Shown here: positions 1 through 64,000 of the stretch, piece after piece
How positions within the stretch are numbered: the stretch's first letter is position 1
How the letters are laid out: every line of letters begins with the position of its first letter
Source: an uncultured Clostridia bacterium
Lineage (GTDB): Bacteria; Bacillota; Clostridia; Oscillospirales; Acutalibacteraceae
Direction of reading: 5' to 3'
NCBI GenBank assembly: GCA_937898195.1
Contig: CALEJD010000040.1
Span: forward strand, 24,052 to 88,051
DNA: 64,000 bases
Notes under the pieces: generated by a model
Database searches by the model: none
Told to the model about the DNA's origin: nothing
What the model saw: the letters and a program-made list of their open reading frames with translations, nothing else
Program-made: the position numbers and the translations under genes

Positions 1-21
1 GCGTTATCTAAAATTGCCCCA

Positions 22-3000
22 ATGGTTCCTATGCTTGGTGCACTTGGTGCCGCCGCCGCTGTTGTTGGTTATGGTGTTTACGAAGCATATAAGTCTACTC
101 ATAAATATAGATTAGAAGTTGACAATTTAGAAGCGTCTAATAAAAAGTCTATTACCACAATTAACGAAAACGCTGAAGAAGCGAAAAGGCTTACAGAGAG
201 GATTGACGAACTTTCCAAAGTAGAAAATAAGACCAATCGTGAAAAAGCGTTGATGGCGGCTTACGTTGAGCACTTGAATGAACTTTATCCAGACCTAAAT
301 CTGCAATATGATAAAGAGAAGGATAAATTGAATCAGACAACTGATTCAATTTATAAATACATCGAAGCCAAGAAAGAAGAAGCAAAGGCGGCGGCGTATG
401 AAAAGAACTTTGAGAAAGCCTTAAACAAACAAATTAAACTGGAAGGCAAGCGAGCAGACGCACAGAAAGAATTAGACCGAGCGCAAAAGCAATATAATAA
501 AGAAGTCGAAAGTGGCTATGTTAACGACATGACCATCAAAAGACTACAAAAGGCTAAAGCGGAAGTTAAAGACTTAAACGTCGCATATGCTGAAATTACC
601 AAGGAAGTTACAAAACAAAGTAACAACATGGTAAAAAATTCAGACGCTTGGAAGGACTTGAAGAAAAAGGCTGACGAAGCGGGCGTTAGTATGTCTAAAG
701 GGCTTAAAGACGCTATTAATGAGGGTGTATACGCCATTCCAGAGTCACTAAAAGACTTAAAAAGTTTAATTTCTTTTGACGATATTGCCCAAGGATTAAG
801 TCTGTCTTCCGATGGTAGGGAACTTGTCGAGTCTTTACAACAAGGCATGCGTGAGGGTCATTTAGATATTAATGATGCATTGAACATTGCTACGCAAATG
901 GATGAAATGCGTGGCAAACTCAATTCAGAAGGTAGTGCCGCCGTTGCCGACCTTGCACAACAATTTTCTTCTGGTGAAATTGATTTTTCTGAATTCCAAA
1001 AGAAACTTCAGAGCGTCTTATCTAATGAAGATTACGAGACTAAATATCGTGTAGATGCAGAAGTTAATGACGAAGAAGTTGAAAATGCTAAAAGCGAAAA
1101 TAAGGAGCCAGTAAGTTATACTGCAACTGGTAAGGGCGACAATTCTGACGTAAAGAAAAAAAAGACTGACGATAAAAAACCAGTAAACTATAAAGCAACT
1201 GGTAAGGGCGATAATGAGGATGTAAAGAAAAAGAAAAAGGACGACAAGAAACCAGTAACTTATAAAGTTAAAGGGGAAGCAACTGGTGGAAAGTCGAGCA
1301 AGAGTGTTAAGGCTACCGCAGATACATCTGGAGCCACAAGCAAGATATCTGGCTTATCAAAATTGCTTTCTGGATTAAAGAATAAAGCCGTTAGTATCAA
1401 AGCAAATGTTTCTGGTAAAGGTAACGTATCTTCTCTTAAATCTGACATAAAGAATTTACCAAGTAGCAAAACTGTCAATATTTATGTTAAAAAACATGGT
1501 AGTGCAAACATCCCCGGTCAAGCGTCTGGCACTAAAAACGCCCCTGCTGGTTTATCCGAAGTTAACGAGGAAGGATTTGAGTTTATTCGTGATGCCAAAA
1601 CTGGCAAACTGCGTATTGCTGATGGCGGTAAGCGTACAATCACTTATCTGAATAAGGGTGACATCGTTTATACACATAAAGAATCGCAGAAGATGCTTGA
1701 AAGCGAAGGCGATGTTATCATCCCCCAACACAAGTCTGGTACCAAGAAAAAGCAAAAGGCCTACGACAAGGCATATAAAAATATAAGTAATGCACATGAG
1801 CGCAAAATGAAGGAACTTGAGTACGCCGCACAACGTGACCATTGGAGTGATGTAAAACTTGCCCAAGCGAAGAAGGCGCAATTAGATGCAACCAACAAGC
1901 AGATTGCCGCTCTGAATAGTAAATACGGTAAAAAAATCACCAAGCAATCTGCAATGGACACACTTGATGCCGAGTTTGATATCAAGAAGGCTCAACTTGA
2001 AGCCGAACACGATGCGCAGACACAGGCTGTCGAAAGCGCAATTAGCGGGCAACTTGGATACACCAAGGATTTATCAACCGTTGTTCGTCAGATTAATAGC
2101 AGTTCAAGGTTAAGCGCAGAAGAGAAGCAGAAATATCTCAAGGAAGCGTATAAGGAAAATGTTGAATATCTGCAAAAGTTATTTGACAAGAACAAGAAGA
2201 CATATGATGAAATGGCGGGCACCCTAAAGAGTTACTATGACCAAGGGATGATTACTGCCAAGGAGTATTATGACTATCTTGATGACCTTGCGGAAAAACA
2301 GTTAGATAAGGAAAAAGATAGGATATCTAAACTGAACGAAGTAAAGGAGAACGAATACGACCTTGCAAAAGCATATGTGCAATATCAGATTGACAAATTG
2401 GAAGAACAGAATGATTTGATTGAGAAACAGGCTGACTTGGAAAAGGCTCGCACACAGCGTGTTAAAGTGTATCGCCAAGGTGTCGGGTTTGTTTATGAAC
2501 AAGACACCGAAGCCATTCGTGAAGCGGAGAAGGCAATTGACGATTTGTCTGACTCCCCCGAACTAAAGAAGTGGAAGGATATTCTTGAGTTGTTTGGGGA
2601 TATGGAAGCGTTGGCTGACATCAAGGAACTTGAGAATAAACTTGGTAAGACTTCTGGCGAATTATTCGGTGGCATGGGCACAGATTTAGCACAATGGGAG
2701 ACGTTTATACGCTCCAACCTTGCAACCACACTTGGATATAGCAGTCTACTTGACGCTATGGACGAGTTAGAAGGACACGACGCTATTGTTGGCTGGCTAC
2801 AAGGTGTTGGCGAAACAGTATCCGAATCCCAAATCCAGCAAGCCATAGACCGTAATCGTTTTGCGTCTGGCACACTATCTGCACCAGCAGGGTTTGCCAG
2901 AGTAGCGGAAAACGGTTATGAGATTGCGCTTCTTGGTAAAGGCGATGCGGTGATGCCGCACAATGTGTCGGAGAACTTAATGCAGTGGGGACGGTATAAT

Positions 3001-3156
3001 CCTGTGGAAGTTATGCAGGGCGGCGTTGGCGGCACTGTTGAAAACTTCCATTTTGATAGTCTGGTTCTGCCGAATGTTACCGATGCAAACGGCTTCATGC
3101 GTGAATTACAGAATTTGCCTAACAGGGCACTACAATATAGTAGGAGCAGGGGGTAG
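22..3156 (+). CDS. tail tape measure protein (frame open to nt 1, probably 5' truncated by the window)
   Basis: 1044-aa ORF with long K/E/A/Q coiled-coil segments and internal 24-aa tandem repeats; followed by tail and fibre genes; no in-frame stop upstream of nt 22. Confidence 0.8.
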   Translation: MVPMLGALGAAAAVVGYGVYEAYKSTHKYRLEVDNLEASNKKSITTINENAEEAKRLTERIDELSKVENKTNREKALMAAYVEHLNELYPDLNLQYDKEKDKLNQTTDSIYKYIEAKKEEAKAAAYEKNFEKALNKQIKLEGKRADAQKELDRAQKQYNKEVESGYVNDMTIKRLQKAKAEVKDLNVAYAEITKEVTKQSNNMVKNSDAWKDLKKKADEAGVSMSKGLKDAINEGVYAIPESLKDLKSLISFDDIAQGLSLSSDGRELVESLQQGMREGHLDINDALNIATQMDEMRGKLNSEGSAAVADLAQQFSSGEIDFSEFQKKLQSVLSNEDYETKYRVDAEVNDEEVENAKSENKEPVSYTATGKGDNSDVKKKKTDDKKPVNYKATGKGDNEDVKKKKKDDKKPVTYKVKGEATGGKSSKSVKATADTSGATSKISGLSKLLSGLKNKAVSIKANVSGKGNVSSLKSDIKNLPSSKTVNIYVKKHGSANIPGQASGTKNAPAGLSEVNEEGFEFIRDAKTGKLRIADGGKRTITYLNKGDIVYTHKESQKMLESEGDVIIPQHKSGTKKKQKAYDKAYKNISNAHERKMKELEYAAQRDHWSDVKLAQAKKAQLDATNKQIAALNSKYGKKITKQSAMDTLDAEFDIKKAQLEAEHDAQTQAVESAISGQLGYTKDLSTVVRQINSSSRLSAEEKQKYLKEAYKENVEYLQKLFDKNKKTYDEMAGTLKSYYDQGMITAKEYYDYLDDLAEKQLDKEKDRISKLNEVKENEYDLAKAYVQYQIDKLEEQNDLIEKQADLEKARTQRVKVYRQGVGFVYEQDTEAIREAEKAIDDLSDSPELKKWKDILELFGDMEALADIKELENKLGKTSGELFGGMGTDLAQWETFIRSNLATTLGYSSLLDAMDELEGHDAIVGWLQGVGETVSESQIQQAIDRNRFASGTLSAPAGFARVAENGYEIALLGKGDAVMPHNVSENLMQWGRYNPVEVMQGGVGGTVENFHFDSLVLPNVTDANGFMRELQNLPNRALQYSRSRG
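1108..1290 (+). repeat. 72-bp (24-aa) tandem repeat inside the tape measure gene, about 2.5 copies
   Basis: Units start at 1108, 1180 and 1252; peptide PVxYxATGKGDNxDVKKKKxDDKK. Confidence 0.8.
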
Positions 3157-3202
3157 CAATATCCCCCTACTCCATTTTACATAATGGAAGGATGGTGATT
3201 AG

Positions 3203-3997
3203 ATGGGTGTTGCTAAAGACATACAGACCGCCATACGAACAATTACAGAACAGGCTATAACAGACGCTCCGTTTGATAAAACAAGAAGGGGCGTGGTAAG
3301 GGGAATAAACGAAGATAATAATACATATACTGTTCATGTAGATGGAATGACTTACGATGGAGTAAAGTCTACTAACGGTTCTGCCGTTCATATTGGTGAT
3401 GTTGTGGATGTGACTTATCCAACTAATAATACGTCTCAAATGGTGATTAGTGGTATCACCGATATGACACAAAGTGAGATTGACGACTTTGTACAGTCGC
3501 TTGGATTGCATGGACGGTCAATATGTCCATATGATGTTGGCGATATTTACGAAACGACTAACTCCGCAAACCCAAGCACAAAATGGGATGGCACGACTTG
3601 GAATCTGGTAAGTGAAGCCGCTGATTATATTGTTGAAGAAGGCGCAAGTGGTATTTGGACGTATCGTAAATGGGCAAGTGGCATTGCTGAATGTTGGGGG
3701 ACATATTTTGTTGCTTCTTCGACATACGCCAACGGCGGGTCGAAATCAATATCACAAACTCTACCAATAACTTTTTCGGACATACCGAGTGTTGTGACAA
3801 GCGGAAGTATCACAGGCACCACCAACTCTGGCACAAGATATACTCGTGGTAACAATAGCACCACAATCGAAACGTATTTAAATAACATGTCTGGTGGTTC
3901 TGTAACAAATACCGGATATGTTTACTTTTATGTGGTTGGTATATGGAAAACCAGAACAACTCCGCAAACGATTTATAAGTGGCGCAGAGTAAGTTAG
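3203..3997 (+). CDS. tail/baseplate protein with an N-terminal OB-fold-like segment and a C-terminal fibre-tip module
   Basis: SD GGTGA 4 nt upstream; N-terminus GVVRGI..HIGDVVDVTYP..VISG resembles gpV/gp5-type spike OB folds; C-terminal PYDVGDIYETTNSANPSTKWDGTTW motif shared with the 4009 and 6456 genes. Confidence 0.6.
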   Translation: MGVAKDIQTAIRTITEQAITDAPFDKTRRGVVRGINEDNNTYTVHVDGMTYDGVKSTNGSAVHIGDVVDVTYPTNNTSQMVISGITDMTQSEIDDFVQSLGLHGRSICPYDVGDIYETTNSANPSTKWDGTTWNLVSEAADYIVEEGASGIWTYRKWASGIAECWGTYFVASSTYANGGSKSISQTLPITFSDIPSVVTSGSITGTTNSGTRYTRGNNSTTIETYLNNMSGGSVTNTGYVYFYVVGIWKTRTTPQTIYKWRRVS

Positions 3998-4008
3998 GGG
4001 TGATGTGA

Positions 4009-4563
4009 ATGGATAATGAAGCAATAACAAAAAATGATTTACGAGCGATATTAGACCAACTTGGTATGCCATTTACACCGCTTGATTATTATCCCATAGG
4101 TGCATATTTTGAAACATCTGATTCAACCTTCGACCCCAACACAGTATGGGGTGGAACGTGGGTGCTTGAAACATCCGGGTATGTTCATGTATCTGGTGAT
4201 GCTTCTGGTACGTCAAGCCCATCATACCCGGTATCAAAAGCGAATAATAACAGTGGTGCTGGTGCGAGCGACGGTGGTTCGAGCACGGTTACGTTGACAG
4301 CGGAACAAAGCGGTGTCCCGGCTCATGCACATGGTTGGCAAGCAGCGATGGCTTTATTTGGGATAAAAGCAAACACAAAAGAAAACCTAAACCCCCAATT
4401 CGCATTAGTGTCCCAATCTAGAACATCGGGGGGTTATTTTTCTGATAGAATGAAGGACGGCTATGGTACGGCTACGGCAAACAACGCTACAAAAAACGCA
4501 ACATCTGCCCACAACAACATGCAACCATACATCAACGTCTATCGTTGGCACAGAACGGCATAA
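4009..4563 (+). CDS. short tail fibre / receptor-binding tip protein
   Basis: SD AGGGGTGA; motif YFETSDSTFDPNTVWGGTW and C-terminus NMQPYINVYRWHRTA, typical of Firmicutes phage fibre-tip proteins; paralog of 6456..7376. Confidence 0.7.
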   Translation: MDNEAITKNDLRAILDQLGMPFTPLDYYPIGAYFETSDSTFDPNTVWGGTWVLETSGYVHVSGDASGTSSPSYPVSKANNNSGAGASDGGSSTVTLTAEQSGVPAHAHGWQAAMALFGIKANTKENLNPQFALVSQSRTSGGYFSDRMKDGYGTATANNATKNATSAHNNMQPYINVYRWHRTA

Positions 4564-4619
4564 AAATATAAAATTACAAGATTGTACATAATATACATAA
4601 TAGAAGGTGGTGATAAGAT

Positions 4620-4925
4620 ATGATAAGAGGGACAACCCCCACGCTTGTGTTCCACACCCCATATAAGGGCGATATGGTAGCAAGCGGTTTTATCACTTTC
4701 ACCCAACGTGGTGATATTTTATTAGACATCCCCATTAGCGACAGCAGTGTGGAAGTGTCTAATAATGCTATTGCGCTGACGCTTACCCAAGCGCAGACGC
4801 TTTTGTTCGACCCACAAGGTAAAAATCTTGTTCAACTTCGATTGGTTCTTGAAGACGGGAGTGTCGTGGCAAGTAACATTGTCACTATATCCGTTGGGAA
4901 GATTTTGAAGGACGGTGAGATTTAA
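4620..4925 (+). CDS. hypothetical tail-associated protein
   Basis: SD GAAGGTGGTGA; lies within the fibre gene cluster; stop overlaps the next start (TAATG). Confidence 0.6.
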   Translation: MIRGTTPTLVFHTPYKGDMVASGFITFTQRGDILLDIPISDSSVEVSNNAIALTLTQAQTLLFDPQGKNLVQLRLVLEDGSVVASNIVTISVGKILKDGEI

Positions 4926-5191
4926 TGGATATGGAAAATGTATTCAAAATAAATCTTACGTTTGATAATGACGCTACATTTGATACGTTCTTTCAAGACC
5001 AAGATGGAGATTTTAATACGGATTTTGGAGAAACAACCACGGTCACAACATCTGACCATAGGGAGTTAACTCATAGGGATGCGTTGATGCAACACCCAAT
5101 TGCGTCCATTACGGATTTAACTGGCGAACTTGATGTGCGACCAGATGAATATATGTCGAACATAGAAATTTATGAGATATTGCAAGGTTAA
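4925..5191 (+). CDS. hypothetical acidic protein
   Basis: ORF translationally coupled to the upstream gene. Confidence 0.55.
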   Translation: MDMENVFKINLTFDNDATFDTFFQDQDGDFNTDFGETTTVTTSDHRELTHRDALMQHPIASITDLTGELDVRPDEYMSNIEIYEILQG

Positions 5192-5209
5192 GAAAAGGAA
5201 GGTATAAAA

Positions 5210-6433
5210 ATGTCAAAGAAATATTTAGACGATAGTGGGCTTTTATACTTTTGGCAACAGATAAAAACGAAGTTTGCTACCAAGGCGTTTGATAAAGTCA
5301 AGGTGGGCACAACAACCATCGAAGCCGATGGCACTTCTGACACGCTTGAACTGGTGGCTGGGACAAATATCACATTAACTCCCGACGCAACCAACGACGC
5401 TGTGACGGTTGCTACAAGTGCAGAAGTTAACCAGAATGCGTTCAGTAATGTTGCGGTTGGCAGTTCAACTATCGAAGCAGATGACAAAACAGACACGCTG
5501 ACATTGGCGGCTGGAAGTGGTGTGACATTAAGTGCGGACACAAGCACGGATACTGTGACGATTTCTGCTACTGGTACGCAAAATCAAGATGCGTTTAGTT
5601 ATGTAAAGGTCGGTAGTGACACTATTGCGGCTGATACGGAGACGGATACGTTAGAACTTGCGGCTGGTAATAATGTTACGCTGACCGCTGACACAACTAA
5701 CGATAAAGTTACAATTGCGGCAACGGACACAACGTACAGTGGAACCGCACCAATTACGGTAAGTGGCACTACAATCACTCATGATGCGTCTGGTGCTACA
5801 GCAGGTACATATGGTTCCACATCTGGGCAAACACCTGCGTTTGGCGCAAATGCTTCCGTGCCTTATGTGACGGTTGACGCAAAAGGACATGTGACTGCGG
5901 CTGGTACGGCGAACGTAACCATCCCCAACACGGCGGCGAGCGCAGATGGTGCTGGTTTAATGAGTTCCAGTGACTTTTCAAAACTGGCTGGAATTGAATC
6001 TGGTGCGCAAGTTAACACAGTCACTGGCGTAAAGGGAGACTCTGAATCCAGTTATCGGACTGGTAATGTGAACATCACCCCGGCGAATGTTGGTGCTGTT
6101 GCGACAAGCGCAGTTGGTAGTGCGTCTGGTGTGTGCCCGCTGAATTCATCCGGGACGGTTGATACGCAATATCTGCCATCCTATGTTGATGATGTTATTG
6201 AAGCGTATCCCCGGAGCGGTCAAACAGAACTGACAGCAACATGGCTGTCGTTGACCGATGGCGGTAGTGCACTTACACCAGAAACAGGCAAGATTTATAT
6301 CATTCTTACCGCATCGACATCATATGCTGTGAATACATGTTTCAGATGGAGTGGTTCGACCTATGTTGAATTAGCAGATGGAAATATTAGTTCCATTACA
6401 AACGCAGAAATTGATGTTATCCTTGCGGCATAA
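5210..6433 (+). CDS. tail fibre protein with three ~51-aa tandem repeats
   Basis: SD AAGGAAGG; N-terminus YLDDSGLLYFWQQIKTKF is shared with the 6456 gene; T/S/A/G/V-rich beta-type composition. Confidence 0.75.
   Translation: MSKKYLDDSGLLYFWQQIKTKFATKAFDKVKVGTTTIEADGTSDTLELVAGTNITLTPDATNDAVTVATSAEVNQNAFSNVAVGSSTIEADDKTDTLTLAAGSGVTLSADTSTDTVTISATGTQNQDAFSYVKVGSDTIAADTETDTLELAAGNNVTLTADTTNDKVTIAATDTTYSGTAPITVSGTTITHDASGATAGTYGSTSGQTPAFGANASVPYVTVDAKGHVTAAGTANVTIPNTAASADGAGLMSSSDFSKLAGIESGAQVNTVTGVKGDSESSYRTGNVNITPANVGAVATSAVGSASGVCPLNSSGTVDTQYLPSYVDDVIEAYPRSGQTELTATWLSLTDGGSALTPETGKIYIILTASTSYAVNTCFRWSGSTYVELADGNISSITNAEIDVILAA
5282..5725 (+). repeat. three in-frame tandem repeats (~153 bp each) in the fibre gene
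   Basis: AFxxVxVGxxTIxADxxTDTLxLxAGxxVTLxxDxxxDxVTIxAT starts at aa 25, 77 and 128. Confidence 0.75.
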
Positions 6434-6455
6434 GGATTGAAAGGAAGTGTCTAAT

Positions 6456-7376
6456 ATGGCAATAGAATATTTAGACAAAACGGGATTAACTTACCTTTGG
6501 AGCAAGTTAAAAACAAAATTTTCATCTGCAACAAATTGGCTTAACGGTAGTTCTACTGGTAGTGTAAGAACAAGTGGAAGTGCGGCTGAAGATAGTAGTT
6601 ATACTATTGGGGATTACGCTACGACTGAGGGGTTTAATACTAAGGCTAATGGGATGACTTCCCATGCTGAAGGTGACAGTACAACCGCTTCTGGTGTATG
6701 TTCTCACGCAGAAGGAATAGGCACAACCGCACAACGAAAATCTCAAACGGTTATAGGTGAGTACAACGTACTTGATACAACTGGCTCTGCATCAACTCGT
6801 GGCGACTACGCTTTTATCGTTGGCAACGGCACAGGCTCATCCGCTCGTTCCAATGCTTATGCTCTTGAATGGGACGGCGATTCAACGCAACAGGGTAGAG
6901 CGACTACGAAAGATATGACCTCTGCTGACATTGCCGATTTTATTACAGGTTTAGGTGGTCTTGGTACTCTCATATTCAATGCGGTATATCCTGTAGGCTC
7001 ATACTACGAAACCTCTGATTCTACATTTGACCCGAACAATTCATTTGTTGGAACGTGGACAAAAGTAAGTGATGGATATTTTCTGCAAGCAACTACGGAT
7101 AGTAGCAAAATAGGAACTACAGTAGCCGCAGGATTGCCTAATATTACTGGCGAGTTCTCTGCTATGACATACGGCGAAGGCTACTTTGTAAATGGCGCAT
7201 CCGGTGCATTTTATGCCGGGTCTAATTATCAATACAAAGGCGGTTCTACGGCATATTGGTCGAGTAATTCAAGAGGTCCGAAATTTGATGCGTCAAGGTC
7301 AAATTCAATATACGGAAACTCTACAACAGTTCAACCGCCCGCAATACTTGTATATATTTGGCACAGAACGGCATAA
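6456..7376 (+). CDS. tail fibre protein (shared N-terminal anchor, fibre-tip C-terminus)
   Basis: ATG at 6456 lies 8 nt after AAAGGAAG (the ORF track starts at GTG 6447); N-terminus IEYLDKTGLTYLWSKLKTKF; C-terminus YYETSDSTFDPNNSFVGTW...VYIWHRTA. Confidence 0.75.
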   Translation: MAIEYLDKTGLTYLWSKLKTKFSSATNWLNGSSTGSVRTSGSAAEDSSYTIGDYATTEGFNTKANGMTSHAEGDSTTASGVCSHAEGIGTTAQRKSQTVIGEYNVLDTTGSASTRGDYAFIVGNGTGSSARSNAYALEWDGDSTQQGRATTKDMTSADIADFITGLGGLGTLIFNAVYPVGSYYETSDSTFDPNNSFVGTWTKVSDGYFLQATTDSSKIGTTVAAGLPNITGEFSAMTYGEGYFVNGASGAFYAGSNYQYKGGSTAYWSSNSRGPKFDASRSNSIYGNSTTVQPPAILVYIWHRTA

Positions 7377-7388
7377 AAGGAGGTACAA

Positions 7389-7859
7389 ATGAGTAGTGAA
7401 GCAATAACAAAAAATGATTTATTGGCTATATTTGAAGGTATAGGCGTACAATCACCACTAATTACTGACGCAGAACTGGAGTCTTTGGGTACGGCTCTTG
7501 GAGTAACCAGTAATTTGTATAGCATTATCAATGAATTAGTGACACCGAAAATCGTCACGCCTTCCATAACCACAAGTACCGGGACGCTTAATAGTGCCGA
7601 GATTGTGAAGGTGGGAAGAGTAGTCACTTTGAAGTTAGATATAAAAAACTCAAGCACAGTAACTACAGGGAACAACATTTACAAAGGCACGATTGAACAA
7701 GCATACATCCCAAAGCGTTCCGCTTATGGTTGTGGCTACAATTATCAAACGGCTGGCATTTTAGCCGTCGTAGACAACGGCGAAGTAATTGTTAGATGCA
7801 CCGGAGCAAATCTATCAGCAAACTCCGGGCTTGTTGTAGCCGCCACCTATATCGTGTAA
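7389..7859 (+). CDS. tail fibre-associated protein (N-terminus paralogous to 4009 gene)
   Basis: SD AAGGAGGT; the first 25 coding nt after codon 2 are identical to the 4009 gene (EAITKNDL). Confidence 0.65.
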   Translation: MSSEAITKNDLLAIFEGIGVQSPLITDAELESLGTALGVTSNLYSIINELVTPKIVTPSITTSTGTLNSAEIVKVGRVVTLKLDIKNSSTVTTGNNIYKGTIEQAYIPKRSAYGCGYNYQTAGILAVVDNGEVIVRCTGANLSANSGLVVAATYIV

Positions 7860-7870
7860 ACCATCGAAAC

Positions 7871-7893
7871 AAGAGCATACGGCTCTTTTTTTT
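7871..7893 (+). terminator. rho-independent terminator
   Basis: AAGAGC-atacg-GCTCTT followed by a T run. Confidence 0.65.
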
Positions 7894-8016
7894 ATTGAAG
7901 GAGAAAACATGAACAGATTGCCCAAATGGGCACTCGACATAAACCGATGGGCGGCGGTTAAACCGCCCAATATTTTTACATAACGAAAACAAAATAGAAA
8001 GGAGAGTGATTACCAC

Positions 8017-9372
8017 ATGGCAAAACCTATGTTAGATATAGTGCCATCTTATGACGTAACTAAAGGTGTCACTTTAACCTTTAACGCAAACTATGGAACA
8101 AACTTGGTTCGTGGTAGCGAGTTAACAATCTATGACCAAGACCAAAATGTTGTGGCTCGACATTTATATGTCCCAAGTACATATAACGAAGCATCGACCA
8201 TACATAAAATTCCATCAAAGCAAGCACTTATAAACGAATCTATTACACCATCAGCGTATAGTGCTTCGGTTTCATATTCCGTTGACGCTGTGGTGGCTTA
8301 TGAAGATGCTACATACATTTGCATAGCACCCACTATTGGTAATGCGCCTACAAACACTACATATTGGGAGCGTATATTACCAGTTGAGTGGGAAGCAAGT
8401 TACATATCAAATGACTTTGCTACAAAATACGACAACCAAAAGCAATTACAATTTTCATTAATGACGTTTGTTTCGTGTGAAATAGACCCCATTATGGGAG
8501 ATTTTATTTTATCTGGAATAAGTGAACCCAGTAACACAAGGGGTGCATGGACATTACCTACTCCGACAGTTACATTTGATGAAATTGATGCGACAATTAG
8601 TACAACATCGTATACTATTGGTTTAACCTATGATACTAATCAGACTACAAGTGTAGGATTGGTTTATAATCCACCCAAGGTAGTGCAATTCGATTTATAC
8701 AACGCAGACGATGGGACATTAGTTAAATCCAGCGGCGAAGTGTACAATTCTGGAACGATGATATCTGACACGGAATATTACATGAATTACACATTTTCTG
8801 GGCTGGTAAATGGCACAACATACAATATTACCGCCACCATTACGTCGTTATTGGGCATGGAAGTTTCTGGTGAAAGTACAGATTTTCTTGTTAATGCTAC
8901 GACATATCAAATTAGTACGTTTAATGTAGAAAACGATTCTTGTAATGGTGGTGTAAAAGTTGTTAGTAATATCCTTGATGTATATGGGGAATCTAATCGT
9001 ACACCAGTGGATGGCGAACTTGATTTGACTAATGGTGGATATTGTACATGGACAGATGGACTTGGATTTACAAATAATTGGACGGCAAGAATTTGGGGTT
9101 ATGACTTTGAAGTAGCAGATACTATACCAAGCGACCAACATATTATTCACATGGCATCAACACAAGCAAGGGGAGTAATTGATGGATATATTGTCGAAGA
9201 CCCAGATGGATATAGGTTTGATTTATATGTATATCCAATTGGATACGATGGTGTAACAATGTACTTCCAAAGTAATGTGGTTAGTACACTTGGCACAAGC
9301 GCAGACCCATTGTGTATTGCTTTTGGATTTGATTACAATAATTCTGGTTCATACTTCGTAAAGATTGTGTAG
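8017..9372 (+). CDS. tail/baseplate structural protein with a CBM5/12-like motif
   Basis: SD AAAGGAGAG; YSVDAVVAYEDATYICIAPTIGNAPTNTTYWERI resembles chitin-binding type 3 repeats. Confidence 0.6.
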   Translation: MAKPMLDIVPSYDVTKGVTLTFNANYGTNLVRGSELTIYDQDQNVVARHLYVPSTYNEASTIHKIPSKQALINESITPSAYSASVSYSVDAVVAYEDATYICIAPTIGNAPTNTTYWERILPVEWEASYISNDFATKYDNQKQLQFSLMTFVSCEIDPIMGDFILSGISEPSNTRGAWTLPTPTVTFDEIDATISTTSYTIGLTYDTNQTTSVGLVYNPPKVVQFDLYNADDGTLVKSSGEVYNSGTMISDTEYYMNYTFSGLVNGTTYNITATITSLLGMEVSGESTDFLVNATTYQISTFNVENDSCNGGVKVVSNILDVYGESNRTPVDGELDLTNGGYCTWTDGLGFTNNWTARIWGYDFEVADTIPSDQHIIHMASTQARGVIDGYIVEDPDGYRFDLYVYPIGYDGVTMYFQSNVVSTLGTSADPLCIAFGFDYNNSGSYFVKIV

Positions 9373-9389
9373 AAGGGAGTGAGTGATAT

Positions 9390-10379
9390 ATGGCTAACTT
9401 TTTAATGGGCGATGTGTTATTTGGACAAAACGCTCTCACCAACACAACTGGATTTATGAATCAGATTGATTCTATTACTATCAGTAATGGAGTATTCACC
9501 CATGTTAATGTAGAAAATGTATTCGACGACAATCCATCTTCTACAGAACCAACAGAGTGGGGAGATACATTTATTATGGACGCTCCATTTACCGATGGTG
9601 TTAATGGGGGTTCTACTGGCAACCTTCTTGGTGTGGCTAACCAAATTCTTGTGAAGCGTAGACCATCTAATGTATACACAAACATAGGCGATGGATGGAT
9701 TACGATTGCCCGAATCCCGATTGCTACAAGTGAAGATTTGAAGTTTGTAATCTATGATTATACTTGTGCTAACAACACGCAATATGAATACGTCTTGATA
9801 CCAACATTGATTCAGAATCAAGGTGGGCTGGAAGTACAAGTTGAATCAAGCATTACAAATAACTCTACCGTTATTCCTGTGATGTCAGAATTTAATAAGA
9901 TATATATTTGCAATCTGACTGGCTCAAAAGGGATTGAAGCGAATACGTCCTATGACTCCATGAGTATTGAGAGATTGACAGGCACACACCAAACATTAGG
10001 GAGCAAATATCCAATTGTGGTTAGCAACTCAATTATCAATTATGAATCTGGCGGTGTGCATGGCAAGATTTTGAATGACAACTATGGTAATATCAACCCG
10101 GAAACCGGGCAAATGGTGCAATTAAATCGGAATGATATTGTCAAAGCCAGAGAAGAATATCGTGAGTTTATCACCAAGGGTAAGCCATACATCTTAAAAG
10201 ATTGGAACGGTAATTCATGGCTTGTCATGGTCACGGACTCCCCATCGTACACGTTTGATGATACTTGGGGAATGGGTATCGGTGAGATTGACTTCCACTG
10301 GACACAGATTGGTGAAGTTGAAGACCAAGAAGATTTAGATAAGGCTGGCATGGTCTATGTAGGTGGTGGTCAAGAATGA
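9390..10379 (+). CDS. tail/baseplate structural protein
   Basis: SD AAGGGAG; 4-nt overlap with the downstream gene. Confidence 0.6.
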   Translation: MANFLMGDVLFGQNALTNTTGFMNQIDSITISNGVFTHVNVENVFDDNPSSTEPTEWGDTFIMDAPFTDGVNGGSTGNLLGVANQILVKRRPSNVYTNIGDGWITIARIPIATSEDLKFVIYDYTCANNTQYEYVLIPTLIQNQGGLEVQVESSITNNSTVIPVMSEFNKIYICNLTGSKGIEANTSYDSMSIERLTGTHQTLGSKYPIVVSNSIINYESGGVHGKILNDNYGNINPETGQMVQLNRNDIVKAREEYREFITKGKPYILKDWNGNSWLVMVTDSPSYTFDDTWGMGIGEIDFHWTQIGEVEDQEDLDKAGMVYVGGGQE

Positions 10380-11899
10380 ACAACAAAGTCTTAATTCAAC
10401 CATATCGTGATATTAGTATCAAGATTTATATTCTTGATTATAAATACACTGTCATCGACGAATTAAGTGGGGTGGCAGAAGACATATCCTTCTCCAACGA
10501 TTCCACCAGCGATATCAGAAGAACAGCATCAATATCTATGGTTCTTGATAGTGGATACACAAACACTGGTGTGCTGAATGAAAGATACTTCTCTGCGGGA
10601 AACGGATTTTGGTTTGATAAATATCTACGAATTGATATTGGGATAGAGAACGAAGCGACTGGCGGTGAGATTGAGTATGTCCAACAAGGTACATATTTAA
10701 TTAACGAGCCGTCCGTAACATACAATGCCACAGATAACACCGTATCCTTTCAAGCGGTTGATTTAATGTCAAAGTTAACTGGTATGCGTAGTGGTAATAT
10801 GCAAGGGATTGCTTATGAAGTTCCCGCTGGAAGTATAATTAGTGATGTTATCGCTTCCACATTAAGAGAACAAGGATTTTATAACTTCGTGCTTGGTCAA
10901 CCAGAAGAACCAACGGTTCCTTATGATATAAAGATTGAGTCTGGTGGGACATCATACGACCTACTTTCCCAACTTCGTGATATTAATCCAAATTGGGAAA
11001 TCTTTTTTGACGTAGATGGAACATTTGTATTTCAGAAAATTCCGAGTGGCGAAATTATTGATGGCGTTCCAGAATATTCTCCAACAGTTGTGGCAGACGA
11101 TGATGTTTGGGATAGGTTACTAATTGATTATAATCTATCTACTTCTTTTGAGCAGGTTAAGAATTACATAGAAGTTTATGGAAAAACCATTGAGAGTGAT
11201 GACATAGCAGAAAATGTTACGGTTGATACAACCAATCGTTCAGTTAGTATGACTTGCTCGACGGCGAAGAAAAGCGACGAGTATTATAAATACGTTCTAT
11301 TTACTATTGGCGATACCACACAAGATAGGGTTGAGTTTACTAATTCATTACAAACATTAACCATTACGGATGGTGAAAACGTAACCACAACAGTTGATTG
11401 TACACCAAATATTTGGTATAACAATATGACTTATGTTGTTCGTGTGGGAATGGATGTTGTGGAATATCTTGGATATCAACAACCTTGTGCCGTTGCGTGG
11501 GAAAACAATGATTCTTCTCCGTTTTATGTCGGTGACACTATTGAACTTGGAGCAGAATCATACACCACACCAACAGATAAGATTATTGATGGCAGACCAT
11601 TTAGTAATATTGTTAGAGTGGTTATGTCTGGTGGTGAATATGATAATATTTATAGTAATCAACTTGCTATTGATAGAGCCGTGTACGAATTATATCAACA
11701 ATGCAGATTGCATGACCAATTAGATATTACATGTGTGCCAATATATTCATTAGATTCTAACCAGATTATCTCAATGACGCTTCCCAATGAGGACGAATTA
11801 AGTTATTGGATTATTAAAAGTGTTAACACAGATTTTAGTGTTACAGGTACACAAACAATTAATGCTATGAGATACTACGCAGAGTATCCTTCTAATTAA
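10376..11899 (+). CDS. baseplate / tail-tip (Tal-like) structural protein
   Basis: 507 aa; ATGA overlap with the upstream gene; N-terminus resembles siphovirus tail-tip protein N-domains (weak). Confidence 0.55.
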   Translation: MNNKVLIQPYRDISIKIYILDYKYTVIDELSGVAEDISFSNDSTSDIRRTASISMVLDSGYTNTGVLNERYFSAGNGFWFDKYLRIDIGIENEATGGEIEYVQQGTYLINEPSVTYNATDNTVSFQAVDLMSKLTGMRSGNMQGIAYEVPAGSIISDVIASTLREQGFYNFVLGQPEEPTVPYDIKIESGGTSYDLLSQLRDINPNWEIFFDVDGTFVFQKIPSGEIIDGVPEYSPTVVADDDVWDRLLIDYNLSTSFEQVKNYIEVYGKTIESDDIAENVTVDTTNRSVSMTCSTAKKSDEYYKYVLFTIGDTTQDRVEFTNSLQTLTITDGENVTTTVDCTPNIWYNNMTYVVRVGMDVVEYLGYQQPCAVAWENNDSSPFYVGDTIELGAESYTTPTDKIIDGRPFSNIVRVVMSGGEYDNIYSNQLAIDRAVYELYQQCRLHDQLDITCVPIYSLDSNQIISMTLPNEDELSYWIIKSVNTDFSVTGTQTINAMRYYAEYPSN

Positions 11900-11928
11900 A
11901 CGCAAGAAAATGAAAGGAGTGATGCAGA

Positions 11929-12618
11929 ATGAGTACGACATTTCCTAATGCTACGCAATCATTTAAGACTTGGCAAGATTTAACATCGGCTCAATTAAAT
12001 GCGTATGTACAGTATATAAATTACTTAAACCAAGGCAATTGGACGGCGGCGAGAAATGTGTTTGAGCAAGGTGGATTATCGCCTAATATGCTCCCCACAG
12101 CCGCAGATTTTAACGCCATGTGCGACACCATTTTGGAGTGCCAAGCGTTATACGAAGCGGAAGACACAAGTGCACAAGGTATACAAGACTTTATGGGTCA
12201 ATTTACATATCGTGGAACGTGGAGTTCGAGTTATATTAGTCAATATAAGAAATTCACGCTGGTGAAATATAATGGTGTGGTTTATCTTGCGGCTCAAGAC
12301 ATTACTACCACAACAGACCCTGCAACAAATTCTGCGTTGTCAAATCCACAGTGGTTAAAAATTGCGCCTGTGACGGCAACGAATGTTACAACTACATTTA
12401 CAGGACAATATGTGGGTGGAACGACGTATGCCGCTGGTGATGTCGTAATTTATAACAATAAATTCTATGTTGCGATAGATTCCACATCCGCAACTCCGAT
12501 AGACACATCCCATTGGACAATGTTGTTTGATATGAATCCATATATTTCGGTTATATCAACCACACGCCCAAACGATATCGTAACTGGCACAATTTGGTTC
12601 CAAGAAGTTACAACATAA
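11929..12618 (+). CDS. tail protein with two CBM5/12-like carbohydrate-binding motifs
   Basis: SD AAAGGAG; YKKFTLVKYNGVVYLAAQD...PQWLKI and YAAGDVVIYNNKFYVAIDS...SHWTML. Confidence 0.6.
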   Translation: MSTTFPNATQSFKTWQDLTSAQLNAYVQYINYLNQGNWTAARNVFEQGGLSPNMLPTAADFNAMCDTILECQALYEAEDTSAQGIQDFMGQFTYRGTWSSSYISQYKKFTLVKYNGVVYLAAQDITTTTDPATNSALSNPQWLKIAPVTATNVTTTFTGQYVGGTTYAAGDVVIYNNKFYVAIDSTSATPIDTSHWTMLFDMNPYISVISTTRPNDIVTGTIWFQEVTT

Positions 12619-12630
12619 GGCGGTGATAAG

Positions 12631-13239
12631 ATGACAAGATTATCACAAGATTATGAGCGCATGCAAAGCACACCGTCTGCTAATAAGGATTTAGTGGATG
12701 AATATCGTGACGATTTTGCACAGGGTGCGATTGGTACGGCGCAATCGTTAATCACATCTGCCACCGACCAGTTAGTAATGAACGCCAGCAAGTTGAATTC
12801 CCTTGTGGAAACCATCAACTACATGCAAGCGTTTTGGGCGGCTGATAAGGAGCAATTTGAGTCGTGGTTCTTGGGGCTGTTTGGTGCAAGCGCATATGAC
12901 ACAACCAAAACCTATCACTCTGGCACCATCGCATCATATAGCGGGGATTATTATATTTGTATCGTTGATGGTACGACGGGTGCGTGGAACGATTCTAAAT
13001 GGATGAAGTTGGGATATACTGGCGTTGGGTTGACATTCAAGGGTGAATATGACGTTAATGAGACATATCCAAATGGAGATTTGACCATTAAGGTTGTGGA
13101 TAATGTACCTACATGGCAATATTATAATGGGTCTGCGTGGACAACAATTGGTTATATGTATGGGAATTTAAGATATCTTGAAGACCCAACCGATGCGTAT
13201 GACGGGGAGATTTACATAACTCCCGGAGCGAATAGTTAG
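12631..13239 (+). CDS. tail protein with a CBM5/12-like motif
   Basis: SD GGCGGTGA; YHSGTIASYSGDYYICIVDGTTGAWNDSKWMKL. Confidence 0.6.
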   Translation: MTRLSQDYERMQSTPSANKDLVDEYRDDFAQGAIGTAQSLITSATDQLVMNASKLNSLVETINYMQAFWAADKEQFESWFLGLFGASAYDTTKTYHSGTIASYSGDYYICIVDGTTGAWNDSKWMKLGYTGVGLTFKGEYDVNETYPNGDLTIKVVDNVPTWQYYNGSAWTTIGYMYGNLRYLEDPTDAYDGEIYITPGANS

Positions 13240-13250
13240 GGGGTGGAGAT

Positions 13251-14090
13251 ATGGCGACATTTACGCAAGGCGATTACACATACGCTTATGACACAGGTTC
13301 AGTAGAACTGGCTGTCGAAGCCACGGATAAAACTAAAACGTCATACGGTACCATTCCTGCATATATTAATTATAACAATACACTATTTGTCGTAACGGGT
13401 GCGACTGAATGCTTTAAGAACTGTACTAATCTAACGAGTGTCGGTGGATTGCCGCATACATTGACGTATATGGACTACTGCTTTCAAGGATGCACATCAT
13501 TAGTAAACGCACCACAGGTTCCTTATGGTGTTATCCATATGGAGAGTTGTTTTAGGGATTGCACAAGTTTAGTTAATGCACCAGTGATTCCAGCCAGTGT
13601 ATATTATGCTAACTACGCATTCTCTGGGTGCACAAACCTTGAAGGATATGTTTTTATAGACCCAAGGGGCTACGTTGTCGCAAGGAGTGAGGGGTTAGCG
13701 GCTTCTTTTAATTTTATCTTTTATAACACTAACCTCGCGAAAGATATATATGTATACTTGGTTGGTACACATGGTCAAGAAACAAGTATGTCTTTTAAGC
13801 AATCAGACATTCGCTCAAGCATTTTACATGGTGCAGGGCACAATGTAAAATTTATGTGCGAACCACAAGATAAAATAACCTACAACAAGGCTTCAACATA
13901 TATGCTTAACAAGGATTCATCTGGTGCAATAAGGCAAACGTCGCTTTGCCCGGAAACTAACGCCAACATTATCCAAGTAGAAATCCCGGCTGTGACACAT
14001 CGTGGCGGCTATAATGAACAAGGGAGTAAACTGAGGGTTAGTCTTTATGATGCGCTAATGGATTTGGAAAACAGGACAATGGGGAGGTGA
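13251..14090 (+). CDS. BspA-type leucine-rich-repeat (LRR_5-like) tail/adhesion protein
   Basis: Repeated CFxxCTxLxxxPxxPxxV units (CFKNCTNLTSV, CFQGCTSLVNAP, CFRDCTSLVNAP, FSGCTNL). Confidence 0.65.
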   Translation: MATFTQGDYTYAYDTGSVELAVEATDKTKTSYGTIPAYINYNNTLFVVTGATECFKNCTNLTSVGGLPHTLTYMDYCFQGCTSLVNAPQVPYGVIHMESCFRDCTSLVNAPVIPASVYYANYAFSGCTNLEGYVFIDPRGYVVARSEGLAASFNFIFYNTNLAKDIYVYLVGTHGQETSMSFKQSDIRSSILHGAGHNVKFMCEPQDKITYNKASTYMLNKDSSGAIRQTSLCPETNANIIQVEIPAVTHRGGYNEQGSKLRVSLYDALMDLENRTMGR

Positions 14091-14096
14091 TGATGT

Positions 14097-15605
14097 ATGG
14101 CATACCATCGTGAGTTTACCGTTGGTGATTATAAATATATAGATGATTTGATATATATCCAGACCCCCGTTTATAATTATGTTCACGCAACGGCAACATC
14201 GAAAACAAAATCGTCATATGGGGCGATAACTAATAATTATATTATTATTAATGGCGTTCTGACCCCAACGATTTATTATGATGGCGAAGATTATATTGTA
14301 TTAAGTTTAGAGGGTTGTTTTAAGAATTGCACCAATTTGGTTAGTTCCCCATCAATCCCATCAACGGTAGAGTATTTGTCTGAATGTTTTAGTGGGTGCA
14401 CAAAACTAACGACTGTCGACGGGTTGCACGATTGTAGTGCTGATTCAATAGATTTATCATATTGCTTTTATAATTGTACTTCTTTAATAACGCCACCAAT
14501 GTTGCCACCATCGCCATCAGGATTAGATTTATCGGGTTGTTTTTCTGGTTGTACGTCTCTTATTGAAGGTGGAGTTCTGGACGGTAGTTACATTGCAAGT
14601 ATGTATCATTGTTACGATGGTTGCACTTCGTTGGTGACTCCACCTATTTTGCCAAATACGATTCAAACGATGGACGCTTGTTTTAAGAATTGTAGTAAAC
14701 TTCAGTCTGCGCCAATTATATACGACGAAGCATATGGCAACAATGTGTCGTTGGTAGACTGTTTCTTTGGTTGCACTTCGTTGAGTGGCGATGTTTATCT
14801 CCCAAGCAGTATTCGATACGTTGGTACAAGTATGTTTGAATCGACTGGCAACATTTCAAATAAAATTTACGTTCACACAAAGTCTGATAGGATAGATGAT
14901 ATAGTTGCAACAAGTTCGTTCACAGAAGACGGAGAAACAAAGTATACAGCGGTGGCTGGCTCAACAAATGTTAATATATGTAACACAAGAAGGTTGACCG
15001 ATGCGGAAAACACGTCGTTCGGTACAACCAACGGTGTTAGGATAGACATGTTGATAGACGGCTCAAAGGCTGGAATTATTGAAGGATTGTCAAGGTCTGG
15101 GATAGTATTTTACAATGCCATAACAAACACGCAAATTACCTTCCCGACCACTCTTGGTTGCGTTAGGTCTTATGCTATTGTTGATAACGTGCCGAACATT
15201 CCTACCGCCATTACGTTTAAGTTTTTAACACGGAATTATTATGAACCAACCATATCCGTTTATGCACCATGTACAGCCCAACCATGTGACCTTATACATG
15301 ACGGTGATACTAACCCCATGTCCATAAACATCACAACACAAAATGTTATTGTGCATGGTGCTGGGAGCGATGCTGTTACGCTATATACATTTCTTGGATT
15401 TCTTTATCGTTATATATATCCGAGCACATATGGCAGATTGATAGCAGACTTTATCGGAAAAAAAACAGATAGAATACAGCAATATGATGGCACAAACGAC
15501 AACACAAAACACATTAACATGACAGCGGATAGCATTAAGGTGACAAACGATTCAACTTTACAAGATGTTATTACGCAGTTATATAATGATTTGAGCGGGA
15601 CATAA
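14097..15605 (+). CDS. BspA-type LRR tail/adhesion protein, larger paralog
   Basis: At least 7 CFxxCTxL repeats; N-terminus FTVGDYKY..ATATSKTKSSYG parallels the 13251 gene. Confidence 0.65.
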   Translation: MAYHREFTVGDYKYIDDLIYIQTPVYNYVHATATSKTKSSYGAITNNYIIINGVLTPTIYYDGEDYIVLSLEGCFKNCTNLVSSPSIPSTVEYLSECFSGCTKLTTVDGLHDCSADSIDLSYCFYNCTSLITPPMLPPSPSGLDLSGCFSGCTSLIEGGVLDGSYIASMYHCYDGCTSLVTPPILPNTIQTMDACFKNCSKLQSAPIIYDEAYGNNVSLVDCFFGCTSLSGDVYLPSSIRYVGTSMFESTGNISNKIYVHTKSDRIDDIVATSSFTEDGETKYTAVAGSTNVNICNTRRLTDAENTSFGTTNGVRIDMLIDGSKAGIIEGLSRSGIVFYNAITNTQITFPTTLGCVRSYAIVDNVPNIPTAITFKFLTRNYYEPTISVYAPCTAQPCDLIHDGDTNPMSINITTQNVIVHGAGSDAVTLYTFLGFLYRYIYPSTYGRLIADFIGKKTDRIQQYDGTNDNTKHINMTADSIKVTNDSTLQDVITQLYNDLSGT

Positions 15606-15639
15606 AAAATAGGGCTATGCAATTTAGCCCTATTTTTTT
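15604..15639. terminator. bidirectional rho-independent terminator between the convergent late and leftward modules
   Basis: A run - TAGGGCTA-tgcaatt-TAGCCCTA - T run. Confidence 0.75.
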
Positions 15640-15985
15640 ACTCTTCATCTTCAAGGTTTAGGTCTGATACGGCACTCCATAAACCGTCACTAACCGTTTT
15701 AACTCTTCGCTCCTTCTTTGGTTTTGTTGGCATTGTTTTGAATACCCAATTTTCAGCCCCATCATATTCTTCTCGTTCGAGCCACCAATCATCGCCACAT
15801 ACGATTAAATCCATAGCGATTTCTTGTGCTCCAAATCCGTTGTCATAATTCACATCGAACAATTCTTGAAATTGGTTTTCTGGAATAGCAAACTCATCGC
15901 AACCAAACCACTTGATGTCATAAATGGTTTTTCCATACTCTCCTAACATGTCAATTGTTTCTTGTAGTAAGTTTATTTCACTCAT
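15638..15985 (-). CDS. hypothetical acidic protein
   Basis: Last gene of the leftward operon; start overlaps the dut stop. Confidence 0.6.
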   Translation of the reverse strand: MSEINLLQETIDMLGEYGKTIYDIKWFGCDEFAIPENQFQELFDVNYDNGFGAQEIAMDLIVCGDDWWLEREEYDGAENWVFKTMPTKPKKERRVKTVSDGLWSAVSDLNLEDEE

Positions 15986-16461
15986 TTTGTTGTACTCCCA
16001 AACCCACCAGTTCTATCTTCGTCAGACCAAGCACCTTCACAAATCATGTAGGGTAAGACAATTCCTTGTGCAAACCCCTTACCCTTCTCAATGGTTACTG
16101 CGTGGTCGGATGGGTTATATAATTTAATCATAATATGCCCTTCATTTTCTGCGTTACAGTAATCACCATCAATAATTCCAACAGTGTTGGCTAACCTAAT
16201 GCCATGCTTAAATCCAAGCCCAGAGCGTGGCACAATTATAAGCCCAAGCGTATAATCAATGTCGTTCACAACCCATCTTATTCCTGTAGGAATGGTGTGG
16301 TATTCGTTTGGGTTGATAGTGATGTCGTATGGGGCGAAGAAATCCATACCCATAGATTTTGCTGTGCCTTGCTTCGGTAGTTTAATATCTTCATATAATC
16401 CAGACATAAACGTACCAGCGTCCTTTATCCATTGTGATTCAGATATTTTTTCAAAGTGCAT
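15982..16461 (-). CDS. dut: dUTP diphosphatase (trimeric dUTPase)
   Basis: Motifs IVPRSGLGFKHGI, GIIDGDY and RTGGFGST; ATG 16461 is preceded by GGGAG and abuts the upstream stop (the track ORF extends to 16521). Confidence 0.85.
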   Translation of the reverse strand: MHFEKISESQWIKDAGTFMSGLYEDIKLPKQGTAKSMGMDFFAPYDITINPNEYHTIPTGIRWVVNDIDYTLGLIIVPRSGLGFKHGIRLANTVGIIDGDYCNAENEGHIMIKLYNPSDHAVTIEKGKGFAQGIVLPYMICEGAWSDEDRTGGFGSTTK

Positions 16462-16462
16462 A

Positions 16463-16894
16463 TTATACTCCCAGAATTGCCGTAAAGAATGCTCTTGCGA
16501 ATTCCTTTCCTTCTTTGTCATCCATAGTAATAGTAATTGGCTCCTCGCGGTGATACTCGTTTATCAACAGTGGTTTATCATAGGCACGGTGATACTCGTT
16601 TATCAACAGTGGTTTATCATAATTGTTGATTAGACGATGCCAATCATCTTTAACGACATCACGCTTCACATACTTGGGGTCGTTACCATATACATATTTC
16701 TTGAGTGCTTTTCTCCATTGTTTATGTGGCACCTTCTTCTTTAGCACACACATCAGAAATCCAGTCAGTTCATCGTACTCATCTTGCTCATCGCATTTAG
16801 AAATAGTCTTTGTGCCATCATCCCAAAACACAATGGTCGCTGGTTCGGAATAAATTACTCTCTCAATCTTTACCTTGTCACTCATCTTCATCAC
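16463..16894 (-). CDS. hypothetical protein containing an in-frame 13-aa tandem duplication
   Basis: Tightly packed in the operon; YDKPLLINEYHRA occurs twice. Confidence 0.6.
   Translation of the reverse strand: MMKMSDKVKIERVIYSEPATIVFWDDGTKTISKCDEQDEYDELTGFLMCVLKKKVPHKQWRKALKKYVYGNDPKYVKRDVVKDDWHRLINNYDKPLLINEYHRAYDKPLLINEYHREEPITITMDDKEGKEFARAFFTAILGV
16548..16621. repeat. 39-bp tandem duplication (35 nt identical)
   Basis: cggtgatactcgtttatcaacagtggtttatcata at 16548 and 16587. Confidence 0.85.
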
Positions 16895-17528
16895 TCTCCT
16901 TATTGATTCCAGTTAGTTCCTTAAACATTGGTAGCGTTAAGATATATTTACAAAATTCTCGCCACTCTGGTAGCCTATGATTGTATCTTTGCAGATACAT
17001 GGTTTTCAGTTGTCCATAATTGGTTACGATGTGTGCAGTTAGTTCAATTCCAGACGGAATGTTATACAATAGCCTTAAATAATTTTCCTTGTTCGGTTCT
17101 TCGTTATATTCATATAGAAGGCGATATACTTCCTTCTTCGTTCCTTCGGTGACGTAATCATTGAATACGTTTTGCTCCAGCAACCCCTTCACTCTATGCA
17201 TAGTGGACTGGCTACTTACAATCTCTGCAAAATGATAGCGTTGGAATTCCACCCACATCTTGTTTGTGCATGTTAGGTCGAATGACACAAGTACACCATG
17301 CAGAAAGTTATCATGTCCACTCCCACGTTCCATTGCACCTAATTTTTTAGCGATTCTTATAGCGTTGGAGTGGGTTACTTTAGCATCAACACTCATGGGG
17401 TAGCCGCTCGCTTCCATTGCTCTATGAAGATTATATACGTTGCAATCATTTATTCTCACCAAACCACGCCCTTTCGATGTGCTCAACAGCCTTACGCCTA
17501 TTTTCTGGCAAGAACTCCTTCGTGTCAT
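16878..17528 (-). CDS. ThyX-fold-like protein with a degenerate active-site motif (function uncertain; start uncertain, possibly GTG 17459)
   Basis: GHDNFLHGVLVSFDL...WVEFQRYHFAEIVSSQST and TNYGQLKTMYLQR align loosely to ThyX GHETPFEH...RHRxxSxxxxSxRY and NARSLMNFLNLR. Confidence 0.45.
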   Translation of the reverse strand: MTRRSSCQKIGVRLLSTSKGRGLVRINDCNVYNLHRAMEASGYPMSVDAKVTHSNAIRIAKKLGAMERGSGHDNFLHGVLVSFDLTCTNKMWVEFQRYHFAEIVSSQSTMHRVKGLLEQNVFNDYVTEGTKKEVYRLLYEYNEEPNKENYLRLLYNIPSGIELTAHIVTNYGQLKTMYLQRYNHRLPEWREFCKYILTLPMFKELTGINKESDEDE

Positions 17529-17859
17529 CTAATATAACTAAGTTTGACCATCTTGATAGTGACTTTCTTTGTTTTTCCGCTATGATGTTCATCCCTTCTT
17601 CAATATGTTCGTATCTAATTTCGTTAATCAGCAGACCACGAAGCAGAGCATTGGGAATGTCGCATGCTTTTAACTGATAAAACGGATTGACTTCATCTTT
17701 ATGTTCTGGCTCACCTGTCGGGATATAAAACAGCATATCTTGTCTCACATATTGCCACGGAAAGAATCCGTACTTCCACGCTACGCTGTAATACACGTCG
17801 ATGAAGTTATCGTTATTCTTTACTTCGTTAACCTTGAACCTAAACTTTACATCCTTCAT
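17446..17859 (-). CDS. hypothetical protein
   Basis: SD AAGGAG upstream of ATG 17859. Confidence 0.6.
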   Translation of the reverse strand: MKDVKFRFKVNEVKNNDNFIDVYYSVAWKYGFFPWQYVRQDMLFYIPTGEPEHKDEVNPFYQLKACDIPNALLRGLLINEIRYEHIEEGMNIIAEKQRKSLSRWSNLVILDDTKEFLPENRRKAVEHIERAWFGENK

Positions 17860-17995
17860 TTTGTGCTCCTTATTTTCGATTTAAGCAAGGTTTATATGTG
17901 CATTTGATACCTAACCCCATATCGGTATAAAAGTCGCTTAAATCTATATTTTCTTGCAAAATTTGCATTGTTTTAGGGGTAAGTAGGTGGGCAGA

Positions 17996-20992
17996 TTAAC
18001 CACACCTACTCCACCCACAAGACTTGCATATGTTACATCCACCTTCGTAGACAATCTTTGCTCCACATTCCGGGCATACTTCCCCATTTTCGCAACAATC
18101 AACTAACATATCTGGTGTTTCTTCATAAGGGAGACTCTCATGTTGGTAGTCCGTTTCTACACTATCCGAATCGTCAAATACCCTATTTTGAATTTTATCA
18201 TACAAGTCAAGCATGGCGTTTCCCAGCGCAGACGGACATGACGTTCCCTTGCTTGTATCATGCACCAGTTTTGTTCTATCGCAATATGCCTTGCATGGCT
18301 TGATAGACATGGCTTGGTCAATGATGGACTCAATAGGAATACCCCCACGCAGTGCAAGCGACATTAGCCTACTGATAAAGGTAAGGTTGCGCTCGCATCC
18401 ACCACCAGAGCCACATTCCACAAATGTCTCCATCGGTTCACCAGTAACTTCGTCAAAATCAAGGTGCATATATAACTTTCCGCAACCAGTTCTGATTGTT
18501 CGTTTTGCAGAAATTAAATCGTCACTTACATCCAGAATAATACCCCTTGGAATGTCTGTTGGCGTATCGTCGTTTTCTTTGTTACTGTCAGTAGACAAAA
18601 TGCCAACCCTTCTGCAACCATCCCTAAATACGGTGATGCCTTTCAGTCCAGCCTTCCACGCTTCCATATAAATTTTTTCCACTTCTTCTGGTGTGGTGTC
18701 ATTAGGAAGATTTATGGTCGAACTGATACTTGCGTCAACATACATCTGCCAAATGGATTGCATGTTGATTCTATCCATTGGGTGGATGGTGGAAGACGTG
18801 ACTACATACTTCGGTAATGCTCCGTCATCACTAATCCCCATTACTTCCATCAATTCCTTAATTGCCTTTGGGCGTTCTGTATACACCACATCTTCGCCAT
18901 GGAGTGATTTAGTTGTTCTCTGCCATGACGTAGCGTAGTAAGGCTCGATGCCGCCACTTACCTGTAGCATCGTTGACAATGTGCCAGTTGGTGCAATGGT
19001 AAGCAGTTGGGAGTTGCGAAGACCATCACGCATCACAAGGGCTTTGTATTTATCCATATCTTTCATTACGAAGTTGAAATATGTAGAGTCAAGCACCTTC
19101 TCGTTGAACTTTGGATATTCATCGTTTTCTCTTGCAAGGTCGGATGATACTATAATGGCAGTTTTTGCGATGGTCTGCGCTACCTTCCTACATACCTTTA
19201 GCGATGCTTCACTGCCATATTCAACACCAAGTTTAATTAACATATCGGCAATGCCGAATACGCCAAGCCCAATTTGCCGCCAATCTCTCACCGCTTCTCT
19301 CTGTATTTCAAGGGGATGGAGTGGCAATCCTTCATCAAGCACATCATTAAGTGCCTTAACCGCTATTGCGACAGTGTGCTGAAGTTTTTCAAAATCAATG
19401 TGCGATTCGCTAAATGGATTGTACGGATTTACCACAAATTCAGATAGGTTGATGCTACCAAGTAGACAAGACCCACCTGCTGGCAGTGGTTCCTCTGCAC
19501 AGTTATGCACAATCATGTCGTTTGCTACGAAATTGTGATATTTTTCTACCGCAATATCATATACGTCTTCTGTTTCTGAATTCCAGCGTACTTCTTTAAC
19601 ATACCAATTATTACCAACTTGCTTACCTTGGTTTTTATTTAAACGCTTCGCCTTATTTTTTTTAGGCAGAAACCTTCCGTTTCTGGAGTCCCTATTATAT
19701 TCAATAGTTCTTCCCGTGTTGGTAATTTTAGAATGTTCAGAATGACTTAACGCTTTAAGATTCCCAACTCTATTGTTAAATGTGTCTCCATCAACATGAT
19801 GAACATCTAAACCAGTAATATCTTCGTAGTATCCCAATACAAATCTATGCTCTGGCACATATTTTGTTCCACTTAAACCTACAGAAACATGACTCTCTCC
19901 CTTCATTTGACGATTCAAGCCTTTGATTTTGTCGCCCTTCTTGAGTGATTTTGCTTCTACCCACCCACGATTGGTGGTAAAAATCAAGTGGTCTGGGGTA
20001 CAAGTAATATTCCCCTTACCTGTAATTACAGTTATTGTTTGAGCGTCTTTTCGTGTACACCAAATTTTCTTTGCTCTACCAATAGTTAATTCACCATCAG
20101 AATTCATGCAATACACATCTGGTTGTAATCCTACCAAGTCCTTAATGGGTATATTGCCATCCGTGGTTTGAATTAATGTATTGCCAGATAAGCAGGGATT
20201 TGTACCTGCGTATTCAAATTCATCATCTTCGCTCAACAAATTCCAAGCATTAATCCTATCCCAAAACAGAACTCCCGGTTCACCCATATCCCAATTATTA
20301 TACGCAAGTTTTTTAAATAACCTTCTTGCATTAACCGTTTTCGTAATGGTTTGGTTGACTTCGGGGCGTTCGTAAGACAGGGTGATATCTTCGTTTCGCT
20401 CAACCGCTTCCATGAACGCATCTGTAACACGCACAGAAATGTTAGCCGTTGTTACCTTATCCAAATCGGATTTAATATCAATGAACTCTTCGATGTCGGG
20501 ATGGTCGCAAGCAATAGAAATCATAAGAGCACCCCTACGCCCATTTTGTCCAATTAGGCTTGTGGTCATTCCGTATAAATCCATAAAGGACACCGCACCA
20601 GAAGTCTCTTTTGCTGTGTTGTTGACCCTTGCTCCCTTCGGTGCAAGATTTGAAATATCAATCCCAACACCGCCACCATAAGAAAAAGTTCTTGCCAGTT
20701 TACTTGCTGTATCATAAATAGATTCAATACTATCTTGTGGGGGCGTCAATACATAGCAGTTACTGTAGGTAACTTTTATTCCTTCTTTATATAGCCCACG
20801 ATTAGCAAGAATTCTTCCACCAAAAATAAATCTCTTGGCTTCAATTTCTGAACGCACAGATTCATCGCCACCACTTACTCTGTCAAGCCATTCATCAAAT
20901 GACTCGTTATTGTGTCTATACTTCTTTTCCCAGATGTCAATGCCGATTTCGTTGTCTTTTCCGAGCCATTTTACGACTTTTTCATCAACCAT
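17996..20992 (-). CDS. nrdJ: adenosylcobalamin-dependent (class II) ribonucleotide reductase, intein-containing
   Basis: Motifs FIFGGRILAN, YSNCYV, catalytic GTNPC...AEEPLP split by the intein, and a C-terminal CPECG...CNICKSCGWSRCG Zn ribbon. Confidence 0.85.
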   Translation of the reverse strand: MVDEKVVKWLGKDNEIGIDIWEKKYRHNNESFDEWLDRVSGGDESVRSEIEAKRFIFGGRILANRGLYKEGIKVTYSNCYVLTPPQDSIESIYDTASKLARTFSYGGGVGIDISNLAPKGARVNNTAKETSGAVSFMDLYGMTTSLIGQNGRRGALMISIACDHPDIEEFIDIKSDLDKVTTANISVRVTDAFMEAVERNEDITLSYERPEVNQTITKTVNARRLFKKLAYNNWDMGEPGVLFWDRINAWNLLSEDDEFEYAGTNPCLSGNTLIQTTDGNIPIKDLVGLQPDVYCMNSDGELTIGRAKKIWCTRKDAQTITVITGKGNITCTPDHLIFTTNRGWVEAKSLKKGDKIKGLNRQMKGESHVSVGLSGTKYVPEHRFVLGYYEDITGLDVHHVDGDTFNNRVGNLKALSHSEHSKITNTGRTIEYNRDSRNGRFLPKKNKAKRLNKNQGKQVGNNWYVKEVRWNSETEDVYDIAVEKYHNFVANDMIVHNCAEEPLPAGGSCLLGSINLSEFVVNPYNPFSESHIDFEKLQHTVAIAVKALNDVLDEGLPLHPLEIQREAVRDWRQIGLGVFGIADMLIKLGVEYGSEASLKVCRKVAQTIAKTAIIVSSDLARENDEYPKFNEKVLDSTYFNFVMKDMDKYKALVMRDGLRNSQLLTIAPTGTLSTMLQVSGGIEPYYATSWQRTTKSLHGEDVVYTERPKAIKELMEVMGISDDGALPKYVVTSSTIHPMDRINMQSIWQMYVDASISSTINLPNDTTPEEVEKIYMEAWKAGLKGITVFRDGCRRVGILSTDSNKENDDTPTDIPRGIILDVSDDLISAKRTIRTGCGKLYMHLDFDEVTGEPMETFVECGSGGGCERNLTFISRLMSLALRGGIPIESIIDQAMSIKPCKAYCDRTKLVHDTSKGTSCPSALGNAMLDLYDKIQNRVFDDSDSVETDYQHESLPYEETPDMLVDCCENGEVCPECGAKIVYEGGCNICKSCGWSRCG
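19502..20194 (-). mobile_element. 231-aa intein with an HNH homing-endonuclease domain
   Basis: Starts with Cys (CLSGNTLIQT) and has a TPDH block B; HNH motif HHVDGDTFNNRVGNLKALSHSEH; ends IVHN followed by Cys +1; removing it restores TNP-CAEEPLPAGGSC. Confidence 0.85.
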
Positions 20993-21152
20993 GCAATCCT
21001 CCTACTACATAAAATCCAATTCCAGAAAACGTCATCAACAGTGCCGTAATTCCACAAGGAACATAGTATTCCTTATACTCATTATACAACACATCAATGG
21101 CGCACTGAATAGCCAAAAAAGTCATAAGTGCTCCAATGTTCATAAGTACCAT
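20985..21152 (-). CDS. 55-aa small membrane protein
   Basis: SD AAGGAG 8 nt before the ATG; two hydrophobic segments; stop overlaps the nrdJ start (ATGGTTGA). Confidence 0.45.
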   Translation of the reverse strand: MVLMNIGALMTFLAIQCAIDVLYNEYKEYYVPCGITALLMTFSGIGFYVVGGLHG

Positions 21153-21214
21153 TTTGTCTTCTCCTTTTGTTTCTTTTGTTACGTTACTTTCTATTATTTC
21201 TTTTGACTACTTAT

Positions 21215-21243
21215 ATTATACCACTTATATATTATTCTGTCAA
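21215..21243 (-). promoter_or_regulatory. consensus sigma-A-type promoter (leftward)
   Basis: TTGACA-17 nt-TATAAT with TGG before the -10. Confidence 0.65.
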
Positions 21244-23481
21244 GGCTAAAAACTCATATAGCCTTGTATTTCTATTATCATCACCAGTTCTGCTAATGGC
21301 TTCCCTAATTACATTTGGGTCGCCAATTTCAATTAATCTATCTGTCATTCTCGTTTGACTTGTATAAAGCAGTTGCCTATTCCATACACGCTCATGCGCA
21401 CCAATAATGACATTGATAATATATCTACATTGACTACCTTGGAACTTATAGGGATTTGAACTATACGAAAGATGTAGGTTATTAATATCTTTAGTGGTAT
21501 AAATGAAGTTTTCGCCTTCAATTTCTACCACTAACATATTGCCGTTGACCACACCACTTTCTTTTCTCGCATCAATTACCTTTCCTACTTGACCATTATA
21601 TACGGCACTTTTTTTCGCATCGTCGAGTGAAAAAGAATCGTCCCAAGAAATCTCTTCATATCCATCAAGTGTAACGGCATTATAATTGTTCTTAACATTC
21701 ATTACAAGGTCGCCTTTGTGAATTAAAACCGTAGTGTCGTTGTGCTTCGTCTTCATTTCAATATCACCACGACCAAGCGGATTAATTTCGGCTTGGATAA
21801 GATTGTTTAGTTTAATTGTTCCGTAGGCTCCAATATTGTATGGCACGAGAAGCATAATGTCTTTAGGACTAACTCCATCTTCTACAAGACACATATATAC
21901 ATCAACAATTTGTTCAATATCACCATTAAATGGGATGAACGTATAGTCACCTTTTTCTCCCATAGTAATTGGCTTACCATCTTCGACTTGTTCTTTGGTC
22001 AAATACATCTTCCCTTGTCTGGTTAATGCAGATACATAACTCGCACCACCTTCTTCAAATCGAAAACATTTTGTTAGGGTATACTTTGGAATCATGCCGC
22101 TTCTACCCATATCTTTGAATATCCTACCAAGACCAATAGAAGGTATTTGTGCAGAATCTCCAACAAATACATACCTATGTGATTGGTAGTTGTCGCCTAC
22201 AGCATAAAATATCATTTGGAGAAGTGACACGGACAACATAGATGATTCATCAATGATAATTGCGTCTACATCGACAAGCCCGCTACCCATAACCGCTCTA
22301 TGGATTGTGCTTGCAGGTCTGCCAGTTTGTTCTGATAATCTGCTTGCGGCTTTTCCAGTTGGAGACATCATACAGTATGTCATATCGTTATCTTCAATCA
22401 TTTGAATCAATGCCATTAATGACGATGTTTTTCCTGTGCCACTTGGGGCATCAAGCATGATAATATTATGCTCACAGAATCCACGCAATACGTTCTTTTG
22501 TTCCTGCGTTAGTTCCCCATCTTTAATTTTAGTGTACTTCTTAAAATCCCAATCGGTAAGTGGAGTTGAAGCCACACGGATTTCTTTTATAGTTTCTGCA
22601 CAAAACAATTCCGCACGATATGTCGATTCTCTTTGAATTATATTTTTATCTTCTTCGTAATGAATCAATTCAGAATCTATTGCAACATCTTTAATCAGTG
22701 GGAGAATGTCTGCGTCAATACTATAGATATAATCACCAAGTCGCACAGCGTCTACATAAGTTGAGCCGTCTTCTTCAAACCTTTGAATAGCATAATCCAA
22801 CATATATTCAATGCGCCTATTTGACTCTTTTAGGGTTTTGTCGTGGCTTAATATGCAAACATCTGCACTACGAAATCCACGATGACATACAGATATGAGT
22901 GCATAATATGGGTCGTCATATATAAGTTCAATAGCATTTTCCATATCTCCGCACTCGTTCATAAGGTTGTTGCACTCTTCTACCGATAGAGCGAATGGCT
23001 CACATTTTTTACGAAGAAGGAACGTATTATATTTTCTCCCAACCTTTCGTACATATTGTTCAAATCTTTTGTTGGATACGTTATAGATTTTATCTACATC
23101 AATCTTATCCTTGTTGCCGCTTAAAATAAGACGAACAAAATCTGGATACGCATCATGCACATATTGCGCTTGACTCTCCGACATAATTTCTGTCAGAAGT
23201 TCGTAATCCATATCGTTGGTAATATCCTTAATGTCATCAAAAGATAGCGCAGGAATATCCACCAATAGATACGTTGTGCCGTATTGCGTTGGCGGTAGTT
23301 CCTTTAACTCCAATTCATATTTTTTATTTACCGTCAGTCGATGCTGTGTGTCCTTCACAGCAATGGTATGGTAGCGTGGATTGATGGCAAGATTATCGTA
23401 CTCACCAATAGGTATACATGCTATGAGTTGAAATTTATCATTCCGATGTATTGTTCTTATTGCTTCACAGTTTACTATCAT
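21232..23481 (-). CDS. SF1 RecD/Dda-like DNA helicase
   Basis: Walker A DAPSGTGKTSS and Walker B IIIDESSM; C-terminal SF1 motifs (YSSNPYKFQGSQCRYI, LLYTSQTR). Confidence 0.8.
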   Translation of the reverse strand: MIVNCEAIRTIHRNDKFQLIACIPIGEYDNLAINPRYHTIAVKDTQHRLTVNKKYELELKELPPTQYGTTYLLVDIPALSFDDIKDITNDMDYELLTEIMSESQAQYVHDAYPDFVRLILSGNKDKIDVDKIYNVSNKRFEQYVRKVGRKYNTFLLRKKCEPFALSVEECNNLMNECGDMENAIELIYDDPYYALISVCHRGFRSADVCILSHDKTLKESNRRIEYMLDYAIQRFEEDGSTYVDAVRLGDYIYSIDADILPLIKDVAIDSELIHYEEDKNIIQRESTYRAELFCAETIKEIRVASTPLTDWDFKKYTKIKDGELTQEQKNVLRGFCEHNIIMLDAPSGTGKTSSLMALIQMIEDNDMTYCMMSPTGKAASRLSEQTGRPASTIHRAVMGSGLVDVDAIIIDESSMLSVSLLQMIFYAVGDNYQSHRYVFVGDSAQIPSIGLGRIFKDMGRSGMIPKYTLTKCFRFEEGGASYVSALTRQGKMYLTKEQVEDGKPITMGEKGDYTFIPFNGDIEQIVDVYMCLVEDGVSPKDIMLLVPYNIGAYGTIKLNNLIQAEINPLGRGDIEMKTKHNDTTVLIHKGDLVMNVKNNYNAVTLDGYEEISWDDSFSLDDAKKSAVYNGQVGKVIDARKESGVVNGNMLVVEIEGENFIYTTKDINNLHLSYSSNPYKFQGSQCRYIINVIIGAHERVWNRQLLYTSQTRMTDRLIEIGDPNVIREAISRTGDDNRNTRLYEFLALTE

Positions 23482-23777
23482 TCTTCTTCCAATTCAGTTA
23501 GTTTATAGTCGCACCACGCACTAATCCAATTTTCCACTGCTTCGCTTGGATGCTCGTTTACCCACCGCATACCAATAGAACGAAGTTCAAAACACGGCTC
23601 TTTGTCATCGTAGATTAAATTTGCTACGGAATAACAATATTCTTTTGGTTCGTCATATTCATTCTTTGTCCATTTAACAACATCAAATTGAATTGGTGTA
23701 TTTTCTGGCGACTCTCCAAAGTAGTTAATATCACGAATTTGAAATCCGTGGAATCTATCTGTATACTCTCTCAACAT
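23478..23777 (-). CDS. hypothetical protein
   Basis: Overlapping start/stop within the operon. Confidence 0.6.
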   Translation of the reverse strand: MLREYTDRFHGFQIRDINYFGESPENTPIQFDVVKWTKNEYDEPKEYCYSVANLIYDDKEPCFELRSIGMRWVNEHPSEAVENWISAWCDYKLTELEEE

Positions 23778-24097
23778 TCATCCCACCTTTCGTAATAATC
23801 ATATTCTTCCGGGTTCCAAAATTTCTCCATCCAATTTTCAATTTCTTCGATGTTCTCCCATCCATTGAGCCATGTGATGTTTATGGCGTTGTGAGTCCCC
23901 TTCTGGTAGAGTTGAGTCTCCGCTTCATATCGTGGTTCATCGAAGTGTTTGTGTATACACTTTTTTACATCAATATAATACTTCTTTCCAACATTGTCAT
24001 CAAATCGCTTCTGGAAAAGCGTTTCTACAAAATCTCCCCAGATAGAGGGTGGTGTAAATTTTTTATATCCAGCGTTGATTAATTTTTCATCATTCAT
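23771..24097 (-). CDS. hypothetical protein
   Basis: Lies within the operon. Confidence 0.6.
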   Translation of the reverse strand: MNDEKLINAGYKKFTPPSIWGDFVETLFQKRFDDNVGKKYYIDVKKCIHKHFDEPRYEAETQLYQKGTHNAINITWLNGWENIEEIENWMEKFWNPEEYDYYERWDEC

Positions 24098-24099
24098 AA

Positions 24100-24291
24100 C
24101 TATTCTCCAATCTTTTGGTTTATCAGATTCTTATAAGCAAGAATCATAGCGTAGCCACCACGCAAGTTTTCTTCTTGAATGATTCTAAATGTCTCTCTGA
24201 TTAATTCGGTCAACGCATCTACTCTTCCTTTAACATATCCATGCTTATATGCTTCAGTTCCTTCATATGAATGTTTTGCTCTATCTGCCAT
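24100..24291 (-). CDS. hypothetical protein
   Basis: Lies within the operon. Confidence 0.55.
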   Translation of the reverse strand: MADRAKHSYEGTEAYKHGYVKGRVDALTELIRETFRIIQEENLRGGYAMILAYKNLINQKIGE

Positions 24292-24820
24292 GTAAATATC
24301 TCCAATCTCTATATTTATATTTTATATCTCTAAACCATGTCTTAATTCTAAACCAAGGCGTTCCATAATAATCAATAATATGCGTCTTCTTGTAGTAACC
24401 GATATCTACGCCATAACCAAACGCCACCTTATATTTGTGTCCACGATATTTCATTTTGCAGATGTAATAGTTGTGCCCACGTCTTTTCTTGACCTTGATA
24501 TCGCAAAGGTCATCGCCAACATAGAACCAATCGTGCCAATATTTCCACTTGACGAATTTTTCACAGCCGAAGTATACTCTACCTTCGTCTCCCTTATGCC
24601 ACGGAAATTCCTTGCAATAAATAGTCATGACATACTTATAGAATCCAATGGTCAAATCTTCGTCACCAATATATGCGAATTGGTTGTTGTTGAGTCTCCC
24701 GCAATACAGTTCTTCGTCTTTGTCAGACCATCCAACCATCTTCTCCATATCTTCAAACATTTCGGTCTGAATCAGTTTGCCATCCTTCCATGCGATGGCT
24801 CCATAGTCAATCATAGCCAT
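24281..24820 (-). CDS. hypothetical protein
   Basis: First gene downstream of the promoter at 24845..24873; SD AAGGAG. Confidence 0.6.
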   Translation of the reverse strand: MAMIDYGAIAWKDGKLIQTEMFEDMEKMVGWSDKDEELYCGRLNNNQFAYIGDEDLTIGFYKYVMTIYCKEFPWHKGDEGRVYFGCEKFVKWKYWHDWFYVGDDLCDIKVKKRRGHNYYICKMKYRGHKYKVAFGYGVDIGYYKKTHIIDYYGTPWFRIKTWFRDIKYKYRDWRYLHGR

Positions 24821-24844
24821 TTCTTTTATCTCCTTTCTTTATAT

Positions 24845-24873
24845 ATTATACCACATATATAAAGAAAAGTCAA
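24845..24873 (-). promoter_or_regulatory. consensus promoter (leftward)
   Basis: TTGACT-17 nt-TATAAT with TGG. Confidence 0.65.
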
Positions 24874-24875
24874 TA

Positions 24876-25061
24876 TTAATTTGACTTACTTCTTAATTCA
24901 TCCAATATTTTCTGCGCAATCCTTCGGTCTATCTCATTGATGTCTTCGCTATTAGCCAATAGTTGCAAGCCGTGCTTTATATTCATCAATTCAGTTATGT
25001 TTGTTTCCATTCGTGCACCACTGATGTACTCACCATCATGGTATATAAACTTGAACTTCAT
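24876..25061 (-). CDS. hypothetical protein
   Basis: 61-aa ORF; weak SD. Confidence 0.45.
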   Translation of the reverse strand: MKFKFIYHDGEYISGARMETNITELMNIKHGLQLLANSEDINEIDRRIAQKILDELRSKSN

Positions 25062-25129
25062 TTAATTACCTATCTATTTCCATCAACTTTCACATCTGAA
25101 ACTGTTTTTTCCTATCATTTTTTCTATAC

Positions 25130-25393
25130 TCATTCTTCCCTCCGTTCTCCGTGGTGGCAGAAGCCTTGTATGTACACTGCCCTGTCCATTTCATCGCAGT
25201 ATACCGACTCCGGCACAAGGGATTCGCTTGCGTTTTTGCAATCCTTACACCTAACCACTTCCCGGAGAGGGCACCAATCTGGTTTTGCGTCACTGTCCTC
25301 TTTTTGTAGTTCTTCGACCATGCAGAATCCACAAACATCGAACTTGCAATAATAGCAAGTCTTCGGCATTGGCATATCAATCAGTATTGCCAT
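25130..25393 (-). CDS. Cys-rich small protein (AILIDMxMPxTC...CPLREV type)
   Basis: ATG 25393 after GGGAG; paralog of 38094..38399; ends FCHHGERREE like the 27186 gene. Confidence 0.6.
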   Translation of the reverse strand: MAILIDMPMPKTCYYCKFDVCGFCMVEELQKEDSDAKPDWCPLREVVRCKDCKNASESLVPESVYCDEMDRAVYIQGFCHHGERREE

Positions 25394-25721
25394 CACTTAC
25401 TCCCCTCGTCCTTGCTCCCACAATCTTGCATCCACACTGTGGGCAATACTTACTTCCTGCCCAGTTCATCGGATTGCTACCTATGCCTTTGTCTGCAATA
25501 CCTATATGTGTTGCAACGTATCCGCACTCGGAACATCGCCACGCAGGAATGTTCCAGTCCATGCCGTTCGGGTCATACTCCCACTCGCCTTTAGGTCTAT
25601 CGCCATAATCTCCGTAAGCAAAATATTCAATGATATCCGTTATTTTTGGCTCAAATATCTTTGGCATCATTGGATGTCTTCTTAATTCCACTAATTCGCC
25701 TATCATTCCTTCATACGTCAT
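25377..25721 (-). CDS. Zn-ribbon protein (PKGEW...CSECG...CPQCG)
   Basis: Member of the tandem Zn-ribbon family. Confidence 0.65.
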   Translation of the reverse strand: MTYEGMIGELVELRRHPMMPKIFEPKITDIIEYFAYGDYGDRPKGEWEYDPNGMDWNIPAWRCSECGYVATHIGIADKGIGSNPMNWAGSKYCPQCGCKIVGARTRGVSDGNTD

Positions 25722-25971
25722 GTTTTTTACCTCTCATATCAGCACCGCAGTTGGGGCAGAAATTTGCCGTGTACGAACTCGTTATTTTTTTGCAATTCGT
25801 ACAGCGGTAATCTTCATTAACAGTAATTTGCCACTCCCCCTTTGGTGGCTGTTCTCGCACGTCTGCCTTGAATTGTGCTTCTACTCCAGTTTTCCAACCT
25901 TTTATAAATGCTTCAGAATAATATCCTTCGTTATCAATATTTAATCGTAGTTTTTTCACTTTATTTTTCAC
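25711..25971 (-). CDS. Zn-ribbon protein ending CPNCGADMRGK
   Basis: PKGEW motif; CTNC...CPNCG ribbon. Confidence 0.65.
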   Translation of the reverse strand: MKNKVKKLRLNIDNEGYYSEAFIKGWKTGVEAQFKADVREQPPKGEWQITVNEDYRCTNCKKITSSYTANFCPNCGADMRGKKHDV

Positions 25972-26260
25972 CTCTCATATATGCTCCGCAGTTGGGGCAG
26001 TATTTGAATTCTGATAACTCCATGCTCCCACACTCGGAACAGGTGTATGTTGTTATTAGGCATAACTCATCTGCATATCCTTTGTTCCACTCCCCTTGCG
26101 GTCTATTTATGTCAATTGTTGGTGCTTCATCAATTTCCATCATTAATGACACAACTATATCTGTTTCAAAAGGGTACTCTTTTTCCTCTCTTCCACAAGG
26201 GTCGGAAGGCATCCACTCAAGCACCTTGCGTTTCAATGCAGTTGCATCAATCAATCTCAT
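25961..26260 (-). CDS. Zn-ribbon protein ending CPNCGAYMRGEK
   Basis: PQGEW motif; CSECG...CPNCG ribbon. Confidence 0.65.
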   Translation of the reverse strand: MRLIDATALKRKVLEWMPSDPCGREEKEYPFETDIVVSLMMEIDEAPTIDINRPQGEWNKGYADELCLITTYTCSECGSMELSEFKYCPNCGAYMRGEK

Positions 26261-26754
26261 TCATCCTCACCGCCTCTCATCTTCGCTCCGCACTCTGTAC
26301 ACCAATTCCTTGCATCCGCAAAGTCAAAAACCTCTCCGCACTTTGAACATCTGACAGCATCAACATCGTCTGGGTATGTTGCCGTTTCCCATTCAATGTG
26401 TGTATTTGGGAAATCGACATCATTAGTCCTGTAAACTTTCTTTACAGGAATCCACACACCACTCTCTCGCTCGTTCTTGCCTTTTGTGTAGCCATACAAA
26501 AGCATTTCCTTGCAATCTTCTTTTGCTCTCTGTGTTAGTTCTCCACCATCTGCTTCTGCATAGTATTCCCACACATCATCTGCTTCTGCTGATAGCCATT
26601 CTCTAAACTTGACATACATATCCTCTCGCTCTGACGGGATAGACATAAGGATTTTTACGGCACTCTTTGTGTCAACGTAACCATAAGCACCGTCTTGATT
26701 TGCTTCTTTGACTATCGCTTCTATCGCCGCCTGTCTGCTGATTAAGTCACTCAT
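26257..26754 (-). CDS. Zn-ribbon protein (LISRQAAIEAI N-terminus) ending CTECGAKMRGGEDE
   Basis: Family motifs; ATGA overlap with the neighbour. Confidence 0.65.
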   Translation of the reverse strand: MSDLISRQAAIEAIVKEANQDGAYGYVDTKSAVKILMSIPSEREDMYVKFREWLSAEADDVWEYYAEADGGELTQRAKEDCKEMLLYGYTKGKNERESGVWIPVKKVYRTNDVDFPNTHIEWETATYPDDVDAVRCSKCGEVFDFADARNWCTECGAKMRGGEDE

Positions 26755-26997
26755 TTACTCACCTCTCATCTTCGCTCCGCAGTTCGGGCAGTAGTTGTCC
26801 ACAATCCTAATGGCATGACAAACTGAACATTCTCCATGAACGTGTCCTTCCACGGTGTTTGGAATGAGTTCTTCGTGTAGCCACTCGCCACTCTCTCGCT
26901 CTGCATCCAATGCTTGTATTGCCATGTCAATAGCTTCGTCATATTCATCATCACACATTAGCTCACGAAGCAAGTCTTTTGCTTTTTCCCTTGTCAT
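26755..26997 (-). CDS. Zn-ribbon protein ending CPNCGAKMRGE
   Basis: N-terminus MTREKAK..AIDMAIQAL is paralogous to the 27186 gene; SGEW motif. Confidence 0.65.
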   Translation of the reverse strand: MTREKAKDLLRELMCDDEYDEAIDMAIQALDAERESGEWLHEELIPNTVEGHVHGECSVCHAIRIVDNYCPNCGAKMRGE

Positions 26998-27000
26998 TAT

Positions 27001-27219
27001 TTATCCTTTCAATATGTCCTTCTCTGCTATCCCCTCTACGTGTTGTTTGTTGCTTTGACCATCTTCAACAAAAAAGCAATCTTTAATGATTAAACCGTAG
27101 GTTATTCCGTGGTCTTTATCAATGCAGATGTGCTCTATCTCTGCCTTTACTAATACACTCTCTCCGACTTCAAACTTTGTTGTAATCACTCTTCTTTTCT
27201 TTCCGCCCTTGAACACCAT
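27001..27219 (-). CDS. hypothetical protein (start uncertain; GTG 27189 would remove the overlap)
   Basis: ORF within the operon. Confidence 0.5.
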   Translation of the reverse strand: MVFKGGKKRRVITTKFEVGESVLVKAEIEHICIDKDHGITYGLIIKDCFFVEDGQSNKQHVEGIAEKDILKG

Positions 27220-27443
27220 TCAATAGGATTTGCACTATGTTCGCTATAACCAAGTCTGACTTTCGTATAAGAAACTGCTTGGTAGCAATAATCTTGATGT
27301 ATACACTCATTACAGTATATTGGCTCTGCCGATAGTGCTTCTATTGCCATATCTATGGCTGTATCCATGCTCGGAAAAATATTTGCTTCTTTTAATTTAA
27401 TCTTTGCGTACAACATTTCTTTTATTGCTTCTTCCCTTGTCAT
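27186..27443 (-). CDS. Cys-rich small protein (MTREEAIK..AIDMAIEAL) ending CSRAERKEE
   Basis: Paralogous N-terminus to 26755..26997. Confidence 0.6.
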   Translation of the reverse strand: MTREEAIKEMLYAKIKLKEANIFPSMDTAIDMAIEALSAEPIYCNECIHQDYCYQAVSYTKVRLGYSEHSANPIEWCSRAERKEE

Positions 27444-27604
27444 TCTGAATCACCTTCCTCAAACCATATCTCTACGAATTGATTTGCCCATTCTGATAGT
27501 TCTTGTTCCATTTCTTCTTCCGTATAGTCGTCGGGAAACTCAAAATCTTCTTCGTATGTTGCATCTGGGAAACCAAAACTACACTTCCCCGTCCTTTTAA
27601 TCAT
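27440..27604 (-). CDS. 54-aa acidic protein (below the ORF-track size cut-off)
   Basis: ATGA overlaps at both ends; SD GGTGA 6 nt upstream. Confidence 0.55.
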   Translation of the reverse strand: MIKRTGKCSFGFPDATYEEDFEFPDDYTEEEMEQELSEWANQFVEIWFEEGDSE

Positions 27605-27987
27605 TCCGTATCACCGCCCATCTTCTGTATCAGTTCTGTCACTACCGCTTCGTGCATATCATTTGCGCTGTTGTCAATTTGTGGATATGTCACACACAAT
27701 TCTTCCCATGTTTCAGCGAACAACCCCCACGGCGATTCAAACTCAATAATCTTGGTTACATCAGCATCCCAATACCCATATTCAAACGTCGCCTTGAAAG
27801 CCATTGTTTCAAACCACCGATTAACACCTATGGTTTCCATTCTGCCATTAGGTGATTCGTATGCTCCAACAGTTGACACGACAACCTTTTTCTCGCCACA
27901 TTCAAGCAACGTATTTCGTCTAAAACGGCATCTATGCCCACCGATAAAGTGCCCTACCCATCCTCGTTCTGTTCTCTTTACGCTCAT
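27601..27987 (-). CDS. hypothetical protein (GWVGHFIGGHRCRFRRNTLL motif)
   Basis: SD GGTGA; lies within the operon. Confidence 0.6.
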   Translation of the reverse strand: MSVKRTERGWVGHFIGGHRCRFRRNTLLECGEKKVVVSTVGAYESPNGRMETIGVNRWFETMAFKATFEYGYWDADVTKIIEFESPWGLFAETWEELCVTYPQIDNSANDMHEAVVTELIQKMGGDTE

Positions 27988-28002
27988 TCCGTATCACCGC
28001 CC

Positions 28003-28233
28003 TCATCGTATGTCCCAATGTAAATACTCATATTCTTCTTCAATCTCTTTTTGCCAATCTGGTATACTTTCATTCCGACTGATACAGTCTGTGGTCGTTG
28101 CGGATTCTGCATCACCCTCTTTTGCGCACTCACCGCCAAAAAATTCATAGTTCCCTTTCGGCTTTACATATTCGCTCTTCTCTCCAGCCAGACACCTCGT
28201 TTTAGAAAAGTTTTTATGAACTGTCTGACTCAT
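28003..28233 (-). CDS. hypothetical protein
   Basis: Start overlaps the upstream MRGEK tail, which acts as its SD. Confidence 0.55.
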   Translation of the reverse strand: MSQTVHKNFSKTRCLAGEKSEYVKPKGNYEFFGGECAKEGDAESATTTDCISRNESIPDWQKEIEEEYEYLHWDIR

Positions 28234-28403
28234 TTTTCACCTCTCATATAAGCAACCTTGTCTGTGCGGTTGGTATACACTTTCCTGTCATACCCTTTTG
28301 CACAACGGTATGTCTCGGAGTTACAATTCCCAAGCCTGTCTGCATATTCACATAGCCTATAAAAGTGTCGGCATATACGCTTATTCGGTGTTGTTATCTT
28401 CAT
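28230..28403 (-). CDS. small Cys-rich protein ending YMRGEK
   Basis: ATG 28403 lies 5 nt after GAGGTGA (the track starts at GTG 28412). Confidence 0.5.
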   Translation of the reverse strand: MKITTPNKRICRHFYRLCEYADRLGNCNSETYRCAKGYDRKVYTNRTDKVAYMRGEK

Positions 28404-28992
28404 TGGTTTCACCTCTCATATCAGCACCACACTCTGGGCAGAAGTTCGCTTCGCAAGTGATTATAACACCACACTCCGAGCAAGAACATTTTGGTGAAAA
28501 ATAATAGCCAGTTATGCTTGAATCACTTGCAATGTGTTCATGTATCCACACCCCCTTCTTCCGCTCTGGCTCTACTGGTGGACATTCATTCAACGCTTGG
28601 TTTATTCCAGTCAGTGTCATGCCCTTTTCTTTTGATGTTTCGTTGTATGTAACCCAATAGGCATTATCTTCTATGATTCTCCACAAATCATGTTTACTAA
28701 TAGCGTCCTCACATACTGGCTTTGGTTTGACTGGTGGGAGAATGTTGAGAATCTCTTGTACTCCTTTGCCTGTAAAGTACGGCACCTCCCCATTAGTGCA
28801 ATCATGTAGTGCTATTTCTTCTATCGCCTGTTGCCGACTGATACAGTCCTCGCTATTCTCCCACTTCCCCCTTGGTCTACCTTCATAAGCGCGAATCAAA
28901 TCGTCAATATCAGCCCTTTTCCACTCGTCAGATTCTTTGTGCTTCCAAAGAATCCTGCTCTCATCAACCTCTGTTCCTATCTGTATAATCAT
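28381..28992 (-). CDS. Zn-ribbon protein (ISRQQAIEEI) ending CPECGADMRGE
   Basis: First gene after the promoter at 29019..29047; family motifs RPRGKW, KKGVWI and CSCSECG...CPECG. Confidence 0.65.
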   Translation of the reverse strand: MIIQIGTEVDESRILWKHKESDEWKRADIDDLIRAYEGRPRGKWENSEDCISRQQAIEEIALHDCTNGEVPYFTGKGVQEILNILPPVKPKPVCEDAISKHDLWRIIEDNAYWVTYNETSKEKGMTLTGINQALNECPPVEPERKKGVWIHEHIASDSSITGYYFSPKCSCSECGVIITCEANFCPECGADMRGETNEDNNTE

Positions 28993-29018
28993 TTTGTATG
29001 CCTCCTATCACTATATAT

Positions 29019-29047
29019 ATTATATCACATATATTTATCATTGTCAA
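29019..29047 (-). promoter_or_regulatory. consensus promoter (leftward)
   Basis: TTGACA-17 nt-TATAAT. Confidence 0.7.
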
Positions 29048-29171
29048 TAAAAATATGGCTATAACGCCATATTTTATCTTTGCCACCACGCACAATTAAG
29101 TCTTTGCGGCACCCTATACCACCAGTAATCTTTTTCGCTCATACGCTTTAATACGTCTTCAATTGTAATTT

Positions 29172-29423
29172 TTACCAATTTGTAAAGTCCTTTCCCTTTT
29201 CAGTAAAAACATATAGTGGATATTCACCTTTTACACAATCCCAAAAGCATTGTTTTGCTTCTTCAATATCTTTTAAGTTAAATGTCTGTTCTGCTCTAAT
29301 TGTTTCACCACTTTCAAAGATGGTAACTTCAACACTCATTTCTACTGTGTTTTCTGGAATGGAGATAATAATATCGTCACATTCACCTTCATACATTTTT
29401 CGGTCTGTCATTTTGTTAGTCAT
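29172..29423 (-). CDS. hypothetical protein
   Basis: Lies within the operon. Confidence 0.55.
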   Translation of the reverse strand: MTNKMTDRKMYEGECDDIIISIPENTVEMSVEVTIFESGETIRAEQTFNLKDIEEAKQCFWDCVKGEYPLYVFTEKGKDFTNW

Positions 29424-29619
29424 GTTTAATTTCGTCCTCCTTGTTAAGAAACATCGTATATACGGGCACTCTATCGCAACACACTAATCTTCTATCTTCA
29501 CACGCACTTACATATTTTGCAAATTTCTGTTGCGATTTTTCGTTGTTGAAGGCGGTTACTATTGGTTCTGTTTGACCTATTTGTTCGTATATTATGGTAT
29601 ATACATATTGACTAATCAT
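29416..29619 (-). CDS. hypothetical protein
   Basis: Lies within the operon. Confidence 0.55.
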   Translation of the reverse strand: MISQYVYTIIYEQIGQTEPIVTAFNNEKSQQKFAKYVSACEDRRLVCCDRVPVYTMFLNKEDEIKHD

Positions 29620-30603
29620 TTATCTCCACCTTTCGCTCTGAATTTCTGGTATAAAACTTAATATGTGTTTAATAACGTCTACTGTCCATCCATCGCCAAT
29701 AACATCGCAAGCCTGTCCGTATGAAAGATTATCACAATAGCCAGTGGGTAGAGTCTGCGCCATTTCCATTTCTCTTCTCGTTAAAAATCTGCACCAATCC
29801 TTATACGGCATCATGCCACTATTAGGACACCTATCTTGTTTGCGACTAATACAACCGACCTTATCAGCGTTGATTAAATTAGCACATTTGGTCATTGTGT
29901 TAATGGGCGATTCGCCATTACTCCACATACGAATTCGACTTGGCGTTTTATTTGGTATCGCTTCGTTGCACCTATTTATATCCGTATCTATATAGTCTTG
30001 ATAAGATATATGTTTGTCTTTTGGGGATGTTACATTTGGTATATTAGTCCAATAATATCTCGCTCTGGTTTGATATGATACTAACTTACTATCAATCATA
30101 ATGCCATTTACGTCAAGGTAATTATCTAATTCTTCCTTACTGTCTTTTCTCATTCGGACGTTTTCAAGCAAGAAATATTTGGGTTGTATTTCTTTAAGTA
30201 ATCTTATATACTCATAGAACAATACGCTTTTATCACCTTTCAGCCCATCAATTGTATTTCCGTTACCGCTTGTTACTCTTAATGTACTAAAATTCTGGCA
30301 TGGACTACCACCTATAATTATATCTGGCTTTTCTTCCAAGATTTTGGTAGGTTCTTCTCCGTAACATTTATTATGATGAAAATCCCAATCGGAATATAAT
30401 GCGTGTGTCTCTTCGTCCCAATGAAGTTTAGTCACATCACCAACCTGTATGGTGTTAGGGTAGTGTAGTTGAGTCGTTTCAATAGCAATTTTCTTAATTT
30501 CAGACGAGATATACTTGTTTTTAACGCCATCAAAAGTTATACCAAGACGCTCAAACGCAATTTGTCCACAACTAATGCCATCAAATAAACTTAATACTAT
30601 CAT
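29620..30603 (-). CDS. DNA (cytosine-5)-methyltransferase
   Basis: Motif I LSLFDGISCG, motif IV GGSPCQNFS, motif VI LLENV, and C-terminal GDGWTVDV. Confidence 0.85.
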   Translation of the reverse strand: MIVLSLFDGISCGQIAFERLGITFDGVKNKYISSEIKKIAIETTQLHYPNTIQVGDVTKLHWDEETHALYSDWDFHHNKCYGEEPTKILEEKPDIIIGGSPCQNFSTLRVTSGNGNTIDGLKGDKSVLFYEYIRLLKEIQPKYFLLENVRMRKDSKEELDNYLDVNGIMIDSKLVSYQTRARYYWTNIPNVTSPKDKHISYQDYIDTDINRCNEAIPNKTPSRIRMWSNGESPINTMTKCANLINADKVGCISRKQDRCPNSGMMPYKDWCRFLTRREMEMAQTLPTGYCDNLSYGQACDVIGDGWTVDVIKHILSFIPEIQSERWR

Positions 30604-30622
30604 AATGCGCTCCTAATAAATG

Positions 30623-32278
30623 TTATACTATCTTTATTTCAAATTCTTCAATAACTATTTGCTTCGTCTTCTTACCACGAAATTCATTAACGCTTGGTTT
30701 CCCAATTATATCTATATTAATTATACCACCTGTACCAACCTTTAGCAAGTCTTTTTTTTCTTTTGAACAAAAGAACATGATAAACTCAATATCCCCATAT
30801 AGAAATTTAATTGTAGTTTTACCAGCACCAAGTTCTTTAATATCTTCGCCGCTAATGGTTATATTAGAAAAATATACTGTTGGCTCCGGGATACCGTGAC
30901 CCCACAACATTTTACCAGCGTCATTCATATCGAATATCTCTGGTGGCATAAACACGTTATCTGTAGCATACATAACGTGAATGGTTGGCTCTTCTAAATT
31001 CAGTTGTCTACAAAATGTTGACAACTCATCTGTGTTTTCTGCTGACCAACCGATTCCACAAGATTGTTCATGCCCAGCACAAAATGCTACGCCTTCGCAT
31101 CCTAACAACTGACTTCTAATTGGTATTGGGCTACGAACAGAGCCAGATAGGAATTTATCTCCATGTACAACAATGCATGGGCATTGGTATTTATCGCTTA
31201 ACTTTGTAGCAACTAATCCTGTGTATGGTGTATTAGGTGACTTAAAAATCTTAATCCTGTCGCCAATGTATCCGTTAGATAACACTTCCTCGTACAACTT
31301 GTTTGTTTCATTTCGTTGCTTGGCGTGTTGCTCCTTGATTTTATTAATAAAATCATTCACACTATTGCTTAATACATCACCAAGCGCAAGCATATCAAAC
31401 AATTGTGTTTTTAGTGATTTGTTATCGCTCCTACACACAGCGTTGATTTTAGGTATGACGTTCCATGCCAATGTGGTTGGTGTTATATCAGCGTTAGATA
31501 TAAACTCGTGACACATAGCACGAAGGGTTGGGTTGGCGATATGCTCCAATCCCCACTTCACAATCATTCGATTTTCGTTGTAGCGCATATCCATAACATC
31601 GCCAATGGTTGCCAGAGCAACAAGGTCAAGGCACGATTGATGAAGCTTGCTATTATGCTTCTTGCAAAATGCGGTGATTAACTTATGCGTCACGCCAGCA
31701 CCACACAGTTGCTTGTTCTTTACACCACGGCTCTCTTGGTTGTTAATGATGGTGGCATATATGTTATCTTCGTTTGCTTCATGGTGGTCTGTAACTAATA
31801 TCGGGATGTCCATCACATTATACAAATACGCACACGCATCTATGTCGTTTGTGCCAGCATCTGGTAGCCATATAAGCCCCACTTCTTGGTCATTGTCATC
31901 GCTTATGTAGCAATTTATCTGCTCCATCATTTCTTTACTTAATCCGTGTTGCTTACCACCATGAAAAAGTGCCTCGATATTTGTTGAACTTACACCTTCT
32001 GATAACAGAAATTTGTATGCAATAGTAGTAGCACAATAGCCGTCGCAGTCGCTATCACAAATTAGGAGAATCATTTTGTCATGAATGTTGGCTTCGTAAA
32101 TTGCTCCTTCTAATACTTCAACACCCTTTTCTATATTGTCGTAGTTTTCATAAGGCTCTACAAAACTTGCAGGTGGGTTAAGATAATTCTCTACATCTAC
32201 TACACCACATCTACGCAGATATTCGTTTATGGTTGGTGTTTCGTTTTTCTGAAATAAAGATTCAATTTTCATTATCAA
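30623..32278 (-). CDS. DHH-family RecJ-like single-strand exonuclease
   Basis: Motifs CDSDCDGYCA, LPDAGTND and VTDHHEA. Confidence 0.7.
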   Translation of the reverse strand: MIMKIESLFQKNETPTINEYLRRCGVVDVENYLNPPASFVEPYENYDNIEKGVEVLEGAIYEANIHDKMILLICDSDCDGYCATTIAYKFLLSEGVSSTNIEALFHGGKQHGLSKEMMEQINCYISDDNDQEVGLIWLPDAGTNDIDACAYLYNVMDIPILVTDHHEANEDNIYATIINNQESRGVKNKQLCGAGVTHKLITAFCKKHNSKLHQSCLDLVALATIGDVMDMRYNENRMIVKWGLEHIANPTLRAMCHEFISNADITPTTLAWNVIPKINAVCRSDNKSLKTQLFDMLALGDVLSNSVNDFINKIKEQHAKQRNETNKLYEEVLSNGYIGDRIKIFKSPNTPYTGLVATKLSDKYQCPCIVVHGDKFLSGSVRSPIPIRSQLLGCEGVAFCAGHEQSCGIGWSAENTDELSTFCRQLNLEEPTIHVMYATDNVFMPPEIFDMNDAGKMLWGHGIPEPTVYFSNITISGEDIKELGAGKTTIKFLYGDIEFIMFFCSKEKKDLLKVGTGGIINIDIIGKPSVNEFRGKKTKQIVIEEFEIKIV

Positions 32279-35200
32279 TCATCCTTTATAATTGCATAAC
32301 ATTGGACTATCTGCTCATACTCACCAGTTTTCATCCATTGCTTCTTGCCATTAGCGTCTTCGCCAATAAGTTTGACCTTCTCTTTGGTTCTAAATGCCAC
32401 TTTTAACAAATCGTCTTGTGCACACGGTAACTTCTTGTACCATTTCGCATCACATTTGTATTCAAATGATTGGTTAGAAGCAAGATGATATAACGATAAC
32501 CAAACCCTATCCCATTTATCCTTATGTGCTGATTGCACTACATATTCGTCCATGGCAACACTCACATTCCCAACATCAACGTAACCAAGATGTTTGATTT
32601 GGTTACGAATCAACATTGGAACATCCTCCCCATGCAAAGGAGTAATGTCTATAATGTGCTGGATTAAACCCTTGTTATTTATTTTGCTAAATGTTTTTTC
32701 TGTTTCCTTGTCCGAATACTCACGCACAACAGGAATAAGCCAAGGTTCGTTCTCTATTTTTTCTTTCTTGATGGTCTTACATTTGTGAAATTTATCATAC
32801 CACCCACGCATATCCTTTAGTGTTCCAACGGTTCCAAATTTATCGAAAAACCCAATGTCAATTAGAATATCCATAGACTTGGAATTGATTCTATTATTAT
32901 CCACTTTGATATCTTCACACATTTCAAGCACATCAATGAACGTCTGTGGGTTTCTTTCTGCTACCTGTAGCATAATATCGGCGGCTACAGACTGCATGGA
33001 CTTAATTGAGCCAAGCCCCTTATATATAGTGTTGGTTAACTTGTCGCACACATAAACATTCTTTGCATATCCAAGTTTTGGTGCTTTAATAGTAAACCCT
33101 TTAGACTTGGCGAACTTTGTGCCCCTTGCGATATCATCATCAGTTCTTGCGTTATTAAGAAACGCTGTAATAAATTCAAGTGGATAATAGTATCTTAACA
33201 TAGCACATGTATATCCAATCATTGAATATCCAGTTGAATGATTGTAACCAAACATATAATTGCTACTGTCTTCAATGATTTGGAGGAATGCCTTCGCTTC
33301 CTTTTCTGCTACGTCTCTTGGCTTGTCTGATTTTTCACAATACCCTTCGAGAATTTGTGGTAACGCCGCTTGCAGTCTGTCCATTTGCTTGCGCCCAATG
33401 GCTCTTCTTACATTGTCAGCATCAGAACCAGACAGCCCACATATATCTTGTAGGAACTTAATTACGTCTTCTTGGAATACAAGAAATCCATTATTATCCT
33501 TTAATAATTCATCAATCTGTTCAGAAGGATTATGATTGGTTTCGTGTGCAAACAATCTATCCCTATAAGATTCTCCACTTGGTCTAATAGCGGCGTTGAC
33601 TAATGACATATGATTAAGCATGTGTGGTTCAAAATCTTTTAGACACTTAAACGCATAATCAGATTCAAATTGGAATAACCCTACTGGTGATGTAATCATA
33701 TCTTTCCATACGTTTTCATCATTCCAATTTATTTCATGAGATTTAGGATATGGTATTCCAGCGAGCCTACATGTATCACGAATAATCTGCACGTTTTGTA
33801 ATCCTAAAATATCATACTTAACCAAATTAATTTCATGAATTTCCTCCATATTGATTGGCAGTACAACTTGCCCATCGGAGTTAATAAACCCACCATAATT
33901 ATCAATTAAATTAATTGGCGATGCGATGATGCCAGCAGGATGTTGGGATTGTGAGATTACACATCCGAGCATACCATCATAATAGTAAAATACTTCTGGA
34001 TATTTTTTTCTTGTTGCTTCTTCGTCTTCTTCAAATTCTCTCTTAATCTGGTCTGCTAATTTGAGTGAATATTCAGACTCCTTTCCACTCTTTTCTTCTT
34101 TGTGTCTCAATGCACGACATATATCATCAATAGTCCCTTTTGATTGAATCGTATCGCTCGCAAGTATATATGCTGTATTCTCTATGCCAAAACGGTCAAT
34201 AATGTATTGATACACCAATGACCTTTGGTCTGGAGACACATCAATATCAATATCACCAATTTCTTTCCTGTGCTCGTTACAAAACCTTGAGAACATAGTA
34301 TGCCATACTACAGGGTCAACATCAGTAATGTCTGACAAATATGCGGTTTCGCTACCCCCAACAGACCCACGACAAAATCCAATAGGAATGTCATTTTCCC
34401 AACACCAAGAAATCATTTCAGACATGAATAGCATAAAGCCACTCATGCCAACTTTATGGAATACGCTTAATTCTTCTTTGATTTTATCACCATATTCTTT
34501 TGCTTTAGATTTATCAATAGTGCCTGTGTTGACCTTTTGCTTGTATTTATCACGCAACCTCTCAAGTAAAACCTTCTCGTCTTCTTCTCCGTAAAGGATT
34601 GGATACTTAAACGATGTGTCTAACTCAAAATCAACAATGCTGTCTGCCATAATGTTAGTGTTTTCAATCGCTTGAAGATATATTTCTTCATGAGTCCCTT
34701 GCTCCTTAAACGCCTCACAGAGTTCATCATATGATTTGTATGTTAAATCAAAAATATCCTCGTCGCCAAACTCAATTTCTTTTGACCATTGTAACATAGT
34801 ACGACACTCTGCCTTGTACTGATTGAGACTATGTGTGTCCGTACCTGCAATAAGGGGTATGTTGAATTGTTCAGATAGAGTAGTAAGGTATCTGTTATAT
34901 ACGATTTGCTCTGGATGGTTATGTGGTTGAATTTCTAAATAATCATAGTGTTTAATTAAAGACCAAAAGTTATCAAAGTTGTCATCTTTAGATTCGTGCA
35001 TGTAACACAAGGTATTAAGCGGACTCGCTAAACATGCAGAAATTTTAATAACATTATCACTAATGTTCATAAATTCATTAAAAGATAATCTTGGTCTATA
35101 ATAAAAGTGGTCTGGTTGCGATGCGATATAGCATAGCCTGTTTATTTCCTTTACTCCTTCATAATTTTTAGCCAACAAAACAGTATGATAATTATCTCTT

Positions 35201-35436
35201 ACCTTTGGTTCAAGTTGTTCTGTCAGATAACATTCTACACCATGGATGTACTTGATTCCGTTGGCATCACAATACATTTTTTTTTCGACCCAATTATAAA
35301 CATTACCATGCTCCGTAAAAGCGATGGCTGTTTGACCAAGTTCTTTTGCTTTGTTTACATAGTCTTTATAATTAGTGCAACTGTCAAGCAAAGATTGTTC
35401 AGTATGAAGATGATAAACTACATAATTCTTTTCCAT
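32275..35436 (-). CDS. dnaE: DNA polymerase III alpha subunit (DnaE-type, N-terminal PHP domain)
   Basis: 1053 aa; PHP motifs YHLHTEQSLLDS and FTEHGNVYNW; polymerase core GIDIDVS and HPAGII. Confidence 0.85.
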   Translation of the reverse strand: MEKNYVVYHLHTEQSLLDSCTNYKDYVNKAKELGQTAIAFTEHGNVYNWVEKKMYCDANGIKYIHGVECYLTEQLEPKVRDNYHTVLLAKNYEGVKEINRLCYIASQPDHFYYRPRLSFNEFMNISDNVIKISACLASPLNTLCYMHESKDDNFDNFWSLIKHYDYLEIQPHNHPEQIVYNRYLTTLSEQFNIPLIAGTDTHSLNQYKAECRTMLQWSKEIEFGDEDIFDLTYKSYDELCEAFKEQGTHEEIYLQAIENTNIMADSIVDFELDTSFKYPILYGEEDEKVLLERLRDKYKQKVNTGTIDKSKAKEYGDKIKEELSVFHKVGMSGFMLFMSEMISWCWENDIPIGFCRGSVGGSETAYLSDITDVDPVVWHTMFSRFCNEHRKEIGDIDIDVSPDQRSLVYQYIIDRFGIENTAYILASDTIQSKGTIDDICRALRHKEEKSGKESEYSLKLADQIKREFEEDEEATRKKYPEVFYYYDGMLGCVISQSQHPAGIIASPINLIDNYGGFINSDGQVVLPINMEEIHEINLVKYDILGLQNVQIIRDTCRLAGIPYPKSHEINWNDENVWKDMITSPVGLFQFESDYAFKCLKDFEPHMLNHMSLVNAAIRPSGESYRDRLFAHETNHNPSEQIDELLKDNNGFLVFQEDVIKFLQDICGLSGSDADNVRRAIGRKQMDRLQAALPQILEGYCEKSDKPRDVAEKEAKAFLQIIEDSSNYMFGYNHSTGYSMIGYTCAMLRYYYPLEFITAFLNNARTDDDIARGTKFAKSKGFTIKAPKLGYAKNVYVCDKLTNTIYKGLGSIKSMQSVAADIMLQVAERNPQTFIDVLEMCEDIKVDNNRINSKSMDILIDIGFFDKFGTVGTLKDMRGWYDKFHKCKTIKKEKIENEPWLIPVVREYSDKETEKTFSKINNKGLIQHIIDITPLHGEDVPMLIRNQIKHLGYVDVGNVSVAMDEYVVQSAHKDKWDRVWLSLYHLASNQSFEYKCDAKWYKKLPCAQDDLLKVAFRTKEKVKLIGEDANGKKQWMKTGEYEQIVQCYAIIKDD

Positions 35437-35437
35437 T

Positions 35438-35827
35438 TTACCACCATAAGTATCTATGACATACCTTTAACATATCGTAAACTTCATCCATAATCTCCAC
35501 ATGGTCTGTGCTTATACTACTAAAATTCATGGCATCTTTACATTTGCCAATCATCTTATCAATCATTTCTAATTCTGTATATTCTTCACCAAGATACTCA
35601 CACTTGTGATAGTTTAAGTCAACAATTTCTCCACCAATTTCTTTATACATCATAAGACGCTCATAGATAAGTTGTGCGAATGTTGAATCTAAATCCCATG
35701 TTTCTATATCACAAAACCCATAGATTTTTTCTTGCTCGCACCAACGCTCATGTCGCTCGTCGGTTTCATCATGATAACCAAATATTTTTTCTTTGGGTAT
35801 TATCTCTTCAAGATATTTCCTATTCAT
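35438..35827 (-). CDS. hypothetical protein
   Basis: Lies within the operon. Confidence 0.6.
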   Translation of the reverse strand: MNRKYLEEIIPKEKIFGYHDETDERHERWCEQEKIYGFCDIETWDLDSTFAQLIYERLMMYKEIGGEIVDLNYHKCEYLGEEYTELEMIDKMIGKCKDAMNFSSISTDHVEIMDEVYDMLKVCHRYLWW

Positions 35828-35853
35828 ATGTATACCGCAACCTCTCTGTTATC

Positions 35854-37077
35854 CTATTCCTTTGCTTTATAATTATATATTGGTTTGATTATGCGCTCAA
35901 TTTTTACGGTATCTCCAATGTGGTTTATAATTTCATCAGCTGGTTTATAAGCCATTGGGGACTCATCTAACGTAGATACATCAACAGATGTGGTATATAT
36001 TCCCACCATAGATTCCTTAAAATCAATCATGGGGATGCTTTCTTTTGCTTGTTTTCTACTCATTAGCCGCCCTGCGCCATGTGGAGCCGAGCAATTCCAA
36101 TCTTCATTTCCTTTTCCAATAGCAATAATGCATCCATCACGCATATTCATAGGGATTACAACCCTTTCTCCTTTCTTTGCGGAGATTGCCCCTTTACGAA
36201 CCATGTTGGTTCTCGGCTCTATGTAATTATGGATTGTTTCAAAAGACTCATTTGTATCCCACTTCATTTTTTCCATAATTGTACGAGCTATCATAAAACG
36301 ATTATCAGAAGCAAATGTTTGACACAGACGCATATCATTAAGATAATCTAATCGGTCTTTTCCCGTGAGATAGCTAAGTTCTTTTGGTAATTCTGGTATA
36401 TATTTTTTAAACCACTGATTTAATTCTTGCCACGCACTGTTAATTTCTTTTTCTTTCCCTTGTGATTTAAAATTTTCAATTAACTCATTATGATAATAAT
36501 TTATTTTATGTTTTCTATCACATTTTTCAATTGCAAGATTTTGATAATAGTCTGCGACCTGTTTTCCTAAGTTGCGAGAACCAGTGTGAATAACTAAATA
36601 CCTATTACTTTCGGAATCTTCGTCAATTTCAATAAAGTGATTACCTCCACCAAGAGTACCCAATGATTTTTGTAATCTATCTATATTTTGTAAATGCTTA
36701 TAACAGCGAAACCTTCTAAAAAAATATTCTTTACATATTTCAATTGAATGTATACTGCGACCGCTCGGTATGTATCGTTTTACAACTTCATCTAACTTCT
36801 CAAAGTCAATATAAATTTGTCCAAGATTAACTGTAAGCATACCGCAACCAATGTCTACTCCTACAATGTTCGGTATAACCTTATCGCCTAAGTCGGCTGT
36901 AAAACCAATAACACAACCAGCACCAGCGTGTACGTCGGGCATAATGCGAATTTTGCAATCCGAAAAAGCGGGGTGCCCTGTCAAAGTTTTAATTTGTTCG
37001 AGTGCTTCATATTCAATATTATCAGTAAATATTTTAAGATTCAAAGTAGCTCCCCCCCCCTTTTTTTTTAAGGACAA
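35854..37077 (-). CDS. rtcB: RtcB-family RNA 3'-phosphate ligase (start uncertain: TTG 37077 or TTG 37044)
   Basis: Motifs MPDVHAGAGCVIG, GVDIGCGM, GGGNHFIE, HTGSRNLG and APHGAGR. Confidence 0.85.
   Translation of the reverse strand: MSLKKKGGGATLNLKIFTDNIEYEALEQIKTLTGHPAFSDCKIRIMPDVHAGAGCVIGFTADLGDKVIPNIVGVDIGCGMLTVNLGQIYIDFEKLDEVVKRYIPSGRSIHSIEICKEYFFRRFRCYKHLQNIDRLQKSLGTLGGGNHFIEIDEDSESNRYLVIHTGSRNLGKQVADYYQNLAIEKCDRKHKINYYHNELIENFKSQGKEKEINSAWQELNQWFKKYIPELPKELSYLTGKDRLDYLNDMRLCQTFASDNRFMIARTIMEKMKWDTNESFETIHNYIEPRTNMVRKGAISAKKGERVVIPMNMRDGCIIAIGKGNEDWNCSAPHGAGRLMSRKQAKESIPMIDFKESMVGIYTTSVDVSTLDESPMAYKPADEIINHIGDTVKIERIIKPIYNYKAKE
37052..37069. repeat. C9T9 homopolymer pair (A9G9 on the coding strand) at the glycosylase-rtcB junction
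   Basis: tccccccccc ttttttttta read directly from the sequence. Confidence 0.9.
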
Positions 37078-37502
37078 AACCTCATTTCTTCATCAAACCT
37101 ATTTGCTATAACCATCCATTCGCTTTCGCTAATACCACCACAATCATATTTTTCTTGTAAGTTACATAAACATTGGACGAGATATCTATCATTATGCCAA
37201 TTAACAAATACATCCTCTATTGGTATGGTTAATATGTCATAACAATCCTCGTATGCAAAATCAAAATACTTTATAAACTTTTCAAATTCAAGTTTATAAT
37301 CACGATTTAACATATAACATTGTACTAACATAGTATATCTGATAAAATGCTCAATAGGGTAATCCATAATTTTATTTACAAGAATATGATTCGGCGTACC
37401 TTTATCTCGTATACTTTTAGCAATGCAACAACACTCTCGCCATTGCCCAAGAAGTTGCTGGCGTGGTAAGTATTGAACTAAATCTTTGTGCCACAACCGC
37501 AT
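37068..37502 (-). CDS. pyrimidine-dimer DNA glycosylase-like protein (DenV / TIGR02328-like)
   Basis: N-terminus MRLWHKDLVQYLPRQQLLGQWRECC matches the MRLWH..LP.QQLLGQHRE signature. Confidence 0.6.
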   Translation of the reverse strand: MRLWHKDLVQYLPRQQLLGQWRECCCIAKSIRDKGTPNHILVNKIMDYPIEHFIRYTMLVQCYMLNRDYKLEFEKFIKYFDFAYEDCYDILTIPIEDVFVNWHNDRYLVQCLCNLQEKYDCGGISESEWMVIANRFDEEMRFCP

Positions 37503-37510
37503 GTTTCAAA

Positions 37511-37696
37511 TTACCTGCCTTCAAAACTCTCATCAATATCACCAACTTCAATCATCATAGAATAAGTATTATCATTATATTTTGTTGGAGTAATTGTAAG
37601 AATGTAACCTTGTTCCAGAAAACATTTAATCACATCGTCCCCATGGTAGGAATCAAAATACTTATCTGTTTTAATTTCAAAAATCTTATCGCTCAT
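37511..37696 (-). CDS. hypothetical protein
   Basis: Lies within the operon. Confidence 0.5.
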   Translation of the reverse strand: MSDKIFEIKTDKYFDSYHGDDVIKCFLEQGYILTITPTKYNDNTYSMMIEVGDIDESFEGR

Positions 37697-37991
37697 CGTT
37701 CATATACTCTCCTATCTCATATTTTTTCTTTTTACTATATAGATTTCTAATAATTTTACTTACTTCATCTTTTGTAATGTATTTTGGGCAATCGTATGGT
37801 TCTGGTTTGTCCCACTCGTTATAGTATGTTATATTGCACGGGCACTCATATAGACCCGTTGCTTCTTCACAATACACAATCGTTGCCCCATGCTCATGGT
37901 CTTCACCATAGAAATAACAATCTGTATGCGCTACGCTTTTCATCCATTCTTCCCTTCGTATTCGTCCCACCACATACCGCACTTGGTGCAA
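37686..37991 (-). CDS. Cys/His-rich hypothetical protein
   Basis: Lies within the operon. Confidence 0.55.
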   Translation of the reverse strand: MHQVRYVVGRIRREEWMKSVAHTDCYFYGEDHEHGATIVYCEEATGLYECPCNITYYNEWDKPEPYDCPKYITKDEVSKIIRNLYSKKKKYEIGEYMNDER

Positions 37992-38093
37992 ATCTTATTT
38001 GGCTCTGCTCTACATTCATCTTCAGCGTCACCAAATTTAATTTCTTCCACTTCTTCCCATTCGTGGTCGCAGAACCTCGATTTAATCAGATAC

Positions 38094-38399
38094 TTAATCC
38101 TTCTTAACTTGCTCATCTTTATTTCTCATTTTTGTGCAATTAGTGTAATCCAAATAATACACCAAGCAAGATTTACATGGCTCATCATATATGAACGTAT
38201 TAACATCCTTACACGAATCACACACCCTACTATGCATTATCTCTTGTTTTGTATACACTTCACGAAGCGGGCAGTCCTTATATCTCATGTTTGGATTCCC
38301 GGAAAAATCTCTCCATAGAATAGGACATCTTTTTCTGTCTATACCGAATATGCAATTGCCACAAGTATCTGGCATATCCATATCAATCAGTATCGCCAT
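38094..38399 (-). CDS. Cys-rich small protein (AILIDMDMPDTC...CPLREV), paralog of 25130..25393
   Basis: ATG 38399 after GGTGGTGA; the track starts at GTG 38411. Confidence 0.6.
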   Translation of the reverse strand: MAILIDMDMPDTCGNCIFGIDRKRCPILWRDFSGNPNMRYKDCPLREVYTKQEIMHSRVCDSCKDVNTFIYDEPCKSCLVYYLDYTNCTKMRNKDEQVKKD

Positions 38400-38400
38400 A

Positions 38401-39060
38401 TCACTCACCACCTTTACTTACAACCTCGCCGTCTGCCTTTAACGAAAAGTTTATGAGAGATTCTTTAGTTAGCATCTTCGCTCCGCACCACCAGCAGTAC
38501 GGCACTTCTTGGCTCTTGGAGTGCAAATCGCTATGTCCGCACTCGGAGCAAATGTATCTGTAATTGTCGTTATCGGTATCCTCTTTACGTTGTTCGTCTG
38601 CCAGTATCCACTCACCATGTACTGGCTCTGCGGATGGCGTGGTTTCCGTTTTTGCGTCTCGCAATCCCATTACATAGGCGTCTCGCATATCCGATTCGCC
38701 ATACGCACCTTTTCTTTTCCAAGTTCCTTTTGGCTCTGCGGATGGGAGTGATTTAACCTTATCAGATAGTTCCGTCATAGCAGAATCGGTAAGACCTAAT
38801 CTTCGATAGTTTTCTAATATAACATTTCTCACCGCCTGTCTGCTGATAAGGTCGTCGTCTGTAATAGTTTCTACTGGCGACAATTCATCTACAGCAATAT
38901 ATGCGTCAGACAATCCGCATTGTCGCTCTCTTGAAAACGATATGAAGTTGTCAGTATATTCGTCTGGGTGCTTCGTTGCGTTGTTTATTTCTCTTTCAAT
39001 AAATTCCGATTCTTTATCAATAGCATCTAATGCCGACTGCTTGGTAATCAGTTCAACCAT
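38401..39060 (-). CDS. Zn-ribbon family protein (LISRQAV, two LPSAEP-x-G-x-W modules, CSECG...CWWCGAKM)
   Basis: Family motifs. Confidence 0.65.
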   Translation of the reverse strand: MVELITKQSALDAIDKESEFIEREINNATKHPDEYTDNFISFSRERQCGLSDAYIAVDELSPVETITDDDLISRQAVRNVILENYRRLGLTDSAMTELSDKVKSLPSAEPKGTWKRKGAYGESDMRDAYVMGLRDAKTETTPSAEPVHGEWILADEQRKEDTDNDNYRYICSECGHSDLHSKSQEVPYCWWCGAKMLTKESLINFSLKADGEVVSKGGE

Positions 39061-39202
39061 TATCGCTCACCTCGTCATATCCTTCCCAATAATCTTTTTC
39101 TCCGCTATACGCTCTGCAACACTCCCAGCACACGCCTTTAATGATGCCATGGTTGTGCTTGCAGTTGTCGCAAGATTTGTTGTTGTTTATTTCGTTATTC
39201 AT
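39053..39202 (-). CDS. 49-aa Cys-rich protein (CDNC...CWECC)
   Basis: SD AGGTGA 4 nt upstream; stop overlaps the next start (ATGGTTGA). Confidence 0.5.
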   Translation of the reverse strand: MNNEINNNKSCDNCKHNHGIIKGVCWECCRAYSGEKDYWEGYDEVSDNG

Positions 39203-39206
39203 GTTA

Positions 39207-39293
39207 TCACCTATGGTTCCAACTATCATCTACTTCAAAGTTCCAGACAAAGAATGCTACAAACGCTACTCCAATTCCTATCAAAATCATCAT
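39207..39293 (-). CDS. 28-aa hydrophobic micro-protein
   Basis: SD GGAGGTG 6 nt upstream; first ORF after the promoter at 39328..39356. Confidence 0.35.
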   Translation of the reverse strand: MMILIGIGVAFVAFFVWNFEVDDSWNHR

Positions 39294-39327
39294 GTTTAAC
39301 ACCTCCACCCTTTCTTTTGTTGTATAT

Positions 39328-39356
39328 ATTATACCACACTTTTGTGATGGTGTCAA
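39328..39356 (-). promoter_or_regulatory. consensus promoter (leftward)
   Basis: TTGACA-17 nt-TATAAT with TGG. Confidence 0.7.
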
Positions 39357-39364
39357 CATTTTTT

Positions 39365-39616
39365 TTATTTTGATTTACTCACCCACTCACCAATTTTACA
39401 ATGTATAAAATCTTCTGTAGTAAATTCTGTTTTATTGTCTTTCTTTTGCGGCTGTTCAACTTGCATGCCACTAATCAATCCAAGAATACACGCTCCAATA
39501 AATACCGCAATCCATATAATTGCCCCACTTCCAAAAAGCAAAAGTAAAATAAAGATTGTGCCAAAAAAGAATAGTCCTAATAAAATCCATCCTACCCAAT
39601 TTATTCCACTATACAT
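39365..39616 (-). CDS. membrane protein (two TM segments)
   Basis: Hydrophobic N-terminal 50 aa. Confidence 0.6.
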   Translation of the reverse strand: MYSGINWVGWILLGLFFFGTIFILLLLFGSGAIIWIAVFIGACILGLISGMQVEQPQKKDNKTEFTTEDFIHCKIGEWVSKSK

Positions 39617-40694
39617 TTATCGCAATCCTTTCTTTGTACAACTTCTCGTACACTTCTCTCCCACGGTCTGTCGGAGATTCCTTATGTCCCAACGAATCAT
39701 CCGTGTCATATAGAACGCTACATTTTGCATAGCCTTTAAAAAGCCTTGCGATTCTTTTGACGTTCTGTATATATGCTTGATGCTCCTTACTATCTCTTTT
39801 TTCATAATCTTTATCTATTCCTATAATTACTTCCGAGACACCCATTTTGAGAATCATATCTCTGCGTTGCTTGCCCAGATTCATGCCAAACATTCCAACC
39901 CCTGTGTTTTGTGGATATATGCTGTCAAGTTGAAGTACCGCTTTTGGCGATTCAAACAGTTGAATTTGTTTAGTGTAGCGGATATACGGTTCATTCATGT
40001 TCAGTCCGTATAATACTTCATGGCTTTTGAATCTGTAATCCAATCCGCTTACCGTGTGTAACGGGATGTATTTCTTACCCTTGCTTAATTCATGCTGACT
40101 TAAATTCCTACAATGTATACCAATTAGTTCTCCATCCAAATCATAAACAGGAATTGTGATTTGGTTTTTCGCTGGGTAAAATCCAATGCCAAATTTTTCC
40201 ATAGTGTCTTCCGATATACCATCAGATAAAAACGCCCGATGGTGGTATGGCTTCAAAAAACGTAGGATGTCCTTGGGGTATCTTTTACCAAGATATGTTG
40301 ACTTTTTTTCTACTTGGTAGACAGATAAGCGTTCTTTCCATGGTGGTAGGGTAAATCCTTGACCTATACCTTCTCTGCCAGTTTTAATGCCGCTTACCTT
40401 GCATATATAGTTAAGTATATCTTGGAATCGAAATCGCTTCCCCTCTAATTTCCATCGGTCAGAAATTAGGTCAATGATGTCCCTTGACTTATTACATTCG
40501 GTAAAACAAAATGTAGTGCGTGTGTTTAGATAGAAATAAAGTTTATATGACGCATCCGCTGGGTCAAGGTTGTGGCATATGGTTGGAAGTTGCCAATATT
40601 CACTCGATTTTTTTATTTCTTCCACGCCAAGTGAATGAAATATGGCTTCGTAATTTTCTAATGTCAGTTGTGATAAAATTTCCTTTGCGTTCAT
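39609..40694 (-). CDS. dnaG: DnaG-like DNA primase (degenerate CHC2 Zn finger plus TOPRIM)
   Basis: ICHNLDP...FCFTECNKSRDIIDL; TOPRIM-like EVIIGIDKD. Confidence 0.7.
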   Translation of the reverse strand: MNAKEILSQLTLENYEAIFHSLGVEEIKKSSEYWQLPTICHNLDPADASYKLYFYLNTRTTFCFTECNKSRDIIDLISDRWKLEGKRFRFQDILNYICKVSGIKTGREGIGQGFTLPPWKERLSVYQVEKKSTYLGKRYPKDILRFLKPYHHRAFLSDGISEDTMEKFGIGFYPAKNQITIPVYDLDGELIGIHCRNLSQHELSKGKKYIPLHTVSGLDYRFKSHEVLYGLNMNEPYIRYTKQIQLFESPKAVLQLDSIYPQNTGVGMFGMNLGKQRRDMILKMGVSEVIIGIDKDYEKRDSKEHQAYIQNVKRIARLFKGYAKCSVLYDTDDSLGHKESPTDRGREVYEKLYKERIAINV

Positions 40695-40792
40695 TACTTA
40701 AATCTTCTGCCACCACCTACGACTAACCACGATGCGTATAAAATCAGTGCGCATGTTCCGAAAAAGCATATATCAAGAATCGACATCTTCAT
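40694..40792 (-). CDS. 32-aa hydrophobic micro-protein
   Basis: SD GGTGGTGA; stop overlaps the primase ATG. Confidence 0.3.
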   Translation of the reverse strand: MKMSILDICFFGTCALILYASWLVVGGGRRFK

Positions 40793-40931
40793 TCACCACC
40801 TTTGTTCCTGCGTCACACATAGCATCTATAAAATCATTAAACGGATAGATATCATCAAACCCCCTTGAGAGCCAATAGTCATAAAGTTCTATCGTGCTCG
40901 CTTCTACAATAATTCCATTTTCTATTTTCAT
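40773..40931 (-). CDS. 52-aa acidic protein
   Basis: SD GGTGGGGTGA upstream; TAAATG junction with the upstream gene. Confidence 0.5.
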   Translation of the reverse strand: MKIENGIIVEASTIELYDYWLSRGFDDIYPFNDFIDAMCDAGTKVVNEDVDS

Positions 40932-41384
40932 TTATTCACCCCACCATTTATTAACATTATATAAAACTTTATGAGATTTGCCTTCTTGCATACTGTTGTG
41001 GCAGTCCTCAAGGATGTCTGCGAATTCTTCTTGTGTCAACCTTCTGTTACTTCTAACTCCACGCAAGGGATATTTATACCATTCAAGTCTTACACCGCTT
41101 GGTTTATGCCAGAAATGCCACTCGTTTGAGTCATCGTCATCCCAACTATATGGAATGATTTGAAACGTATCGTTCTGAAAGTATTCTCTACCCATGTCTT
41201 TCATATAATAAACCCAAACAATTTGATTCACACGACGCTCCATATGAAATTGAATTGGGTCAATTTCCTTATCGTACAAATTACATTGGTTACAACTGCG
41301 CCTAAATGAGTCCCTACACACCGCCACCTCTTTGCAATTCTTACATCCCATATTTACTCCTTTGGTATATCTTCTTCGCTCCAA
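40932..41384 (-). CDS. hypothetical protein with an N-terminal Cys cluster
   Basis: CKNCKE...CNQC. Confidence 0.6.
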   Translation of the reverse strand: MERRRYTKGVNMGCKNCKEVAVCRDSFRRSCNQCNLYDKEIDPIQFHMERRVNQIVWVYYMKDMGREYFQNDTFQIIPYSWDDDDSNEWHFWHKPSGVRLEWYKYPLRGVRSNRRLTQEEFADILEDCHNSMQEGKSHKVLYNVNKWWGE

Positions 41385-41641
41385 TAATTATTGTAAAATT
41401 CAATCCTTGCTTCCTTTTGTGTCCAATCGCCGTCTGGCTTTTGAATGTCTTTCATTCCTTGGCACACACACTTCATTGGTTGTTGCTCGTTAGCAATTTG
41501 TTCGCACAATCCTGCGAATTGCATGACGAGCATTTCAAAAGCCAATGGCTTAATTGTTTGTGTTTGTATTAATGCGTTGCCTACATATAGTTCTATTTTA
41601 TATGTAGGCAAGTCAATTGTGTTAAAGTTAAATATGTTCAT
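41354..41641 (-). CDS. hypothetical protein
   Basis: Lies within the operon. Confidence 0.55.
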   Translation of the reverse strand: MNIFNFNTIDLPTYKIELYVGNALIQTQTIKPLAFEMLVMQFAGLCEQIANEQQPMKCVCQGMKDIQKPDGDWTQKEARIEFYNNYWSEEDIPKE

Positions 41642-41643
41642 GA

Positions 41644-41982
41644 TTAGATAAACTCAATCTTGTATCCAAGTTCTTCTTCTAACTTTTCTTTGCTGACATA
41701 TCTTTTTGATGCAACATAGTAACAATCTGCTTTGTCCTTTGCGTTTCTCCAATTATATGGGGAATAAAATGCAGGATGCTTCGGGCGATAGACGCACTGG
41801 ATATCTTTATATACATCTTCGAGATAATCAAAACCCTCCTTGTAAATAACAACGAATCCATCTTCGTATGACATAATCATACCATACAAATCGTATTCGT
41901 TATTATACTTATCAAACAAAATTATGATGTCTCCAGTTTTGGGCTTCACTTCCAATACCCATTTAGTATAATTATTTTCCAT
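41644..41982 (-). CDS. hypothetical protein
   Basis: First gene after the promoter at 42027..42055. Confidence 0.6.
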   Translation of the reverse strand: MENNYTKWVLEVKPKTGDIIILFDKYNNEYDLYGMIMSYEDGFVVIYKEGFDYLEDVYKDIQCVYRPKHPAFYSPYNWRNAKDKADCYYVASKRYVSKEKLEEELGYKIEFI

Positions 41983-42026
41983 CTTTGCTCTCCTTTTATA
42001 ATAAAATAACCCTTACCTATGGTTAT

Positions 42027-42055
42027 ATTATACCACTTGGCAAGGGAAAAGTCAA
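42027..42055 (-). promoter_or_regulatory. consensus promoter (leftward)
   Basis: TTGACT-17 nt-TATAAT with TGG. Confidence 0.65.
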
Positions 42056-42059
42056 TAAC

Positions 42060-43550
42060 TTATTGATGGTAGATGTGCAATTTTTCTATTGTTTCCAACG
42101 GCTCCAACGCTTTTGTCGTTGCGTATAGGTCTTGCACTCTGCCAGTTCCAAGGTCAACATATTGATATACACGAATATATTTTGGAAACCTTGATGCTCT
42201 ACCTTTGATGTTATGGGTAATCATGTTTGGTTTAGGAAGGTCTGGATACATGGCTATGTATGGTTCAATCTCTGACATTTGCTTTTCTGATAATGGTGTG
42301 ATTATCATAGAGCAATCAGCCTTGCGTACTTGCGACTTACCACCAGCCAAACACGCTTCTGTAGGATATGGCATTTCTAATTCTCTACCATTTAGTTGCG
42401 TTCCAGTAAGAATAGGTATGTTGTGCTTTCTTGACATTTGCTTTAGTCTGTCTGTCAATGTAAGCAACACCATATCTTCACGCATTGGAATTCCAGACTC
42501 TTGCGCTAATTCGTTCGCAACATATCCTTGATTTTGTACATAATCAAATACTACCAGTTTTACGTTCTTATTTATAATGTAGTCTTCAATAATCTCTTCC
42601 AAATTTTTCGCTGTGAATTCCGGGTCATCAACAACATAAATCCCGCTTTGTTCAAGTATCTGTCTGGCTTTGTCTACACGCTCTTCTTCGTCGTGGATGT
42701 AAAGCCCATCCATAATTTTGTTCCTTGACACCCCAGAAATCCAAGCAATAAACATTACATCAAGTTCTTCCCTTAAATCCATTTCTGTGTTGATGAACAA
42801 CACATTCCCAATATAGGATTTATTTGTCCTATATTTTTTCTTTTCAAGGTCGTAGTAATATTTAATTCCACTCATACAAGCATCGCCAATAGATGTGACG
42901 GTTTTGCCGCTTCCACTTGCGCCAGACCGTAGTGTAAGTCCCATAATGCCACGATATATGTCGTTCAAGTATGGAGACTGGAACGATAATCCAAGTCTTG
43001 GAGTTTCTTTAAACACTTCCTTCGTATGTTCAAAATCACTACCAGCCTTATAGTGCTCTACGTTTTCTGTGGATATATAATTTTGTTTTATATTTAGACG
43101 CTTTTGTTCAAAGTGTTTGTCAATATCACGAAGAGAAATTGAATTTAATTTATTTCGTTGTGAGACTTCATCTTTCGCTTCGTCATACAATTCTTTAATA
43201 TCAAATCCAACCGCCTTATATTCACGAAGCATAGCGAACTTACGAACTACGTCATAATGCACAGCGATATTTTTCTCACTCGCAATTTGCTTTATCTCTG
43301 GTATAAATGACATAAAATCATATTGGTTGCAGAGATTATATTGCTCTGGGTAGTTGCGCAGAAAAGTATCAACAACAACATTGTCAATTTCTTCCGCACC
43401 AGACGCAACAAGATTATACATTGTTCGATACAAGATGTGGTGAAATTTAGATTCATCACATCCTTTGCAACGAAAATCATTCTCACCAATGCGATATTTG
43501 TTGCTCAATATTAAGTTGGGTTTGTTAGCGAAGCACCCAAGAAGTAGCAT
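42060..43550 (-). CDS. dnaB: DnaB-like replicative DNA helicase
   Basis: Walker A RSGASGSGKT and Walker B LVVFDYVQ; RecA-like C-domain. ATG 43550 lacks an SD, but an in-frame ATT 24 nt upstream follows GGAAGGT. Confidence 0.8.
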   Translation of the reverse strand: MLLLGCFANKPNLILSNKYRIGENDFRCKGCDESKFHHILYRTMYNLVASGAEEIDNVVVDTFLRNYPEQYNLCNQYDFMSFIPEIKQIASEKNIAVHYDVVRKFAMLREYKAVGFDIKELYDEAKDEVSQRNKLNSISLRDIDKHFEQKRLNIKQNYISTENVEHYKAGSDFEHTKEVFKETPRLGLSFQSPYLNDIYRGIMGLTLRSGASGSGKTVTSIGDACMSGIKYYYDLEKKKYRTNKSYIGNVLFINTEMDLREELDVMFIAWISGVSRNKIMDGLYIHDEEERVDKARQILEQSGIYVVDDPEFTAKNLEEIIEDYIINKNVKLVVFDYVQNQGYVANELAQESGIPMREDMVLLTLTDRLKQMSRKHNIPILTGTQLNGRELEMPYPTEACLAGGKSQVRKADCSMIITPLSEKQMSEIEPYIAMYPDLPKPNMITHNIKGRASRFPKYIRVYQYVDLGTGRVQDLYATTKALEPLETIEKLHIYHQ

Positions 43551-43653
43551 CGCATCATCTATACTGTACAGAATTTTATTTACCTTCCTTTGTTATACCC
43601 TTTAGGGTGCAATTTACTATCTGATATACGACTTTGTACCCTATTGGGTATAA

Positions 43654-43791
43654 TTATGGCAATCGTGGTGAGATAATAGAGTAGCACATGATTTTAGCCA
43701 TAAATATAAGGATTGGCTTTAGTTCTTTGACCGAAGACGCTTGATTAATCTTTGCCACAAGTTTATCACACACATCTTTGTTTCTAACCAT
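43654..43791 (-). CDS. 45-aa hypothetical protein
   Basis: SD AAGGAGA 5 nt upstream; start overlaps the upstream stop. Confidence 0.4.
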   Translation of the reverse strand: MVRNKDVCDKLVAKINQASSVKELKPILIFMAKIMCYSIISPRLP

Positions 43792-43909
43792 CACGTCTCC
43801 TTGCGCTTTTGCTTTTACGCTTTCCTTCTTCTATCTTTAACTTATATTCCAGTTTAGATAGTCTACTTCTGCGCTCTGAAAATTCTGTCTTACCCTTTTT
43901 CTTTGCCAT
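43784..43909 (-). CDS. 41-aa highly basic protein (MAKKKGK...KSARRRDG)
   Basis: ATG 43909 after AAGGAA, directly after the upstream stop. Confidence 0.5.
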   Translation of the reverse strand: MAKKKGKTEFSERRSRLSKLEYKLKIEEGKRKSKSARRRDG

Positions 43910-43910
43910 G

Positions 43911-44108
43911 CTAATTCCTTTCGTAATATAATATAAGGAAAAATCCAAGAATAACCCCAATTCCAACCTCAATCCAAATTGGTGCAAGAACCCACACCCA
44001 TGACCAAGATATCACGTTGCATAATTTGAGTACGATAAACATGATGCCGAGCATGCCGCCAAAACTAACGCCACCACCTGTACTGATTTTTTTATCTATA
44101 TCTCTCAT
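43911..44108 (-). CDS. small membrane protein (two TM segments)
   Basis: Hydrophobic; W-rich. Confidence 0.6.
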   Translation of the reverse strand: MRDIDKKISTGGGVSFGGMLGIMFIVLKLCNVISWSWVWVLAPIWIEVGIGVILGFFLILYYERN

Positions 44109-44578
44109 TCTAAACTCAACGCCTTTCCACGCACAGGTTTGCTCCTTGCTATAACCTTGCGTTCATTACTGTTCAATTCCTTCTTCTTTAGTTCTTCTTG
44201 AAGTTTATGTTGTTGTTCGTATAATTGCTTTAGTTCTTCATAGGCTTGTGGTAAGAACTGTCCCATACCATATTCATTATACCACCTTTTTTCGAGTGTG
44301 TCAATATGATACTTTGCCGCCATCAACATCCCCTTATACTTCATGCCTTGCTTATGATATTTTTCCGCTTGATTCAGTAATTGAAAATACAAGGTTGAGT
44401 TACGATACTCTTTGTCGTATAGATGCCATACATAATCAATAAACCTGTCACGTTGTCCTTCTTCTGTCTGTAGCCATTGCTTTAGGCATTCCGGGCAGAA
44501 CCATCTATTGATATACTCTATCATATTTTCTTTATCGTGTACTTCCTTGCACACATAACAAGTTCTTATTTCTGCCAT
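44105..44578 (-). CDS. hypothetical protein with an N-terminal Zn ribbon
   Basis: CYVC...CPEC. Confidence 0.6.
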   Translation of the reverse strand: MAEIRTCYVCKEVHDKENMIEYINRWFCPECLKQWLQTEEGQRDRFIDYVWHLYDKEYRNSTLYFQLLNQAEKYHKQGMKYKGMLMAAKYHIDTLEKRWYNEYGMGQFLPQAYEELKQLYEQQHKLQEELKKKELNSNERKVIARSKPVRGKALSLE

Positions 44579-44580
44579 TT

Positions 44581-45255
44581 CTATTTACTCATTGACTCCA
44601 AATAAATATCGTGCTCAAGTTTTGCTTGGTCTATTACGTTAGGAGATATCTGCTCGCTTGCCTTATATATATTAACCACTCCAATAGGTGGCATATCTTC
44701 ATTGTATGGACTGATATCCATATCAACACACACAGTCTTATTGATTAACTCGCTATAATCTCCATCGCACTTCACATGAATAATGTTGTGATAATATGGG
44801 TTGATAATCAATATTCTATCCACATCGTCATACTTGTCCAAATACACTCCAACTATATGTGCTAAAAAAGACGGATGAAACGCAGACGCAGATATATAAT
44901 CAGCCCGGATGCTGTTCGGACTTATAATACCACCATGCATATAGATTCTACTTGCCTTATTAGAATAGGAAGTATCAACTACTTCTCCGTCTTCTGATTC
45001 GGTTTTGATTTCTGATTCAAGCGCATTGAGTTCCTTTGCTACCGAAGTAAACATGCTTGAGCCATTACTTACTCTACCGTAAAAAGATATGTAAGAATCG
45101 TTCACATCAACTACACCTTTGTATGTTAATGTGATATCATTATCGGATGTGCGTCTGACATCTATGTTGAGTTCAGACAGCACACCCTTTAATATTACTT
45201 CGTTCTTACATAATTTGATAGCGTCTTCTATGGTACTAATCATTAGAACGGACAA
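44581..45255 (-). CDS. hypothetical protein
   Basis: Lies within the operon. Confidence 0.6.
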   Translation of the reverse strand: MSVLMISTIEDAIKLCKNEVILKGVLSELNIDVRRTSDNDITLTYKGVVDVNDSYISFYGRVSNGSSMFTSVAKELNALESEIKTESEDGEVVDTSYSNKASRIYMHGGIISPNSIRADYISASAFHPSFLAHIVGVYLDKYDDVDRILIINPYYHNIIHVKCDGDYSELINKTVCVDMDISPYNEDMPPIGVVNIYKASEQISPNVIDQAKLEHDIYLESMSK

Positions 45256-45857
45256 TCATCAGCATCAACTTCTTCAAAGCCAACAGGCAGGTCATCAGTG
45301 GGGGGTGTCTCAACAGGCTTGGCTCCGTTGTTGGCAAACGGATTTGCAGACCTATCGACAGTGGATTCTTGCTCAAGTTTCTTGAATTCGGGCACATCGA
45401 AATCGCCATCCTTAATAGTCTGCACACTCCTGCGTTCAGCCACATAAGTTCTCACCTTGACCTTCGGTGCACCGTTCTTATCCTGCCCCATGTACTGCTC
45501 TTCGCCAATAACGAACCCAATGTTCAACCCAACAAACTTCTGCTCGTCATTGTCCCACTTGTATCCATTGTTTGACTCTTCCAGTGCTGTAACAAATCCC
45601 TTAAAGAACGGAAGAGACTGCTCCTTATAGGACACTACGGTGGAAGGATAGTTGAAGTCACGCTCCTTCTTGCGCTTCTCATACATACCAACAAACTCTT
45701 GCTGGTCTGGTGTAACGGCTTCTGCGATATCATACCCAACACGCAGATATTCCTTTTCTGGAACGTCTTCTACGCTCTTAATCACACAAATAAACCCGCC
45801 TACTGGATTTCTAAACTTGGTAAATTCCTGTACATTATCGAGATTAATTTTCTTCAT
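45243..45857 (-). CDS. DUF669-like putative ssDNA-binding protein with an SSB-type acidic tail
   Basis: Ends EEVDADDCPF (compare the bacterial SSB tip DDDIPF); adjacent to a Sak4-like ATPase. Confidence 0.55.
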   Translation of the reverse strand: MKKINLDNVQEFTKFRNPVGGFICVIKSVEDVPEKEYLRVGYDIAEAVTPDQQEFVGMYEKRKKERDFNYPSTVVSYKEQSLPFFKGFVTALEESNNGYKWDNDEQKFVGLNIGFVIGEEQYMGQDKNGAPKVKVRTYVAERRSVQTIKDGDFDVPEFKKLEQESTVDRSANPFANNGAKPVETPPTDDLPVGFEEVDADDCPF

Positions 45858-45875
45858 GGTTTAATTTCTCCTTTA

Positions 45876-46532
45876 TTATTCTGCTTTCTTGGTTGTTTTG
45901 GATTTCTTTACCGTCAGTGGCGGCATTTCATAATAATCTCTAATAGTAGCGTCCACCGCTTTCAAATCGTTATCAATCATTTCTGACTCAAACATACCCA
46001 TAGGAGACTTTGCCGTGGACACATTGTCGTCTCTTGTGATAAACTTATATCCTTCTTCGGTCTGCATTGCACGAAGAACAATAGTAAATAGTCCTTCCAG
46101 TTTCAATTGCTGGTCAATCATTTTACCAATTGTCTTTGCCTTAACCTTGTGCATTTCCGCATCATCTTCTGTGTGCATGGTAATATAAACAATTACATCG
46201 TCTGGCACCGACTTGGTAATGAAGCCCAACATGTCCACGAACTTCTTCGCCATTTCGGTAAACTTCTGAAAACCAGTCTCATTTGCTCTTGAAAATGATT
46301 CAAACACCATGAGATAGCCAGCATCGTCAATGACATACGCCTTCTTGGTAGGGTTAGCAAGATGTTTGGCAATATCTTCATAAGTTGCGTTATGAATAAT
46401 AGGCAACTTGCCTTTGAAGGGCAGGTCTTTATTCGTCACGTTAAACACGCTGACTTCTTCTGGCTTGAAGTTTCGCAGTGAAGCCGATTTACCACTTCCA
46501 CTTTCTCCAATAATCAATACACATTTAGCCAA
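45876..46532 (-). CDS. Sak4-like / AAA_24 RecA-core ATPase (recombination)
   Basis: Walker A IIGESGSGKS near the N-terminus; about 218 aa; Walker B-like AYVIDDAG. Confidence 0.6.
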   Translation of the reverse strand: MAKCVLIIGESGSGKSASLRNFKPEEVSVFNVTNKDLPFKGKLPIIHNATYEDIAKHLANPTKKAYVIDDAGYLMVFESFSRANETGFQKFTEMAKKFVDMLGFITKSVPDDVIVYITMHTEDDAEMHKVKAKTIGKMIDQQLKLEGLFTIVLRAMQTEEGYKFITRDDNVSTAKSPMGMFESEMIDNDLKAVDATIRDYYEMPPLTVKKSKTTKKAE

Positions 46533-46538
46533 TTCTTA

Positions 46539-46793
46539 TCACTCCTTTTCTTCTAAATAACCGTTTAAGATATCTTCTCGCATTACAAAATCATTGGCTG
46601 TAATGGTCACGCTCGTATGTGGCGTTCCATTTTCTGAAATGAAATCTGACACATCTTGACACATAGATTTTAATCTATGATATTTAATCATATCAATATG
46701 TCCAAGATTCTTTTCTTCTCTCTCTTCTATGTTAGGAAACAACACGCAATCATTCCTCCTTTTTAAAATATTTCCCATAAATCTCTCTTGCAA
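46539..46793 (-). CDS. hypothetical protein (start uncertain; GTG 46745 follows AAGGAGGA)
   Basis: Lies within the operon. Confidence 0.5.
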   Translation of the reverse strand: MQERFMGNILKRRNDCVLFPNIEEREEKNLGHIDMIKYHRLKSMCQDVSDFISENGTPHTSVTITANDFVMREDILNGYLEEKE

Positions 46794-47637
46794 TATCTTT
46801 TATTTTACTCATGGAATCACCATTATTTACATATATTTCCACGGCGTAGTCTTGGATGTTTTGGAACGCAGTGGCATCATACGTTAACCTACCGTGTACT
46901 TTCCATTTGGGGTCGCCCCGCAGAAGCATCCGCTCTTCTCTCACATCTTCATCTGCATCAATGTAAATTACCATAGGAATTTTCTTCCCATCATAATGTT
47001 TGAGCAGATACTCCACTCCATCAACATCAATGACATACAAATCTGCTTCGTCAATCTGTTCTCTGGTTGCTCCATATAATTCGCCGTTGTAATTGGTAAC
47101 AGCACACATGTTTTCCAATTCATTAAATTTCTTCTCTGAAACAAAGATGTGCGCATCGTCAAACACATTGCGTCTTTGTCTTGTGGTGTATGATTTGACT
47201 TCCTTCAACCCATAGGTTTCTCGCATGTATCTGCACAACATAGATTTGCCGCTCCCAGATTTACCTACGATTAAAATAATATAATCACTCATTGTTCTTT
47301 TCGTCCCTAATTTCTTTTGATACTCTTTTTCCTTTTCTAATGAAGCAATCTCTTTCTTTCTTGATAACAACACACGGATACTTTCGTCTTGTAAGTATCC
47401 ATACACTTTTCTTAATGGGTAGCCGTGCTTGAGCATATCTTTCGCTTTGAATTCTACAAACATTGGCACGTTGCTCAAATCACAATACCTTGATACTTTA
47501 AGACAATTATTTTCTAATTCTTTTTTCTTCCTACGTTTTGCTATCCAATCTTGAAGTTGAATGAATCCAAATGCCATGGTGCCAAATGTGACGATAATCG
47601 CAACACATAGCAACAAAATTGTTGTAAACTTAACCAT
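46750..47637 (-). CDS. guanylate-kinase-like nucleotide kinase with an N-terminal transmembrane anchor
   Basis: TM segment FTTILLLCVAIIVTFGTMAFGFI; P-loop GKSGSGKS followed by SYTTRQRR. Confidence 0.6.
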   Translation of the reverse strand: MVKFTTILLLCVAIIVTFGTMAFGFIQLQDWIAKRRKKKELENNCLKVSRYCDLSNVPMFVEFKAKDMLKHGYPLRKVYGYLQDESIRVLLSRKKEIASLEKEKEYQKKLGTKRTMSDYIILIVGKSGSGKSMLCRYMRETYGLKEVKSYTTRQRRNVFDDAHIFVSEKKFNELENMCAVTNYNGELYGATREQIDEADLYVIDVDGVEYLLKHYDGKKIPMVIYIDADEDVREERMLLRGDPKWKVHGRLTYDATAFQNIQDYAVEIYVNNGDSMSKIKDIAREIYGKYFKKEE

Positions 47638-48467
47638 CAGAACACCTCAATATCCATCGTGTCTCTAACTACCTTCTGTTCATTCCTAATCTTGGCGTAA
47701 CGTGTAGTAACACTGATATCGCTATGCCCCATACATAATTGAATTCTTTCAAGTGGCACATTGTGGTCAAGCATGGACGTTGCCCACAGATGTCTAAAGG
47801 AATGGTTGTGAACATTCTTATCAACTCCAGCCTTTTTAGCGGCGAGTTTAAGAGACTTATTAATCCCTTCCTTCGTCATCGGTGTGCCATTATTACTAAC
47901 AAATAAGTTGTCGATGCAATTATTGCGGATGGTCATATAATGGTTAATATACTCCATGGTCTTGTCATTAATATGTACCATCCTGCGCTTGCCACCCTTG
48001 CCAAGAATATTTACATCATTACCATTAAAGTCATCAACCTTTATGCTAATCAGTTCAGATACACGCATACCAGTAGAAGCCAAGGTTGCCATGATTGCCT
48101 TGGTTCTAACACCATTAGCCGTACACCCTACAGCATTAAGCATCATGTTTACGTCTTCCGATGTTAGCGTTGGCTCTACTTTGTTGGTAATGCGTGGGGG
48201 TTTTAGTTTCTTGGTGGGATTGGATTCCAGCACATCAATGTCAAAAAGAAAATCATAGTATCTTTTCACAGACCCTATACGCCTTGCGATGGTTGCGCTG
48301 GACAGACCTTCGTTGGTCATACAGTTCTTCCACTCAAGCAGGTCTGCGAGTGTGATTTCTTCTTCTGGTTTGTTGACATAGTTAAGCATAGATGTGATGT
48401 CTGCGCCATAACTTGCCTTCGTATTCTCATTATTGAATGTTCCAAGATAAAGATTTAATTTATTCAT
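47637..48467 (-). CDS. tyrosine recombinase (XerC/D / phage integrase family)
   Basis: R in GMRVSEL, HSFRHLW, GHSDISVTTRYAK (R-H-R-H/Y catalytic pattern). Confidence 0.8.
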   Translation of the reverse strand: MNKLNLYLGTFNNENTKASYGADITSMLNYVNKPEEEITLADLLEWKNCMTNEGLSSATIARRIGSVKRYYDFLFDIDVLESNPTKKLKPPRITNKVEPTLTSEDVNMMLNAVGCTANGVRTKAIMATLASTGMRVSELISIKVDDFNGNDVNILGKGGKRRMVHINDKTMEYINHYMTIRNNCIDNLFVSNNGTPMTKEGINKSLKLAAKKAGVDKNVHNHSFRHLWATSMLDHNVPLERIQLCMGHSDISVTTRYAKIRNEQKVVRDTMDIEVF

Positions 48468-48516
48468 TTGATTATTTTCTTTCTGTTTTGGATTTTTATT
48501 TTATCTTGCTATATAT

Positions 48517-48545
48517 ATTATACTACTCTTATGACGAAATGTCAA
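48517..48545 (-). promoter_or_regulatory. consensus promoter directly upstream of the recombinase gene
   Basis: TTGACA-17 nt-TATAAT; the -35 box lies inside the 3' end of the methylase gene. Confidence 0.65.
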
Positions 48546-49290
48546 GCGCTTTCTCTATTCTTTCTTTCGAAATATTAAAATATTGTTCTTCTAATTCTAT
48601 CCCTATAAAATCTCGATTTGTATTTATGCATGCTATTCCTGTTGAGCCAGACCCCATGCAATTATCAAGAACAAGATTCTTTTCTTCTGTATAAGTTTTA
48701 ATTAAATACTCAAGTAATTCTGTTGGTTTTTGTGTTGGGTGCAATCTCTGTCTTGGTGGCACTGGTGGAAATTTTATAATACTGCTTGGATGTTTATCTG
48801 TGTATGTATTATACTGTTTTTTCATATTATTATTATGCAACATTTTGCATGTATTCAATCCACCACCATTATAGACAGGCTTATCTCTTTGAATTTTTTG
48901 TGGATAATAAACCATAGATGTATCATTACTTGTATAGCATGCTTTACCATCACTAAACACACATATTAATTCATGTATTCTACCACATTGATAATTCATT
49001 ACTTGAAAATTACTTGGCTTTCCTTTATCCCAAATCCAATCGTATTTATAATCTTCTAAATTACTATATCTTAATGTAGTTGCAAATGGTTCATTAGCGA
49101 ATAAAACTATTGCATGTAATGGTTTAATGATTCTTTTATATTGTTCCCACAGAGCGTCAAATGGAATCACGCTATCCCACTTACAAGCAGTGCTCCCATA
49201 TGGTAGGTCACATAATATCATATCTATACATTGGTCTGGAATATCATTCATTAATTCGATACAGTCGCCATGATATATATTATATTTCAT
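48529..49290 (-). CDS. DNA methyltransferase, N6A/N4C beta class
   Basis: N-terminal ILCDLPYG (DPPY-type) and C-terminal DNCMGSGSTG (FxGxG-type). Confidence 0.8.
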   Translation of the reverse strand: MKYNIYHGDCIELMNDIPDQCIDMILCDLPYGSTACKWDSVIPFDALWEQYKRIIKPLHAIVLFANEPFATTLRYSNLEDYKYDWIWDKGKPSNFQVMNYQCGRIHELICVFSDGKACYTSNDTSMVYYPQKIQRDKPVYNGGGLNTCKMLHNNNMKKQYNTYTDKHPSSIIKFPPVPPRQRLHPTQKPTELLEYLIKTYTEEKNLVLDNCMGSGSTGIACINTNRDFIGIELEEQYFNISKERIEKALDISS

Positions 49291-49495
49291 TTAATACCCT
49301 CTCCACTTCTGATGTATGTTTAATCCAGTTTATCATTTCTTCTTCTGTATTGCCTGTAATCATCTTTTCATTATCCCATGCTTGACAATCTAAATATGAA
49401 TCAACAATGTCTAAAAGCATGTTATTATTGAACACATATCCCTTATATGTTAGATATTCTGAAAATATATTTTTTATCGTTCTATTGTTATCCAT
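49280..49495 (-). CDS. hypothetical protein
   Basis: Lies between the two methylase paralogs. Confidence 0.55.
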   Translation of the reverse strand: MDNNRTIKNIFSEYLTYKGYVFNNNMLLDIVDSYLDCQAWDNEKMITGNTEEEMINWIKHTSEVERVLNEI

Positions 49496-49497
49496 TA

Positions 49498-50244
49498 TTA
49501 CTTCTTTTGATTACTTATATTTTCTATCCTTTCTTTTGCGATATTAAAATACCCTTCGTTTAATTCCATCCCAATAAATTTACGATTTGTATTTATACAA
49601 GCAACACCTGTGGAGCCAGAACCCATGCAGTTATCAAGAACTACATCGTTTTCATTTGTAAATGTTTTAATTAGATTTTCCAATAATTTAATTGGCTTCT
49701 GAGTTGGATGCAAGTTGCTTGTCAAGCAATCACGTTGATATTTCCAGACTTGCGTCGGGTATCGCCAACCAGTATCTTTATATTCAAATACCCTCTTTTC
49801 TTGTTGGTCAGTTAGCGTGCCTAATTTGCCATTCTTTACTTTATTACTCCTTGGCTTACCATCATACTTTATCATTTGCGGGTTATATGTTGGTTGCTTA
49901 TTATAAAATATTGATATTGTTTCTATTGTTTTACCAACACGCTTTTTAACTTGATTGACGTTAGTTAATCTTTCTTTTTCCCAATATATATCATATTTAT
50001 ACCACGACAGATTTGAACATCGCAATAAACTGCTAAATGGTTCTTGTCCAAATAATGCAATGACACCATTAGACTTAATAATACGCACATATTCCTTCCA
50101 TAAATCATTAAATGGGATAATTGTGTCCCATTTACATGCAGTTGTACCATAAGGCAAATCACACAATATCATATCTACGCTACCACTTGGAATGTCCTGC
50201 ATTAATTCTATGCAATCGCCTTCATGTATTTCAAAATCACTCAC
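49498..50244 (-). CDS. DNA methyltransferase, N6A/N4C beta class (paralog of 48529..49290)
   Basis: Motifs ILCDLPYGTTACKWD and LDNCMGSGSTG. Confidence 0.8.
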   Translation of the reverse strand: MSDFEIHEGDCIELMQDIPSGSVDMILCDLPYGTTACKWDTIIPFNDLWKEYVRIIKSNGVIALFGQEPFSSLLRCSNLSWYKYDIYWEKERLTNVNQVKKRVGKTIETISIFYNKQPTYNPQMIKYDGKPRSNKVKNGKLGTLTDQQEKRVFEYKDTGWRYPTQVWKYQRDCLTSNLHPTQKPIKLLENLIKTFTNENDVVLDNCMGSGSTGVACINTNRKFIGMELNEGYFNIAKERIENISNQKK

Positions 50245-50265
50245 TTTAATACCTTTCCCTTATTA

Positions 50266-51077
50266 TTAAATACTTTGTAATCTGTTTTTTATAATCTCAC
50301 AATAATCCTCACTCAATTCTATACCAACCCATCTTCTGTTAGTTAGAGTAGCCATTTTTGCAGTCGTTCCACTTCCCATAAATGGGTCTAAAATTATATC
50401 GTTTTCGTTAGACCAAGAAAGTATATGGTCTTTTACTAAACTTTCTGGGAATGGTGCTGGATGCTTTTTAGAAAACTCGTCATGACCTGTAGTTTGGTTA
50501 TATTTCCATATATTGAACCTTCTTCCCATTTTTTTAGTCTCTATCTTACGATACTTTCTACCTTCGTCTGCTGTATATTTATCTCTATTCGTGTTTACGA
50601 CACTATTGCCAACAACTTTATTTTCTCTGTCATATATTAAATTATACGTTGATATTTTTCCTTTAGAAAGTACAAACATATATTCAAAATTTTGAATATA
50701 ACATTTATTACTTCCACATGCACCCACACCATTTTTTTCATATATCATAGTATCGAGTACATTCCAACCAATTTCTTTGAAATATAACGCTTGCTTGAAG
50801 GAAGTTAAAGATTCACAACCGTCTTTTGTTGCATCACCCACAATCCAAACACAAGCCCCCCCGTCTTGGTTACTCTTAACAATTCTTTAGCAACATTTTC
50901 AAAATCAAAAGAATATCCTTCTTTGTATTTTCTTAAATCGTCGTATGGTGGACTTGTAACAGTCAAATCAATACATTCATCATCTATGTCTCTTAATTTC
51001 TTAACACAATCTCCTTGAAGCAAGAATCCAGACTTGTCTTTATAATATGATGTTTTATATAATTCTCTTAAATTCAT
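50266..51077 (-). pseudogene. SPPY-type DNA methyltransferase interrupted by a frameshift at a G7 tract (C7 at 50856..50862 on the plus strand)
   Basis: N-terminal ORF (TSPPYDD...RVTKTGG) and C-terminal ORF (ACVWIVGDATKDG...PFMGSGTT) join into one ~270-aa methylase if the run has 8 G. Confidence 0.75.
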
Positions 51078-51223
51078 TATTCCTTCTCCTTAAACTTTTT
51101 ACACCTTTTACCACACTCGCATTTACGCAATTCGCCAGTCTTTCCAAAGTAATCGCAGAACTTATCCCATCCATAAATATAGATATCATCTTGATATTCG
51201 CACTTATTACATCTTTCGTCCAT
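51077..51223 (-). CDS. 48-aa Cys-rich protein (CNKC...CECGKRC)
   Basis: SD AGGAG 9 nt upstream; TAATG junction with the downstream gene. Confidence 0.5.
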   Translation of the reverse strand: MDERCNKCEYQDDIYIYGWDKFCDYFGKTGELRKCECGKRCKKFKEKE

Positions 51224-51235
51224 CTTTCTTATCTC

Positions 51236-51316
51236 CTATCCTTTCTTATCAATCATCGTGTTCCATATGGCTCCACTAAAGAAACCAAACACAAACGCTA
51301 CTGTTAATGCTACCAT
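51236..51316 (-). CDS. 26-aa hydrophobic micro-protein
   Basis: SD AGGAG 5 nt upstream; starts just after the upstream stop. Confidence 0.3.
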   Translation of the reverse strand: MVALTVAFVFGFFSGAIWNTMIDKKG

Positions 51317-51317
51317 A

Positions 51318-51629
51318 TTATCTCCTTGCGTTTATACGTTCTATAACATCTTCTGCGGTAAGAAATCCAACAACAGTATCGCCATCTGTTTTCGGGTCAA
51401 CAATGTTGCCATAAATCTCCAGAAGTCCATCTTCATATCCATAAGAACCGTACTGACACATAGCGTCCCATTCACATTCCTTGCCGTCTTTAGGTACACA
51501 AATTTGATGTCTGTCCATAATATATACTGACAAATCTTCATCACATTCCCACCGATGACTAACTTCGTATCTCTCGTATGGTATGTTGTTTTCTTTTAGA
51601 TACACTTCCAGTTTATCGAGTTCGCTCAT
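51318..51629 (-). CDS. hypothetical protein
   Basis: Lies within the operon. Confidence 0.6.
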   Translation of the reverse strand: MSELDKLEVYLKENNIPYERYEVSHRWECDEDLSVYIMDRHQICVPKDGKECEWDAMCQYGSYGYEDGLLEIYGNIVDPKTDGDTVVGFLTAEDVIERINARR

Positions 51630-52291
51630 TATCTATTCTCCTTTAGCCATTTACAATATTCATCCCAATATCCATGCTTGTGTAGCCAGTTATTAGCCTT
51701 TAACATTTCCAACTTCATTTGTGCTTTAGCGTTTGCTCCACAATGAGATTCAATAAATTCATCTTGCGACCTTGCAATCTGCAAACCTTTGAGTTCACCC
51801 CTTGCTTTTTTATATTTGTCCATATCCTTCTCCGGTATGGTATAGGGGGCTTTAGGTAGGTTCCGATTACTAAATGGGGATATGGATGCGCCACTCGTTT
51901 TCAATTTTATAATTGGGGCAAGCGCATCTAAATGCTTGGCATCAAATGTGAAGTACACTTCCCAATCCATAATATCCACATCGTTTACGAATCCAGCGTT
52001 ATGCAATTCATCCACAATTTTATCAACAGATTTACCCCCAACCTTACCAATTACGGACTCGTAATAACTACGCAGGACATTGGTTCCTAATTTCAGTTTT
52101 GGACAGTAGCATGCCAATTCGCTACCAACGCCATGCTTGATTTCAATTCCAGAGCGTCCACTCAAGTAAAAATCTCCAAATGATTCTTCAAGGTTGCCAT
52201 CTTCGTCTCGCACAAAATCATTTGTGCTCTGGTCATAATGCGCCTTAACCCTATACTTCCCTTTATAATGCTGTGCCAGATAGTTATCCAT
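51629..52291 (-). CDS. hypothetical protein
   Basis: ATG 52291 lies 8 nt after AAGGTGA (the track ORF starts at TTG 52330). Confidence 0.6.
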   Translation of the reverse strand: MDNYLAQHYKGKYRVKAHYDQSTNDFVRDEDGNLEESFGDFYLSGRSGIEIKHGVGSELACYCPKLKLGTNVLRSYYESVIGKVGGKSVDKIVDELHNAGFVNDVDIMDWEVYFTFDAKHLDALAPIIKLKTSGASISPFSNRNLPKAPYTIPEKDMDKYKKARGELKGLQIARSQDEFIESHCGANAKAQMKLEMLKANNWLHKHGYWDEYCKWLKENR

Positions 52292-52400
52292 TTTTCTTAT
52301 CACCTTCTTTTGTGGTACTGGAGAACACAATGCGTTTCTCCCCAGCCTTCTTGGGTCTGCCTACAAAGGCATAATTCGATTTCGATTTTGATTTTTCCAT
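52284..52400 (-). CDS. 38-aa basic protein with a GRPKK (AT-hook-like) motif; first ORF of the long leftward operon
   Basis: SD GGAGGT 7 nt upstream; directly downstream of the promoter at 52427..52455. Confidence 0.45.
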   Translation of the reverse strand: MEKSKSKSNYAFVGRPKKAGEKRIVFSSTTKEGDKKNG

Positions 52401-52426
52401 ATCGCTTACCTCCTTCGCTTGCCTAT

Positions 52427-52455
52427 ATTATACCACAAGTTGTGTCGCATGTCAA
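52427..52455 (-). promoter_or_regulatory. perfect consensus promoter heading the replication module
   Basis: TTGACA-tgcgacacaacttgtgg-TATAAT. Confidence 0.75.
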
Positions 52456-52466
52456 CAACTTTTGCA

Positions 52467-52620
52467 GGGGGTGGTTATCCAAATTTCATTTTGAAAACAA
52501 AGTCGCATACTAAAAATCTGATTTCAATTTTCTTTTTTCAACCGGGTGGTTATCCAAATATATATGGCTGAATACGATTTTAATTTAGGATTTTGATTTC
52601 AATTTTCATTTTACCAAAAA
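52467..52620. repeat. repeat block 1: two GGGTGGTTATCCAAAT boxes plus TGATTTCAATTTTC units
   Basis: Boxes at 52467-52484 and 52544-52559; TGATTTCAATTTTC at about 52519 and about 52594; homologous to 61849..61990. Confidence 0.8.
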
Positions 52621-53112
52621 TTGGCACCACCTGCTACCATATACATATACCCTAATTCCTTTAGAAAAATTGAGATAATGATACCTATTTTCGATTTTAT
52701 ATACGATGTGGATACATTACTCATATAGTATATATCCATTCGTTATAACGTGAGTAACGTAACATATTATATTATGGTATATGCGTTATATATATAGATA
52801 TATGTATATACATAATGCATATTGATATGTTATATGTTACGCCGTTTTGCTTCATCGTAGCGTCGTGGCTCAACTCGATGCCAAGATATACATGTTCATT
52901 GACATTTGCGTTTAGATTATCTACGACACGTTCATAATTAAATTTATTTGCTATCGTTTTGGTGTAGGTTGGCTTTTGTTTATATATTATGCTTTCATTA
53001 AACACAATGTTAAAATTACAACGATACATTGAAGCAAAATCAACAACACGCTTTAATAAATCAAAATAACAAAACAAAATTTATTAACATAAAACGTGTT
53101 AATAAATCAAGA

Positions 53113-53150
53113 TAAGGTGTTTAGTTCTAACTTTCATACTAAACACCTTA
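53113..53150. terminator. perfect 13-bp stem hairpin (possible end of a leftward non-coding transcript)
   Basis: TAAGGTGTTTAGT-12 nt-ACTAAACACCTTA. Confidence 0.45.
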
Positions 53151-53455
53151 AACAAAATGGAGGTAAAAAAATGAAAAACACGCTTTCCTTCTTTTTATTT
53201 TTCAAAATCAATTTATAAAACAAAATTAATTTTGAATTTTGAAAATTGAATAATATTTTTGTGGGAGTTTTTGTTTTGCGCACTTTACCCCTTCGCTCGT
53301 CGCAAGCCTATATATTATGGGGGAAACTGATTGCGCGTACTTTACCCCTTTTCACACACCCTATACGCTTTCACACGCTAATGCGTTAATGCGCGTCGCA
53401 CTTTATCACGTTATCACGCTAATGCTTTAGCGAATGAAAGTGCATAATTATTCAC

Positions 53456-53530
53456 GAAGAACGTGCGTTTGCAAACATTTGTTCTTGCCGAAATCAGTCG
53501 CAAACATTCGTTCGCAAACGCACGTTCTTC
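53456..53530. repeat. perfect 17-bp inverted repeat with a 41-nt spacer
   Basis: GAAGAACGTGCGTTTGC ... GCAAACGCACGTTCTTC. Confidence 0.9.
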
Positions 53531-53752
53531 ACGTTCCCGGATACTTGTCAAAATTTTCCTGTAAATTTTTGACAAATTATTTTTTTGCATCTTGAGTGTT
53601 TGCGACTATAGATTCCAATTATCTGCCATTCCGTTCTTAAACATAACTTATTTGTTCAGATTGAACAAACAAGTTTTCTCCGTTTCTGATTCCAATTATC
53701 AGAACGTGAAATATTAAATTGTATTTTTTACTGTATCCTATTGACTATATAC

Positions 53753-53781
53753 ATTATACCACTTATTGATACTAAAGTCAA
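53753..53781 (-). promoter_or_regulatory. consensus promoter firing leftward into gene-free structured DNA
   Basis: TTGACT-17 nt-TATAAT with TGG. Confidence 0.6.
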
Positions 53782-53826
53782 GAGAAAATTTTATAAAACA
53801 TACAGAAAATATTTTTTTAAAAAATG

Positions 53827-53855
53827 TTGACAATAGATGCAAAGTATGGTATCAT
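53827..53855 (+). promoter_or_regulatory. rightward promoter, divergent from 53753..53781
   Basis: TTGACA-17 nt-TATCAT with TGG; followed by GGGGAAGTGTGAAGTGTAA and A17. Confidence 0.55.
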
Positions 53856-54121
53856 AAAAAGGGGAAGTGTGAAGTGTAAAAAAAAAAAAAAAAACGAATG
53901 GGAAACGATGGTATTTCTTATTCAAGATGCACGATTCTGTACAATATGCCCATCAGACGCTCTATTTTACGTTTTGGCGGGATTTATAATGTAAAGGATG
54001 TTTATATTGACTACCTATATAAAAGTCCATTAGAACGTAAATTAGGGCTTCCATATATTTCCAATTCAACAGAATCGGGACGCATGCTTTAATGCTTTAG
54101 TGTGATAAAGTGAATGTGGAT

Positions 54122-54158
54122 AAAAAAATGATGGTCTGTGTTAACCATCATTTTTTTT
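54122..54158. terminator. bidirectional rho-independent terminator
   Basis: A7-ATGATGGT-ctgtgtta-ACCATCAT-T8. Confidence 0.75.
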
Positions 54159-54163
54159 CTGTT

Positions 54164-54352
54164 TTATCTTTTGAGATTGTATTTTAACACCAAATCTTCG
54201 ATGTCCTCTTCTACCTCCATTCTGTTATCCGCACTTGACCAAAACTCATCATCTACATACGTTTCGTAGTGTTCCATTACTTTTCTAACCTCAATATGAT
54301 AAGCGAGCATTCTGTCATCGTACATTGTCATTCTATCTACTACGTTTTTCAT
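54164..54352 (-). CDS. 62-aa acidic early protein
   Basis: SD AGGAGGT; own promoter and terminator. Confidence 0.7.
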   Translation of the reverse strand: MKNVVDRMTMYDDRMLAYHIEVRKVMEHYETYVDDEFWSSADNRMEVEEDIEDLVLKYNLKR

Positions 54353-54393
54353 CTTATACCTCCTGTATGTTCTGATGTCTTTAACTTGATTAC

Positions 54394-54422
54394 ACTATAC
54401 CATACCATCGGTATGTTGTCAA
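54394..54422 (-). promoter_or_regulatory. early consensus promoter
   Basis: TTGACA-17 nt-TATAGT with TGG. Confidence 0.7.
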
Positions 54423-54737
54423 GTATTTTTTTTATAAATTTTTCTGCAAAATATTTTGCACCATAATTGCCATGTTTACATAGAACATCGTACACAAAAT
54501 ACTTACTACCATTTCTTTCCAATAAATCGGTAAATCGAAAAATAATAGCTTATAGGCATATGCTTCTGTTTTTCCTATCGTTTGAAATAGATTGTATAAG
54601 TACAAAAATTTCATCGAGAACAGGGGAAATCGTCGATTTAAGCGATTTTTTAAAAGAAAAGGTATTTTAGTACGCCAAACCCCCGAAACCCCCAAAACTT
54701 TAGCACGTTAAAACTTTAATGTGATAAAGTTTTGGCA

Positions 54738-54768
54738 ATAAAAAAATCGGATTAATACATCCGATTTT
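54738..54768 (-). terminator. rho-independent terminator (leftward)
   Basis: AAATCGGAT-taataca-ATCCGATTT followed by T7 on the minus strand. Confidence 0.65.
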
Positions 54769-54953
54769 CCATAATAAATATAATTCTATCCGCTAATTCA
54801 TTCATCTGTTTTTCTGTAATATGCTTCCATTTATAGCACCAATCAATTCTATTGCATATCCAATCAATGCTTTTGGTTTTGTAGTTGTATACACAATTTT
54901 ATTACTTTATCACTTTAACGCACTAAAGTTAAGGGGTAAAAATAAAAGAACAT

Positions 54954-55148
54954 TTAATGTTCTTTTATCTCTTCAAACCCAATGAAATTGATTATTGAAT
55001 ATTTCACTACATCATTATTATATCTAATAAAATTGAATGTATCATTTACCTGTTTCAGCGTTTCACCGTCAACGTGTTTAATAATTGGTGAACCAATTAA
55101 CTTACCATTGTTGTCTTTTCTGAAATAACTATAAGTGATTCTAAACAT
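54954..55148 (-). CDS. 64-aa early protein
   Basis: SD GGAGGT. Confidence 0.65.
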   Translation of the reverse strand: MFRITYSYFRKDNNGKLIGSPIIKHVDGETLKQVNDTFNFIRYNNDVVKYSIINFIGFEEIKEH

Positions 55149-55250
55149 AATATACCTCCATAAAGCTCTAATTTTAGTTTTAAACGTGTCTTATATGCTC
55201 ATTGATAGTTTATATTATCTTTATATAAAACACGCTTAAATCGCCATTTT

Positions 55251-55811
55251 TTACCTTGATTCCATATAACTATATCTTGGCGTACTTGTCAAAATCTGAC
55301 AATTACTTTTTTCTGCGTCAAATCTCAAATCGCTTCCGCATTTTCCACATCTATAGTTATGGTAATTTTTGGTAAATTTACTTGCACGTTCTCTGATAAT
55401 AACTTGCCCACATCCTTCACATACAAATACATAATTATGCTTCTTTTCTCTTGTTGGTTTTTCAATTCCAAAATCTGAATATGAATTTGTGCGTGTGATT
55501 GTATACTTTGTGTTGCGTGTTACATAATCCGCCAATCTTTTCCATTCATTTTTATGCGTCATGCAATCCTTACATGTGTGCAATACCTCATGGATAATTG
55601 TACTCATAATCGCAACATCATTAGCATTGTCATCAAAGATAAGATAGTTAAAATTAAGTGAATATGTATTTGTTACGTTATTTCTTCTACATTGTCCGAA
55701 TCTGTTTTTAGCACGATAGTTCAATTTGACTTCAACGATGTTACCATACTCAATATTTAAGTCATCAAGAATTTCAAGTGCACTATGATACATTTCCATA
55801 TAGTTTTTCAT
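55251..55811 (-). CDS. SprT-like zinc metalloprotease with a C-terminal Zn ribbon
   Basis: RFGQC..., HEVLH (HExxH), CEGCG...CGKCG; ATG 55811 after GGAGGT lies downstream of the promoter, so the longer track ORF is unlikely. Confidence 0.65.
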   Translation of the reverse strand: MKNYMEMYHSALEILDDLNIEYGNIVEVKLNYRAKNRFGQCRRNNVTNTYSLNFNYLIFDDNANDVAIMSTIIHEVLHTCKDCMTHKNEWKRLADYVTRNTKYTITRTNSYSDFGIEKPTREKKHNYVFVCEGCGQVIIRERASKFTKNYHNYRCGKCGSDLRFDAEKSNCQILTSTPRYSYMESR

Positions 55812-55852
55812 TTCATACCTCCGATAATGTATGTGCTTTATCTTACGATAAC

Positions 55853-55881
55853 AATATATCATACATCGTTATATTTGTCAA
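55853..55881 (-). promoter_or_regulatory. early consensus promoter
   Basis: TTGACA-17 nt-TATATT. Confidence 0.65.
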
Positions 55882-55924
55882 GTTCTTTTTTAAGTACAAT
55901 TCTTTAGTGCTTTAGTGTGATAAA

Positions 55925-56116
55925 TTACCTTACATCCTCCATTTCCATATGTGGATATTTCTCTTTAAGCATTAACATAATTTCATGGTATGTTGCAAAA
56001 TAATCTTTTTCCTCAAGATAAGAATAACTAAACAGAAATTCATCCATGCTTAACGTCATAAAATCATGCATTTTGTTCATGTCATCCGCAAATGTCCAAT
56101 TACTAATATCCTTCAT
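55925..56116 (-). CDS. 63-aa acidic early protein
   Basis: SD AGGAGGT. Confidence 0.7.
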   Translation of the reverse strand: MKDISNWTFADDMNKMHDFMTLSMDEFLFSYSYLEEKDYFATYHEIMLMLKEKYPHMEMEDVR

Positions 56117-56156
56117 GTTAACCTCCTATAATGTTACACTATCAATTTACAATATC

Positions 56157-56185
56157 ATATTATCATACATTGGTTTATTTGTCAA
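56157..56185 (-). promoter_or_regulatory. early consensus promoter
   Basis: TTGACA-17 nt-TAATAT. Confidence 0.65.
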
Positions 56186-56230
56186 GTAAAATGTGCAAAA
56201 TATTTTTATAAATATTTTTCTAAAAACTAC

Positions 56231-56259
56231 TTGACAAACGTTGAAAAATATGTTAATCT
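56231..56259 (+). promoter_or_regulatory. rightward promoter, divergent from 56157..56185
   Basis: TTGACA-17 nt-TAATCT; followed by GGGGAAGTCTAAGTCTAA and an A run. Confidence 0.5.
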
Positions 56260-56295
56260 AATAGGGGAAGTCTAAGTCTAATAAAAAAAAGATAT

Positions 56296-56324
56296 AAAAA
56301 AAACGGTCTGAATTTTCAGACCGT
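56296..56324 (-). terminator. rho-independent terminator (leftward)
   Basis: ACGGTCTG-aattttc-CAGACCGT followed by T8 on the minus strand. Confidence 0.7.
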
Positions 56325-56332
56325 TCCTATAT

Positions 56333-56527
56333 TTACAACAAATCAGTTTCCATTTCCCTAATATAAAATTCATCCATATCATAAAGTTTTTTAATAAGTT
56401 CTAATTTTTCCCTTGCTCTTTTTTCGCTTGCGTATGCCATAATCATACTACTGGTTATAACATTGTCTTTAGATTTTGTTTGTAATGATATAACACCAAA
56501 TTTATCACATATTGCATATACTACCAT
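56333..56527 (-). CDS. 64-aa early protein
   Basis: SD GGAGGT. Confidence 0.65.
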   Translation of the reverse strand: MVVYAICDKFGVISLQTKSKDNVITSSMIMAYASEKRAREKLELIKKLYDMDEFYIREMETDLL

Positions 56528-56549
56528 AATTTACCTCCAAATATTTATG

Positions 56550-56993
56550 TCAATTTTTTTCTTCAACCATTTCTTTAATGTCATCAATTGTAATGGTTTG
56601 ATTTTTATAATTTTCAAAGAGTGCCTTGCAATCATCTACTGTAGAACAAATATTGTTGCAAATACAAGTGTCGCAATCGTTACAAAAATCTTCAAAGTCA
56701 TTTTCAAGTTCTAAACTTTCAATTGATTCATTCAAAGTTTCTTCCATTTCATCTTCGGGCAAATTTCCATTTTCTGTCAATCCAATATTCTCATAAATAT
56801 AGTCACGTTCAAACCATATAAAATCGTTTACTTCCGTATCAGTCGGAACATTATCACAAAACACCATCTCAAGAAAATCCATAAATTCATTTTCTTTGTT
56901 TGCGTTCTGAATGTCTGCAATAGTATCTATTGCTCCACTCCATACCATATCAGCAAGTTCATAAAACCCATTGATTTCTTTTCTAACTTCCAT
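56550..56993 (-). CDS. 147-aa strongly acidic early protein
   Basis: SD GGAGGT; D/E-rich with a CNDCDTCICNNIC cluster. Confidence 0.7.
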   Translation of the reverse strand: MEVRKEINGFYELADMVWSGAIDTIADIQNANKENEFMDFLEMVFCDNVPTDTEVNDFIWFERDYIYENIGLTENGNLPEDEMEETLNESIESLELENDFEDFCNDCDTCICNNICSTVDDCKALFENYKNQTITIDDIKEMVEEKN

Positions 56994-57031
56994 GTTGTTA
57001 CCTCCAATTATATAACCTTTAACATAGTTAT

Positions 57032-57060
57032 ACTATATCATGCTTTATTGTCATTGTCAA
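57032..57060 (-). promoter_or_regulatory. early consensus promoter
   Basis: TTGACA-17 nt-TATAGT. Confidence 0.7.
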
Positions 57061-57067
57061 GTATTTT

Positions 57068-57295
57068 TTAATAATAATTTTTTGGTGCGTTATCAATTTC
57101 TCTGCGAGTAAATCCCATTTCCAAAAGTTTCTTAATCATGGTTTCTTTTTTAACATACCACCTTAATTCAATATCATGGTATGTAGAATTATATACTTGA
57201 TTTGACGGTCTTGTGTATGAATTCATTTTATATAATTCTAATTCATAACTATTATTCATTGATTTTAATTTATATCCATAATATGTTCTTCTCAT
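57068..57295 (-). CDS. 75-aa early protein
   Basis: ATG 57295 lies 6 nt after GAGGTG. Confidence 0.6.
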   Translation of the reverse strand: MRRTYYGYKLKSMNNSYELELYKMNSYTRPSNQVYNSTYHDIELRWYVKKETMIKKLLEMGFTRREIDNAPKNYY

Positions 57296-57308
57296 TTTAT
57301 GCACCTCA

Positions 57309-57578
57309 TTATTCCATCATTTCATTAATGTAAATCGTTTCTCTGTCATCATGTTTAAGCCATGATACCCATTCACATTCTACTTTTATATTACGTCTGT
57401 TAAGCACTTCTTTCCACATGTCGTTAATGAACATATAAAAATCATTTAATGCTTCTGCTTTTGCGTTATCTTTATTATTAGAGATTACGATTTCACTATA
57501 CAATTTTTCGTTTCTAATTCCACTAAATATTGTATTTGTTCTTCCGTAAATTGTTACATAATATTTCTTCATGCTCAT
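57309..57578 (-). CDS. 89-aa early protein
   Basis: SD GGAGGT. Confidence 0.65.
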   Translation of the reverse strand: MSMKKYYVTIYGRTNTIFSGIRNEKLYSEIVISNNKDNAKAEALNDFYMFINDMWKEVLNRRNIKVECEWVSWLKHDDRETIYINEMME

Positions 57579-57592
57579 TGTCTATACCTCCA

Positions 57593-57841
57593 TCAATCCC
57601 ATCCTAACATTTCATATATTTCATCCATGTTAAATGGTTTACTATTTACATCGTGCTTCGGTGTATCTAATATCTTGTCAATTCTCGCTTGTTCTGTTTT
57701 GTGTTGCCATAACAATGGTTCGTTACCTTTTACCATATTTTCTGTGACTGTATATCTTTTTCCCCTATATTCATATTCAAGATATACGGTTTCCCTGTCG
57801 TATCCTGTGCCATACCATTTATCAATAAATTTTGCCTTCAT
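57593..57841 (-). CDS. 82-aa early protein
   Basis: SD GGGAGGT. Confidence 0.65.
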   Translation of the reverse strand: MKAKFIDKWYGTGYDRETVYLEYEYRGKRYTVTENMVKGNEPLLWQHKTEQARIDKILDTPKHDVNSKPFNMDEIYEMLGWD

Positions 57842-57869
57842 TCTTTCAACCTCCCTTATTTACAATACC

Positions 57870-57898
57870 ACTATACCATATTTCAATCCCATTGTCAA
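57870..57898 (-). promoter_or_regulatory. early consensus promoter
   Basis: TTGACA-17 nt-TATAGT with TGG. Confidence 0.7.
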
Positions 57899-58290
57899 CA
57901 ACTTTTTTTCAACAAAATAAAATAAAAAAAACTACCATTTTTTCAATGTTTTTTACCACTATTTTATAAAATTACGTTCGGCAAATCGCAAATTAGAGCC
58001 TCGCAAAAATCAAAAGAATGTTGGAATTTCAACGATTATAGCCATTCTTTAGCACTTTAGTGTAATTTTGCCATATAGTTATACCTTGAATTTATGTATT
58101 TTTATGCAAATTTCATACATAAATCGTTATAAATGTTGAAATTGCAAGGGTTTCGACGTTTTTACCTATCGTACAACAAGCCTAAAATAAGCCTAAAATC
58201 GTCGATTTAAGCGTTTTTCCCAAAATATGGTATGAATACTCATGTATATTATACATAAGGGTTGGCACGATACTTGCATAGCCAAATTTG

Positions 58291-58546
58291 CTTTAATGCT
58301 TTAGAATACAAAAGTAAAATTTTACTTTTGTACTTTATAATTTGAATACTTTAATTTGCTAAAGTGTAACATTATAATCCACTTTTATGTTGTAAAGCAT
58401 TAAAGCATTATCGCTTTAATATGGTAAAGTTATAAAATATTAACGTCTTAATACATTAAAATATCATTGCTTTAATATGGTAAAGTCTTGTGTATTGAAT
58501 ATTGTATACACATTTTTAGCACATTAATACTTTAATGCGTTAAAGT
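58291..58546. repeat. gene-free cluster of ACTTTA-N6-TAAAGT palindromes, a 22-bp perfect palindrome and a TGTATACA palindrome
   Basis: Sites at 58348, 58413, 58469 and 58529; CAAAAGTAAAATTTTACTTTTG at 58309-58330; TGTATACA at 58503-58510. Confidence 0.85.
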
Positions 58547-58556
58547 TTTTGAACAT

Positions 58557-58594
58557 GAAAAAAGGTTACCAATATTTTACACGGTAACCTTTTC
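58557..58594 (-). terminator. rho-independent terminator (leftward)
   Basis: AAAGGTTACC-12 nt-GGTAACCTTT followed by a T run on the minus strand. Confidence 0.7.
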
Positions 58595-58629
58595 CAATTT
58601 ATTTATAGGAGGTTTTAGAGAATTTCTGA

Positions 58630-59193
58630 TTAATAATCATATTGTACTATTCTACCATCCCAAAGTTCATAATAGTAACCATCTTCAATAATCGCTTCGC
58701 CAAGTCCTTCATAATCAATATAATTTGTTAACCAAGATTCAATATTACAACATTCATCAACATAATTTTCTGCAACGTCATACGCATCATTCCATACATA
58801 CGATATAATACTCATATCAAAATAATCATTGTTGTAATTGTTAAGCACTTCTTCAACATCTTCTTCGTTAAGTGCGTATTCATCATGCATCTTTTCAATT
58901 TCAGATTCACGCACATATGATTCAAATTCTTCATGTTCACCATTTGCAATCATATCAGCAACATCGCTAAACGTATCATCGCCATCAGTATTTTTCATAC
59001 GATTAAACACATCTTTCGTAACCCATGTTTCAACATCATCAAAATCTTCATCAATACGCACACTACAACGTGCATTTGATACAATAGGTTTACCACTATA
59101 ATCTAAATGAATTATGCCATCACTATTAAGTTCAATATATCTGCATCCATCGCATTCATCTTTAATTCTATAAAGGATAATGTACTTACTCAT
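58630..59193 (-). CDS. ardA: ArdA-like anti-restriction protein (acidic DNA-mimic family)
   Basis: C-terminus YDVAENYVDE...LTNYIDYEGLGEAIIEDGYYYELWDGRIVQY parallels Tn916 Orf18 ArdA YDVARYYIEE...LQNYIDYQAYGRDLDLSGTF...GIFEI (recalled from memory); very acidic. Confidence 0.55.
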   Translation of the reverse strand: MSKYIILYRIKDECDGCRYIELNSDGIIHLDYSGKPIVSNARCSVRIDEDFDDVETWVTKDVFNRMKNTDGDDTFSDVADMIANGEHEEFESYVRESEIEKMHDEYALNEEDVEEVLNNYNNDYFDMSIISYVWNDAYDVAENYVDECCNIESWLTNYIDYEGLGEAIIEDGYYYELWDGRIVQYDY

Positions 59194-59207
59194 ATTTATA
59201 CCTCCAA

Positions 59208-59750
59208 TTACGCACGTTCTTCAACTTCGTTAAGCAAATCTTCAACTTCAGTTTCGCAAAACTCGCCAATACTTGTATCGTTATCCCAATCCCAAACATT
59301 ATAGCACTCTGCCATAATATCTATATCACAACAATATTTACCATCGGCAATGGTTTTATATTGCATACGAGATTCAAGTTCAAACCATTCTGTTTCATCG
59401 TCAAATCTTACTAAAAATCTATCCGTATAATTTGCTCTTACATCACCATATCTATGTACCATAATCGCCATATATGTATATCCATTTATTCCCAATTCTG
59501 CTACATCAATATCGTGGTCTATATTAGCATTCCAATTATAAGTATTCCATCTATGGGCTGCATGTTCTACAATCCAATCAATTGACTTTCCTGTAGTTTC
59601 AATTTCATAATCCTTTAATTCATAAAGCAATTCAAGAACATTGCCACAAATTACATCATCTTTAATTTCACCGTTCGGCTCATATATCCAAGCCTTACAT
59701 TCTTTATTGACTTCCTTAATATCCTTAATTACTGCGTCCAATCTTGTCAT
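59208..59750 (-). CDS. 180-aa acidic early protein
   Basis: ATG 59750 lies 8 nt after GGAGGT (the track starts at TTG 59765). Confidence 0.65.
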   Translation of the reverse strand: MTRLDAVIKDIKEVNKECKAWIYEPNGEIKDDVICGNVLELLYELKDYEIETTGKSIDWIVEHAAHRWNTYNWNANIDHDIDVAELGINGYTYMAIMVHRYGDVRANYTDRFLVRFDDETEWFELESRMQYKTIADGKYCCDIDIMAECYNVWDWDNDTSIGEFCETEVEDLLNEVEERA

Positions 59751-59793
59751 ATTCATAACCTCCAATTATGTTATAACTTTATCTTACAATAAT

Positions 59794-59822
59794 ACTATAA
59801 CATATCTTTAATCATTTATCAA
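59794..59822 (-). promoter_or_regulatory. early promoter
   Basis: TTGATA-17 nt-TATAGT. Confidence 0.6.
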
Positions 59823-59961
59823 GTGTTTTTTTTAACAAATAATCAATATCCGACAATTTACTATTCATCGCCAATTGCAAATCAATACCATTGATTCCAA
59901 TTTTTTCCAATTCCCTTTTTATCTCGTTTTGTTTTGTTATTGGTAGTTCTGCAATATACAT
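59812..59961 (-). CDS. 49-aa early protein
   Basis: Weak SD AGGAAA; starts right after the upstream stop. Confidence 0.4.
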   Translation of the reverse strand: MYIAELPITKQNEIKRELEKIGINGIDLQLAMNSKLSDIDYLLKKTLDK

Positions 59962-59962
59962 T

Positions 59963-60109
59963 TTATTTATTTCCTAACTTTATTCTTATAATTTTATGCT
60001 CCAAAATCTTTAGTTCATCTTTTTGATGGTTATATTCCATTTCAATTCTTTTGCCTTGCTTTAATTTCTGTGTAATTACCTCTAATGCTTCCTTATTAAT
60101 ATATTCCAT
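59963..60109 (-). CDS. 48-aa early protein
   Basis: SD GGGAGGT 5 nt upstream. Confidence 0.55.
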   Translation of the reverse strand: MEYINKEALEVITQKLKQGKRIEMEYNHQKDELKILEHKIIRIKLGNK

Positions 60110-60126
60110 TTATTACCTCCCAAATT

Positions 60127-60549
60127 TTACCATTCTTCATCTTCTTCATCTTCCAAAAGTGCCCAATGAATACTTCCATCACAATCCGCATCCATATAGT
60201 CCTCAATAGATTCATCCCATAAATTGTTCATGTCAAATGTTCTATAAAGGAAATTTGCAAGCTCCAATGGGTTTTTATAATAGTGTCTTTCAAGTTCCTT
60301 TGTCGGGCGCATACCACCATCAGCATAAACATAAATTGTAATGAGATTATCATTATCCACCATTAGTTTAATATATCCCATTTCATTTTCATGGAACACC
60401 ATAAACTCACAAACACGCTCGTTACAATTCCAGTCAAAATCTGTACCATCATTACCATTCATATAGTAAATTTTTCCATCAAGTTCATTTCCGATAATTG
60501 GATATTCTTCCCTAACTTCATTAATAATGTTCAAAATCTGTTTAAGCAT
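60127..60549 (-). CDS. 140-aa acidic early protein (ends EDEEDEEW)
   Basis: SD AGGAGGT. Confidence 0.7.
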   Translation of the reverse strand: MLKQILNIINEVREEYPIIGNELDGKIYYMNGNDGTDFDWNCNERVCEFMVFHENEMGYIKLMVDNDNLITIYVYADGGMRPTKELERHYYKNPLELANFLYRTFDMNNLWDESIEDYMDADCDGSIHWALLEDEEDEEW

Positions 60550-60587
60550 ATGTTACCTCCTATTACATAACTTCTTTTAACACATAT

Positions 60588-60616
60588 ACTATATCATACA
60601 TTGGTTATATTGTCAA
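60588..60616 (-). promoter_or_regulatory. early consensus promoter
   Basis: TTGACA-17 nt-TATAGT. Confidence 0.7.
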
Positions 60617-60625
60617 GTATTTTTT

Positions 60626-60922
60626 TTAGATTTTGTTAAAATCTTCATCATACCAATTTCCATCTTTATCCAATGTATATTCCGATACCTTCCAAAATTC
60701 CCTTACGCAATATTCAAGTTCTTCAATACTCTTCAAATCATCAAAATGTTCATAAGCACAAATCGTATATACATATGTTGTTAGGCAATTCAATTTTGCT
60801 TCTGCATTAAGTTCGTCATATGTGAGAAATGTTTCTTCTCCCATATCATTCAATTCATCTTCAATTAATGTAATTACATTACTTGACAAACACATGTGCT
60901 CTATTACATCGCCTAAATTCAT
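60626..60922 (-). CDS. 98-aa acidic early protein
   Basis: ATG 60922 lies 6 nt after GGAGGA. Confidence 0.65.
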   Translation of the reverse strand: MNLGDVIEHMCLSSNVITLIEDELNDMGEETFLTYDELNAEAKLNCLTTYVYTICAYEHFDDLKSIEELEYCVREFWKVSEYTLDKDGNWYDEDFNKI

Positions 60923-60924
60923 CC

Positions 60925-61122
60925 TTATTCCTCCATCCAATCATACCATGAGCGCACTTCATCTTCATGCAATCCCATATCAACATAAATTCCTATAAGT
61001 TCTTCACGTTCCTTAATATTTCTATAATTGTAATAATTATCCAAATGTTCACCAATCCAATTGCACATATTAGTTAACAAGTTTTCAATTTCTGCATTTG
61101 TATAGTCATTATGCCAAGTCAT
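60925..61122 (-). CDS. 65-aa acidic early protein
   Basis: SD AGGAGGT. Confidence 0.65.
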   Translation of the reverse strand: MTWHNDYTNAEIENLLTNMCNWIGEHLDNYYNYRNIKEREELIGIYVDMGLHEDEVRSWYDWMEE

Positions 61123-61125
61123 AAT

Positions 61126-61341
61126 TTACCTCCTATCAATCGTACCAAGCCAACTATTGAATTCATCCCAATCAACTTCACACACATCATAGTCCTCAAA
61201 GAATTCAAGAACATTCTCAAACATATTCTTACAAGCGATAAATTCATCATCAGAAAGTTTTGTACCTTCATAAAGTGCTTCAATACAATCGTTTACATCC
61301 ATGTTTGTATTGTGAAATCTGCAATAATTCATATTTGCCAT
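61126..61341 (-). CDS. 71-aa acidic early protein
   Basis: SD AAGGAGGT. Confidence 0.65.
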   Translation of the reverse strand: MANMNYCRFHNTNMDVNDCIEALYEGTKLSDDEFIACKNMFENVLEFFEDYDVCEVDWDEFNSWLGTIDRR

Positions 61342-61352
61342 ATCGTACCTCC

Positions 61353-61445
61353 TTAATAAATACCATCAATATAATGATTTCCAAGCCCTGTAATAATAGT
61401 CACCAATGCGAAAGCGATAATCGCCTTTATTGTTTCTCTATCCAT
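61353..61445 (-). CDS. 30-aa hydrophobic micro-protein
   Basis: SD AGGAGGT 6 nt upstream; first ORF after the promoter at 61492..61520. Confidence 0.4.
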   Translation of the reverse strand: MDRETIKAIIAFALVTIITGLGNHYIDGIY

Positions 61446-61491
61446 ATTCAACCTCCTACCATATCAATTATTATTTTTCAATTTCAACGTA

Positions 61492-61520
61492 ATTATATCA
61501 TATCTGTTTTTATTTGTCAA
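61492..61520 (-). promoter_or_regulatory. early consensus promoter
   Basis: TTGACA-17 nt-TATAAT. Confidence 0.7.
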
Positions 61521-61827
61521 GAAAAATCTCAATATTTTTCATTCCAAAATATTCCAATGTTAGTACAAATGCGACAAGATTTTTCACGTTATGATTATTG
61601 ATTTTTCTTTTTTCATTCGCATAATCTTCAAATGCAAATCGAAAAGCATAAAGGTCATAAGCCATACCACGCATCACAATATCCTCTAACCTATCATCCC
61701 AATGCTCATTTTCCATTGTGTGATACTTAATAAAATCCTCTGCATAATCCTTTTCCTCAATATAATGGTCATAAAATCTCCCCATAAATTCAAATCCATC
61801 CATTGTAATTTCTGTTTTGATTTTCAT
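61510..61827 (-). CDS. 105-aa early protein
   Basis: SD GGAGGT. Confidence 0.65.
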   Translation of the reverse strand: MKIKTEITMDGFEFMGRFYDHYIEEKDYAEDFIKYHTMENEHWDDRLEDIVMRGMAYDLYAFRFAFEDYANEKRKINNHNVKNLVAFVLTLEYFGMKNIEIFLDK

Positions 61828-61848
61828 TTCATACCTCCGATTACATAA

Positions 61849-61990
61849 GGGGTGGTTATCCGATTATCAAAATCAATAAGGGGTGGTTATCCAATTATTG
61901 ATTTCAATTTTCGTTTTTTGATTCTGAAATTGATTTCATTTTTCATTTTTTGATTTTGAAATTGATTTCATTTTTCAATTTTTCATTTTG
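61849..61990. repeat. repeat block 2: two ATAAGGGGTGGTTATCC boxes plus three TGATTTCAWTTTTC units
   Basis: Boxes at 61849-61864 and 61880-61895; same orientation as block 1. Confidence 0.8.
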
Positions 61991-62056
61991 CTATCGTGCG
62001 CACCTTGTACCAATATTTTACACGTTGAATTAAAATCAATTTTCATTTGCAAACGT

Positions 62057-62085
62057 ATAATATCATATCTCGTTTTATTTGTCAA
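62057..62085 (-). promoter_or_regulatory. early consensus promoter with a ~230-nt leader containing repeat block 2
   Basis: TTGACA-17 nt-TATTAT. Confidence 0.65.
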
Positions 62086-62931
62086 TACCTTTTTTTATTT
62101 TGTTTTATTTTTTTTATCATGCGCATGTTATATATAATGTATGCTTTTGATTATAAGTATATTGTTGTTGTTATTTTTACATACAATATTTTTCATATCA
62201 CCTTATAACGCTTTAATTTGCGTTTTAAGCGATTTTTTATATTGAATGATAAATTACCTTACATTGATACAAAATGCTCTTAAAACTTAAAATAAGCACA
62301 TTAAACACTCGTTTTTAGGGATAATCATATAACATCATGTATTATTTTTCTACCATATTATTATATGTGATTTTGATATAAAAAAAATAATCAATTTGTT
62401 ATCAAAATATTACTAATTTGTTTATGAAAAAATAAACAAACATGCTTTAAGAATAAAGAAAAAGATTTTAATGATTTAATACTTTAATTAATTAAAGTAA
62501 AAAAAATGAAACAATACGCTTTAAGAATAAGAAAATAAAATCAATTTTACTTTTTTTCAATTTAACACTTTAATCAATTAAAGTGTTATCAAAAAAAAAC
62601 ATTATCAAAATCAAAATTCAAAATTAAAAGAATTTTTAAGAATAAAAAAATCAAAAAAATTTTCATTTTTTTTTCAAAAATCTCTGTGGCATATATATAT
62701 GGGGAAATATAAAAAACGCACTTTACCCTCCGCAAGCGAGTCCCCCTCTGCTTTTTCACATTAAAGTAATGAATCGAATCAAATTTTAACGCTTTAACGC
62801 TTTATCGCTTTAATTGAATAAAGTGCATATTCATTCATTCCAAATTTTTCCATTTTTGGCAATTTTTCCATTTCTATTTTCTTCCATAAACAAGCGTTTG
62901 CGCTCGCCTGTTCTGTCAGATTTTGGAAGTG

Positions 62932-62965
62932 AACAATTGTTTTTATCCATATAAAAACAATTGTT
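62932..62965. repeat. perfect 15-bp-stem hairpin / cruciform
   Basis: AACAATTGTTTTTAT-ccat-ATAAAAACAATTGTT. Confidence 0.9.
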
Positions 62966-62968
62966 TGT

Positions 62969-62977
62969 TGTGGATAA
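62969..62977. promoter_or_regulatory. perfect DnaA-box 9-mer
   Basis: TGTGGATAA (reverse complement TTATCCACA), 3 nt from the 15-bp hairpin. Confidence 0.4.
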
Positions 62978-64000
62978 CCCACGTTATCATTCTACCACAA
63001 ATTAGTATTAAATACAATGCAAAAATTTTTGCATTTCATACGCTAATACTTTAATGTATGAAAGTTATTTTTATAGTATCGTGCAATTGTATATTGTATA
63101 CACAATTTTAATACTTTAATGCAATAAAGTGCCTCTGTCAGAAACCTTTACAATTTAATACTTTAATTTAATAAAGTATGTATATTGTATACATCTTTTA
63201 ATACTTTATAACTTTAATTGATTAAAGTATTAAAGTATACAATTTTGCATACTGTATACAATATTTTATTGCTTTAATTGAATAAAGTGTTAATGTGTTA
63301 AAATATATATTTGCATATTGTATACAATAGTTTAATGATTTATCATTTTAATATTTTAACTTGCTAAAGTATTTTATACGTTATAACTTTATTGAATTAA
63401 AGTATTAAATTGTTAATATGGTAATATTTTAATGTGTTAAAGTTTTGTATACAAAACACACAAAAATACATTGATTTTTTTATGGTCTGAAATTTATTTT
63501 TTGTATCGGGAAATCGAAAAATAAAGCCTCAAAAAATCTTAAAAAATCGCTTAATTGCAAGGGTTTGAGGCGATTTTTTAACGCTTTAGCGTATTTTTGT
63601 CATGTAGTTATACCTTGAAATTATAAAAATTTTTTTGTTTTTGCACACAAAAACGCTCGAAAGCCTTGTACCGCAAGGGTTTGCCGACTTTTGATTTTGA
63701 AAAATTAGCGCAAAATGACGCCTTATTTTTTGATTTCCCGGTTTTTTGTGTGTTGTGGTCTGATTTTATTGTGTGAAAACACAATAATGATTGGTATAAC
63801 TTTTGCATAGGATAATTTTTGCTTTAGCATATTAAAACTTTAATGCGTTAAAGTAAGAATCACGTACACTTTAGCACGTTAAAATTTTAATGTATTAAAA
63901 TTTCTTGACCAAAAAAATAGTAAAAAATGGTAAAATTTTGGCATAAATTTTGCTACATTATATATAAAAAAGGCACTAAAAAATAATTTCAAAACATGCA

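Follow-up and report, generated by a model that had tools for sequence, protein, structure and literature searches.

What family of proteins is encoded by the array of small cysteine-rich genes at positions 25130–28992 of this 64,000-nt stretch of DNA (hereafter, the window), how does the array vary, and what might its products do? The window is part of a tailed phage of ~106 kb, with a tape measure gene, tail genes, an RNR with an intein, and RecD-like and DnaB helicases among its hallmarks. PolIII-alpha and DHH/RecJ were assigned from the precomputed Pfam matches of relatives, PolIII-alpha also by tblastn to annotated dnaE genes; the RtcB and primase labels come from translations read by eye, not from the scan. 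By sequence, the closest cultured relatives are Clostridioides phages, whose PolIII-alpha is 41% identical, and this kinship, together with where the family occurs, suggests a gut Clostridia host. As the initial annotation had it, the array lies within the early/replication region, with a DHH/RecJ-like gene on one side and a RecD-like helicase gene on the other. The island is adjoined by a probable C5 DNA methyltransferase gene (29620–30603, minus strand; LFDGISCG, GGSPCQ, and ENV read by eye from the translation), and the block containing it (30632–29418) is missing from relatives L012 and L015. The island in relatives also holds a PAPS-reductase-like gene, a pentapeptide-repeat protein, and a homing endonuclease; at other loci of the family, the neighbors include SSB, RecT/ERF, YopX, DUF551, Lar, and methylases.

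The window holds a paralogous zinc-ribbon family of seven members, all on the minus strand, as are the second-subfamily genes, the 28230, 28003, and 27186 ORFs, the promoters placed by coordinate, and the junction repeat described below: six within 25377–28992 (25377–25721, 25711–25971, 25961–26260, 26257–26754, 26755–26997, and 28381–28992) and one at 38401–39060. The earlier count of at least nine adjacent genes was too high, since the ribbon module occurs in only six genes of 25130–28992. BLASTP comparisons gave E values of 1e-11 to 1e-3 for most pairs of members; three weaker pairs (E up to 0.1) all involve 38401–39060. The G-x-W, CxxC, and CxxCG positions are invariant in all seven (alignment A1), and the full family motif has seven matches in the six-frame translation versus none in 200 dinucleotide-preserving shuffles. 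The order of modules is at least one short helical head, a P-x-x-G-x-W strand, and a three-stranded C4 zinc ribbon, of which the inter-knuckle and pre-knuckle segments are hypervariable. Head types include ISRQAAI..LPSAxP, MTREEAI..AIDMAIEAL, and others. The head motifs noted initially were borne out: ISRQ-type heads are found in the 26257 (residues 3–13), 28381 (residues 49–59), and 38401 (residues 70–80) genes, and gene 26755 shares its MTRE..AIDMAI.AL head with gene 27186 (47% identity over 40 residues, E = 5.6e-5, BLASTP, N terminus only).

In minus-strand order, the array begins with the 203-residue member at 28381–28992, which carries head A (residues 1–44, ending RPRGKW), an ISRQ head (49–90), and a DAISK head (97–141), followed by a GVW strand, a C4 ribbon (pLDDT 77–93 for the ribbon region of the AF2 model), and the tail ADMRGETNEDNNTE. 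Head A recurs elsewhere, joined to the ribbon in P0155 and to DUF551 in P0154 and P0161. The small basic Cys4 ORF at 28230–28403 (57 residues from the ATG at 28403; full ORF 28230–28412) was rejected as a ribbon member, having only its YMRGEK tail in common with the family; its Shine–Dalgarno (SD) sequence, GAGAGGTGA, sits within the tail of the 28381 gene, and its first 56 codons are 94.6% identical to those in L012, with an omega of 0.19. The acidic ORF at 28003–28233 (76 residues) has a DCISR junction motif without a ribbon, making it a head-only relative, and the 15-nt DCISR repeat (D18) is identical in this ORF and in the 28381 gene. With the exception of that motif, ORFs 27001, 27440, 27601, and 27984/28003 are unrelated to the family. 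The gene at 27186–27443 (85 residues), in which the MTREEAIK..AIDMAIEAL head is followed by a Cys-rich C terminus ending WCSRAERKEE, was likewise rejected, because it has the head only, with no two-CxxC ribbon and no HMM match.

The remaining five members follow. The 80-residue product of 26755–26997 (HMM E = 4e-15) has a helical-hairpin head, a GEW strand, a C4 ribbon, and the tail AKMRGE; its AF2 model (mean pLDDT 83) has helices at residues 3–12 and 17–31 and strands at 39–44, 53–57, and 63–65, that is, a predicted helical hairpin plus three-stranded ribbon. The gene at 26257–26754 (165 residues) encodes a MSDLISRQAAIEAI head, an acidic middle, a GVW strand, the ribbon, and the tail AKMRGGEDE. 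The 99-residue product of 25961–26260 has a head (residues 1–58, with RPQGEW as its last residues) that matches the head of a DUF551 protein from relative L015 at 91% identity; the homology goes no further than the final base of the W58 codon (26087). The product of 25711–25971 (86 residues) is the sole basic one among the seven (pI 9.1); it shares its head with P0004 of L012 and differs in the ribbon core, the homology block running from the FCPNCG codons of the previous gene to its own GEW codons. In the product of 25377–25721 (114 residues), the two knuckles are separated by a long insert and the tail is VGARTRGVSDGNTD; this product is 96% identical to P0014. The last gene of the operon, 25130–25393, belongs to a second subfamily, with MAILIDMPMP..C..CPLREV and a VRCKDCK..FCHHGERREE module; it shows 98.9% amino acid identity to its L012 counterpart (omega 0.035), and the homology to L078 begins at the CPLREV codons.

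At the second locus, the 219-residue member at 38401–39060 (HMM E = 1e-16) has two ISRQ-type heads, an orphan PKGTW junction, a VHGEW strand, and the ribbon CSECG..CWWCGAKM. The gene at 38094–38399 (MAILIDMDMP..CPLREV) is a paralog of 25130, which upholds the proposed second subfamily (33% identity over 79 residues, E = 1.6e-6, BLASTP); its SD, AAGGTGGTGA, sits within the tail of the 38401 gene. Of the extra copies claimed for 37686–39202, only 38401–39060 stood as a member, the Cys-rich neighbors at 37511–38116 and 39053–39229 (1–5 Cys each) having no significant BLASTP similarity to the zinc-ribbon family.

The main operon is headed by a consensus extended −10 sigma-A-type promoter at 29019–29047, TTGACA-N14-TGATATAAT, which matches the hexamers at 12 of 12 positions with the TG. 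The next consensus promoter, at 24845–24873, marks the downstream end of the island and lies in a region that shares 76% identity with the 29011–29060 promoter region over 50 nt (repeat D3). A further one (39328–39356; 12/12 match with TG) heads the second small-gene operon, which holds the seventh copy. Consensus extended −10 sites number 17 in the window, versus 0.17 expected, and 16 of them are on the minus strand; their type alone would suggest early expression by host RNA polymerase. The genes from 28992 to 25130 are tightly packed between two such promoters, the layout of one translationally coupled operon. Between 25715 and 28447, a junction repeat of ~51 nt (D1) occurs in five copies with 61–80% identity (25715–25765, 25956–26006, 26747–26797, 28225–28275, and 28397–28447), all but 28225–28275 encoding CPxCGAxMRGE together with the SD and the start of the next gene.

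The xMRGE tail, described initially as nearly invariant, is present in five of the seven members and varies in the wider family (MRKE, MREE, MDGG, and others). It is largely dual-coding: ATG-AGA-GGT-GAA contains GAGGTGA, the SD of the next, usually overlapping gene. In the junctions read along the array, GAGAGGTGA is found ~2–8 nt upstream of each next start, and 102 of 128 members (~80%) at independent loci have the next start no later than +4 nt relative to the stop. Synonymous codon bias supports this assignment: treating loci as independent, the Arg codon is NGA in 30 of 31 M-R-G-E/D tails versus 324 of 704 in gene bodies (p = 3e-9), and the Gly codon is GGT in 22 of 31 versus 164 of 748 (p = 2e-8).

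Backbone proteins flanking the island are 87–100% identical between relatives, while the island itself is rearranged, with one to six or more copies of the family in relatives whose island-flanking DNA is 83–98% identical. Multicopy arrays recur, 27 of 73 loci holding two to eight copies. Homology blocks between relatives start and stop at the GxW, CPxCG (second-knuckle)/tail, xISR, and CPLREV codons; in a base-level alignment, identity is ~93% from the FCPNCG of one gene to the GEW of the next, and similarity outside the block is random. Ten of 14 block endpoints lie within 6 nt of junction motifs, which make up 22.6% of the island (p = 1.4e-4, with motif windows chosen post hoc and some endpoints common to related contigs), and the other four are 8–19 nt off. 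One head was found joined to either the ribbon or DUF551, and DUF551 and the ribbon are fused in L078. The conserved motifs are thereby also the seams along which the family is exchanged, and heads, ribbon cores, and other C-terminal domains such as DUF551 are reassorted as a result, with copy number varying as well. Relaxed homologous or unequal recombination probably uses the short conserved junction DNA (about 15–50 nt) as its substrate, which would yield both tandem expansion and chimeras. Alternatively, the breakpoints could reflect survival only of chimeras whose joints fall at domain boundaries, with no targeting of recombination to the motifs.

The initial reading of the expansion as a mark of an arms race stands in part. 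The fast turnover of copy number and content between close relatives is what an accessory locus of conflict type would be expected to show. The mode is, however, cassette exchange at junctions and not point mutation: the dN/dS comparison of modules common to relatives points to purifying selection (omega 0.12–0.22, versus a backbone range of 0.04–0.22), and with values so near the backbone range the array genes are predicted to be functional.

The database searches agree with the initial statement that the family has no assigned function; Pfam/NCBIfam, PHROG, PADLOC, PDB fold, and literature searches gave no named role. Pfam and NCBIfam scans of the window members returned generic zinc-ribbon matches only, below every gathering threshold, and Foldseek and HMM searches likewise gave generic zinc-ribbon similarity only. 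Homologs P0003 and P0008 do pass Pfam zinc-ribbon thresholds. PADLOC had no match, the PDB fold search gave no significant match, and nothing on this zinc-ribbon family was found in the literature. The PHROG matches (phrog_10714, phrog_22543, phrog_1494, and phrog_9188) are all labeled "unknown function." The members belong to a very large, uncharacterized family of modular proteins that are small and acidic (median pI 4.72, with 89% of 192 homologs below 5.5).

We favor, with reasonable though not strong confidence, a hyperplastic island of early accessory genes whose products are modular zinc-ribbon proteins, probably protein-binding; the island is reshuffled by cassettes, and the tail serves as an SD. 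The proteins are probably zinc-stabilized adaptors or inhibitors that bind other proteins, which would be of the host-takeover or counter-defense type, with specificity residing in the variable heads and ribbon loops. The initial annotation had also suggested nucleic acid–binding or transcription factor–like activity, and the proteins could be phage transcription regulators of the Ogr/Delta or lambda Ea8.5 kind, or accessories of the replisome resembling the primase zinc-binding domain, with paralogs recognizing different DNA or RNA sites. The C4 ribbon fold is common in nucleic acid binders, the best weak sequence and fold matches are RNAP subunit P, ribosomal proteins L32/L37e, and TFIIH p44, and the array lies inside the replication module. 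Still, we regard this as unlikely because the proteins are acidic (pI 4.5–5.1 in six of seven window members; median 5.0 for the ribbon module alone), although acidity is no proof of protein binding and the 25711–25971 product is basic. Moreover, Pfam scans found no HTH or other DNA-binding domain fused to the ribbon, the Ogr_Delta match concerns one member only (E = 0.11), and an essential role in the replisome or in transcription is hard to reconcile with a copy number that varies so widely between near-identical phages. Slightly less improbable is that the tail is a protein-level motif, such as a docking or degradation signal at the C terminus, conserved on that account and overlapping the ribosome-binding site by chance. 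The tail is kept across thousands of homologs, and in alignment A5 (72 sequences) M77 does not vary and R78 and G79 reach at least 90% conservation, but A5 consists of the top matches of a profile already containing MRGE. Against a protein motif speak the NGA-GGT bias, which spells GAGGTGA, and the closeness of the next start; the variants MRKE, MREE, MDGG, and MDGE are purine-rich in most members and usually encode an SD-like string, and unrelated genes of the same operon end in GGDTE with a 19-nt identical SD junction (repeat D6). The tail is mainly a nucleotide-level feature rather than the protein signature first proposed, and its R and G may also have a protein-level role.

That the array is evolutionary debris, made of decaying duplicates or selfish filler without function for the phage, is very unlikely. 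The varying copy number indicates that copies are dispensable, and the orphan GxW junctions and the head-only ORF at 28003–28233 resemble recombination scars, but none of the seven ORFs is broken, their Cys ligands are invariant, each comes with an SD and is closely coupled to the genes beside it, the operon has a perfect promoter, the shared modules are constrained like backbone genes, and the family is kept in tens of thousands of clusters. Least credible of all is a dedicated diversifier, either a diversity-generating retroelement or a site-specific shufflon, in place of general recombination. Diversity-generating retroelements are common in gut phages, and constant flanks around variable cores would suit one; the cores, however, differ in length and whole sequence instead of by adenine-specific substitutions, the longest repeat in or near the island is 51 nt, with none that is long and template-like, within the island we noticed neither inverted-repeat recombination sites nor a recombinase gene, and the subset of window ORFs scanned included no reverse transcriptase.

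Several known systems resemble the island as we prefer to read it. By sequence, six of the seven members belong to the same family as phrog_10714 (E = 1e-5 to 8e-3), and the best structural neighbors are metagenomic gut-virome phage proteins in BFVD/UniProt labeled only as zinc-ribbon; the PHROG and BFVD entries describe neither the modular heads and tandem arrays nor the junction shuffling and SD-encoding tail. Zn_Ribbon_1 (PF13240), Zn_ribbon_3 (PF13248), DZR (PF12773), and rubredoxin-like knuckles (as in the rubrerythrin C-terminal domain) likewise have two CxxC knuckles, the second being CPxCGA plus a hydrophobic residue, and the family profile matches rubrerythrin at E = 1e-4. Unlike these generic ribbons, the window family has a preceding GxW strand, helical heads, and an acidic character. 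Lar (PF14354), too, is a small zinc-ribbon protein of phages; it occurs in the same genomic surroundings (a neighbor in 2 of 148) and is fused N-terminally to the family ribbon in P0169, but it differs in Cys spacing and N-terminal position, and no window member matches PF14354 at E ≤ 1.

Ea22, from the exo-xis region that lambda and Stx phages carry, combines a conserved N terminus and a coiled coil with swapped "portable" C-terminal domains, including DUF551 (PMC10834534). Ea22 and Ea8.5, the latter a zinc-finger hybrid, are small early accessory proteins of a variable region, as here, and both Ea22 and the window family join a constant head to a C-terminal domain swapped between related phages, DUF551 among them. 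Neither protein shows sequence similarity to the window family, and they come from other phage and host groups; Ea22 occurs as a single copy and has a pro-lysogenic phenotype, whereas the window family forms multicopy arrays of zinc ribbons. In the hyperplastic regions of T4-type phages, shuffling proceeds via PeSL promoter/stem-loop cassettes (PMC2839356, PMC4122927). These regions, too, are clusters of small early ORFs of no assigned function between conserved core genes, with early promoters on either side, and near-identical phages differ there by insertions, deletions, and replacements at short conserved sequences. A promoter/stem-loop unit is absent between individual window genes, and the seams of the window array instead lie inside coding sequence (GxW, CPxCG/tail plus SD, and xISR), so that domains are exchanged along with whole genes.

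All-against-all BLASTP of 20 small ORFs from both clusters linked seven proteins, all encoded on the minus strand (25377-25721, 25711-25971, 25961-26260, 26257-26754, 26755-26997, 28381-28992, and 38401-39060). Pairwise E-values were mostly between 1e-11 and 1e-3, with three weaker pairs involving 38401-39060 (E up to 0.1). Only eight columns are invariant in the alignment of the seven, namely the initiator Met, G-x-W, CxxC, and CxxCG. A six-frame translation of the window has seven matches to the motif G.W-x(3-45)-C..C-x(4-40)-C..CG, compared with none in 200 dinucleotide-preserving shuffles. Hence, the tandem family proposed in the initial annotation is real, but its count of at least nine genes was too high. 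Two further ORFs share a single element with the family: 27186-27443 has the head MTRE..AIDMAI.AL in common with 26755-26997 (E 5.6e-5), and 28230-28412 has the YMRGEK tail. The 25130 and 38094 genes, previously described as a second sub-family, indeed form a separate pair (E 1.6e-6), and the remaining small ORFs of both clusters were unrelated to the family in this BLASTP comparison.

Several other ORFs were inspected. ORF 27984-28148 is probably spurious, as it overlaps 28003-28233 in another frame. The 203-aa ORF at 55251-55862, a weak HMM match with its own C-terminal CxxC..CxxCG ribbon, was rejected as a family member; its HEVLH motif, read by eye, indicates that it is probably an SprT-like HExxH metalloprotease. 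A basic 57-aa Cys4 ORF (28230-28403) overlaps the tail of the 28381 gene and has a counterpart in the related contig L012 (10870-11037; 94.6% amino acid identity, omega 0.19) that was left uncalled by the gene caller there. The C-termini of 25130-25393 and 27186-27443 look alike (CxxC .. C .. [FW]C(S/H)x(G/A)ER(R/K)EE), with a BLASTP similarity that is not significant (E 0.43), and may represent a further type of exchangeable Cys-rich module.

The sequences of the homologues are built like Lego, from a head, a linker, and a C-terminal module. The head modules are short, with constant ends and arbitrary cores. One type consists of DLISRQAAIDA, 12 to 50 variable residues, and LPSAQP; a second reads MTREEAI...AxDMAIEAL; further heads begin with RLIDA.. 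or MIIQIGTEVDES... The heads are followed by a P-x-x-G-x-W linker and mostly by a C4 ribbon, which in relatives is replaced or joined behind the same heads by DUF551 (the homologues P0154 and P0161 and a gene of the related contig L015) or by another Cys-rich or helical module. In contig L078, DUF551 and a ribbon occur within one protein, and some homologues carry fusions to WDGH (PF25311) and Lar-like domains. A profile search with the ISRQ head retrieved only short proteins (91 aa or less) with diverse C-termini behind the head, and no informative enzymatic fusion.

The four Cys, arranged as two CxxC knuckles, are invariant both among the seven window members and in a 72-sequence alignment. 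AlphaFold2 (AF2) predicts a three-stranded ribbon (pLDDT 81-93) with the C4 site on a small β-hairpin. In the model of an 80-aa member (mean pLDDT 83), a helical hairpin precedes the ribbon, whose first strand starts at the GxW tryptophan; for a 203-aa member, the model shows a string of helices and a confidently predicted ribbon. Foldseek searches of both models against the PDB gave no significant neighbor (best E 0.8-1.6), and the structural neighbors in BFVD were exclusively virome proteins, unnamed or machine-labeled "zinc-ribbon." The proteins are acidic, with a pI of 4.5-5.1 for six of the seven window members and a median of 4.72 among 192 homologues, 89% of which lie below 5.5.

The family was initially described as uncharacterized, and the database searches agree. 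The window proteins give only generic zinc-ribbon matches below the Pfam gathering thresholds (PF13240, PF13248, PF12773, and PF17032), the best scores being 24.3 bits for PF08772 (cut-off 24.9), 21.9 for PF12773 (27.3), and 21.2 for PF13248 (27); the homologues P0003 and P0008 exceed Pfam zinc-ribbon thresholds. NCBIfam yielded only subthreshold generic ribbons for the window proteins, the PDB sequence search only generic ribbons, and the PADLOC-DB defense models matched no family in all 10 proteins scanned. No window protein matches DUF551 (PF04448; the W-I-P-V..LP..AW.PLP domain) or, at E<=1, Lar (PF14354), which was seen elsewhere only, as a fusion partner or neighbor of the family. Six of the seven members match phrog_10714 (E 1.1e-5, 2e-5, 3.3e-4, 4.4e-4, 5.3e-3, and 8.4e-3), the 25377 gene being the one without a match; this and all other PHROG matches of the family are labeled "unknown function." INPHARED contained no tblastn match to either the 25961 product or P0008, so there is no cultured-phage annotation to borrow, and literature searches on the motifs, WDGH, and tandem zinc-ribbon phage proteins returned nothing relevant. 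The family is thus already catalogued (PHROGs and UniProt virome entries) but uncharacterized.

A profile of the seven members retrieved at least 5800 proteins in a word-indexed search. An exhaustive HMMER search gave 32,272 clusters (50% identity) at E<=1e-3, a number inflated by multiribbon repeat proteins contaminating the top of the list and with a family boundary blurred by generic ribbons, and 318 clusters at 1e-10. Homologues are nearly all metagenome proteins without a name; among species-representative genomes, most occurrences are in metagenome-assembled genomes (MAGs) of gut Clostridia, such as Lachnospiraceae, Oscillospiraceae, Ructibacterium, and Acutalibacteraceae. Their neighbors include SSB, DnaB, RecT/ERF, HNH nucleases, YopX, DUF551, Lar, methylases, and the small terminase, a gene set characteristic of the "nin-like" replication/recombination segment of (pro)phages. 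The HMM survey of copy number and context proposed in the initial annotation found two to eight copies within a few kb at 27 of 73 loci. The seven copies in the window are near the top of this range; the largest arrays outside it have eight (L052, Clostridia MAG JAZLCB010000442.1) and six (L047, a Lachnospiraceae MAG) ribbon genes in ~7-10 kb. Among small proteins that lack annotation in gut Bacillota phages and prophages, this family is one of the commoner ones.

The window is part of a 106,350-bp contig of a tailed phage. Tape-measure, tail, and BspA-like LRR genes occupy the plus strand at 1-15.6 kb, and the minus strand encodes RecD-like and DnaB-like helicases and a ribonucleotide reductase whose large subunit (17996-20992) is split by an intein carrying an HNH endonuclease domain; in the related contigs L078/L079, this protein is intein-less (767 aa). 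NUMOD3 homing endonucleases beside the RecD-like and PolIII genes vary among relatives. The DHH/RecJ-like and PolIII-alpha labels are based on Pfam matches of relatives and on tblastn, which showed PolIII-alpha to be 41-43% identical to that of a faecal phage and Clostridioides phages; the C5-methyltransferase, RtcB, and primase labels come from translations read by eye. Megablast of window positions 24000-40000 against INPHARED gave no match, that is, no close DNA relative among deposited phages. An Rfam scan of 23.5-40 kb found nothing, and no tRNAs were found.

The consensus pattern of an extended -10 promoter, TTGACW-N14-TGNTATAAT, occurs at 17 sites in the window, compared with 0.17 expected, and 16 of these are on the minus strand. 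Perfect minus-strand copies lie directly 5' of the first array gene (29047-29019) and 5' of the second cluster (39356-39328), and a near-perfect one (11/12; 24873-24845, minus strand) lies beyond the last array gene. From these positions, the main array is laid out as one operon with a host-type promoter, and judging by promoter type it would be expressed early. Other matches include 21215-21243, 42027-42055, 44276-44304, 52427-52455, 53753-53781, and 61492-61520. Promoter density is highest (nine sites) in an AT-rich stretch of very small ORFs at 52-62 kb, possibly a region for immediate-early host takeover. AT content is highest in the window at 61897-62813 (GC 0.24), a stretch with tandem repeats (8 nt x 3.6, 22-23 nt x 2.6-3.0, and 32 nt x 2.9) in which the GC skew collapses from -0.39 to -0.04; this stretch may represent a replication origin or a genome end.

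The xMRGE tail was initially described as nearly invariant. It does recur, but the peptide varies (MRGE, MRKE, MREE, MDGG, and others), the tails being mostly purine-rich with a string resembling a Shine–Dalgarno (SD) site. The M-R-G-E codons, ATG-AGA-GGT-GA(A/G), contain GAGAGGTGA, a near-consensus Bacillota SD, which at six consecutive junctions lies ~2-8 nt 5' of the start codon of the next gene. In independent loci, 116 of 128 members have a downstream start with an SD, and in 102 of those members the next gene starts no later than +4 nt from the stop, which requires the SD to sit inside the tail. Synonymous codon usage provides the decisive test of this reading against a purely peptide-level motif. 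In M-R-G-E/D tails, Arg is encoded by NGA in 30 of 31 cases, compared with 324 of 704 in gene bodies (p 3e-9), and Gly by GGT in 22 of 31, compared with 164 of 748 (p 2e-8). Because of this bias, we consider the tail to be largely a nucleotide-level constraint. At the protein level, the tail Met likely has a role as the hydrophobic residue after CGAx, and R-G-E might conceivably have an additional one. Unrelated genes of the operon end in GGDTE with an identical 19-nt junction, GGGCGGTGATACGGAATGA, a repeat found on the coding strand at 27601-27619 and 27984-28002 (100% identical) that encodes GGDTE-stop and carries an SD; at both junctions, the stop overlaps the next ATG. The DUF551 proteins P0154, P0161, L077 6620-6928, and L078 7756-8280 (the last two on related contigs) end in ..PLPEPYKGG(D/E)xE, which would likewise spell an SD (AAAGGAGGTGA-like), suggesting that dual-coding tails are general in these tightly packed operons. 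What looks like a protein "signature" can be a ribosome-binding site translated in frame.

Relatives of the phage were retrieved as contigs with the same flanking genes; at least 22 contigs have the conserved 63-aa and 179-aa ones. The flanking proteins are 87-100% identical and the flanking DNA 83-98% identical. Each lineage has its own version of the island, which is bounded by the DHH/RecJ and 179-aa genes. It contains six ribbon genes in the window, five in L075, four in L077, at least six in L080 (island incomplete), and one each in L076 and L078/79. Ribbon copy number and gene content change rapidly among these close relatives. Further island cargo includes a probable methyltransferase (window), a homing endonuclease (L077), and DUF551 proteins. 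The methyltransferase gene (29620-30603, in block 29418-30632), located between the DHH/RecJ gene and the island, is a probable C5 cytosine DNA methyltransferase based on the motifs FDGISCG, GSPCQ, and ENV, identified by eye; the block is absent at this position in L012 and L015, both of which have N6/N4 and Dam methylases elsewhere. The island of L078 also holds a PAPS-reductase-family gene and a pentapeptide-repeat/DUF5758 protein (5986-7143 and 8403-8900), possibly cargo for DNA modification and DNA mimicry.

Where homologous blocks persist in the islands, they begin and end at motifs. The block shared with L012 (window 26010-25831; 90% identity) begins at the FCPNCG codons of one gene, takes in the tail, the SD, and the following start codon, and ends with the final base of GEW in the next gene; beyond either end, similarity is at random level. 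For L015 and L080, the shared stretch (window 26292-26087) extends from CG(A)KM as far as W58 of the 25961 gene, past which the relative runs into DUF551. Further block ends lie at DAIS(K/R), at CPLREV (25130 gene), at the first GKW (28381 gene), and in gene tails. For blocks of at least 100 nt, 10 of 14 distinct endpoints lie within 6 nt of a motif (binomial p=1.4e-4, with junction motifs covering 22.6% of the island, a motif set fixed after inspection, and endpoints that are not fully independent); the other four lie 8-19 nt away. The pattern could also stem from selection for viable chimeras rather than from recombination directed by the motifs. Within the array, junction DNA occurs repeatedly, as a ~51-nt element in five copies and as 16-21-nt GEW elements, and is thus a substrate for unequal or relaxed homologous recombination, which we infer to be the mechanism of expansion and fusion; we have moderate confidence that the junction repeats drive the expansion. 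The orphan GxW junctions within the 28381 and 38401 genes resemble products of such fusion. The exchange could alternatively be the work of a dedicated diversifying machine; a DGR and a shufflon were considered as its mechanism and rejected, with no reverse transcriptase seen among the ORFs scanned.

The array could also be debris, and the initial annotation had raised the possibility of degenerate pseudogenes. All seven ORFs are intact with all ligand Cys present, and modules common to relatives have omega values of 0.12-0.22 (0.035 for the 25130 gene), compared with 0.04-0.22 for backbone genes, all from small counts. The dN/dS analysis used orthologous modules because the paralogues are saturated at ~30% identity, and within these small counts the shared modules showed no sign of decay or positive selection. 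Variation arises by exchange. The array finding is real and large, and the earlier motif list is partly reinterpreted: what emerges is a tightly coupled, promoter-bracketed array encoding a modular zinc-ribbon family, with a tail that encodes an SD and with cassettes that are exchanged at motif seams.

With regard to function, zinc ribbons could be nucleic-acid binders, but the proteins are acidic, Ogr/Delta (PF04606) matched one member only (E=0.11), and DksA/TraR (PF01258) was not listed at E<=1. The reading we favor, with low confidence, is that they are zinc-stabilized protein-binding adaptors or inhibitors for host takeover or counter-defense. It draws on the acidic character of the proteins, the variable heads and loops, the early-type promoter, the dispensability and fast turnover of the genes, and their association with the neighboring probable methyltransferase, the pentapeptide-repeat protein in a relative, and Lar-type cargo; this association also suggests a possible link to anti-defense. 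Should the proteins turn out to bind host factors, their arrays would provide a rich supply of small inhibitors already diversified in nature, as well as a tractable case of shuffling at the domain level in accessory regions of phages. More speculative, and rather unlikely as it stands, is the idea that gut Clostridia phages keep a combinatorial repertoire of zinc-ribbon binders, whose heads and ribbon cores could quickly be reassorted, at built-in xISR/LPSAxP/GxW/CPxCG+SD seams, to give new specificities against host defense or takeover targets; such a repertoire, if real, would be a counter-defense counterpart of variable-receptor systems, driven by recombination.

Mosaic accessory islands of small early genes are already familiar as a general phenomenon, and two described cases come closest to this one. 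In the exo-xis region of lambdoid phages, the head of Ea22 stays constant and its portable C-terminal domains, DUF551 among them, are exchanged (PMC10834534), and the hyperplastic regions of T4-type phages are shuffled at short conserved cassettes (PMC2839356, PMC4122927). Like the latter, the island described here is a variable block of small ORFs between core genes conserved in close relatives, with early expression inferred. Unlike T4-type regions, in which PeSL units (promoter plus stem-loop) flank each cassette, its promoters flank the island as a whole only and its breakpoints lie in coding motifs; terminator-like hairpins are not in excess (11, compared with 8.8 expected), which does not point to PeSL-type exchange. 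The island differs from both systems in its multicopy zinc-ribbon family and in seams that lie within coding sequence, which allows the exchange of domains in addition to whole genes. A conserved peptide motif can mark a seam of recombination instead of an active site.

What the first reader, a model, noticed from the sequence alone, without database searches (positions are those of the whole stretch)
48529..51077. Three adjacent N6A/N4C methyltransferase genes, one switched off at a G7 homopolymer
Two DLPY-type paralogs lie at 48529-49290 and 49498-50244. They are followed by an SPPY-type methylase that is split into ORFs 50805-51077 and 50266-50841. The break is exactly at ACGGGGGGGCTT (C7 at 50856-50862). 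With one extra G the frames fuse to ...RVTKTGGACVWIVGDATKDG..., the usual methylase fold continuity. Including the C5-methylase at 29620-30603, the phage carries four DNA methylases, presumably to evade host restriction. The G-tract could be a phase-variable contingency switch, a -1 ribosomal or transcriptional slippage site, a true pseudogene, or a homopolymer sequencing error.
Basis: partly seen in the sequence, partly recalled or inferred. Interest (0 to 1): 0.6.

Follow-up and report, generated by a model that had tools for sequence, protein, structure and literature searches.

The report
Poly-G switch in phage DNA methylase
A run of seven G's has knocked one of this rumen/gut phage's four DNA-methylase genes out of frame. 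In related phages from many samples the same run is one G longer or shorter, with the gene on or off, so it is a fast-mutating on/off switch of a kind long known in bacteria and only recently described in phages.

Summary
Three adjacent beta-class N6A/N4C methyltransferase genes (PF01555) lie at 48529-51077 on the minus strand. The third is split exactly at a G7 run (C7 at 50856-50862).

One more G gives a 270-aa protein that differs by one residue from an intact protein found on 8 fetched metagenome contigs, all with G8.

Three sub-lineages of this gene each occur in both states:
- A: G8 on, G7 off.
- B: G7 on, G8 off.
- C: G8 on, G9 off.

Of 26 alleles compared, 8 are off. Every break is at the run, and both halves are otherwise open. 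A tree needs at least 4 independent switches. Alleles that are now off differ from each other almost only at synonymous sites, for example 12 synonymous to 0 non-synonymous. This is not gene decay, and programmed frameshifting is unlikely.

Best reading: a slipped-strand poly-G contingency switch in an orphan phage methylase, off in this copy. It probably varies which methyl marks the phage DNA carries.

This scan has reported the same kind of switch before, in phage methylases on other DNA. I found no published description of a poly-G switch in a phage methyltransferase.

The parts
50856..50862 (-). G7 homopolymer (C7 on the + strand), codons Thr72-Gly73-Gly74 (ACG GGG GGG) of the methylase. 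This is the switch tract; G8 is in frame in this lineage.
   Evidence: Sequence read directly. Eight near-identical alleles carry G8. Run lengths of 7, 8 and 9 occur in relatives.
50266..51077 (-). Whole SPPY-type beta-class DNA methyltransferase gene, 270 aa if G8. It is in the OFF state here.
   Evidence: PF01555 hits on both pieces. phrog_67 DNA methyltransferase for the read-through protein. 98.9% nucleotide identity to intact alleles L008-L015.
50805..51077 (-). N-terminal piece: 90-aa product with 74 native residues including motif IV SPPY, then 16 out-of-frame residues and TAA.
50266..50841 (-). C-terminal piece: open frame holding the target-recognition region and motif I (FMGSGTT). 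It is listed as a 191-aa ORF from an internal GTG.
   Evidence: The same 191-aa product is on record from NCBI, Logan and ENA.
49498..50244 (-). DLPY-type beta-class DNA methyltransferase, 248 aa, intact.
   Evidence: PF01555 118 bits; phrog_67.
48529..49290 (-). DLPY-type beta-class DNA methyltransferase, 253 aa, intact, 49% identical to its neighbour.
   Evidence: PF01555 94 bits; BLASTP; phrog_67.
49280..49495 (-). 71-aa ORF of unknown function between the two DLPY methylases.
   Evidence: ORF list. No Pfam or PHROG hit.
51077..51223 (-). 48-aa Cys-rich ORF whose stop overlaps the methylase start. It is conserved upstream of the gene in relatives.
   Evidence: A 48-aa gene is called at the same place in L008, L009, L012, L013 and L015.
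52427..52455 (-). Perfect sigma-70 consensus promoter (TTGACA-17-TATAAT with TG). It is the likely start of the transcription unit that runs through the three methylases.
   Evidence: Consensus scan, 12 of 12 matches. The - strand ORFs from 52330 down to 48529 lie close together (gaps of about 20-200 bases), with only one weak terminator-like hairpin (at 50134-50109, inside the MTase2 gene) between them. The transcription unit itself is inferred.
29620..30603 (-). C5-cytosine DNA methyltransferase, the fourth methylase of the window.
   Evidence: PF00145 91 bits; TIGR00675 94 bits.

Best explanation
The gene at 50266-51077 (-) is an orphan phage DNA methyltransferase of the beta class, with motif IV SPPY before motif I FMGSGTT. 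The SPPY motif suggests an N4-cytosine enzyme. It sits with two other methylases in an early operon.

Its Thr-Gly-Gly codons are written ACG GGG GGG, followed by a codon that starts with G. This makes a G7-G9 run. During replication, slipped-strand mispairing adds or removes a G at high frequency, so the gene flips between in frame (ON, G8 in this lineage) and out of frame. In the window it is OFF (G7): translation stops after 90 residues and the SAM-binding half is lost.

Phage populations would therefore hold a mixture of genomes that do or do not put this methyl mark on their DNA. The likely benefit is bet-hedging. ON protects against the matching host restriction enzyme. OFF avoids methyl-dependent (Type IV) restriction or the cost of the mark.

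Shown: the break, the length polymorphism, its recurrence, and the absence of other damage. Inferred: the slippage mechanism, reversibility within one population, the enzyme's base specificity, and the selective benefit.
For: 1. The G8 read-through differs by one residue from P0001. Eight fetched contigs from several assemblies (L008-L015) carry G8, with only 9 of 813 nucleotide differences from the window; by codon, 7 differ synonymously and 1 non-synonymously.

2. The exact-sequence cluster lists show full-length and split products side by side in three 90%-identity clusters: roughly 18 ON contigs against 10 OFF.

3. The DNA of 25 related loci gives this table:
- Lineage A: G8 ON (8 contigs), G7 OFF (the window).
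- Lineage B: G7 ON (L109-L111), G8 OFF (L097, L102-L105, from five different runs).
- Lineage C: G8 ON (L108, L112, L113), G9 OFF (L106, L107, from two different runs).

4. All OFF alleles have both halves open and no other stop.

5. A maximum-likelihood tree needs 5 ON/OFF changes, and its well-supported branches force at least 4. The states are no more clustered than shuffled labels.

6. OFF-OFF pairs differ 12 synonymous to 0 non-synonymous, 11 to 2, and 5 to 2.

7. The assembly is not riddled with homopolymer frameshifts. Of 195 long runs in the genome, only 4 merge frames on a change of one base. One is this run and the other three were not read as breaks: one is non-coding on inspection and two lie at the upstream edge of the ORF next to them (one of them in that gene's ribosome-binding site).

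8. GGG is the rarest Gly codon in this phage (13.7%). None of 90 Gly-Gly pairs in its long ORFs is GGG-GGG. G/C runs of 7 or more are depleted genome-wide, with 7 seen against 16-22 expected.

9. The same behaviour is seen in other phage methylases:
- G10 in a second methylase of the same MAG, where a 91%-identical relative has G8 in frame.
- G10 against an in-frame G9 in L207 and L208.
- G9 against an in-frame G8 in a second methylase of L008.
- G8 against an in-frame G7 at the same K-x-G-G motif in a 52%-identical human-gut phage homologue.

10. The window's two split products are on record from NCBI, Logan and ENA, which suggests that more than one assembly gave G7.
Against: - Within-sample G7/G8 heterogeneity and the true majority allele in the window's sample are therefore unknown.
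- Synonymous-biased divergence of OFF alleles would also be seen if those OFF calls were consensus errors.
- The sequencing platforms of the runs are unknown to me.
- Reversibility and any fitness benefit are not shown. A mutational hot spot in a gene under relaxed selection would give a similar picture.
- Most distant homologues have no run at this site, using GGT GGA and similar codons. The tract is a feature of a few lineages, not of the family.
- ON and OFF contigs were partly chosen by me, so the 8 of 26 ratio is biased. The cluster census is the less biased figure.
Confidence: 0.75

Rival explanations
1. Consensus or homopolymer error. The phage in this sample really has G8 and an intact gene, and the assembly dropped one G.
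For: The difference from the intact allele is one base in a homopolymer, the classic error type. The nearest relatives all have G8. A second methylase in the same MAG is also out of frame at a G run. Reads could not be checked.
Against: The rest of the assembly shows no homopolymer frameshift problem: 136 A8/T8 runs and 37 G6/C6 runs give no other convincing break. The split products are on record from NCBI, Logan and ENA. OFF alleles recur in independent runs and assemblers, with both gains and losses of a G, and one case is +2. This makes real length variation at this tract the rule.
Confidence: 0.13
2. Plain pseudogene. The methylase was inactivated once and is decaying, and the tract is incidental.
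For: The gene is broken in the window. The phage keeps three other methylases, so loss might be tolerated.
Against: There are no other stops or frameshifts in any of 8 OFF alleles. The window differs from the intact allele at 7 synonymous codons and 1 non-synonymous codon. OFF-OFF pairs differ 12 to 0 and 11 to 2. At least 4 independent changes all fall at one site.
Confidence: 0.05
3. Programmed recoding. Full-length enzyme is made from the G7 allele by -1 ribosomal frameshifting on G_GGG_GGG, or by RNA polymerase slippage on the run.
For: G GGG GGG formally fits the X XXY YYZ pattern. A -1 shift there would give exactly the G8 protein, TKTGGACVW (read from the sequence). Some leaky slippage on a G7-G9 run is plausible from general knowledge.
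Against: The 96 nt after the run show no stimulatory structure: z = 0.42, and 138 of 200 shuffles fold as well. The nearest relatives are simply in frame. OFF alleles of lineages B and C would need a shift in the opposite direction. The out-of-frame layout is not conserved.
Confidence: 0.04
4. Two-piece enzyme. The 90-aa piece with motif IV and the 191-aa piece with the TRD and motif I are both made and assemble into an active methylase, so G7 is not OFF.
For: Both halves stay open in all OFF alleles. An in-frame GTG lies 14 nt after the run.
Against: There is no good ribosome-binding site before that GTG (sequence). The break falls in a conserved turn inside the catalytic domain, and the N-terminal piece ends in 16 foreign residues. 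The open halves are equally explained by recent switching.
Confidence: 0.03

Closest known systems
Phase-variable DNA methyltransferases of bacteria: Type III mod 'phasevarions' of Haemophilus, Neisseria and Moraxella, and the poly-G-switched Type IIG enzyme cj0031 of Campylobacter jejuni (PMC4889913; reviews PMC13076061, PMC12707154)
   Same: A simple-sequence repeat lies inside the coding sequence of a DNA methyltransferase. Slipped-strand mispairing shifts the frame, and ON and OFF alleles coexist in nature. cj0031 also uses a poly-G run.
   Different: Here the gene is an orphan beta-class Type II-like methylase on a phage, not a chromosomal Type III, Type I or Type IIG system. No regulon effect is known or tested. 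The likely role is marking phage DNA, not regulating host genes.
Hypermutable polyG tracts of Campylobacter phages (Sorensen et al. 2021, Cell Rep 35:109214, as cited in PMC12823448)
   Same: Poly-G runs in phage genes give phase-variable expression and phenotypic diversity in the phage population.
   Different: By its title and citing text, that work concerns escape from bacterial resistance. My own recollection is that the tracts lie in receptor-binding genes, but the paper is not in the held library. Here the target is a DNA-modification enzyme, in a phage binned with a rumen Clostridia MAG.
Contingency loci of T-even phages, notably the A9 run in T2 agt (Gomez, Barrick and Waters, bioRxiv 10.1101/2025.10.21.683753)
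   Same: A homopolymer in a phage DNA-modification gene toggles the modification. The paper shows a trade-off between defences that attack modified DNA and those that attack unmodified DNA (TgvAB against McrA/BC). That is the bet-hedging logic proposed here.
   Different: That case is a poly-A run in a glucosyltransferase, shown experimentally in a clonal lysate at a frequency of about 7e-4. Here it is a poly-G run in a methyltransferase, inferred from natural ON/OFF alleles fixed in metagenome consensus sequences.
Phage orphan N6A/N4C methyltransferases (Pfam PF01555, PHROG phrog_67). Nearest solved structures are TTHA0409 (2zie), a DNA cytosine-N4 methyltransferase (8s9n), CcrM (6pbd) and M.MboIIA (1g60).
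   Same: Domain, motif order and size match, and there is no adjacent nuclease gene. Several methylases in one phage is a common anti-restriction arrangement.
   Different: Most homologues write the Gly-Gly motif without a G run. The tract is specific to a few lineages.

Membership tests
PF01555 N6_N4_Mtase (beta-class DNA methyltransferase) | Profile match above Pfam's gathering score | tested here: met
   The C-terminal piece scores 123 bits against a cut-off of 26.7. The N-terminal piece matches profile positions 1-50 weakly. The read-through protein hits phrog_67 at 4e-61.
PF01555 N6_N4_Mtase (beta-class DNA methyltransferase) | Motif IV (D/S)PP(Y/F) lies N-terminal to motif I FxGxG | tested here: met
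   TSPPYDD is at residues 41-47 and DPFMGSGTT near residue 222 of the read-through protein.
PF01555 N6_N4_Mtase (beta-class DNA methyltransferase) | SAM-dependent methylation of DNA at a defined motif | not testable with these tools
   Needs expression plus SMRT or nanopore methylome, or a restriction-protection assay.
N4-cytosine-specific subgroup | SPP(Y/F) rather than DPPY in motif IV, and a product of N4-methylcytosine | tested here: inconclusive
   SPPY is present. Solved relatives include both N4C (8s9n, 1boo) and N6A (6pbd, 1g60) enzymes at similar E-values. The product was not measured.
Simple-sequence-repeat contingency locus (phase-variable gene) | Homopolymer of 7 or more inside the coding sequence, so that a change of one base shifts the frame | tested here: met
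   G7 at codons 72-74.
Simple-sequence-repeat contingency locus (phase-variable gene) | Tract length differs among otherwise near-identical alleles, giving both ON and OFF forms | tested here: met
   G7/G8, G7/G8 and G8/G9 pairs occur in three sub-lineages.
Simple-sequence-repeat contingency locus (phase-variable gene) | Recurrent independent switches confined to the tract, with the gene otherwise under purifying selection | tested here: met
   At least 4 changes on the tree. No other lesions. Synonymous-biased differences.
Simple-sequence-repeat contingency locus (phase-variable gene) | High-frequency, reversible switching within one population | not testable with these tools
Phasevarion (methylase switch that controls a regulon) | ON/OFF state changes expression of other genes through methylation | not tested
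   No expression or methylome data. The gene lies on a phage contig with no host flanks.
Programmed -1 ribosomal frameshift site | Slippery heptamer plus a downstream stimulatory structure, with the out-of-frame layout conserved in relatives | tested here: not met
   The heptamer fits formally. There is no structure (z = 0.42). Relatives are in frame or shifted in the opposite direction.

The most novel reading that the evidence does not exclude
Poly-G runs are a selected device that phages of gut and rumen Firmicutes place specifically in their DNA-modification genes. Each methyl mark is then toggled independently, and a phage population always contains genomes fitted to hosts with the matching Type II restriction enzyme and genomes fitted to hosts with methyl-dependent Type IV restriction. 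On this reading the window's G7 allele, the G10 methylase elsewhere in the same MAG, the G9 methylase in L008 and the G8 homologue in a human-gut phage are all instances of one combinatorial 'epigenetic coat-switching' strategy.
Probability: 0.45. Interest if true: 0.7.

Novelty: new variant of a known kind. Interest (0 to 1): 0.55.

Why it matters
Phage methylases are usually treated as fixed anti-restriction equipment. If they are switched on and off by hypermutable runs, three things follow.

- A single phage genome sequence under-describes the host range of the population.
- Methylation-based linking of phages to hosts in metagenomes can be misled.
- "Frameshifted" methylase genes in viral catalogues should not be discarded as pseudogenes or errors.

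It also extends the recently proposed idea of phage contingency loci. That idea rests so far on Campylobacter phage tracts and the T-even agt gene. This finding would extend it to uncultured phages of anaerobic Firmicutes, and it gives a concrete pair of alleles, G7 and G8, to test.

Tried and rejected
- Exact and degenerate DNA patterns across the tract found nothing in metagenome contigs, viral contigs or genome contigs.
- Megablast of the locus against INPHARED phages gave only a trivial 72-bp hit. tblastn found no cultured relative above 54% identity.
- Sixty GTDB relatives of the MAG carry neither this locus nor the second methylase locus.
- The eight intact relatives turned out to share only a 1.2-kb module with the window, at 95% identity, with the upstream flank 77% identical and no match downstream. 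They are different, mosaic phages, not the same phage.
- A T8 run at about 39359 in the window, flagged by my frame-merge test, is a false positive. The open frames there look non-coding.
- A downstream frameshift-stimulating RNA structure was looked for and not found.
- The 90%-identity cluster lists for the second methylase family gave no extra ON/OFF pairs.
- In one search the L097 against L111 codon comparison was mis-registered by an alternative start. It was corrected.
Full report
**What is there.** The window is positions 24052-88051 of a 106-kb contig (C40). The contig belongs to a 2.0-Mb, 113-contig, 88%-complete genome bin with 36% G+C. Outside the window, C40 carries only phage-type genes and has no host flanks or terminal repeat. 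The bin's RecA is closest, at 88%, to an Acutalibacteraceae MAG, and next to rumen Oscillospirales MAGs. Binning is the only link between phage and host.

On the minus strand, a perfect sigma-70 consensus promoter at 52455-52427 is followed by close-set ORFs:
- two unknown genes, 52330-51629 and 51629-51318;
- a 48-aa Cys-rich ORF, 51223-51077;
- the split SPPY methylase, 51077-50266;
- a DLPY methylase, 50244-49498;
- a 71-aa ORF;
- a second DLPY methylase, 49290-48529.

All three methylases are PF01555 and phrog_67. The two DLPY genes are 49% identical to each other. A C5 methylase (PF00145) lies at 30603-29620.

**The break.** On the minus strand the gene reads ...AAG ACG GGG GGG CTT GTG TTT..., and the frame ends 17 codons later. 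With eight G's it reads ...K T G G A C V W I V G D A T K D G... and runs to the normal stop, giving 270 aa.

That read-through protein differs by one residue from P0001 in the public protein collection. The eight fetched contigs that encode P0001 come from several assemblies and all have G8. They differ from the window at 9 of 813 nucleotides; counted by codon, 7 differences are synonymous and 1 is not. These contigs share only a 1.2-kb block with the window, with the upstream flank 77% identical and no match downstream. The methylase is therefore a module that moves between different phages.

**The run varies in nature.** The exact-sequence cluster lists show full-length proteins and pairs of split products side by side in three 90%-identity clusters. 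The split products are an 84-90-aa N-terminal piece and a 191-195-aa C-terminal piece that begins MGDATKD. The census is about 18 contigs ON and 10 OFF.

I fetched the DNA of 25 related loci and read the site.

| Lineage | Sequence at the site | Residues | ON | OFF |
|---|---|---|---|---|
| A | ACG-G8-CT-TGT | TGGACVW | G8, 8 contigs | G7, the window |
| B | ACG-G7-CTC-TGT | TGGLCVW | G7 in L109-L111 | G8 in L097, L102-L105, five different runs |
| C | ACG-G8-TC-TGC | TGGVCVW | G8 in L108, L112, L113 | G9 in L106, L107, two different runs |

- All eight OFF alleles have both halves open and no other lesion.
- A maximum-likelihood tree of the 26 alleles (15 distinct) needs 5 ON/OFF changes, and its well-supported branches force at least 4.
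- The states are no more clustered on the tree than shuffled labels, with a shuffle mean of 5.7.
- Pairs of alleles that are both OFF differ 12 synonymous to 0 non-synonymous, 11 to 2, and 5 to 2.

So the gene has stayed under purifying selection in lineages now found OFF.

**Is the tract itself special?**
- A single G7 in 106 kb is not improbable. About 1.5-2 are expected and 3 are seen. Genome-wide such runs are depleted, with 7 seen against 16-22 expected.
- GGG is the rarest glycine codon in the phage at 13.7%. None of 90 Gly-Gly pairs in its long ORFs is GGG-GGG.
- Distant homologues write the conserved K-x-G-G motif as GGT GGA and similar, with runs of 2-5. One in-frame G8 (L062) is the exception.
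- The closest tract-free relatives use AGT GGC GGA TTG or CGG GGA GGG CTT.
- Lineage A's G8+CT looks like a G7+CTT ancestor that gained a G and lost a T next door. That would be a compensated frameshift changing Leu to Ala. This is an inference from the sequences.
- In about 80 kb of related loci, every G/C run of 7 or more lies in a methylase gene.

**The same behaviour in other phage methylases.**
1. The same MAG holds a second phage-like region (C10, with a terminase gene). Its 225-aa DPPY methylase is split at G10. A 91%-identical relative (L114) has G8 in frame, so the difference is +2.
2. Two ENA contigs of that family have G10 where G9 is in frame.
3. L008, which carries the intact G8 allele of the focal gene, has a second SPPY methylase broken at G9, in frame at G8.
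4. A 52%-identical homologue on a human-faecal phage scaffold (MT839655.1) has CCC-G8-TA at the same K-x-G-G motif, where G7 would be in frame.

Four points argue against a general artefact.
- Of 195 long homopolymers in the genome, only 4 merge frames on a change of one base. Of the other three, one looks non-coding and two lie at the upstream edge of the ORF next to them, one of them in that gene's ribosome-binding site, so I did not read them as breaks.
- The window's two split products are listed from NCBI, Logan and ENA.
- OFF alleles recur in different runs and assemblers, with both gains and losses of a G and one +2 case.
- About a third of all contigs of these clusters are OFF.

I put a consensus error in this particular assembly at about 13%.

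**Recoding.** G GGG GGG formally fits a -1 slippery heptamer, and a -1 shift would give the G8 protein. Three things argue against it. There is no downstream structure (z = 0.42). The nearest relatives are simply in frame. OFF alleles of lineages B and C would need the opposite shift. Low-level leaky slippage is not excluded.

**Mechanism proposed.** Slipped-strand mispairing at the poly-G run switches an orphan, probably N4-cytosine, methylase ON and OFF. The base specificity is suggested by the SPPY motif, but the solved relatives are mixed. In the window it is OFF. The 90-aa product keeps motif IV but lacks the target-recognition and SAM-binding parts.

The population-level effect would be a mixture of phage genomes with and without this methyl mark. 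The nearest experimental analogue is the A9 run in T2 agt. That run toggles glucosylation and trades TgvAB sensitivity against McrA/BC sensitivity (bioRxiv 10.1101/2025.10.21.683753).

Poly-G phase variation in phage genes is published for Campylobacter phages (Sorensen et al. 2021, cited in PMC12823448). In bacteria, methylase phase variation is classic (PMC4889913, PMC13076061, PMC12707154). Four full-text searches and two recent reviews turned up no poly-G-switched phage methyltransferase.

**Relation to earlier notes of this scan.** The scan has reported poly-G switches in phage methyltransferases on at least seven other genomes. I did not test those. My conclusions rest on the calls cited above. 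A note on this window places an ArdA-like anti-defence island just upstream at 52456-62085. That fits an anti-restriction role for the methylase operon, but I did not test it.

**Verdict.**
- The best explanation is a hypermutable poly-G contingency switch in a phage methylase, OFF here, with confidence 0.75.
- It is a new variant of a known kind, and interest is moderate.

Noticed in passing
G000:C10:37034-37700 (L087), outside the window; tract at C10:37515-37524: A second phage-borne PF01555 methylase (DPPY type, 225 aa if in frame) in the same MAG is split at a G10 run. A 91%-identical relative (L114) has G8 in frame. Two ENA contigs (L207, L208) of the family have G10 where G9 is in frame.
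   Followed up: partly
L008:8621-8629: The phage contig that carries the intact G8 allele of the focal gene has another SPPY methylase, called at 8672-9349, whose N-terminus is cut off by a G9 run. G8 would be in frame (MKYKIFNEDCVATMQRMIRGGYSEVDTILTSPPY...).
   Followed up: partly
L209 (MT839655.1, human faecal phage scaffold), tract at locus position 448-455: A 52%-identical homologue has CCC-G8-TA at the same K-x-G-G motif and is out of frame, where G7 would be in frame. This is an independent origin of a poly-G run at the same structural site. L062 (IMG/VR) has an in-frame G8 there.
   Followed up: partly
window 37052-37069: C9 followed directly by T9 (A9G9 on the minus strand). It lies between the stop of a pyrimidine-dimer glycosylase gene (Pyr_excise, 37068-37502) and the probable TTG start of an RtcB RNA-ligase gene (35854 to about 37035). 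It may be a length-variable ribosome-binding or spacer region.
   Followed up: no
window 53878-53894: An A17 homopolymer, the longest run in the genome, in the gene-poor region upstream of the early island.
   Followed up: no
window 48517-48545 and 52427-52455 (minus strand): Two perfect 12-of-12 sigma-70 consensus promoters. One heads the methylase operon. The other lies over the 3' end of the last methylase and points into the tyrosine-recombinase gene at 47637-48467.
   Followed up: no
window 47637-48467 (-); L106:3682-4500; L107:2493-3311: A XerD-like tyrosine recombinase (phrog_1 integrase) follows the methylases. In lineage-C relatives the gene just after the methylase is a 272-aa recombinase with a weak MrpR_C_cat hit, the SPbeta master-repressor type. 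The window's copy might therefore be a repressor rather than an integrase.
   Followed up: no
L098:1957-2988; L097:385-1598: In related contigs the methylase homologue sits next to a MetK-like SAM synthetase (L098), or near a Lar restriction-alleviation gene and another PF01555 methylase (L097). These are anti-restriction or SAM-supply neighbourhoods.
   Followed up: no
G000:C40:91480-91487 (outside the window) and G000:C30:8458-8464: Further G8 and G7 runs in apparently intergenic DNA. The C30 run lies in the ribosome-binding region (AAAAAAAGGGGGGGAAGTAATG) of a gene that, from my recollection of a sequence motif and no tool result, looks like a phage Sak/Rad52-type annealing protein.
   Followed up: no

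Follow-up and report, generated by a model that had tools for sequence, protein, structure and literature searches.

A putative early anti-defence or host-takeover island of small proteins in an uncultured phage

Positions 52456-62085 of the 64,000-nucleotide stretch analysed here (the window) probably represent an early anti-defence or host-takeover island of an uncultured phage of about 100 kb with a low-G+C gut Firmicute as host. The region is a known kind of “first-strike” cluster, and its unusual part is a strongly conserved non-coding scaffold.

Promoter-headed units and their products

Nineteen defensible minus-strand genes (g1-g19) lie between 54164 and 61827, arranged in nine promoter-headed units (Table 1). 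The first-pass annotation had counted 22 ORFs, a number that had to be lowered, as the surplus SD-bearing ORFs sit out of frame within g1, g6 and g14. Its claim of a GGAGGT-class SD on every gene but one held, with 16 exact GGAGGT sites, one GGAGG and one GAGGT; the single weak site belongs to g8 (59961-59812), whose ATG overlaps the stop of the preceding gene g7 (TAATG), suggesting from this overlap that g8 is translationally coupled to g7.

All nine promoters named earlier were recovered in our scan as TTGACA-17 nt-TATAxT, each with a TG extension, the TTGATA exception being the site at 59822. Counted across the whole window with at most two mismatches and 100 shuffles as control, the pattern TTGACA-N14-TGNTATAAT occurs 21 times versus 2.1 ± 1.6 times in the shuffles, none of which (0/100) reaches 21. 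Twenty of these 21 sites are on the minus strand and 12 fall within 52.4-62.1 kb, where P12 and the back-to-back pair of block D had gone unlisted; none lies in 1-21 kb, a span including the plus-strand block at 1-16 kb. A TRTG motif and an A-tract lying upstream mark the promoter subclass, and leaders measure 28-46 nt behind every promoter except P1. Promoters of this class also drive the replication genes between 21 and 52 kb, which counts against the main reading. Eight related loci hold 10-15 consensus promoters each, among them a locus with a g10 homologue of just 64% identity. Hairpin-plus-U-run terminators, folding at -14 to -18 kcal/mol, follow g10, g15, g18 and g19, in agreement with the four terminated units described before.

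Products with a pI below 5 make up 10 of the 19, and nine have a net charge per 100 aa of at most -11, against a minimum of -8.7 among the 38 other proteins of the window. About half are thus more acidic than all the others, and the earlier wording that most are strongly acidic was slightly overstated. The island has a G+C content of 29-31% versus 33-44% elsewhere in the window, and its coding share is 71% of 54164-61827 and 57% of the whole interval, so that 29-43% is non-coding, a point absent from the first-pass annotation.

Because a near-consensus extended -10 promoter stands at the head of each of the nine short units, we propose that the host primary-sigma RNA polymerase would read the island immediately on DNA entry, an early timing that we infer from promoter type alone. 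The GGAGGT sites on nearly every gene would then yield a fast burst of small, mostly acidic proteins, which may counter the host's defences or divert its functions ahead of replication.

Table 1. Features of the island and its borders; in P1-P9 the lower coordinate is the end of the -10 hexamer.
Feature	Coordinates	Strand	Description
Block A	62086..64000	.	Non-coding; 24% G+C; continues past window end
P1	62057..62085	-	TTGACA-17-TATTAT, TG extension; 229-nt leader, then g1
Two GGATAACCACCC sites	61850..61892	-	In g1 leader
g1	61510..61827	-	105 aa, pI 4.9, GGAGGT SD, orphan; in 3/5 related loci
P2	61492..61520	-	12/12 perfect, TG; heads g2-g5
g2	61353..61445	-	Hydrophobic peptide, 30 aa; in 4/5 loci
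g3	61126..61341	-	71 aa, pI 4.05; phrog_8760 match (unknown function)
g4	60925..61122	-	65 aa, pI 4.3, orphan
g5	60626..60922	-	98 aa, pI 4.05; core family, 5/5 loci
P3	60588..60616	-	Heads g6-g8
g6	60127..60549	-	140 aa, net charge -23, C-terminal EDEEDEEW, orphan
g7	59963..60109	-	48 aa, basic, pI 9.4; core family, 98% identity in relatives
g8	59812..59961	-	49 aa, weak SD; L017 homologue 60% identical
P4	59794..59822	-	-35 hexamer TTGATA; heads g9-g10
g9	59208..59750	-	180 aa, net charge -25; phrog_15079 match (unknown function)
g10	58630..59193	-	187 aa, net charge -35; diverged ArdA homologue
Terminator	58561..58592	-	Intrinsic, after g10; kept in all relatives
Block B	57899..58560	.	Non-coding, conserved; 18-bp palindromes, copy number variable
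P5	57870..57898	-	Heads g11-g13; -35 and -10 hexamers invariant in 5 loci
g11	57593..57841	-	82 aa
g12	57309..57578	-	89 aa, orphan
g13	57068..57295	-	75 aa, basic, pI 9.6, orphan
P6	57032..57060	-	Heads g14-g15
g14	56550..56993	-	147 aa, net charge -32
g15	56333..56527	-	64 aa, orphan
Terminator	56299..56328	-	Intrinsic, after g15
P7	56157..56185	-	-10 hexamer TAATAT; heads g16
g16	55925..56116	-	63 aa, pI 4.5, orphan
P8	55853..55881	-	Heads g17-g18
g17	55251..55811	-	186 aa, SprT-like Zn-metalloprotease; core family
g18	54954..55148	-	64 aa, orphan; 86-94% identity in relatives
Terminator	54740..54770	-	Intrinsic, 3' of g18
Block C	54423..54953	.	Non-coding; palindromes, shared module CGCTTAAATCGACGATTT
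P9	54394..54422	-	Heads g19
g19	54164..54352	-	62 aa, pI 4.6, orphan
Terminator	54122..54157	.	Bidirectional, after g19; perfect DnaA box adjoining, 54115-54123
Block D	52456..54121	.	Non-coding; back-to-back promoters; GGGTAAAGYGCG x2
Promoter pair	53827-53855 and 53781-53753	+ and -	Back-to-back, without ORFs; in block D
P12	52427..52455	-	Perfect match; heads next module

Products with recognisable relatives

As the first-pass annotation had it, only an ArdA-like and a SprT-like gene (g10 and g17) are recognisable, and the other 17 of the 19 products have no assignable function. Among these, g11 has a sole relative among cultured phages, a Bifidobacterium phage BP1 protein (51% identity), while g14 has a widespread N-terminal domain of about 85 aa (504 clusters) and a confident, all-helical predicted model without a match in the PDB.

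ArdA is a dimeric DNA mimic that blocks Type I restriction-modification enzymes. Judged by profile comparison, g10 is a true though diverged homologue of it, as had been supposed, and would act as an ArdA-type blocker of these enzymes. Against an alignment of Tn916 ArdA and seven phage ArdA homologues, hhalign aligned g10 residues 74-185 with ArdA 29-166 (probability 93.4%, E 2.5e-7), and the top PDB sequence match of the g10 profile is ArdA itself (Tn916 Orf18, PDB 2W82; PF07275). The acidic controls g9, g14 and g6 each scored below 1% probability and were rejected as ArdA-like. Residues Y137-I138 of ArdA, in its dimer/anti-restriction motif, are essential (PMC2731889); together with D139 they correspond to the invariant Y158-I159-D160 of g10, in which the NYIDY motif, a number of conserved acidic residues and, where ArdA has VF, a hydrophobic pair are retained. 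In g10, which is of comparable size and even more acidic, ArdA domains 2-3 can be recognised, whereas its N-terminal ~73 residues differ and do not match the strongly conserved LGxYNxGxLxGxW motif. The lack of this motif counts against the main reading, as does the failure of the Pfam and NCBIfam ArdA models to detect g10. The family, unlike ArdA, is restricted to this phage clade (268 clusters), and the g10 structure model was unusable (pLDDT 42).

The SprT-like call also stands, as g17 matches both the SprT-like domain and the SprT zinc ribbon (PF10263 and PF17283) in the correct order, with an HExxH motif (HEVLH, 74-78) and a C-terminal four-Cys ribbon (CxxC at 131-134 and 155-158). It differs from known SprT-like proteases in scoring just under the curated cut-offs and in being phage-encoded, within a putative early island.

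The next module, under P12, holds a 38-aa ORF and a gene for a 220-aa protein, followed by three DNA methyltransferase genes (N6/N4). Their position directly downstream of the island fits an anti-restriction theme, and their products would go on to shield progeny DNA. The anti-defence content proposed earlier is partly supported, by g10, by these methyltransferases and by the mosaic content described below.

Mosaic genes within a conserved non-coding frame

The layout recurs in over 250 related phage sequences from metagenomes (contigs of about 94-106 kb), which differ mosaically in gene content but retain the promoters, the terminators and the non-coding blocks. Conservation between loci extends to SD sites and gene families, and the core genes g5, g7, g10 or its replacement, and g17 hold their order; in the g10 slot some relatives carry an unrelated acidic protein (allelic replacement). 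Mosaic content and allelic replacement are typical of counter-defence loci, and the island genes may be exchangeable cargo within the retained frame.

The four blocks (A-D) share 22 copies of an 18-bp palindrome, ACTTTAAT-NN-ATTAAAGT, versus 0.8 expected, none overlapping a promoter, which counts against the main reading. Block A contains about five ~65-bp units, each with TGTATACA and the palindrome, as well as a DnaA box (62969), a LexA-type site (62931) and GGGTAAAGTGCG (62717). Block D contains GGATAACCACCC at 52469 and 52544 and four GAAC-N4-GTTT sites at 53459-53527, putative clostridial LexA-type operators (motif from PMC4234289) that recur in all related loci. In the g1 leader, the proximal GGATAACCACCC precedes the SD by 10-11 nt, a spacing seen both in the window and in L001, L004 and L017, three relatives whose first gene is the same. 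The blocks are conserved equally to the genes or better: a ~330-bp core of block B is ~97% identical even in a relative with island proteins 49-86% identical, and 54715-54883 in block C shows 92% identity in L001. Perfect DnaA boxes occupy conserved positions, and relatives carry clusters of three to four a few kb further upstream. The blocks most likely serve as protein-binding DNA by which the region's expression is timed or gated, with the palindromes, DnaA boxes, LexA-type operators and GGATAACCACCC sites each binding proteins.

The iterated units, the DnaA-box clusters, the A+T-rich DNA, the LexA-type operators and this degree of conservation would also suit a reading in which the blocks are the main feature, as an origin, a partition site or a lysis-lysogeny control region, with the genes as tolerated cargo without common function. 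We regard this as quite improbable, since it leaves unexplained both the near-consensus promoter and strong SD in every unit and the kept order of the core genes; moreover, it and an early island are compatible and do not exclude each other.

The phage may be temperate or plasmid-like, given a tyrosine recombinase 4 kb downstream of the island, the LexA-type operators and the DnaA boxes, in which case “host takeover” is perhaps the wrong emphasis, as strongly promoted cassettes could be expressed in carriage instead of at takeover. The units could then be moron-type accessory cassettes, constitutive in a resident phage or phage-plasmid instead of part of a lytic early programme, with benefits to the host or element such as exclusion, anti-defence against incoming rivals or maintenance. 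This account, which we hold to be rather unlikely, draws on the autonomy of the units (a promoter each, a terminator in four), a G+C content under that of the core genome, the mosaic presence and absence of genes, the recombinase and the recurrent operators. A weak hint is the plasmid-style name of Clostridioides phage pCD1602_4, among the nearest cultured relatives of the phage's DnaE-type polymerase. However, all units share the orientation and promoter class of the replication module directly downstream of them, ArdA-type proteins are required at DNA entry rather than in carriage, and the window yielded no repressor, no att site associated with an integrase and no partition genes. An early island thus remains our preferred reading.

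Comparison with known systems

Anti-defence islands of conjugative-plasmid leading regions are expressed first, as ours would be, and likewise bring together ArdA-type proteins, DNA methyltransferases and numerous small products without known function (PMC11541004). They use single-strand promoters, whereas ordinary sigma-A-type promoters on double-stranded phage DNA are found here, and no ssb or psiB-type genes were found in our region.

The repeat blocks raise the idea of a Gram-positive counterpart of T5 first-step transfer, the island entering first while the blocks pause or stage entry in cis. The four palindrome-bearing blocks, the conserved DnaA boxes and the block core that outlasts protein divergence agree with such a scheme, which is nonetheless very improbable: in three long assemblies (L001, L006 and L008) over 20 kb separates the island from either contig end, blocks occur inside it and not just at its edges, and DnaA boxes with iterated repeats equally fit a replication origin or plasmid-type control region. 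Nor are there matches to records of T5-like phages, which carry A1, A2 and dmp. In T5-like phages, three untranslated repeat regions of the pre-early segment bear palindromes along with DnaA boxes in pairs, and they surpass most ORFs of that segment in conservation (10.1101/866236). Our island resembles this segment in interleaving small, putatively early genes with repeat-, palindrome- and DnaA-box-rich blocks that are better conserved among relatives than most ORFs (10.1101/866236), but the host is Gram-positive and the dominant repeat is the 18-bp palindrome instead of paired DnaA boxes.

The SPO1 host-takeover module consists of many small genes in units with a near-consensus host-type promoter and strong SD (PMC6873191). 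Each of the two regions spans about 10-12 kb and contains some 20-26 genes, for the most part small, that form several short operons. In both, the promoters and ribosome-binding sites are of the kind found on strongly expressed early genes that host RNA polymerase transcribes (PMC6873191). The SPO1/T5-like label of the first-pass annotation is upheld for this architecture but not for lineage, as no island protein matches any SPO1 or T5 record, the island has no sequence similarity to any SPO1-type record, and the replication genes point elsewhere, the DnaE-type polymerase being closest to large Clostridioides and Bacillus phages (about 40% identity). The island differs further in its large, conserved blocks of non-coding DNA, its LexA-type sites and the tyrosine recombinase close by. 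Thus, the island is best read as analogous, rather than homologous, to the SPO1 and T5 modules.

Genes, promoters and genomic setting of the island

The small-gene region within 52456-62085, here called the island, is a real, well-organised feature, and what the first-pass annotation observed there is confirmed with small corrections. We defend 19 minus-strand genes of 30-187 codons, numbered g1 to g19 from 61827 to 54164; the three further ORFs that would bring the count to the earlier 22 lie out of frame within g1, g6 and g14 and were rejected. A GGAGGT-class Shine-Dalgarno (SD) sequence had been claimed for every gene except that at 59812-59961, and it is present in 18 of the 19: GGAGGT stands exactly, 4-7 nt before the start codon, in 16, with GGAGG in one and GAGGT in one. 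In the exception, g8 (59961-59812), the SD is weak and the ATG overlaps the stop codon of the preceding gene. The products had also been described as mostly strongly acidic; nine indeed carry a net charge of -11 or lower per 100 residues, beyond any of the 38 other window proteins, but a pI below 5 is reached by only 10 of the 19. Coding sequence fills 71% of 54164-61827 and 57% of the originally delimited interval, and no convincing paralogous pair was found among the island proteins.

All nine promoters proposed at first pass were recovered in place; each agrees with the hexamers at 10-12 of 12 positions, has a spacer of 17 nt and bears a TG extension. The four proposed terminators fold convincingly, behind g10, g15, g18 and g19. 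The island promoters form a subclass with an A-tract directly upstream of the -35 element, TTGACAA and a TRTG motif at -16; the -10 hexamer is TATAGT in five of nine, and the leader measures 28-46 nt after eight of them and 229 nt after the first. With up to two mismatches allowed, TTGACA-N14-TGNTATAAT occurs 21 times in the window versus 2.1 +/- 1.6 in shuffled sequence. Twenty of these 21 matches are on the minus strand, at 21-62 kb, and 12 fall within 52.4-62.1 kb; within 1-21 kb, including the plus-strand block at 1-16 kb, there are none. Three extra near-consensus promoters are listed in the table. Neither member of the back-to-back pair is followed by a credible ORF, and the transcripts from this pair (53753-53855), which have no Rfam match, are possible non-coding RNAs. 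The plus-strand transcript is predicted to extend for ~300 nt (53862-54157), ending at a bidirectional terminator at 54122-54157.

The window is phage DNA. It encodes a DnaE-type polymerase, RecD-like and DnaB-like helicases, RecJ and an intein-interrupted ribonucleotide reductase, and no close DNA relative was found among 50,697 phage records. The closest cultured relatives of the polymerase, at about 40% identity, are large Clostridioides and Bacillus phages, so the phage is neither SPO1-like nor T5-like. The methyltransferase trio beside the island suggests self-methylation against restriction, and the tyrosine recombinase possibly serves dimer resolution or integration. Elsewhere in the window, the intein that splits the large subunit of the ribonucleotide reductase (17996-20992) includes an HNH endonuclease domain. 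Plus-strand late-region proteins (10376-11899, 14097-15605) have a DUF5048 domain and BspA-type leucine-rich repeats and may serve in receptor binding or adhesion.

Coordinates of features in and around the island and of DnaA-box clusters in related loci
Feature	Coordinates	Strand	Remark
Extra near-consensus promoter	52455-52427	-	in non-coding blocks; absent from the first-pass list
Extra near-consensus promoter	53781-53753	-	back to back with 53827-53855
Extra near-consensus promoter	53827-53855	+	back to back with 53781-53753
Block A	62086 to past 64000		24% G+C
Block B	57899-58560		non-coding
Block C	54423-54953		non-coding
Block D	52456-54121		non-coding
g6	60127-60549	-	
g7	59963-60109	-	
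g9	59208-59750	-	
g10	58630-59193	-	ArdA-like
g11	57593-57841	-	
g14	56550-56993	-	
g17	55251-55811	-	SprT-like
Three consecutive N6/N4 DNA methyltransferases	48529-50841		directly downstream of island
Tyrosine recombinase	47637-48467		directly downstream of island
DnaA-box clusters of relatives (2-4 boxes within about 20-65 bp)	L004 57-112, L006 941-986, L008 1901-1944, L001 3023-3087		two each in L001, L008

Non-coding blocks and their motifs

Four non-coding blocks, overlooked at first pass, interrupt or flank the island genes (A to D in the table). Their clearest repeat family is an 18-bp palindrome, ACTTTAA-N4-TTAAAGT (also written ACTTTAAT-NN-ATTAAAGT), with 22 matches versus 0.8 expected, all of them in non-coding DNA at 54.7-63.9 kb. 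About five units of ~65 bp at 63.09-63.45 kb each consist of TGTATACA and the palindrome, GGGTAAAGYGCG is present in three copies in the blocks, and GGATAACCACCC is paired at two places, in the leader of the first island gene and just upstream of the promoter at 52455. Being one mismatch off consensus, GGATAACCACCC was considered as a DnaA box; its conserved CCACCC extension and a palindromic GGATATCC variant speak against this assignment and argue for a different, putative binding protein. Perfect DnaA boxes occur in the window's blocks at 62969 and 54115. In the relatives, metagenomic phage loci compared with the window, perfect boxes (TTATCCACA) cluster a few kb further upstream, past the position of the window's 64-kb end and beyond the divergent small genes, and these clusters could mark a replication origin or a DnaA-titrating site.

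GAAC-N4-GTTT occurs at four sites within 70 bp (53459-53527) and again at 62931-62942. The clostridial LexA operator is GAAC-N4-GTTT/C (PMC4234289), and the match suggests SOS sensing. Together with the tyrosine recombinase near the island, these LexA-type operators are compatible with an alternative in which the phage may have a temperate or plasmid-like lifestyle and the island cassettes behave as morons, which the island units likewise resemble in having their own promoter and terminator and an atypical base composition. The outer two of the four clustered sites form a 17-nt inverted repeat, and the cluster lies ~230-290 nt downstream of a near-consensus promoter that has no ORF. GAAC-N4-GTT[CT] sites recur in the equivalent non-coding blocks of L001, L004, L006, L008 and L017, some as perfect CGAAC-N4-GTTCG.

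An RNA-based explanation of the blocks is disfavoured: the Rfam search of the blocks gave no match even at E <= 1, the tRNA search found none, and in an RNAalifold consensus of six block B sequences the covariation term was only -0.43 kcal/mol, essentially no support. It is the primary sequence that is conserved, and palindrome copy number shifts by insertion and deletion between relatives. On these grounds, we favour reading the blocks as arrays of putative protein-binding DNA sites; candidate binders are the host LexA and DnaA, each at its own boxes, and, among the island proteins, small basic ones such as g7. A 29-codon ORF inside block B was not accepted as a gene, since it lacks an SD and one relative has lost the stop codon. 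Sub-motifs (CGCTTAAATCGACGATTT, TTTTCGATTT[AC]CCGAT, AAACCCTTGCAATT and TTCAAGGTATAACTAYATG) are shared by three long regions at 63.5-63.7, 58.0-58.25 and 54.45-54.67 kb, and each region is followed, 100-400 bp downstream, by a strong promoter (62085, 57898 and 54422). AACCTCC, the complement of GGAGGT, at 58585-58612, just past the g10 stop codon, is invariant in all relatives.

Proteins encoded by the island

ArdA is an elongated, three-domain, DNA-mimicking dimer that inhibits Type I restriction-modification enzymes. The ArdA-like gene noticed at first pass is g10, the most acidic island protein (net charge -35, consistent with DNA mimicry), whose C-terminus resembles Tn916 ArdA by eye. The best PDB match of the g10 family profile is ArdA 2W82 (E 0.017). 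In hhalign, the family reached a probability of 64.5% against a single ArdA sequence and 93.4% (E 2.5e-7, 111 columns) against Tn916 ArdA with seven phage homologues, ArdA 29-166 aligning with g10 residues 74-185. Equally acidic controls from the island, g9, g14 and g6, each scored below 1%, which rules out a composition artefact; ArdA-likeness was rejected on the same ground for these three and for a 130-aa protein that replaces g10 in some relatives.

The alignment retains functional positions. Y137 and I138 of Tn916 ArdA are essential and lie within the anti-restriction/dimer motif (PMC2731889). ArdA LQNYIDY aligns with g10 LTNYIDY, so that Y137-I138 and D139 correspond to Y158-I159-D160, which are invariant across 43 homologues, and several conserved acidic positions of ArdA are also kept. 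The essential VF motif in the last beta-strand of ArdA (I160, F161) corresponds to I182-V183 in g10 and to V-V in most homologues, a pair that is still hydrophobic with the Phe replaced. The domain 1 signature LGxYNxGxLxGxW, invariant in the eight-sequence ArdA alignment, is absent from g10, and residues 1-73 do not align to the ArdA N-terminus. Curated ArdA models miss g10, with nothing at E <= 0.1 in Pfam (PF07275) or at E <= 1 in NCBIfam, and a look-up of the exact g10 sequence returned no record. We conclude that g10 is a homologue of ArdA that has diverged and differs in its N-terminal region; its ArdA-type activity is putative.

Structure prediction, proposed at first pass, succeeded for g14 and failed for g10. 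With only a shallow alignment behind it, the AlphaFold2 model of g10 was unusable (mean pLDDT 42), and a repeat database search with the g10 profile gained only six clusters, with distant relatives not among the matches listed, so the alignment was not deepened. For g14, an all-helical model was obtained with high confidence (pLDDT 90); nothing in the PDB matches it, and its matches in a viral library are uncharacterised phage proteins only. The N-terminal ~85 residues of g14 belong to a family of 504 clusters (E <= 0.001) among 1.84 billion representatives, in which the domain is often a stand-alone phage protein of ~80 aa, and the sequence profile has no match in Pfam or PDB sequences.

The SprT-like gene, also named at first pass, is g17. 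It carries HEVLH at 74-78 and CxxC pairs at 131-134 and 155-158, and Pfam places PF10263 (SprT-like domain) at residues 26-107 followed by PF17283 (SprT zinc ribbon) at 126-163, the correct order. The Pfam scores are just under the cut-offs (23.4 vs 25.6 and 24.7 vs 28.1 bits), and the 23.9 bits against NCBIfam SprT models are far under theirs. By motif and domain order, g17 is a SprT-like metalloprotease, though one that stays below the curated thresholds. Nothing else had seemed recognisable, and this is borne out: g17 is the sole island protein recognised by Pfam, PHROGs and NCBIfam, g10 emerges only by profile comparison, and PHROG matches of g3, g9 and g14 are of unknown function. With tblastn, all 19 products searched against the 50,697 phage records gave matches for g17 and g11 only. 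The sole relative of g11 among cultured phages, 51% identical, is a hypothetical protein from Bifidobacterium phage BP1, which hints at gene exchange between distant host groups. The basic protein g7 is 98% identical across relatives, and 18 accessory proteins of related loci had no match in Pfam.

Constant scaffold, exchangeable genes and known early modules

Among 90%-identity cluster representatives, g10 has 262 relatives; the 120 listed are 77-100% identical, and among the matches listed they are metagenomic, on contigs of up to 94-106 kb. In IMG/VR, a peptide-pattern search with g10 and a neighbouring 220-aa protein gave no close relatives, and a non-coding 32-mer retrieved one contig. 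We compared five complete neighbourhoods (the window, L001, L004, L006 and L008) and added L017, from a goat-colon assembly, as a more distant locus whose g10 is 64% identical. All share one layout: divergent small genes, a non-coding block of ~2.5 kb, the island, a block after g10, more small genes including the SprT-like one, a non-coding block of ~1.8 kb and a conserved replication/methylase module. Each locus has 10-15 consensus promoters in its island. Gene content varies: across the window and the four human-gut-like loci, g5, g7, g10 and g17 are present in all five and seven further families in four, and g11, g13, g15 and g19 are unique to the window. A g8 homologue was found only in L017, g8 having been left out of the family clustering for its weak SD.

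Conservation of the non-coding blocks equals or exceeds that of the genes. Between the window and L001, identity is 85% over 57827-58386 and 92% over 54715-54883; in coding stretches it is 79-91%. In an alignment read by eye, L017 and L004 share about 97% identity across the ~330-bp core of block B, even though island proteins of L017 are only 49-86% identical to those of the window. A 32-mer from this core retrieved three more phages (L018, L019 and L021), all without g10. In L019 (1126-1548) and L021 (606-998), the g10 slot, just upstream of the conserved non-coding block, is filled by an unrelated acidic orphan of 130 residues, a candidate alternative anti-defence protein. What stays constant is thus a scaffold of promoters and non-coding modules, whose genes can be exchanged.

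The best-supported reading is an early accessory island of the phage with putative anti-defence or host-modulating products: host RNA polymerase would read it early, and its products would act on host defences or host functions ahead of replication. The clade is common in gut metagenomes, where one island protein is represented by more than 250 sequence clusters and the contigs measure 94-106 kb, and to our knowledge none of its members has been characterised so far. The main value of the island lies in its unusually conserved non-coding scaffold and in a compact, delimited set of candidates for counter-defence or host modulation, about 19 proteins in each genome and many more across relatives. 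Leads for anti-defence include an ArdA variant whose N-terminal region is new, a widespread helical domain of ~85 aa (g14) without structural relative and a slot in which unrelated acidic proteins substitute for each other. The blocks, in turn, could show how the first wave of transcription is timed in a large Firmicute phage, or how such a phage senses the SOS and DnaA state of its host.

The island had been likened to the takeover regions of SPO1-like and T5-like phages, and the likeness stands for architecture only. Like the SPO1 host-takeover module, as defined in PMC6873191, it comprises small genes in several operons with strong host-type promoters and ribosome-binding sites. Searching for homologues of SPO1 gp37-gp60 by tblastn of the 19 products against the 50,697 records, we found neither of the two matches in a SPO1-like phage; no T5-like record was matched in the search for T5 A1, A2 and dmp, nor was there a Pfam match to nucleotidase, and the polymerase lineage differs. 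In three long assemblies the island lies more than 20 kb from the contig end, a distance that is uninformative if the assemblies are permuted. As with the anti-defence islands of plasmid leading regions (PMC11541004), the likeness to the SPO1 module is architectural and not one of common descent.

The pre-early region of T5-like phages contains three untranslated repeat regions that harbour palindromes and paired DnaA boxes, exceed most pre-early ORFs in conservation and are proposed to stop DNA entry (10.1101/866236). The near-consensus promoters of the island, with modules (palindromes, ~65-bp units, DnaA boxes and GGATAACCACCC) conserved at least as well as the genes, would fit a device acting in cis to stage the entry of the genome or to gate the first transcription wave, a role we consider improbable. 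It is likewise a long shot that such a scaffold would be a Gram-positive analogue of the T5 injection-stop/first-step-transfer system, with anti-defence genes plugged into fixed slots. The DnaA boxes and iterated repeats could equally well represent a replication origin or a plasmid-type control region. For the blocks as arrays of putative protein-binding sites, the closest published parallel is the first-step-transfer region of T5, with its conserved untranslated repeats, palindromes and DnaA boxes.
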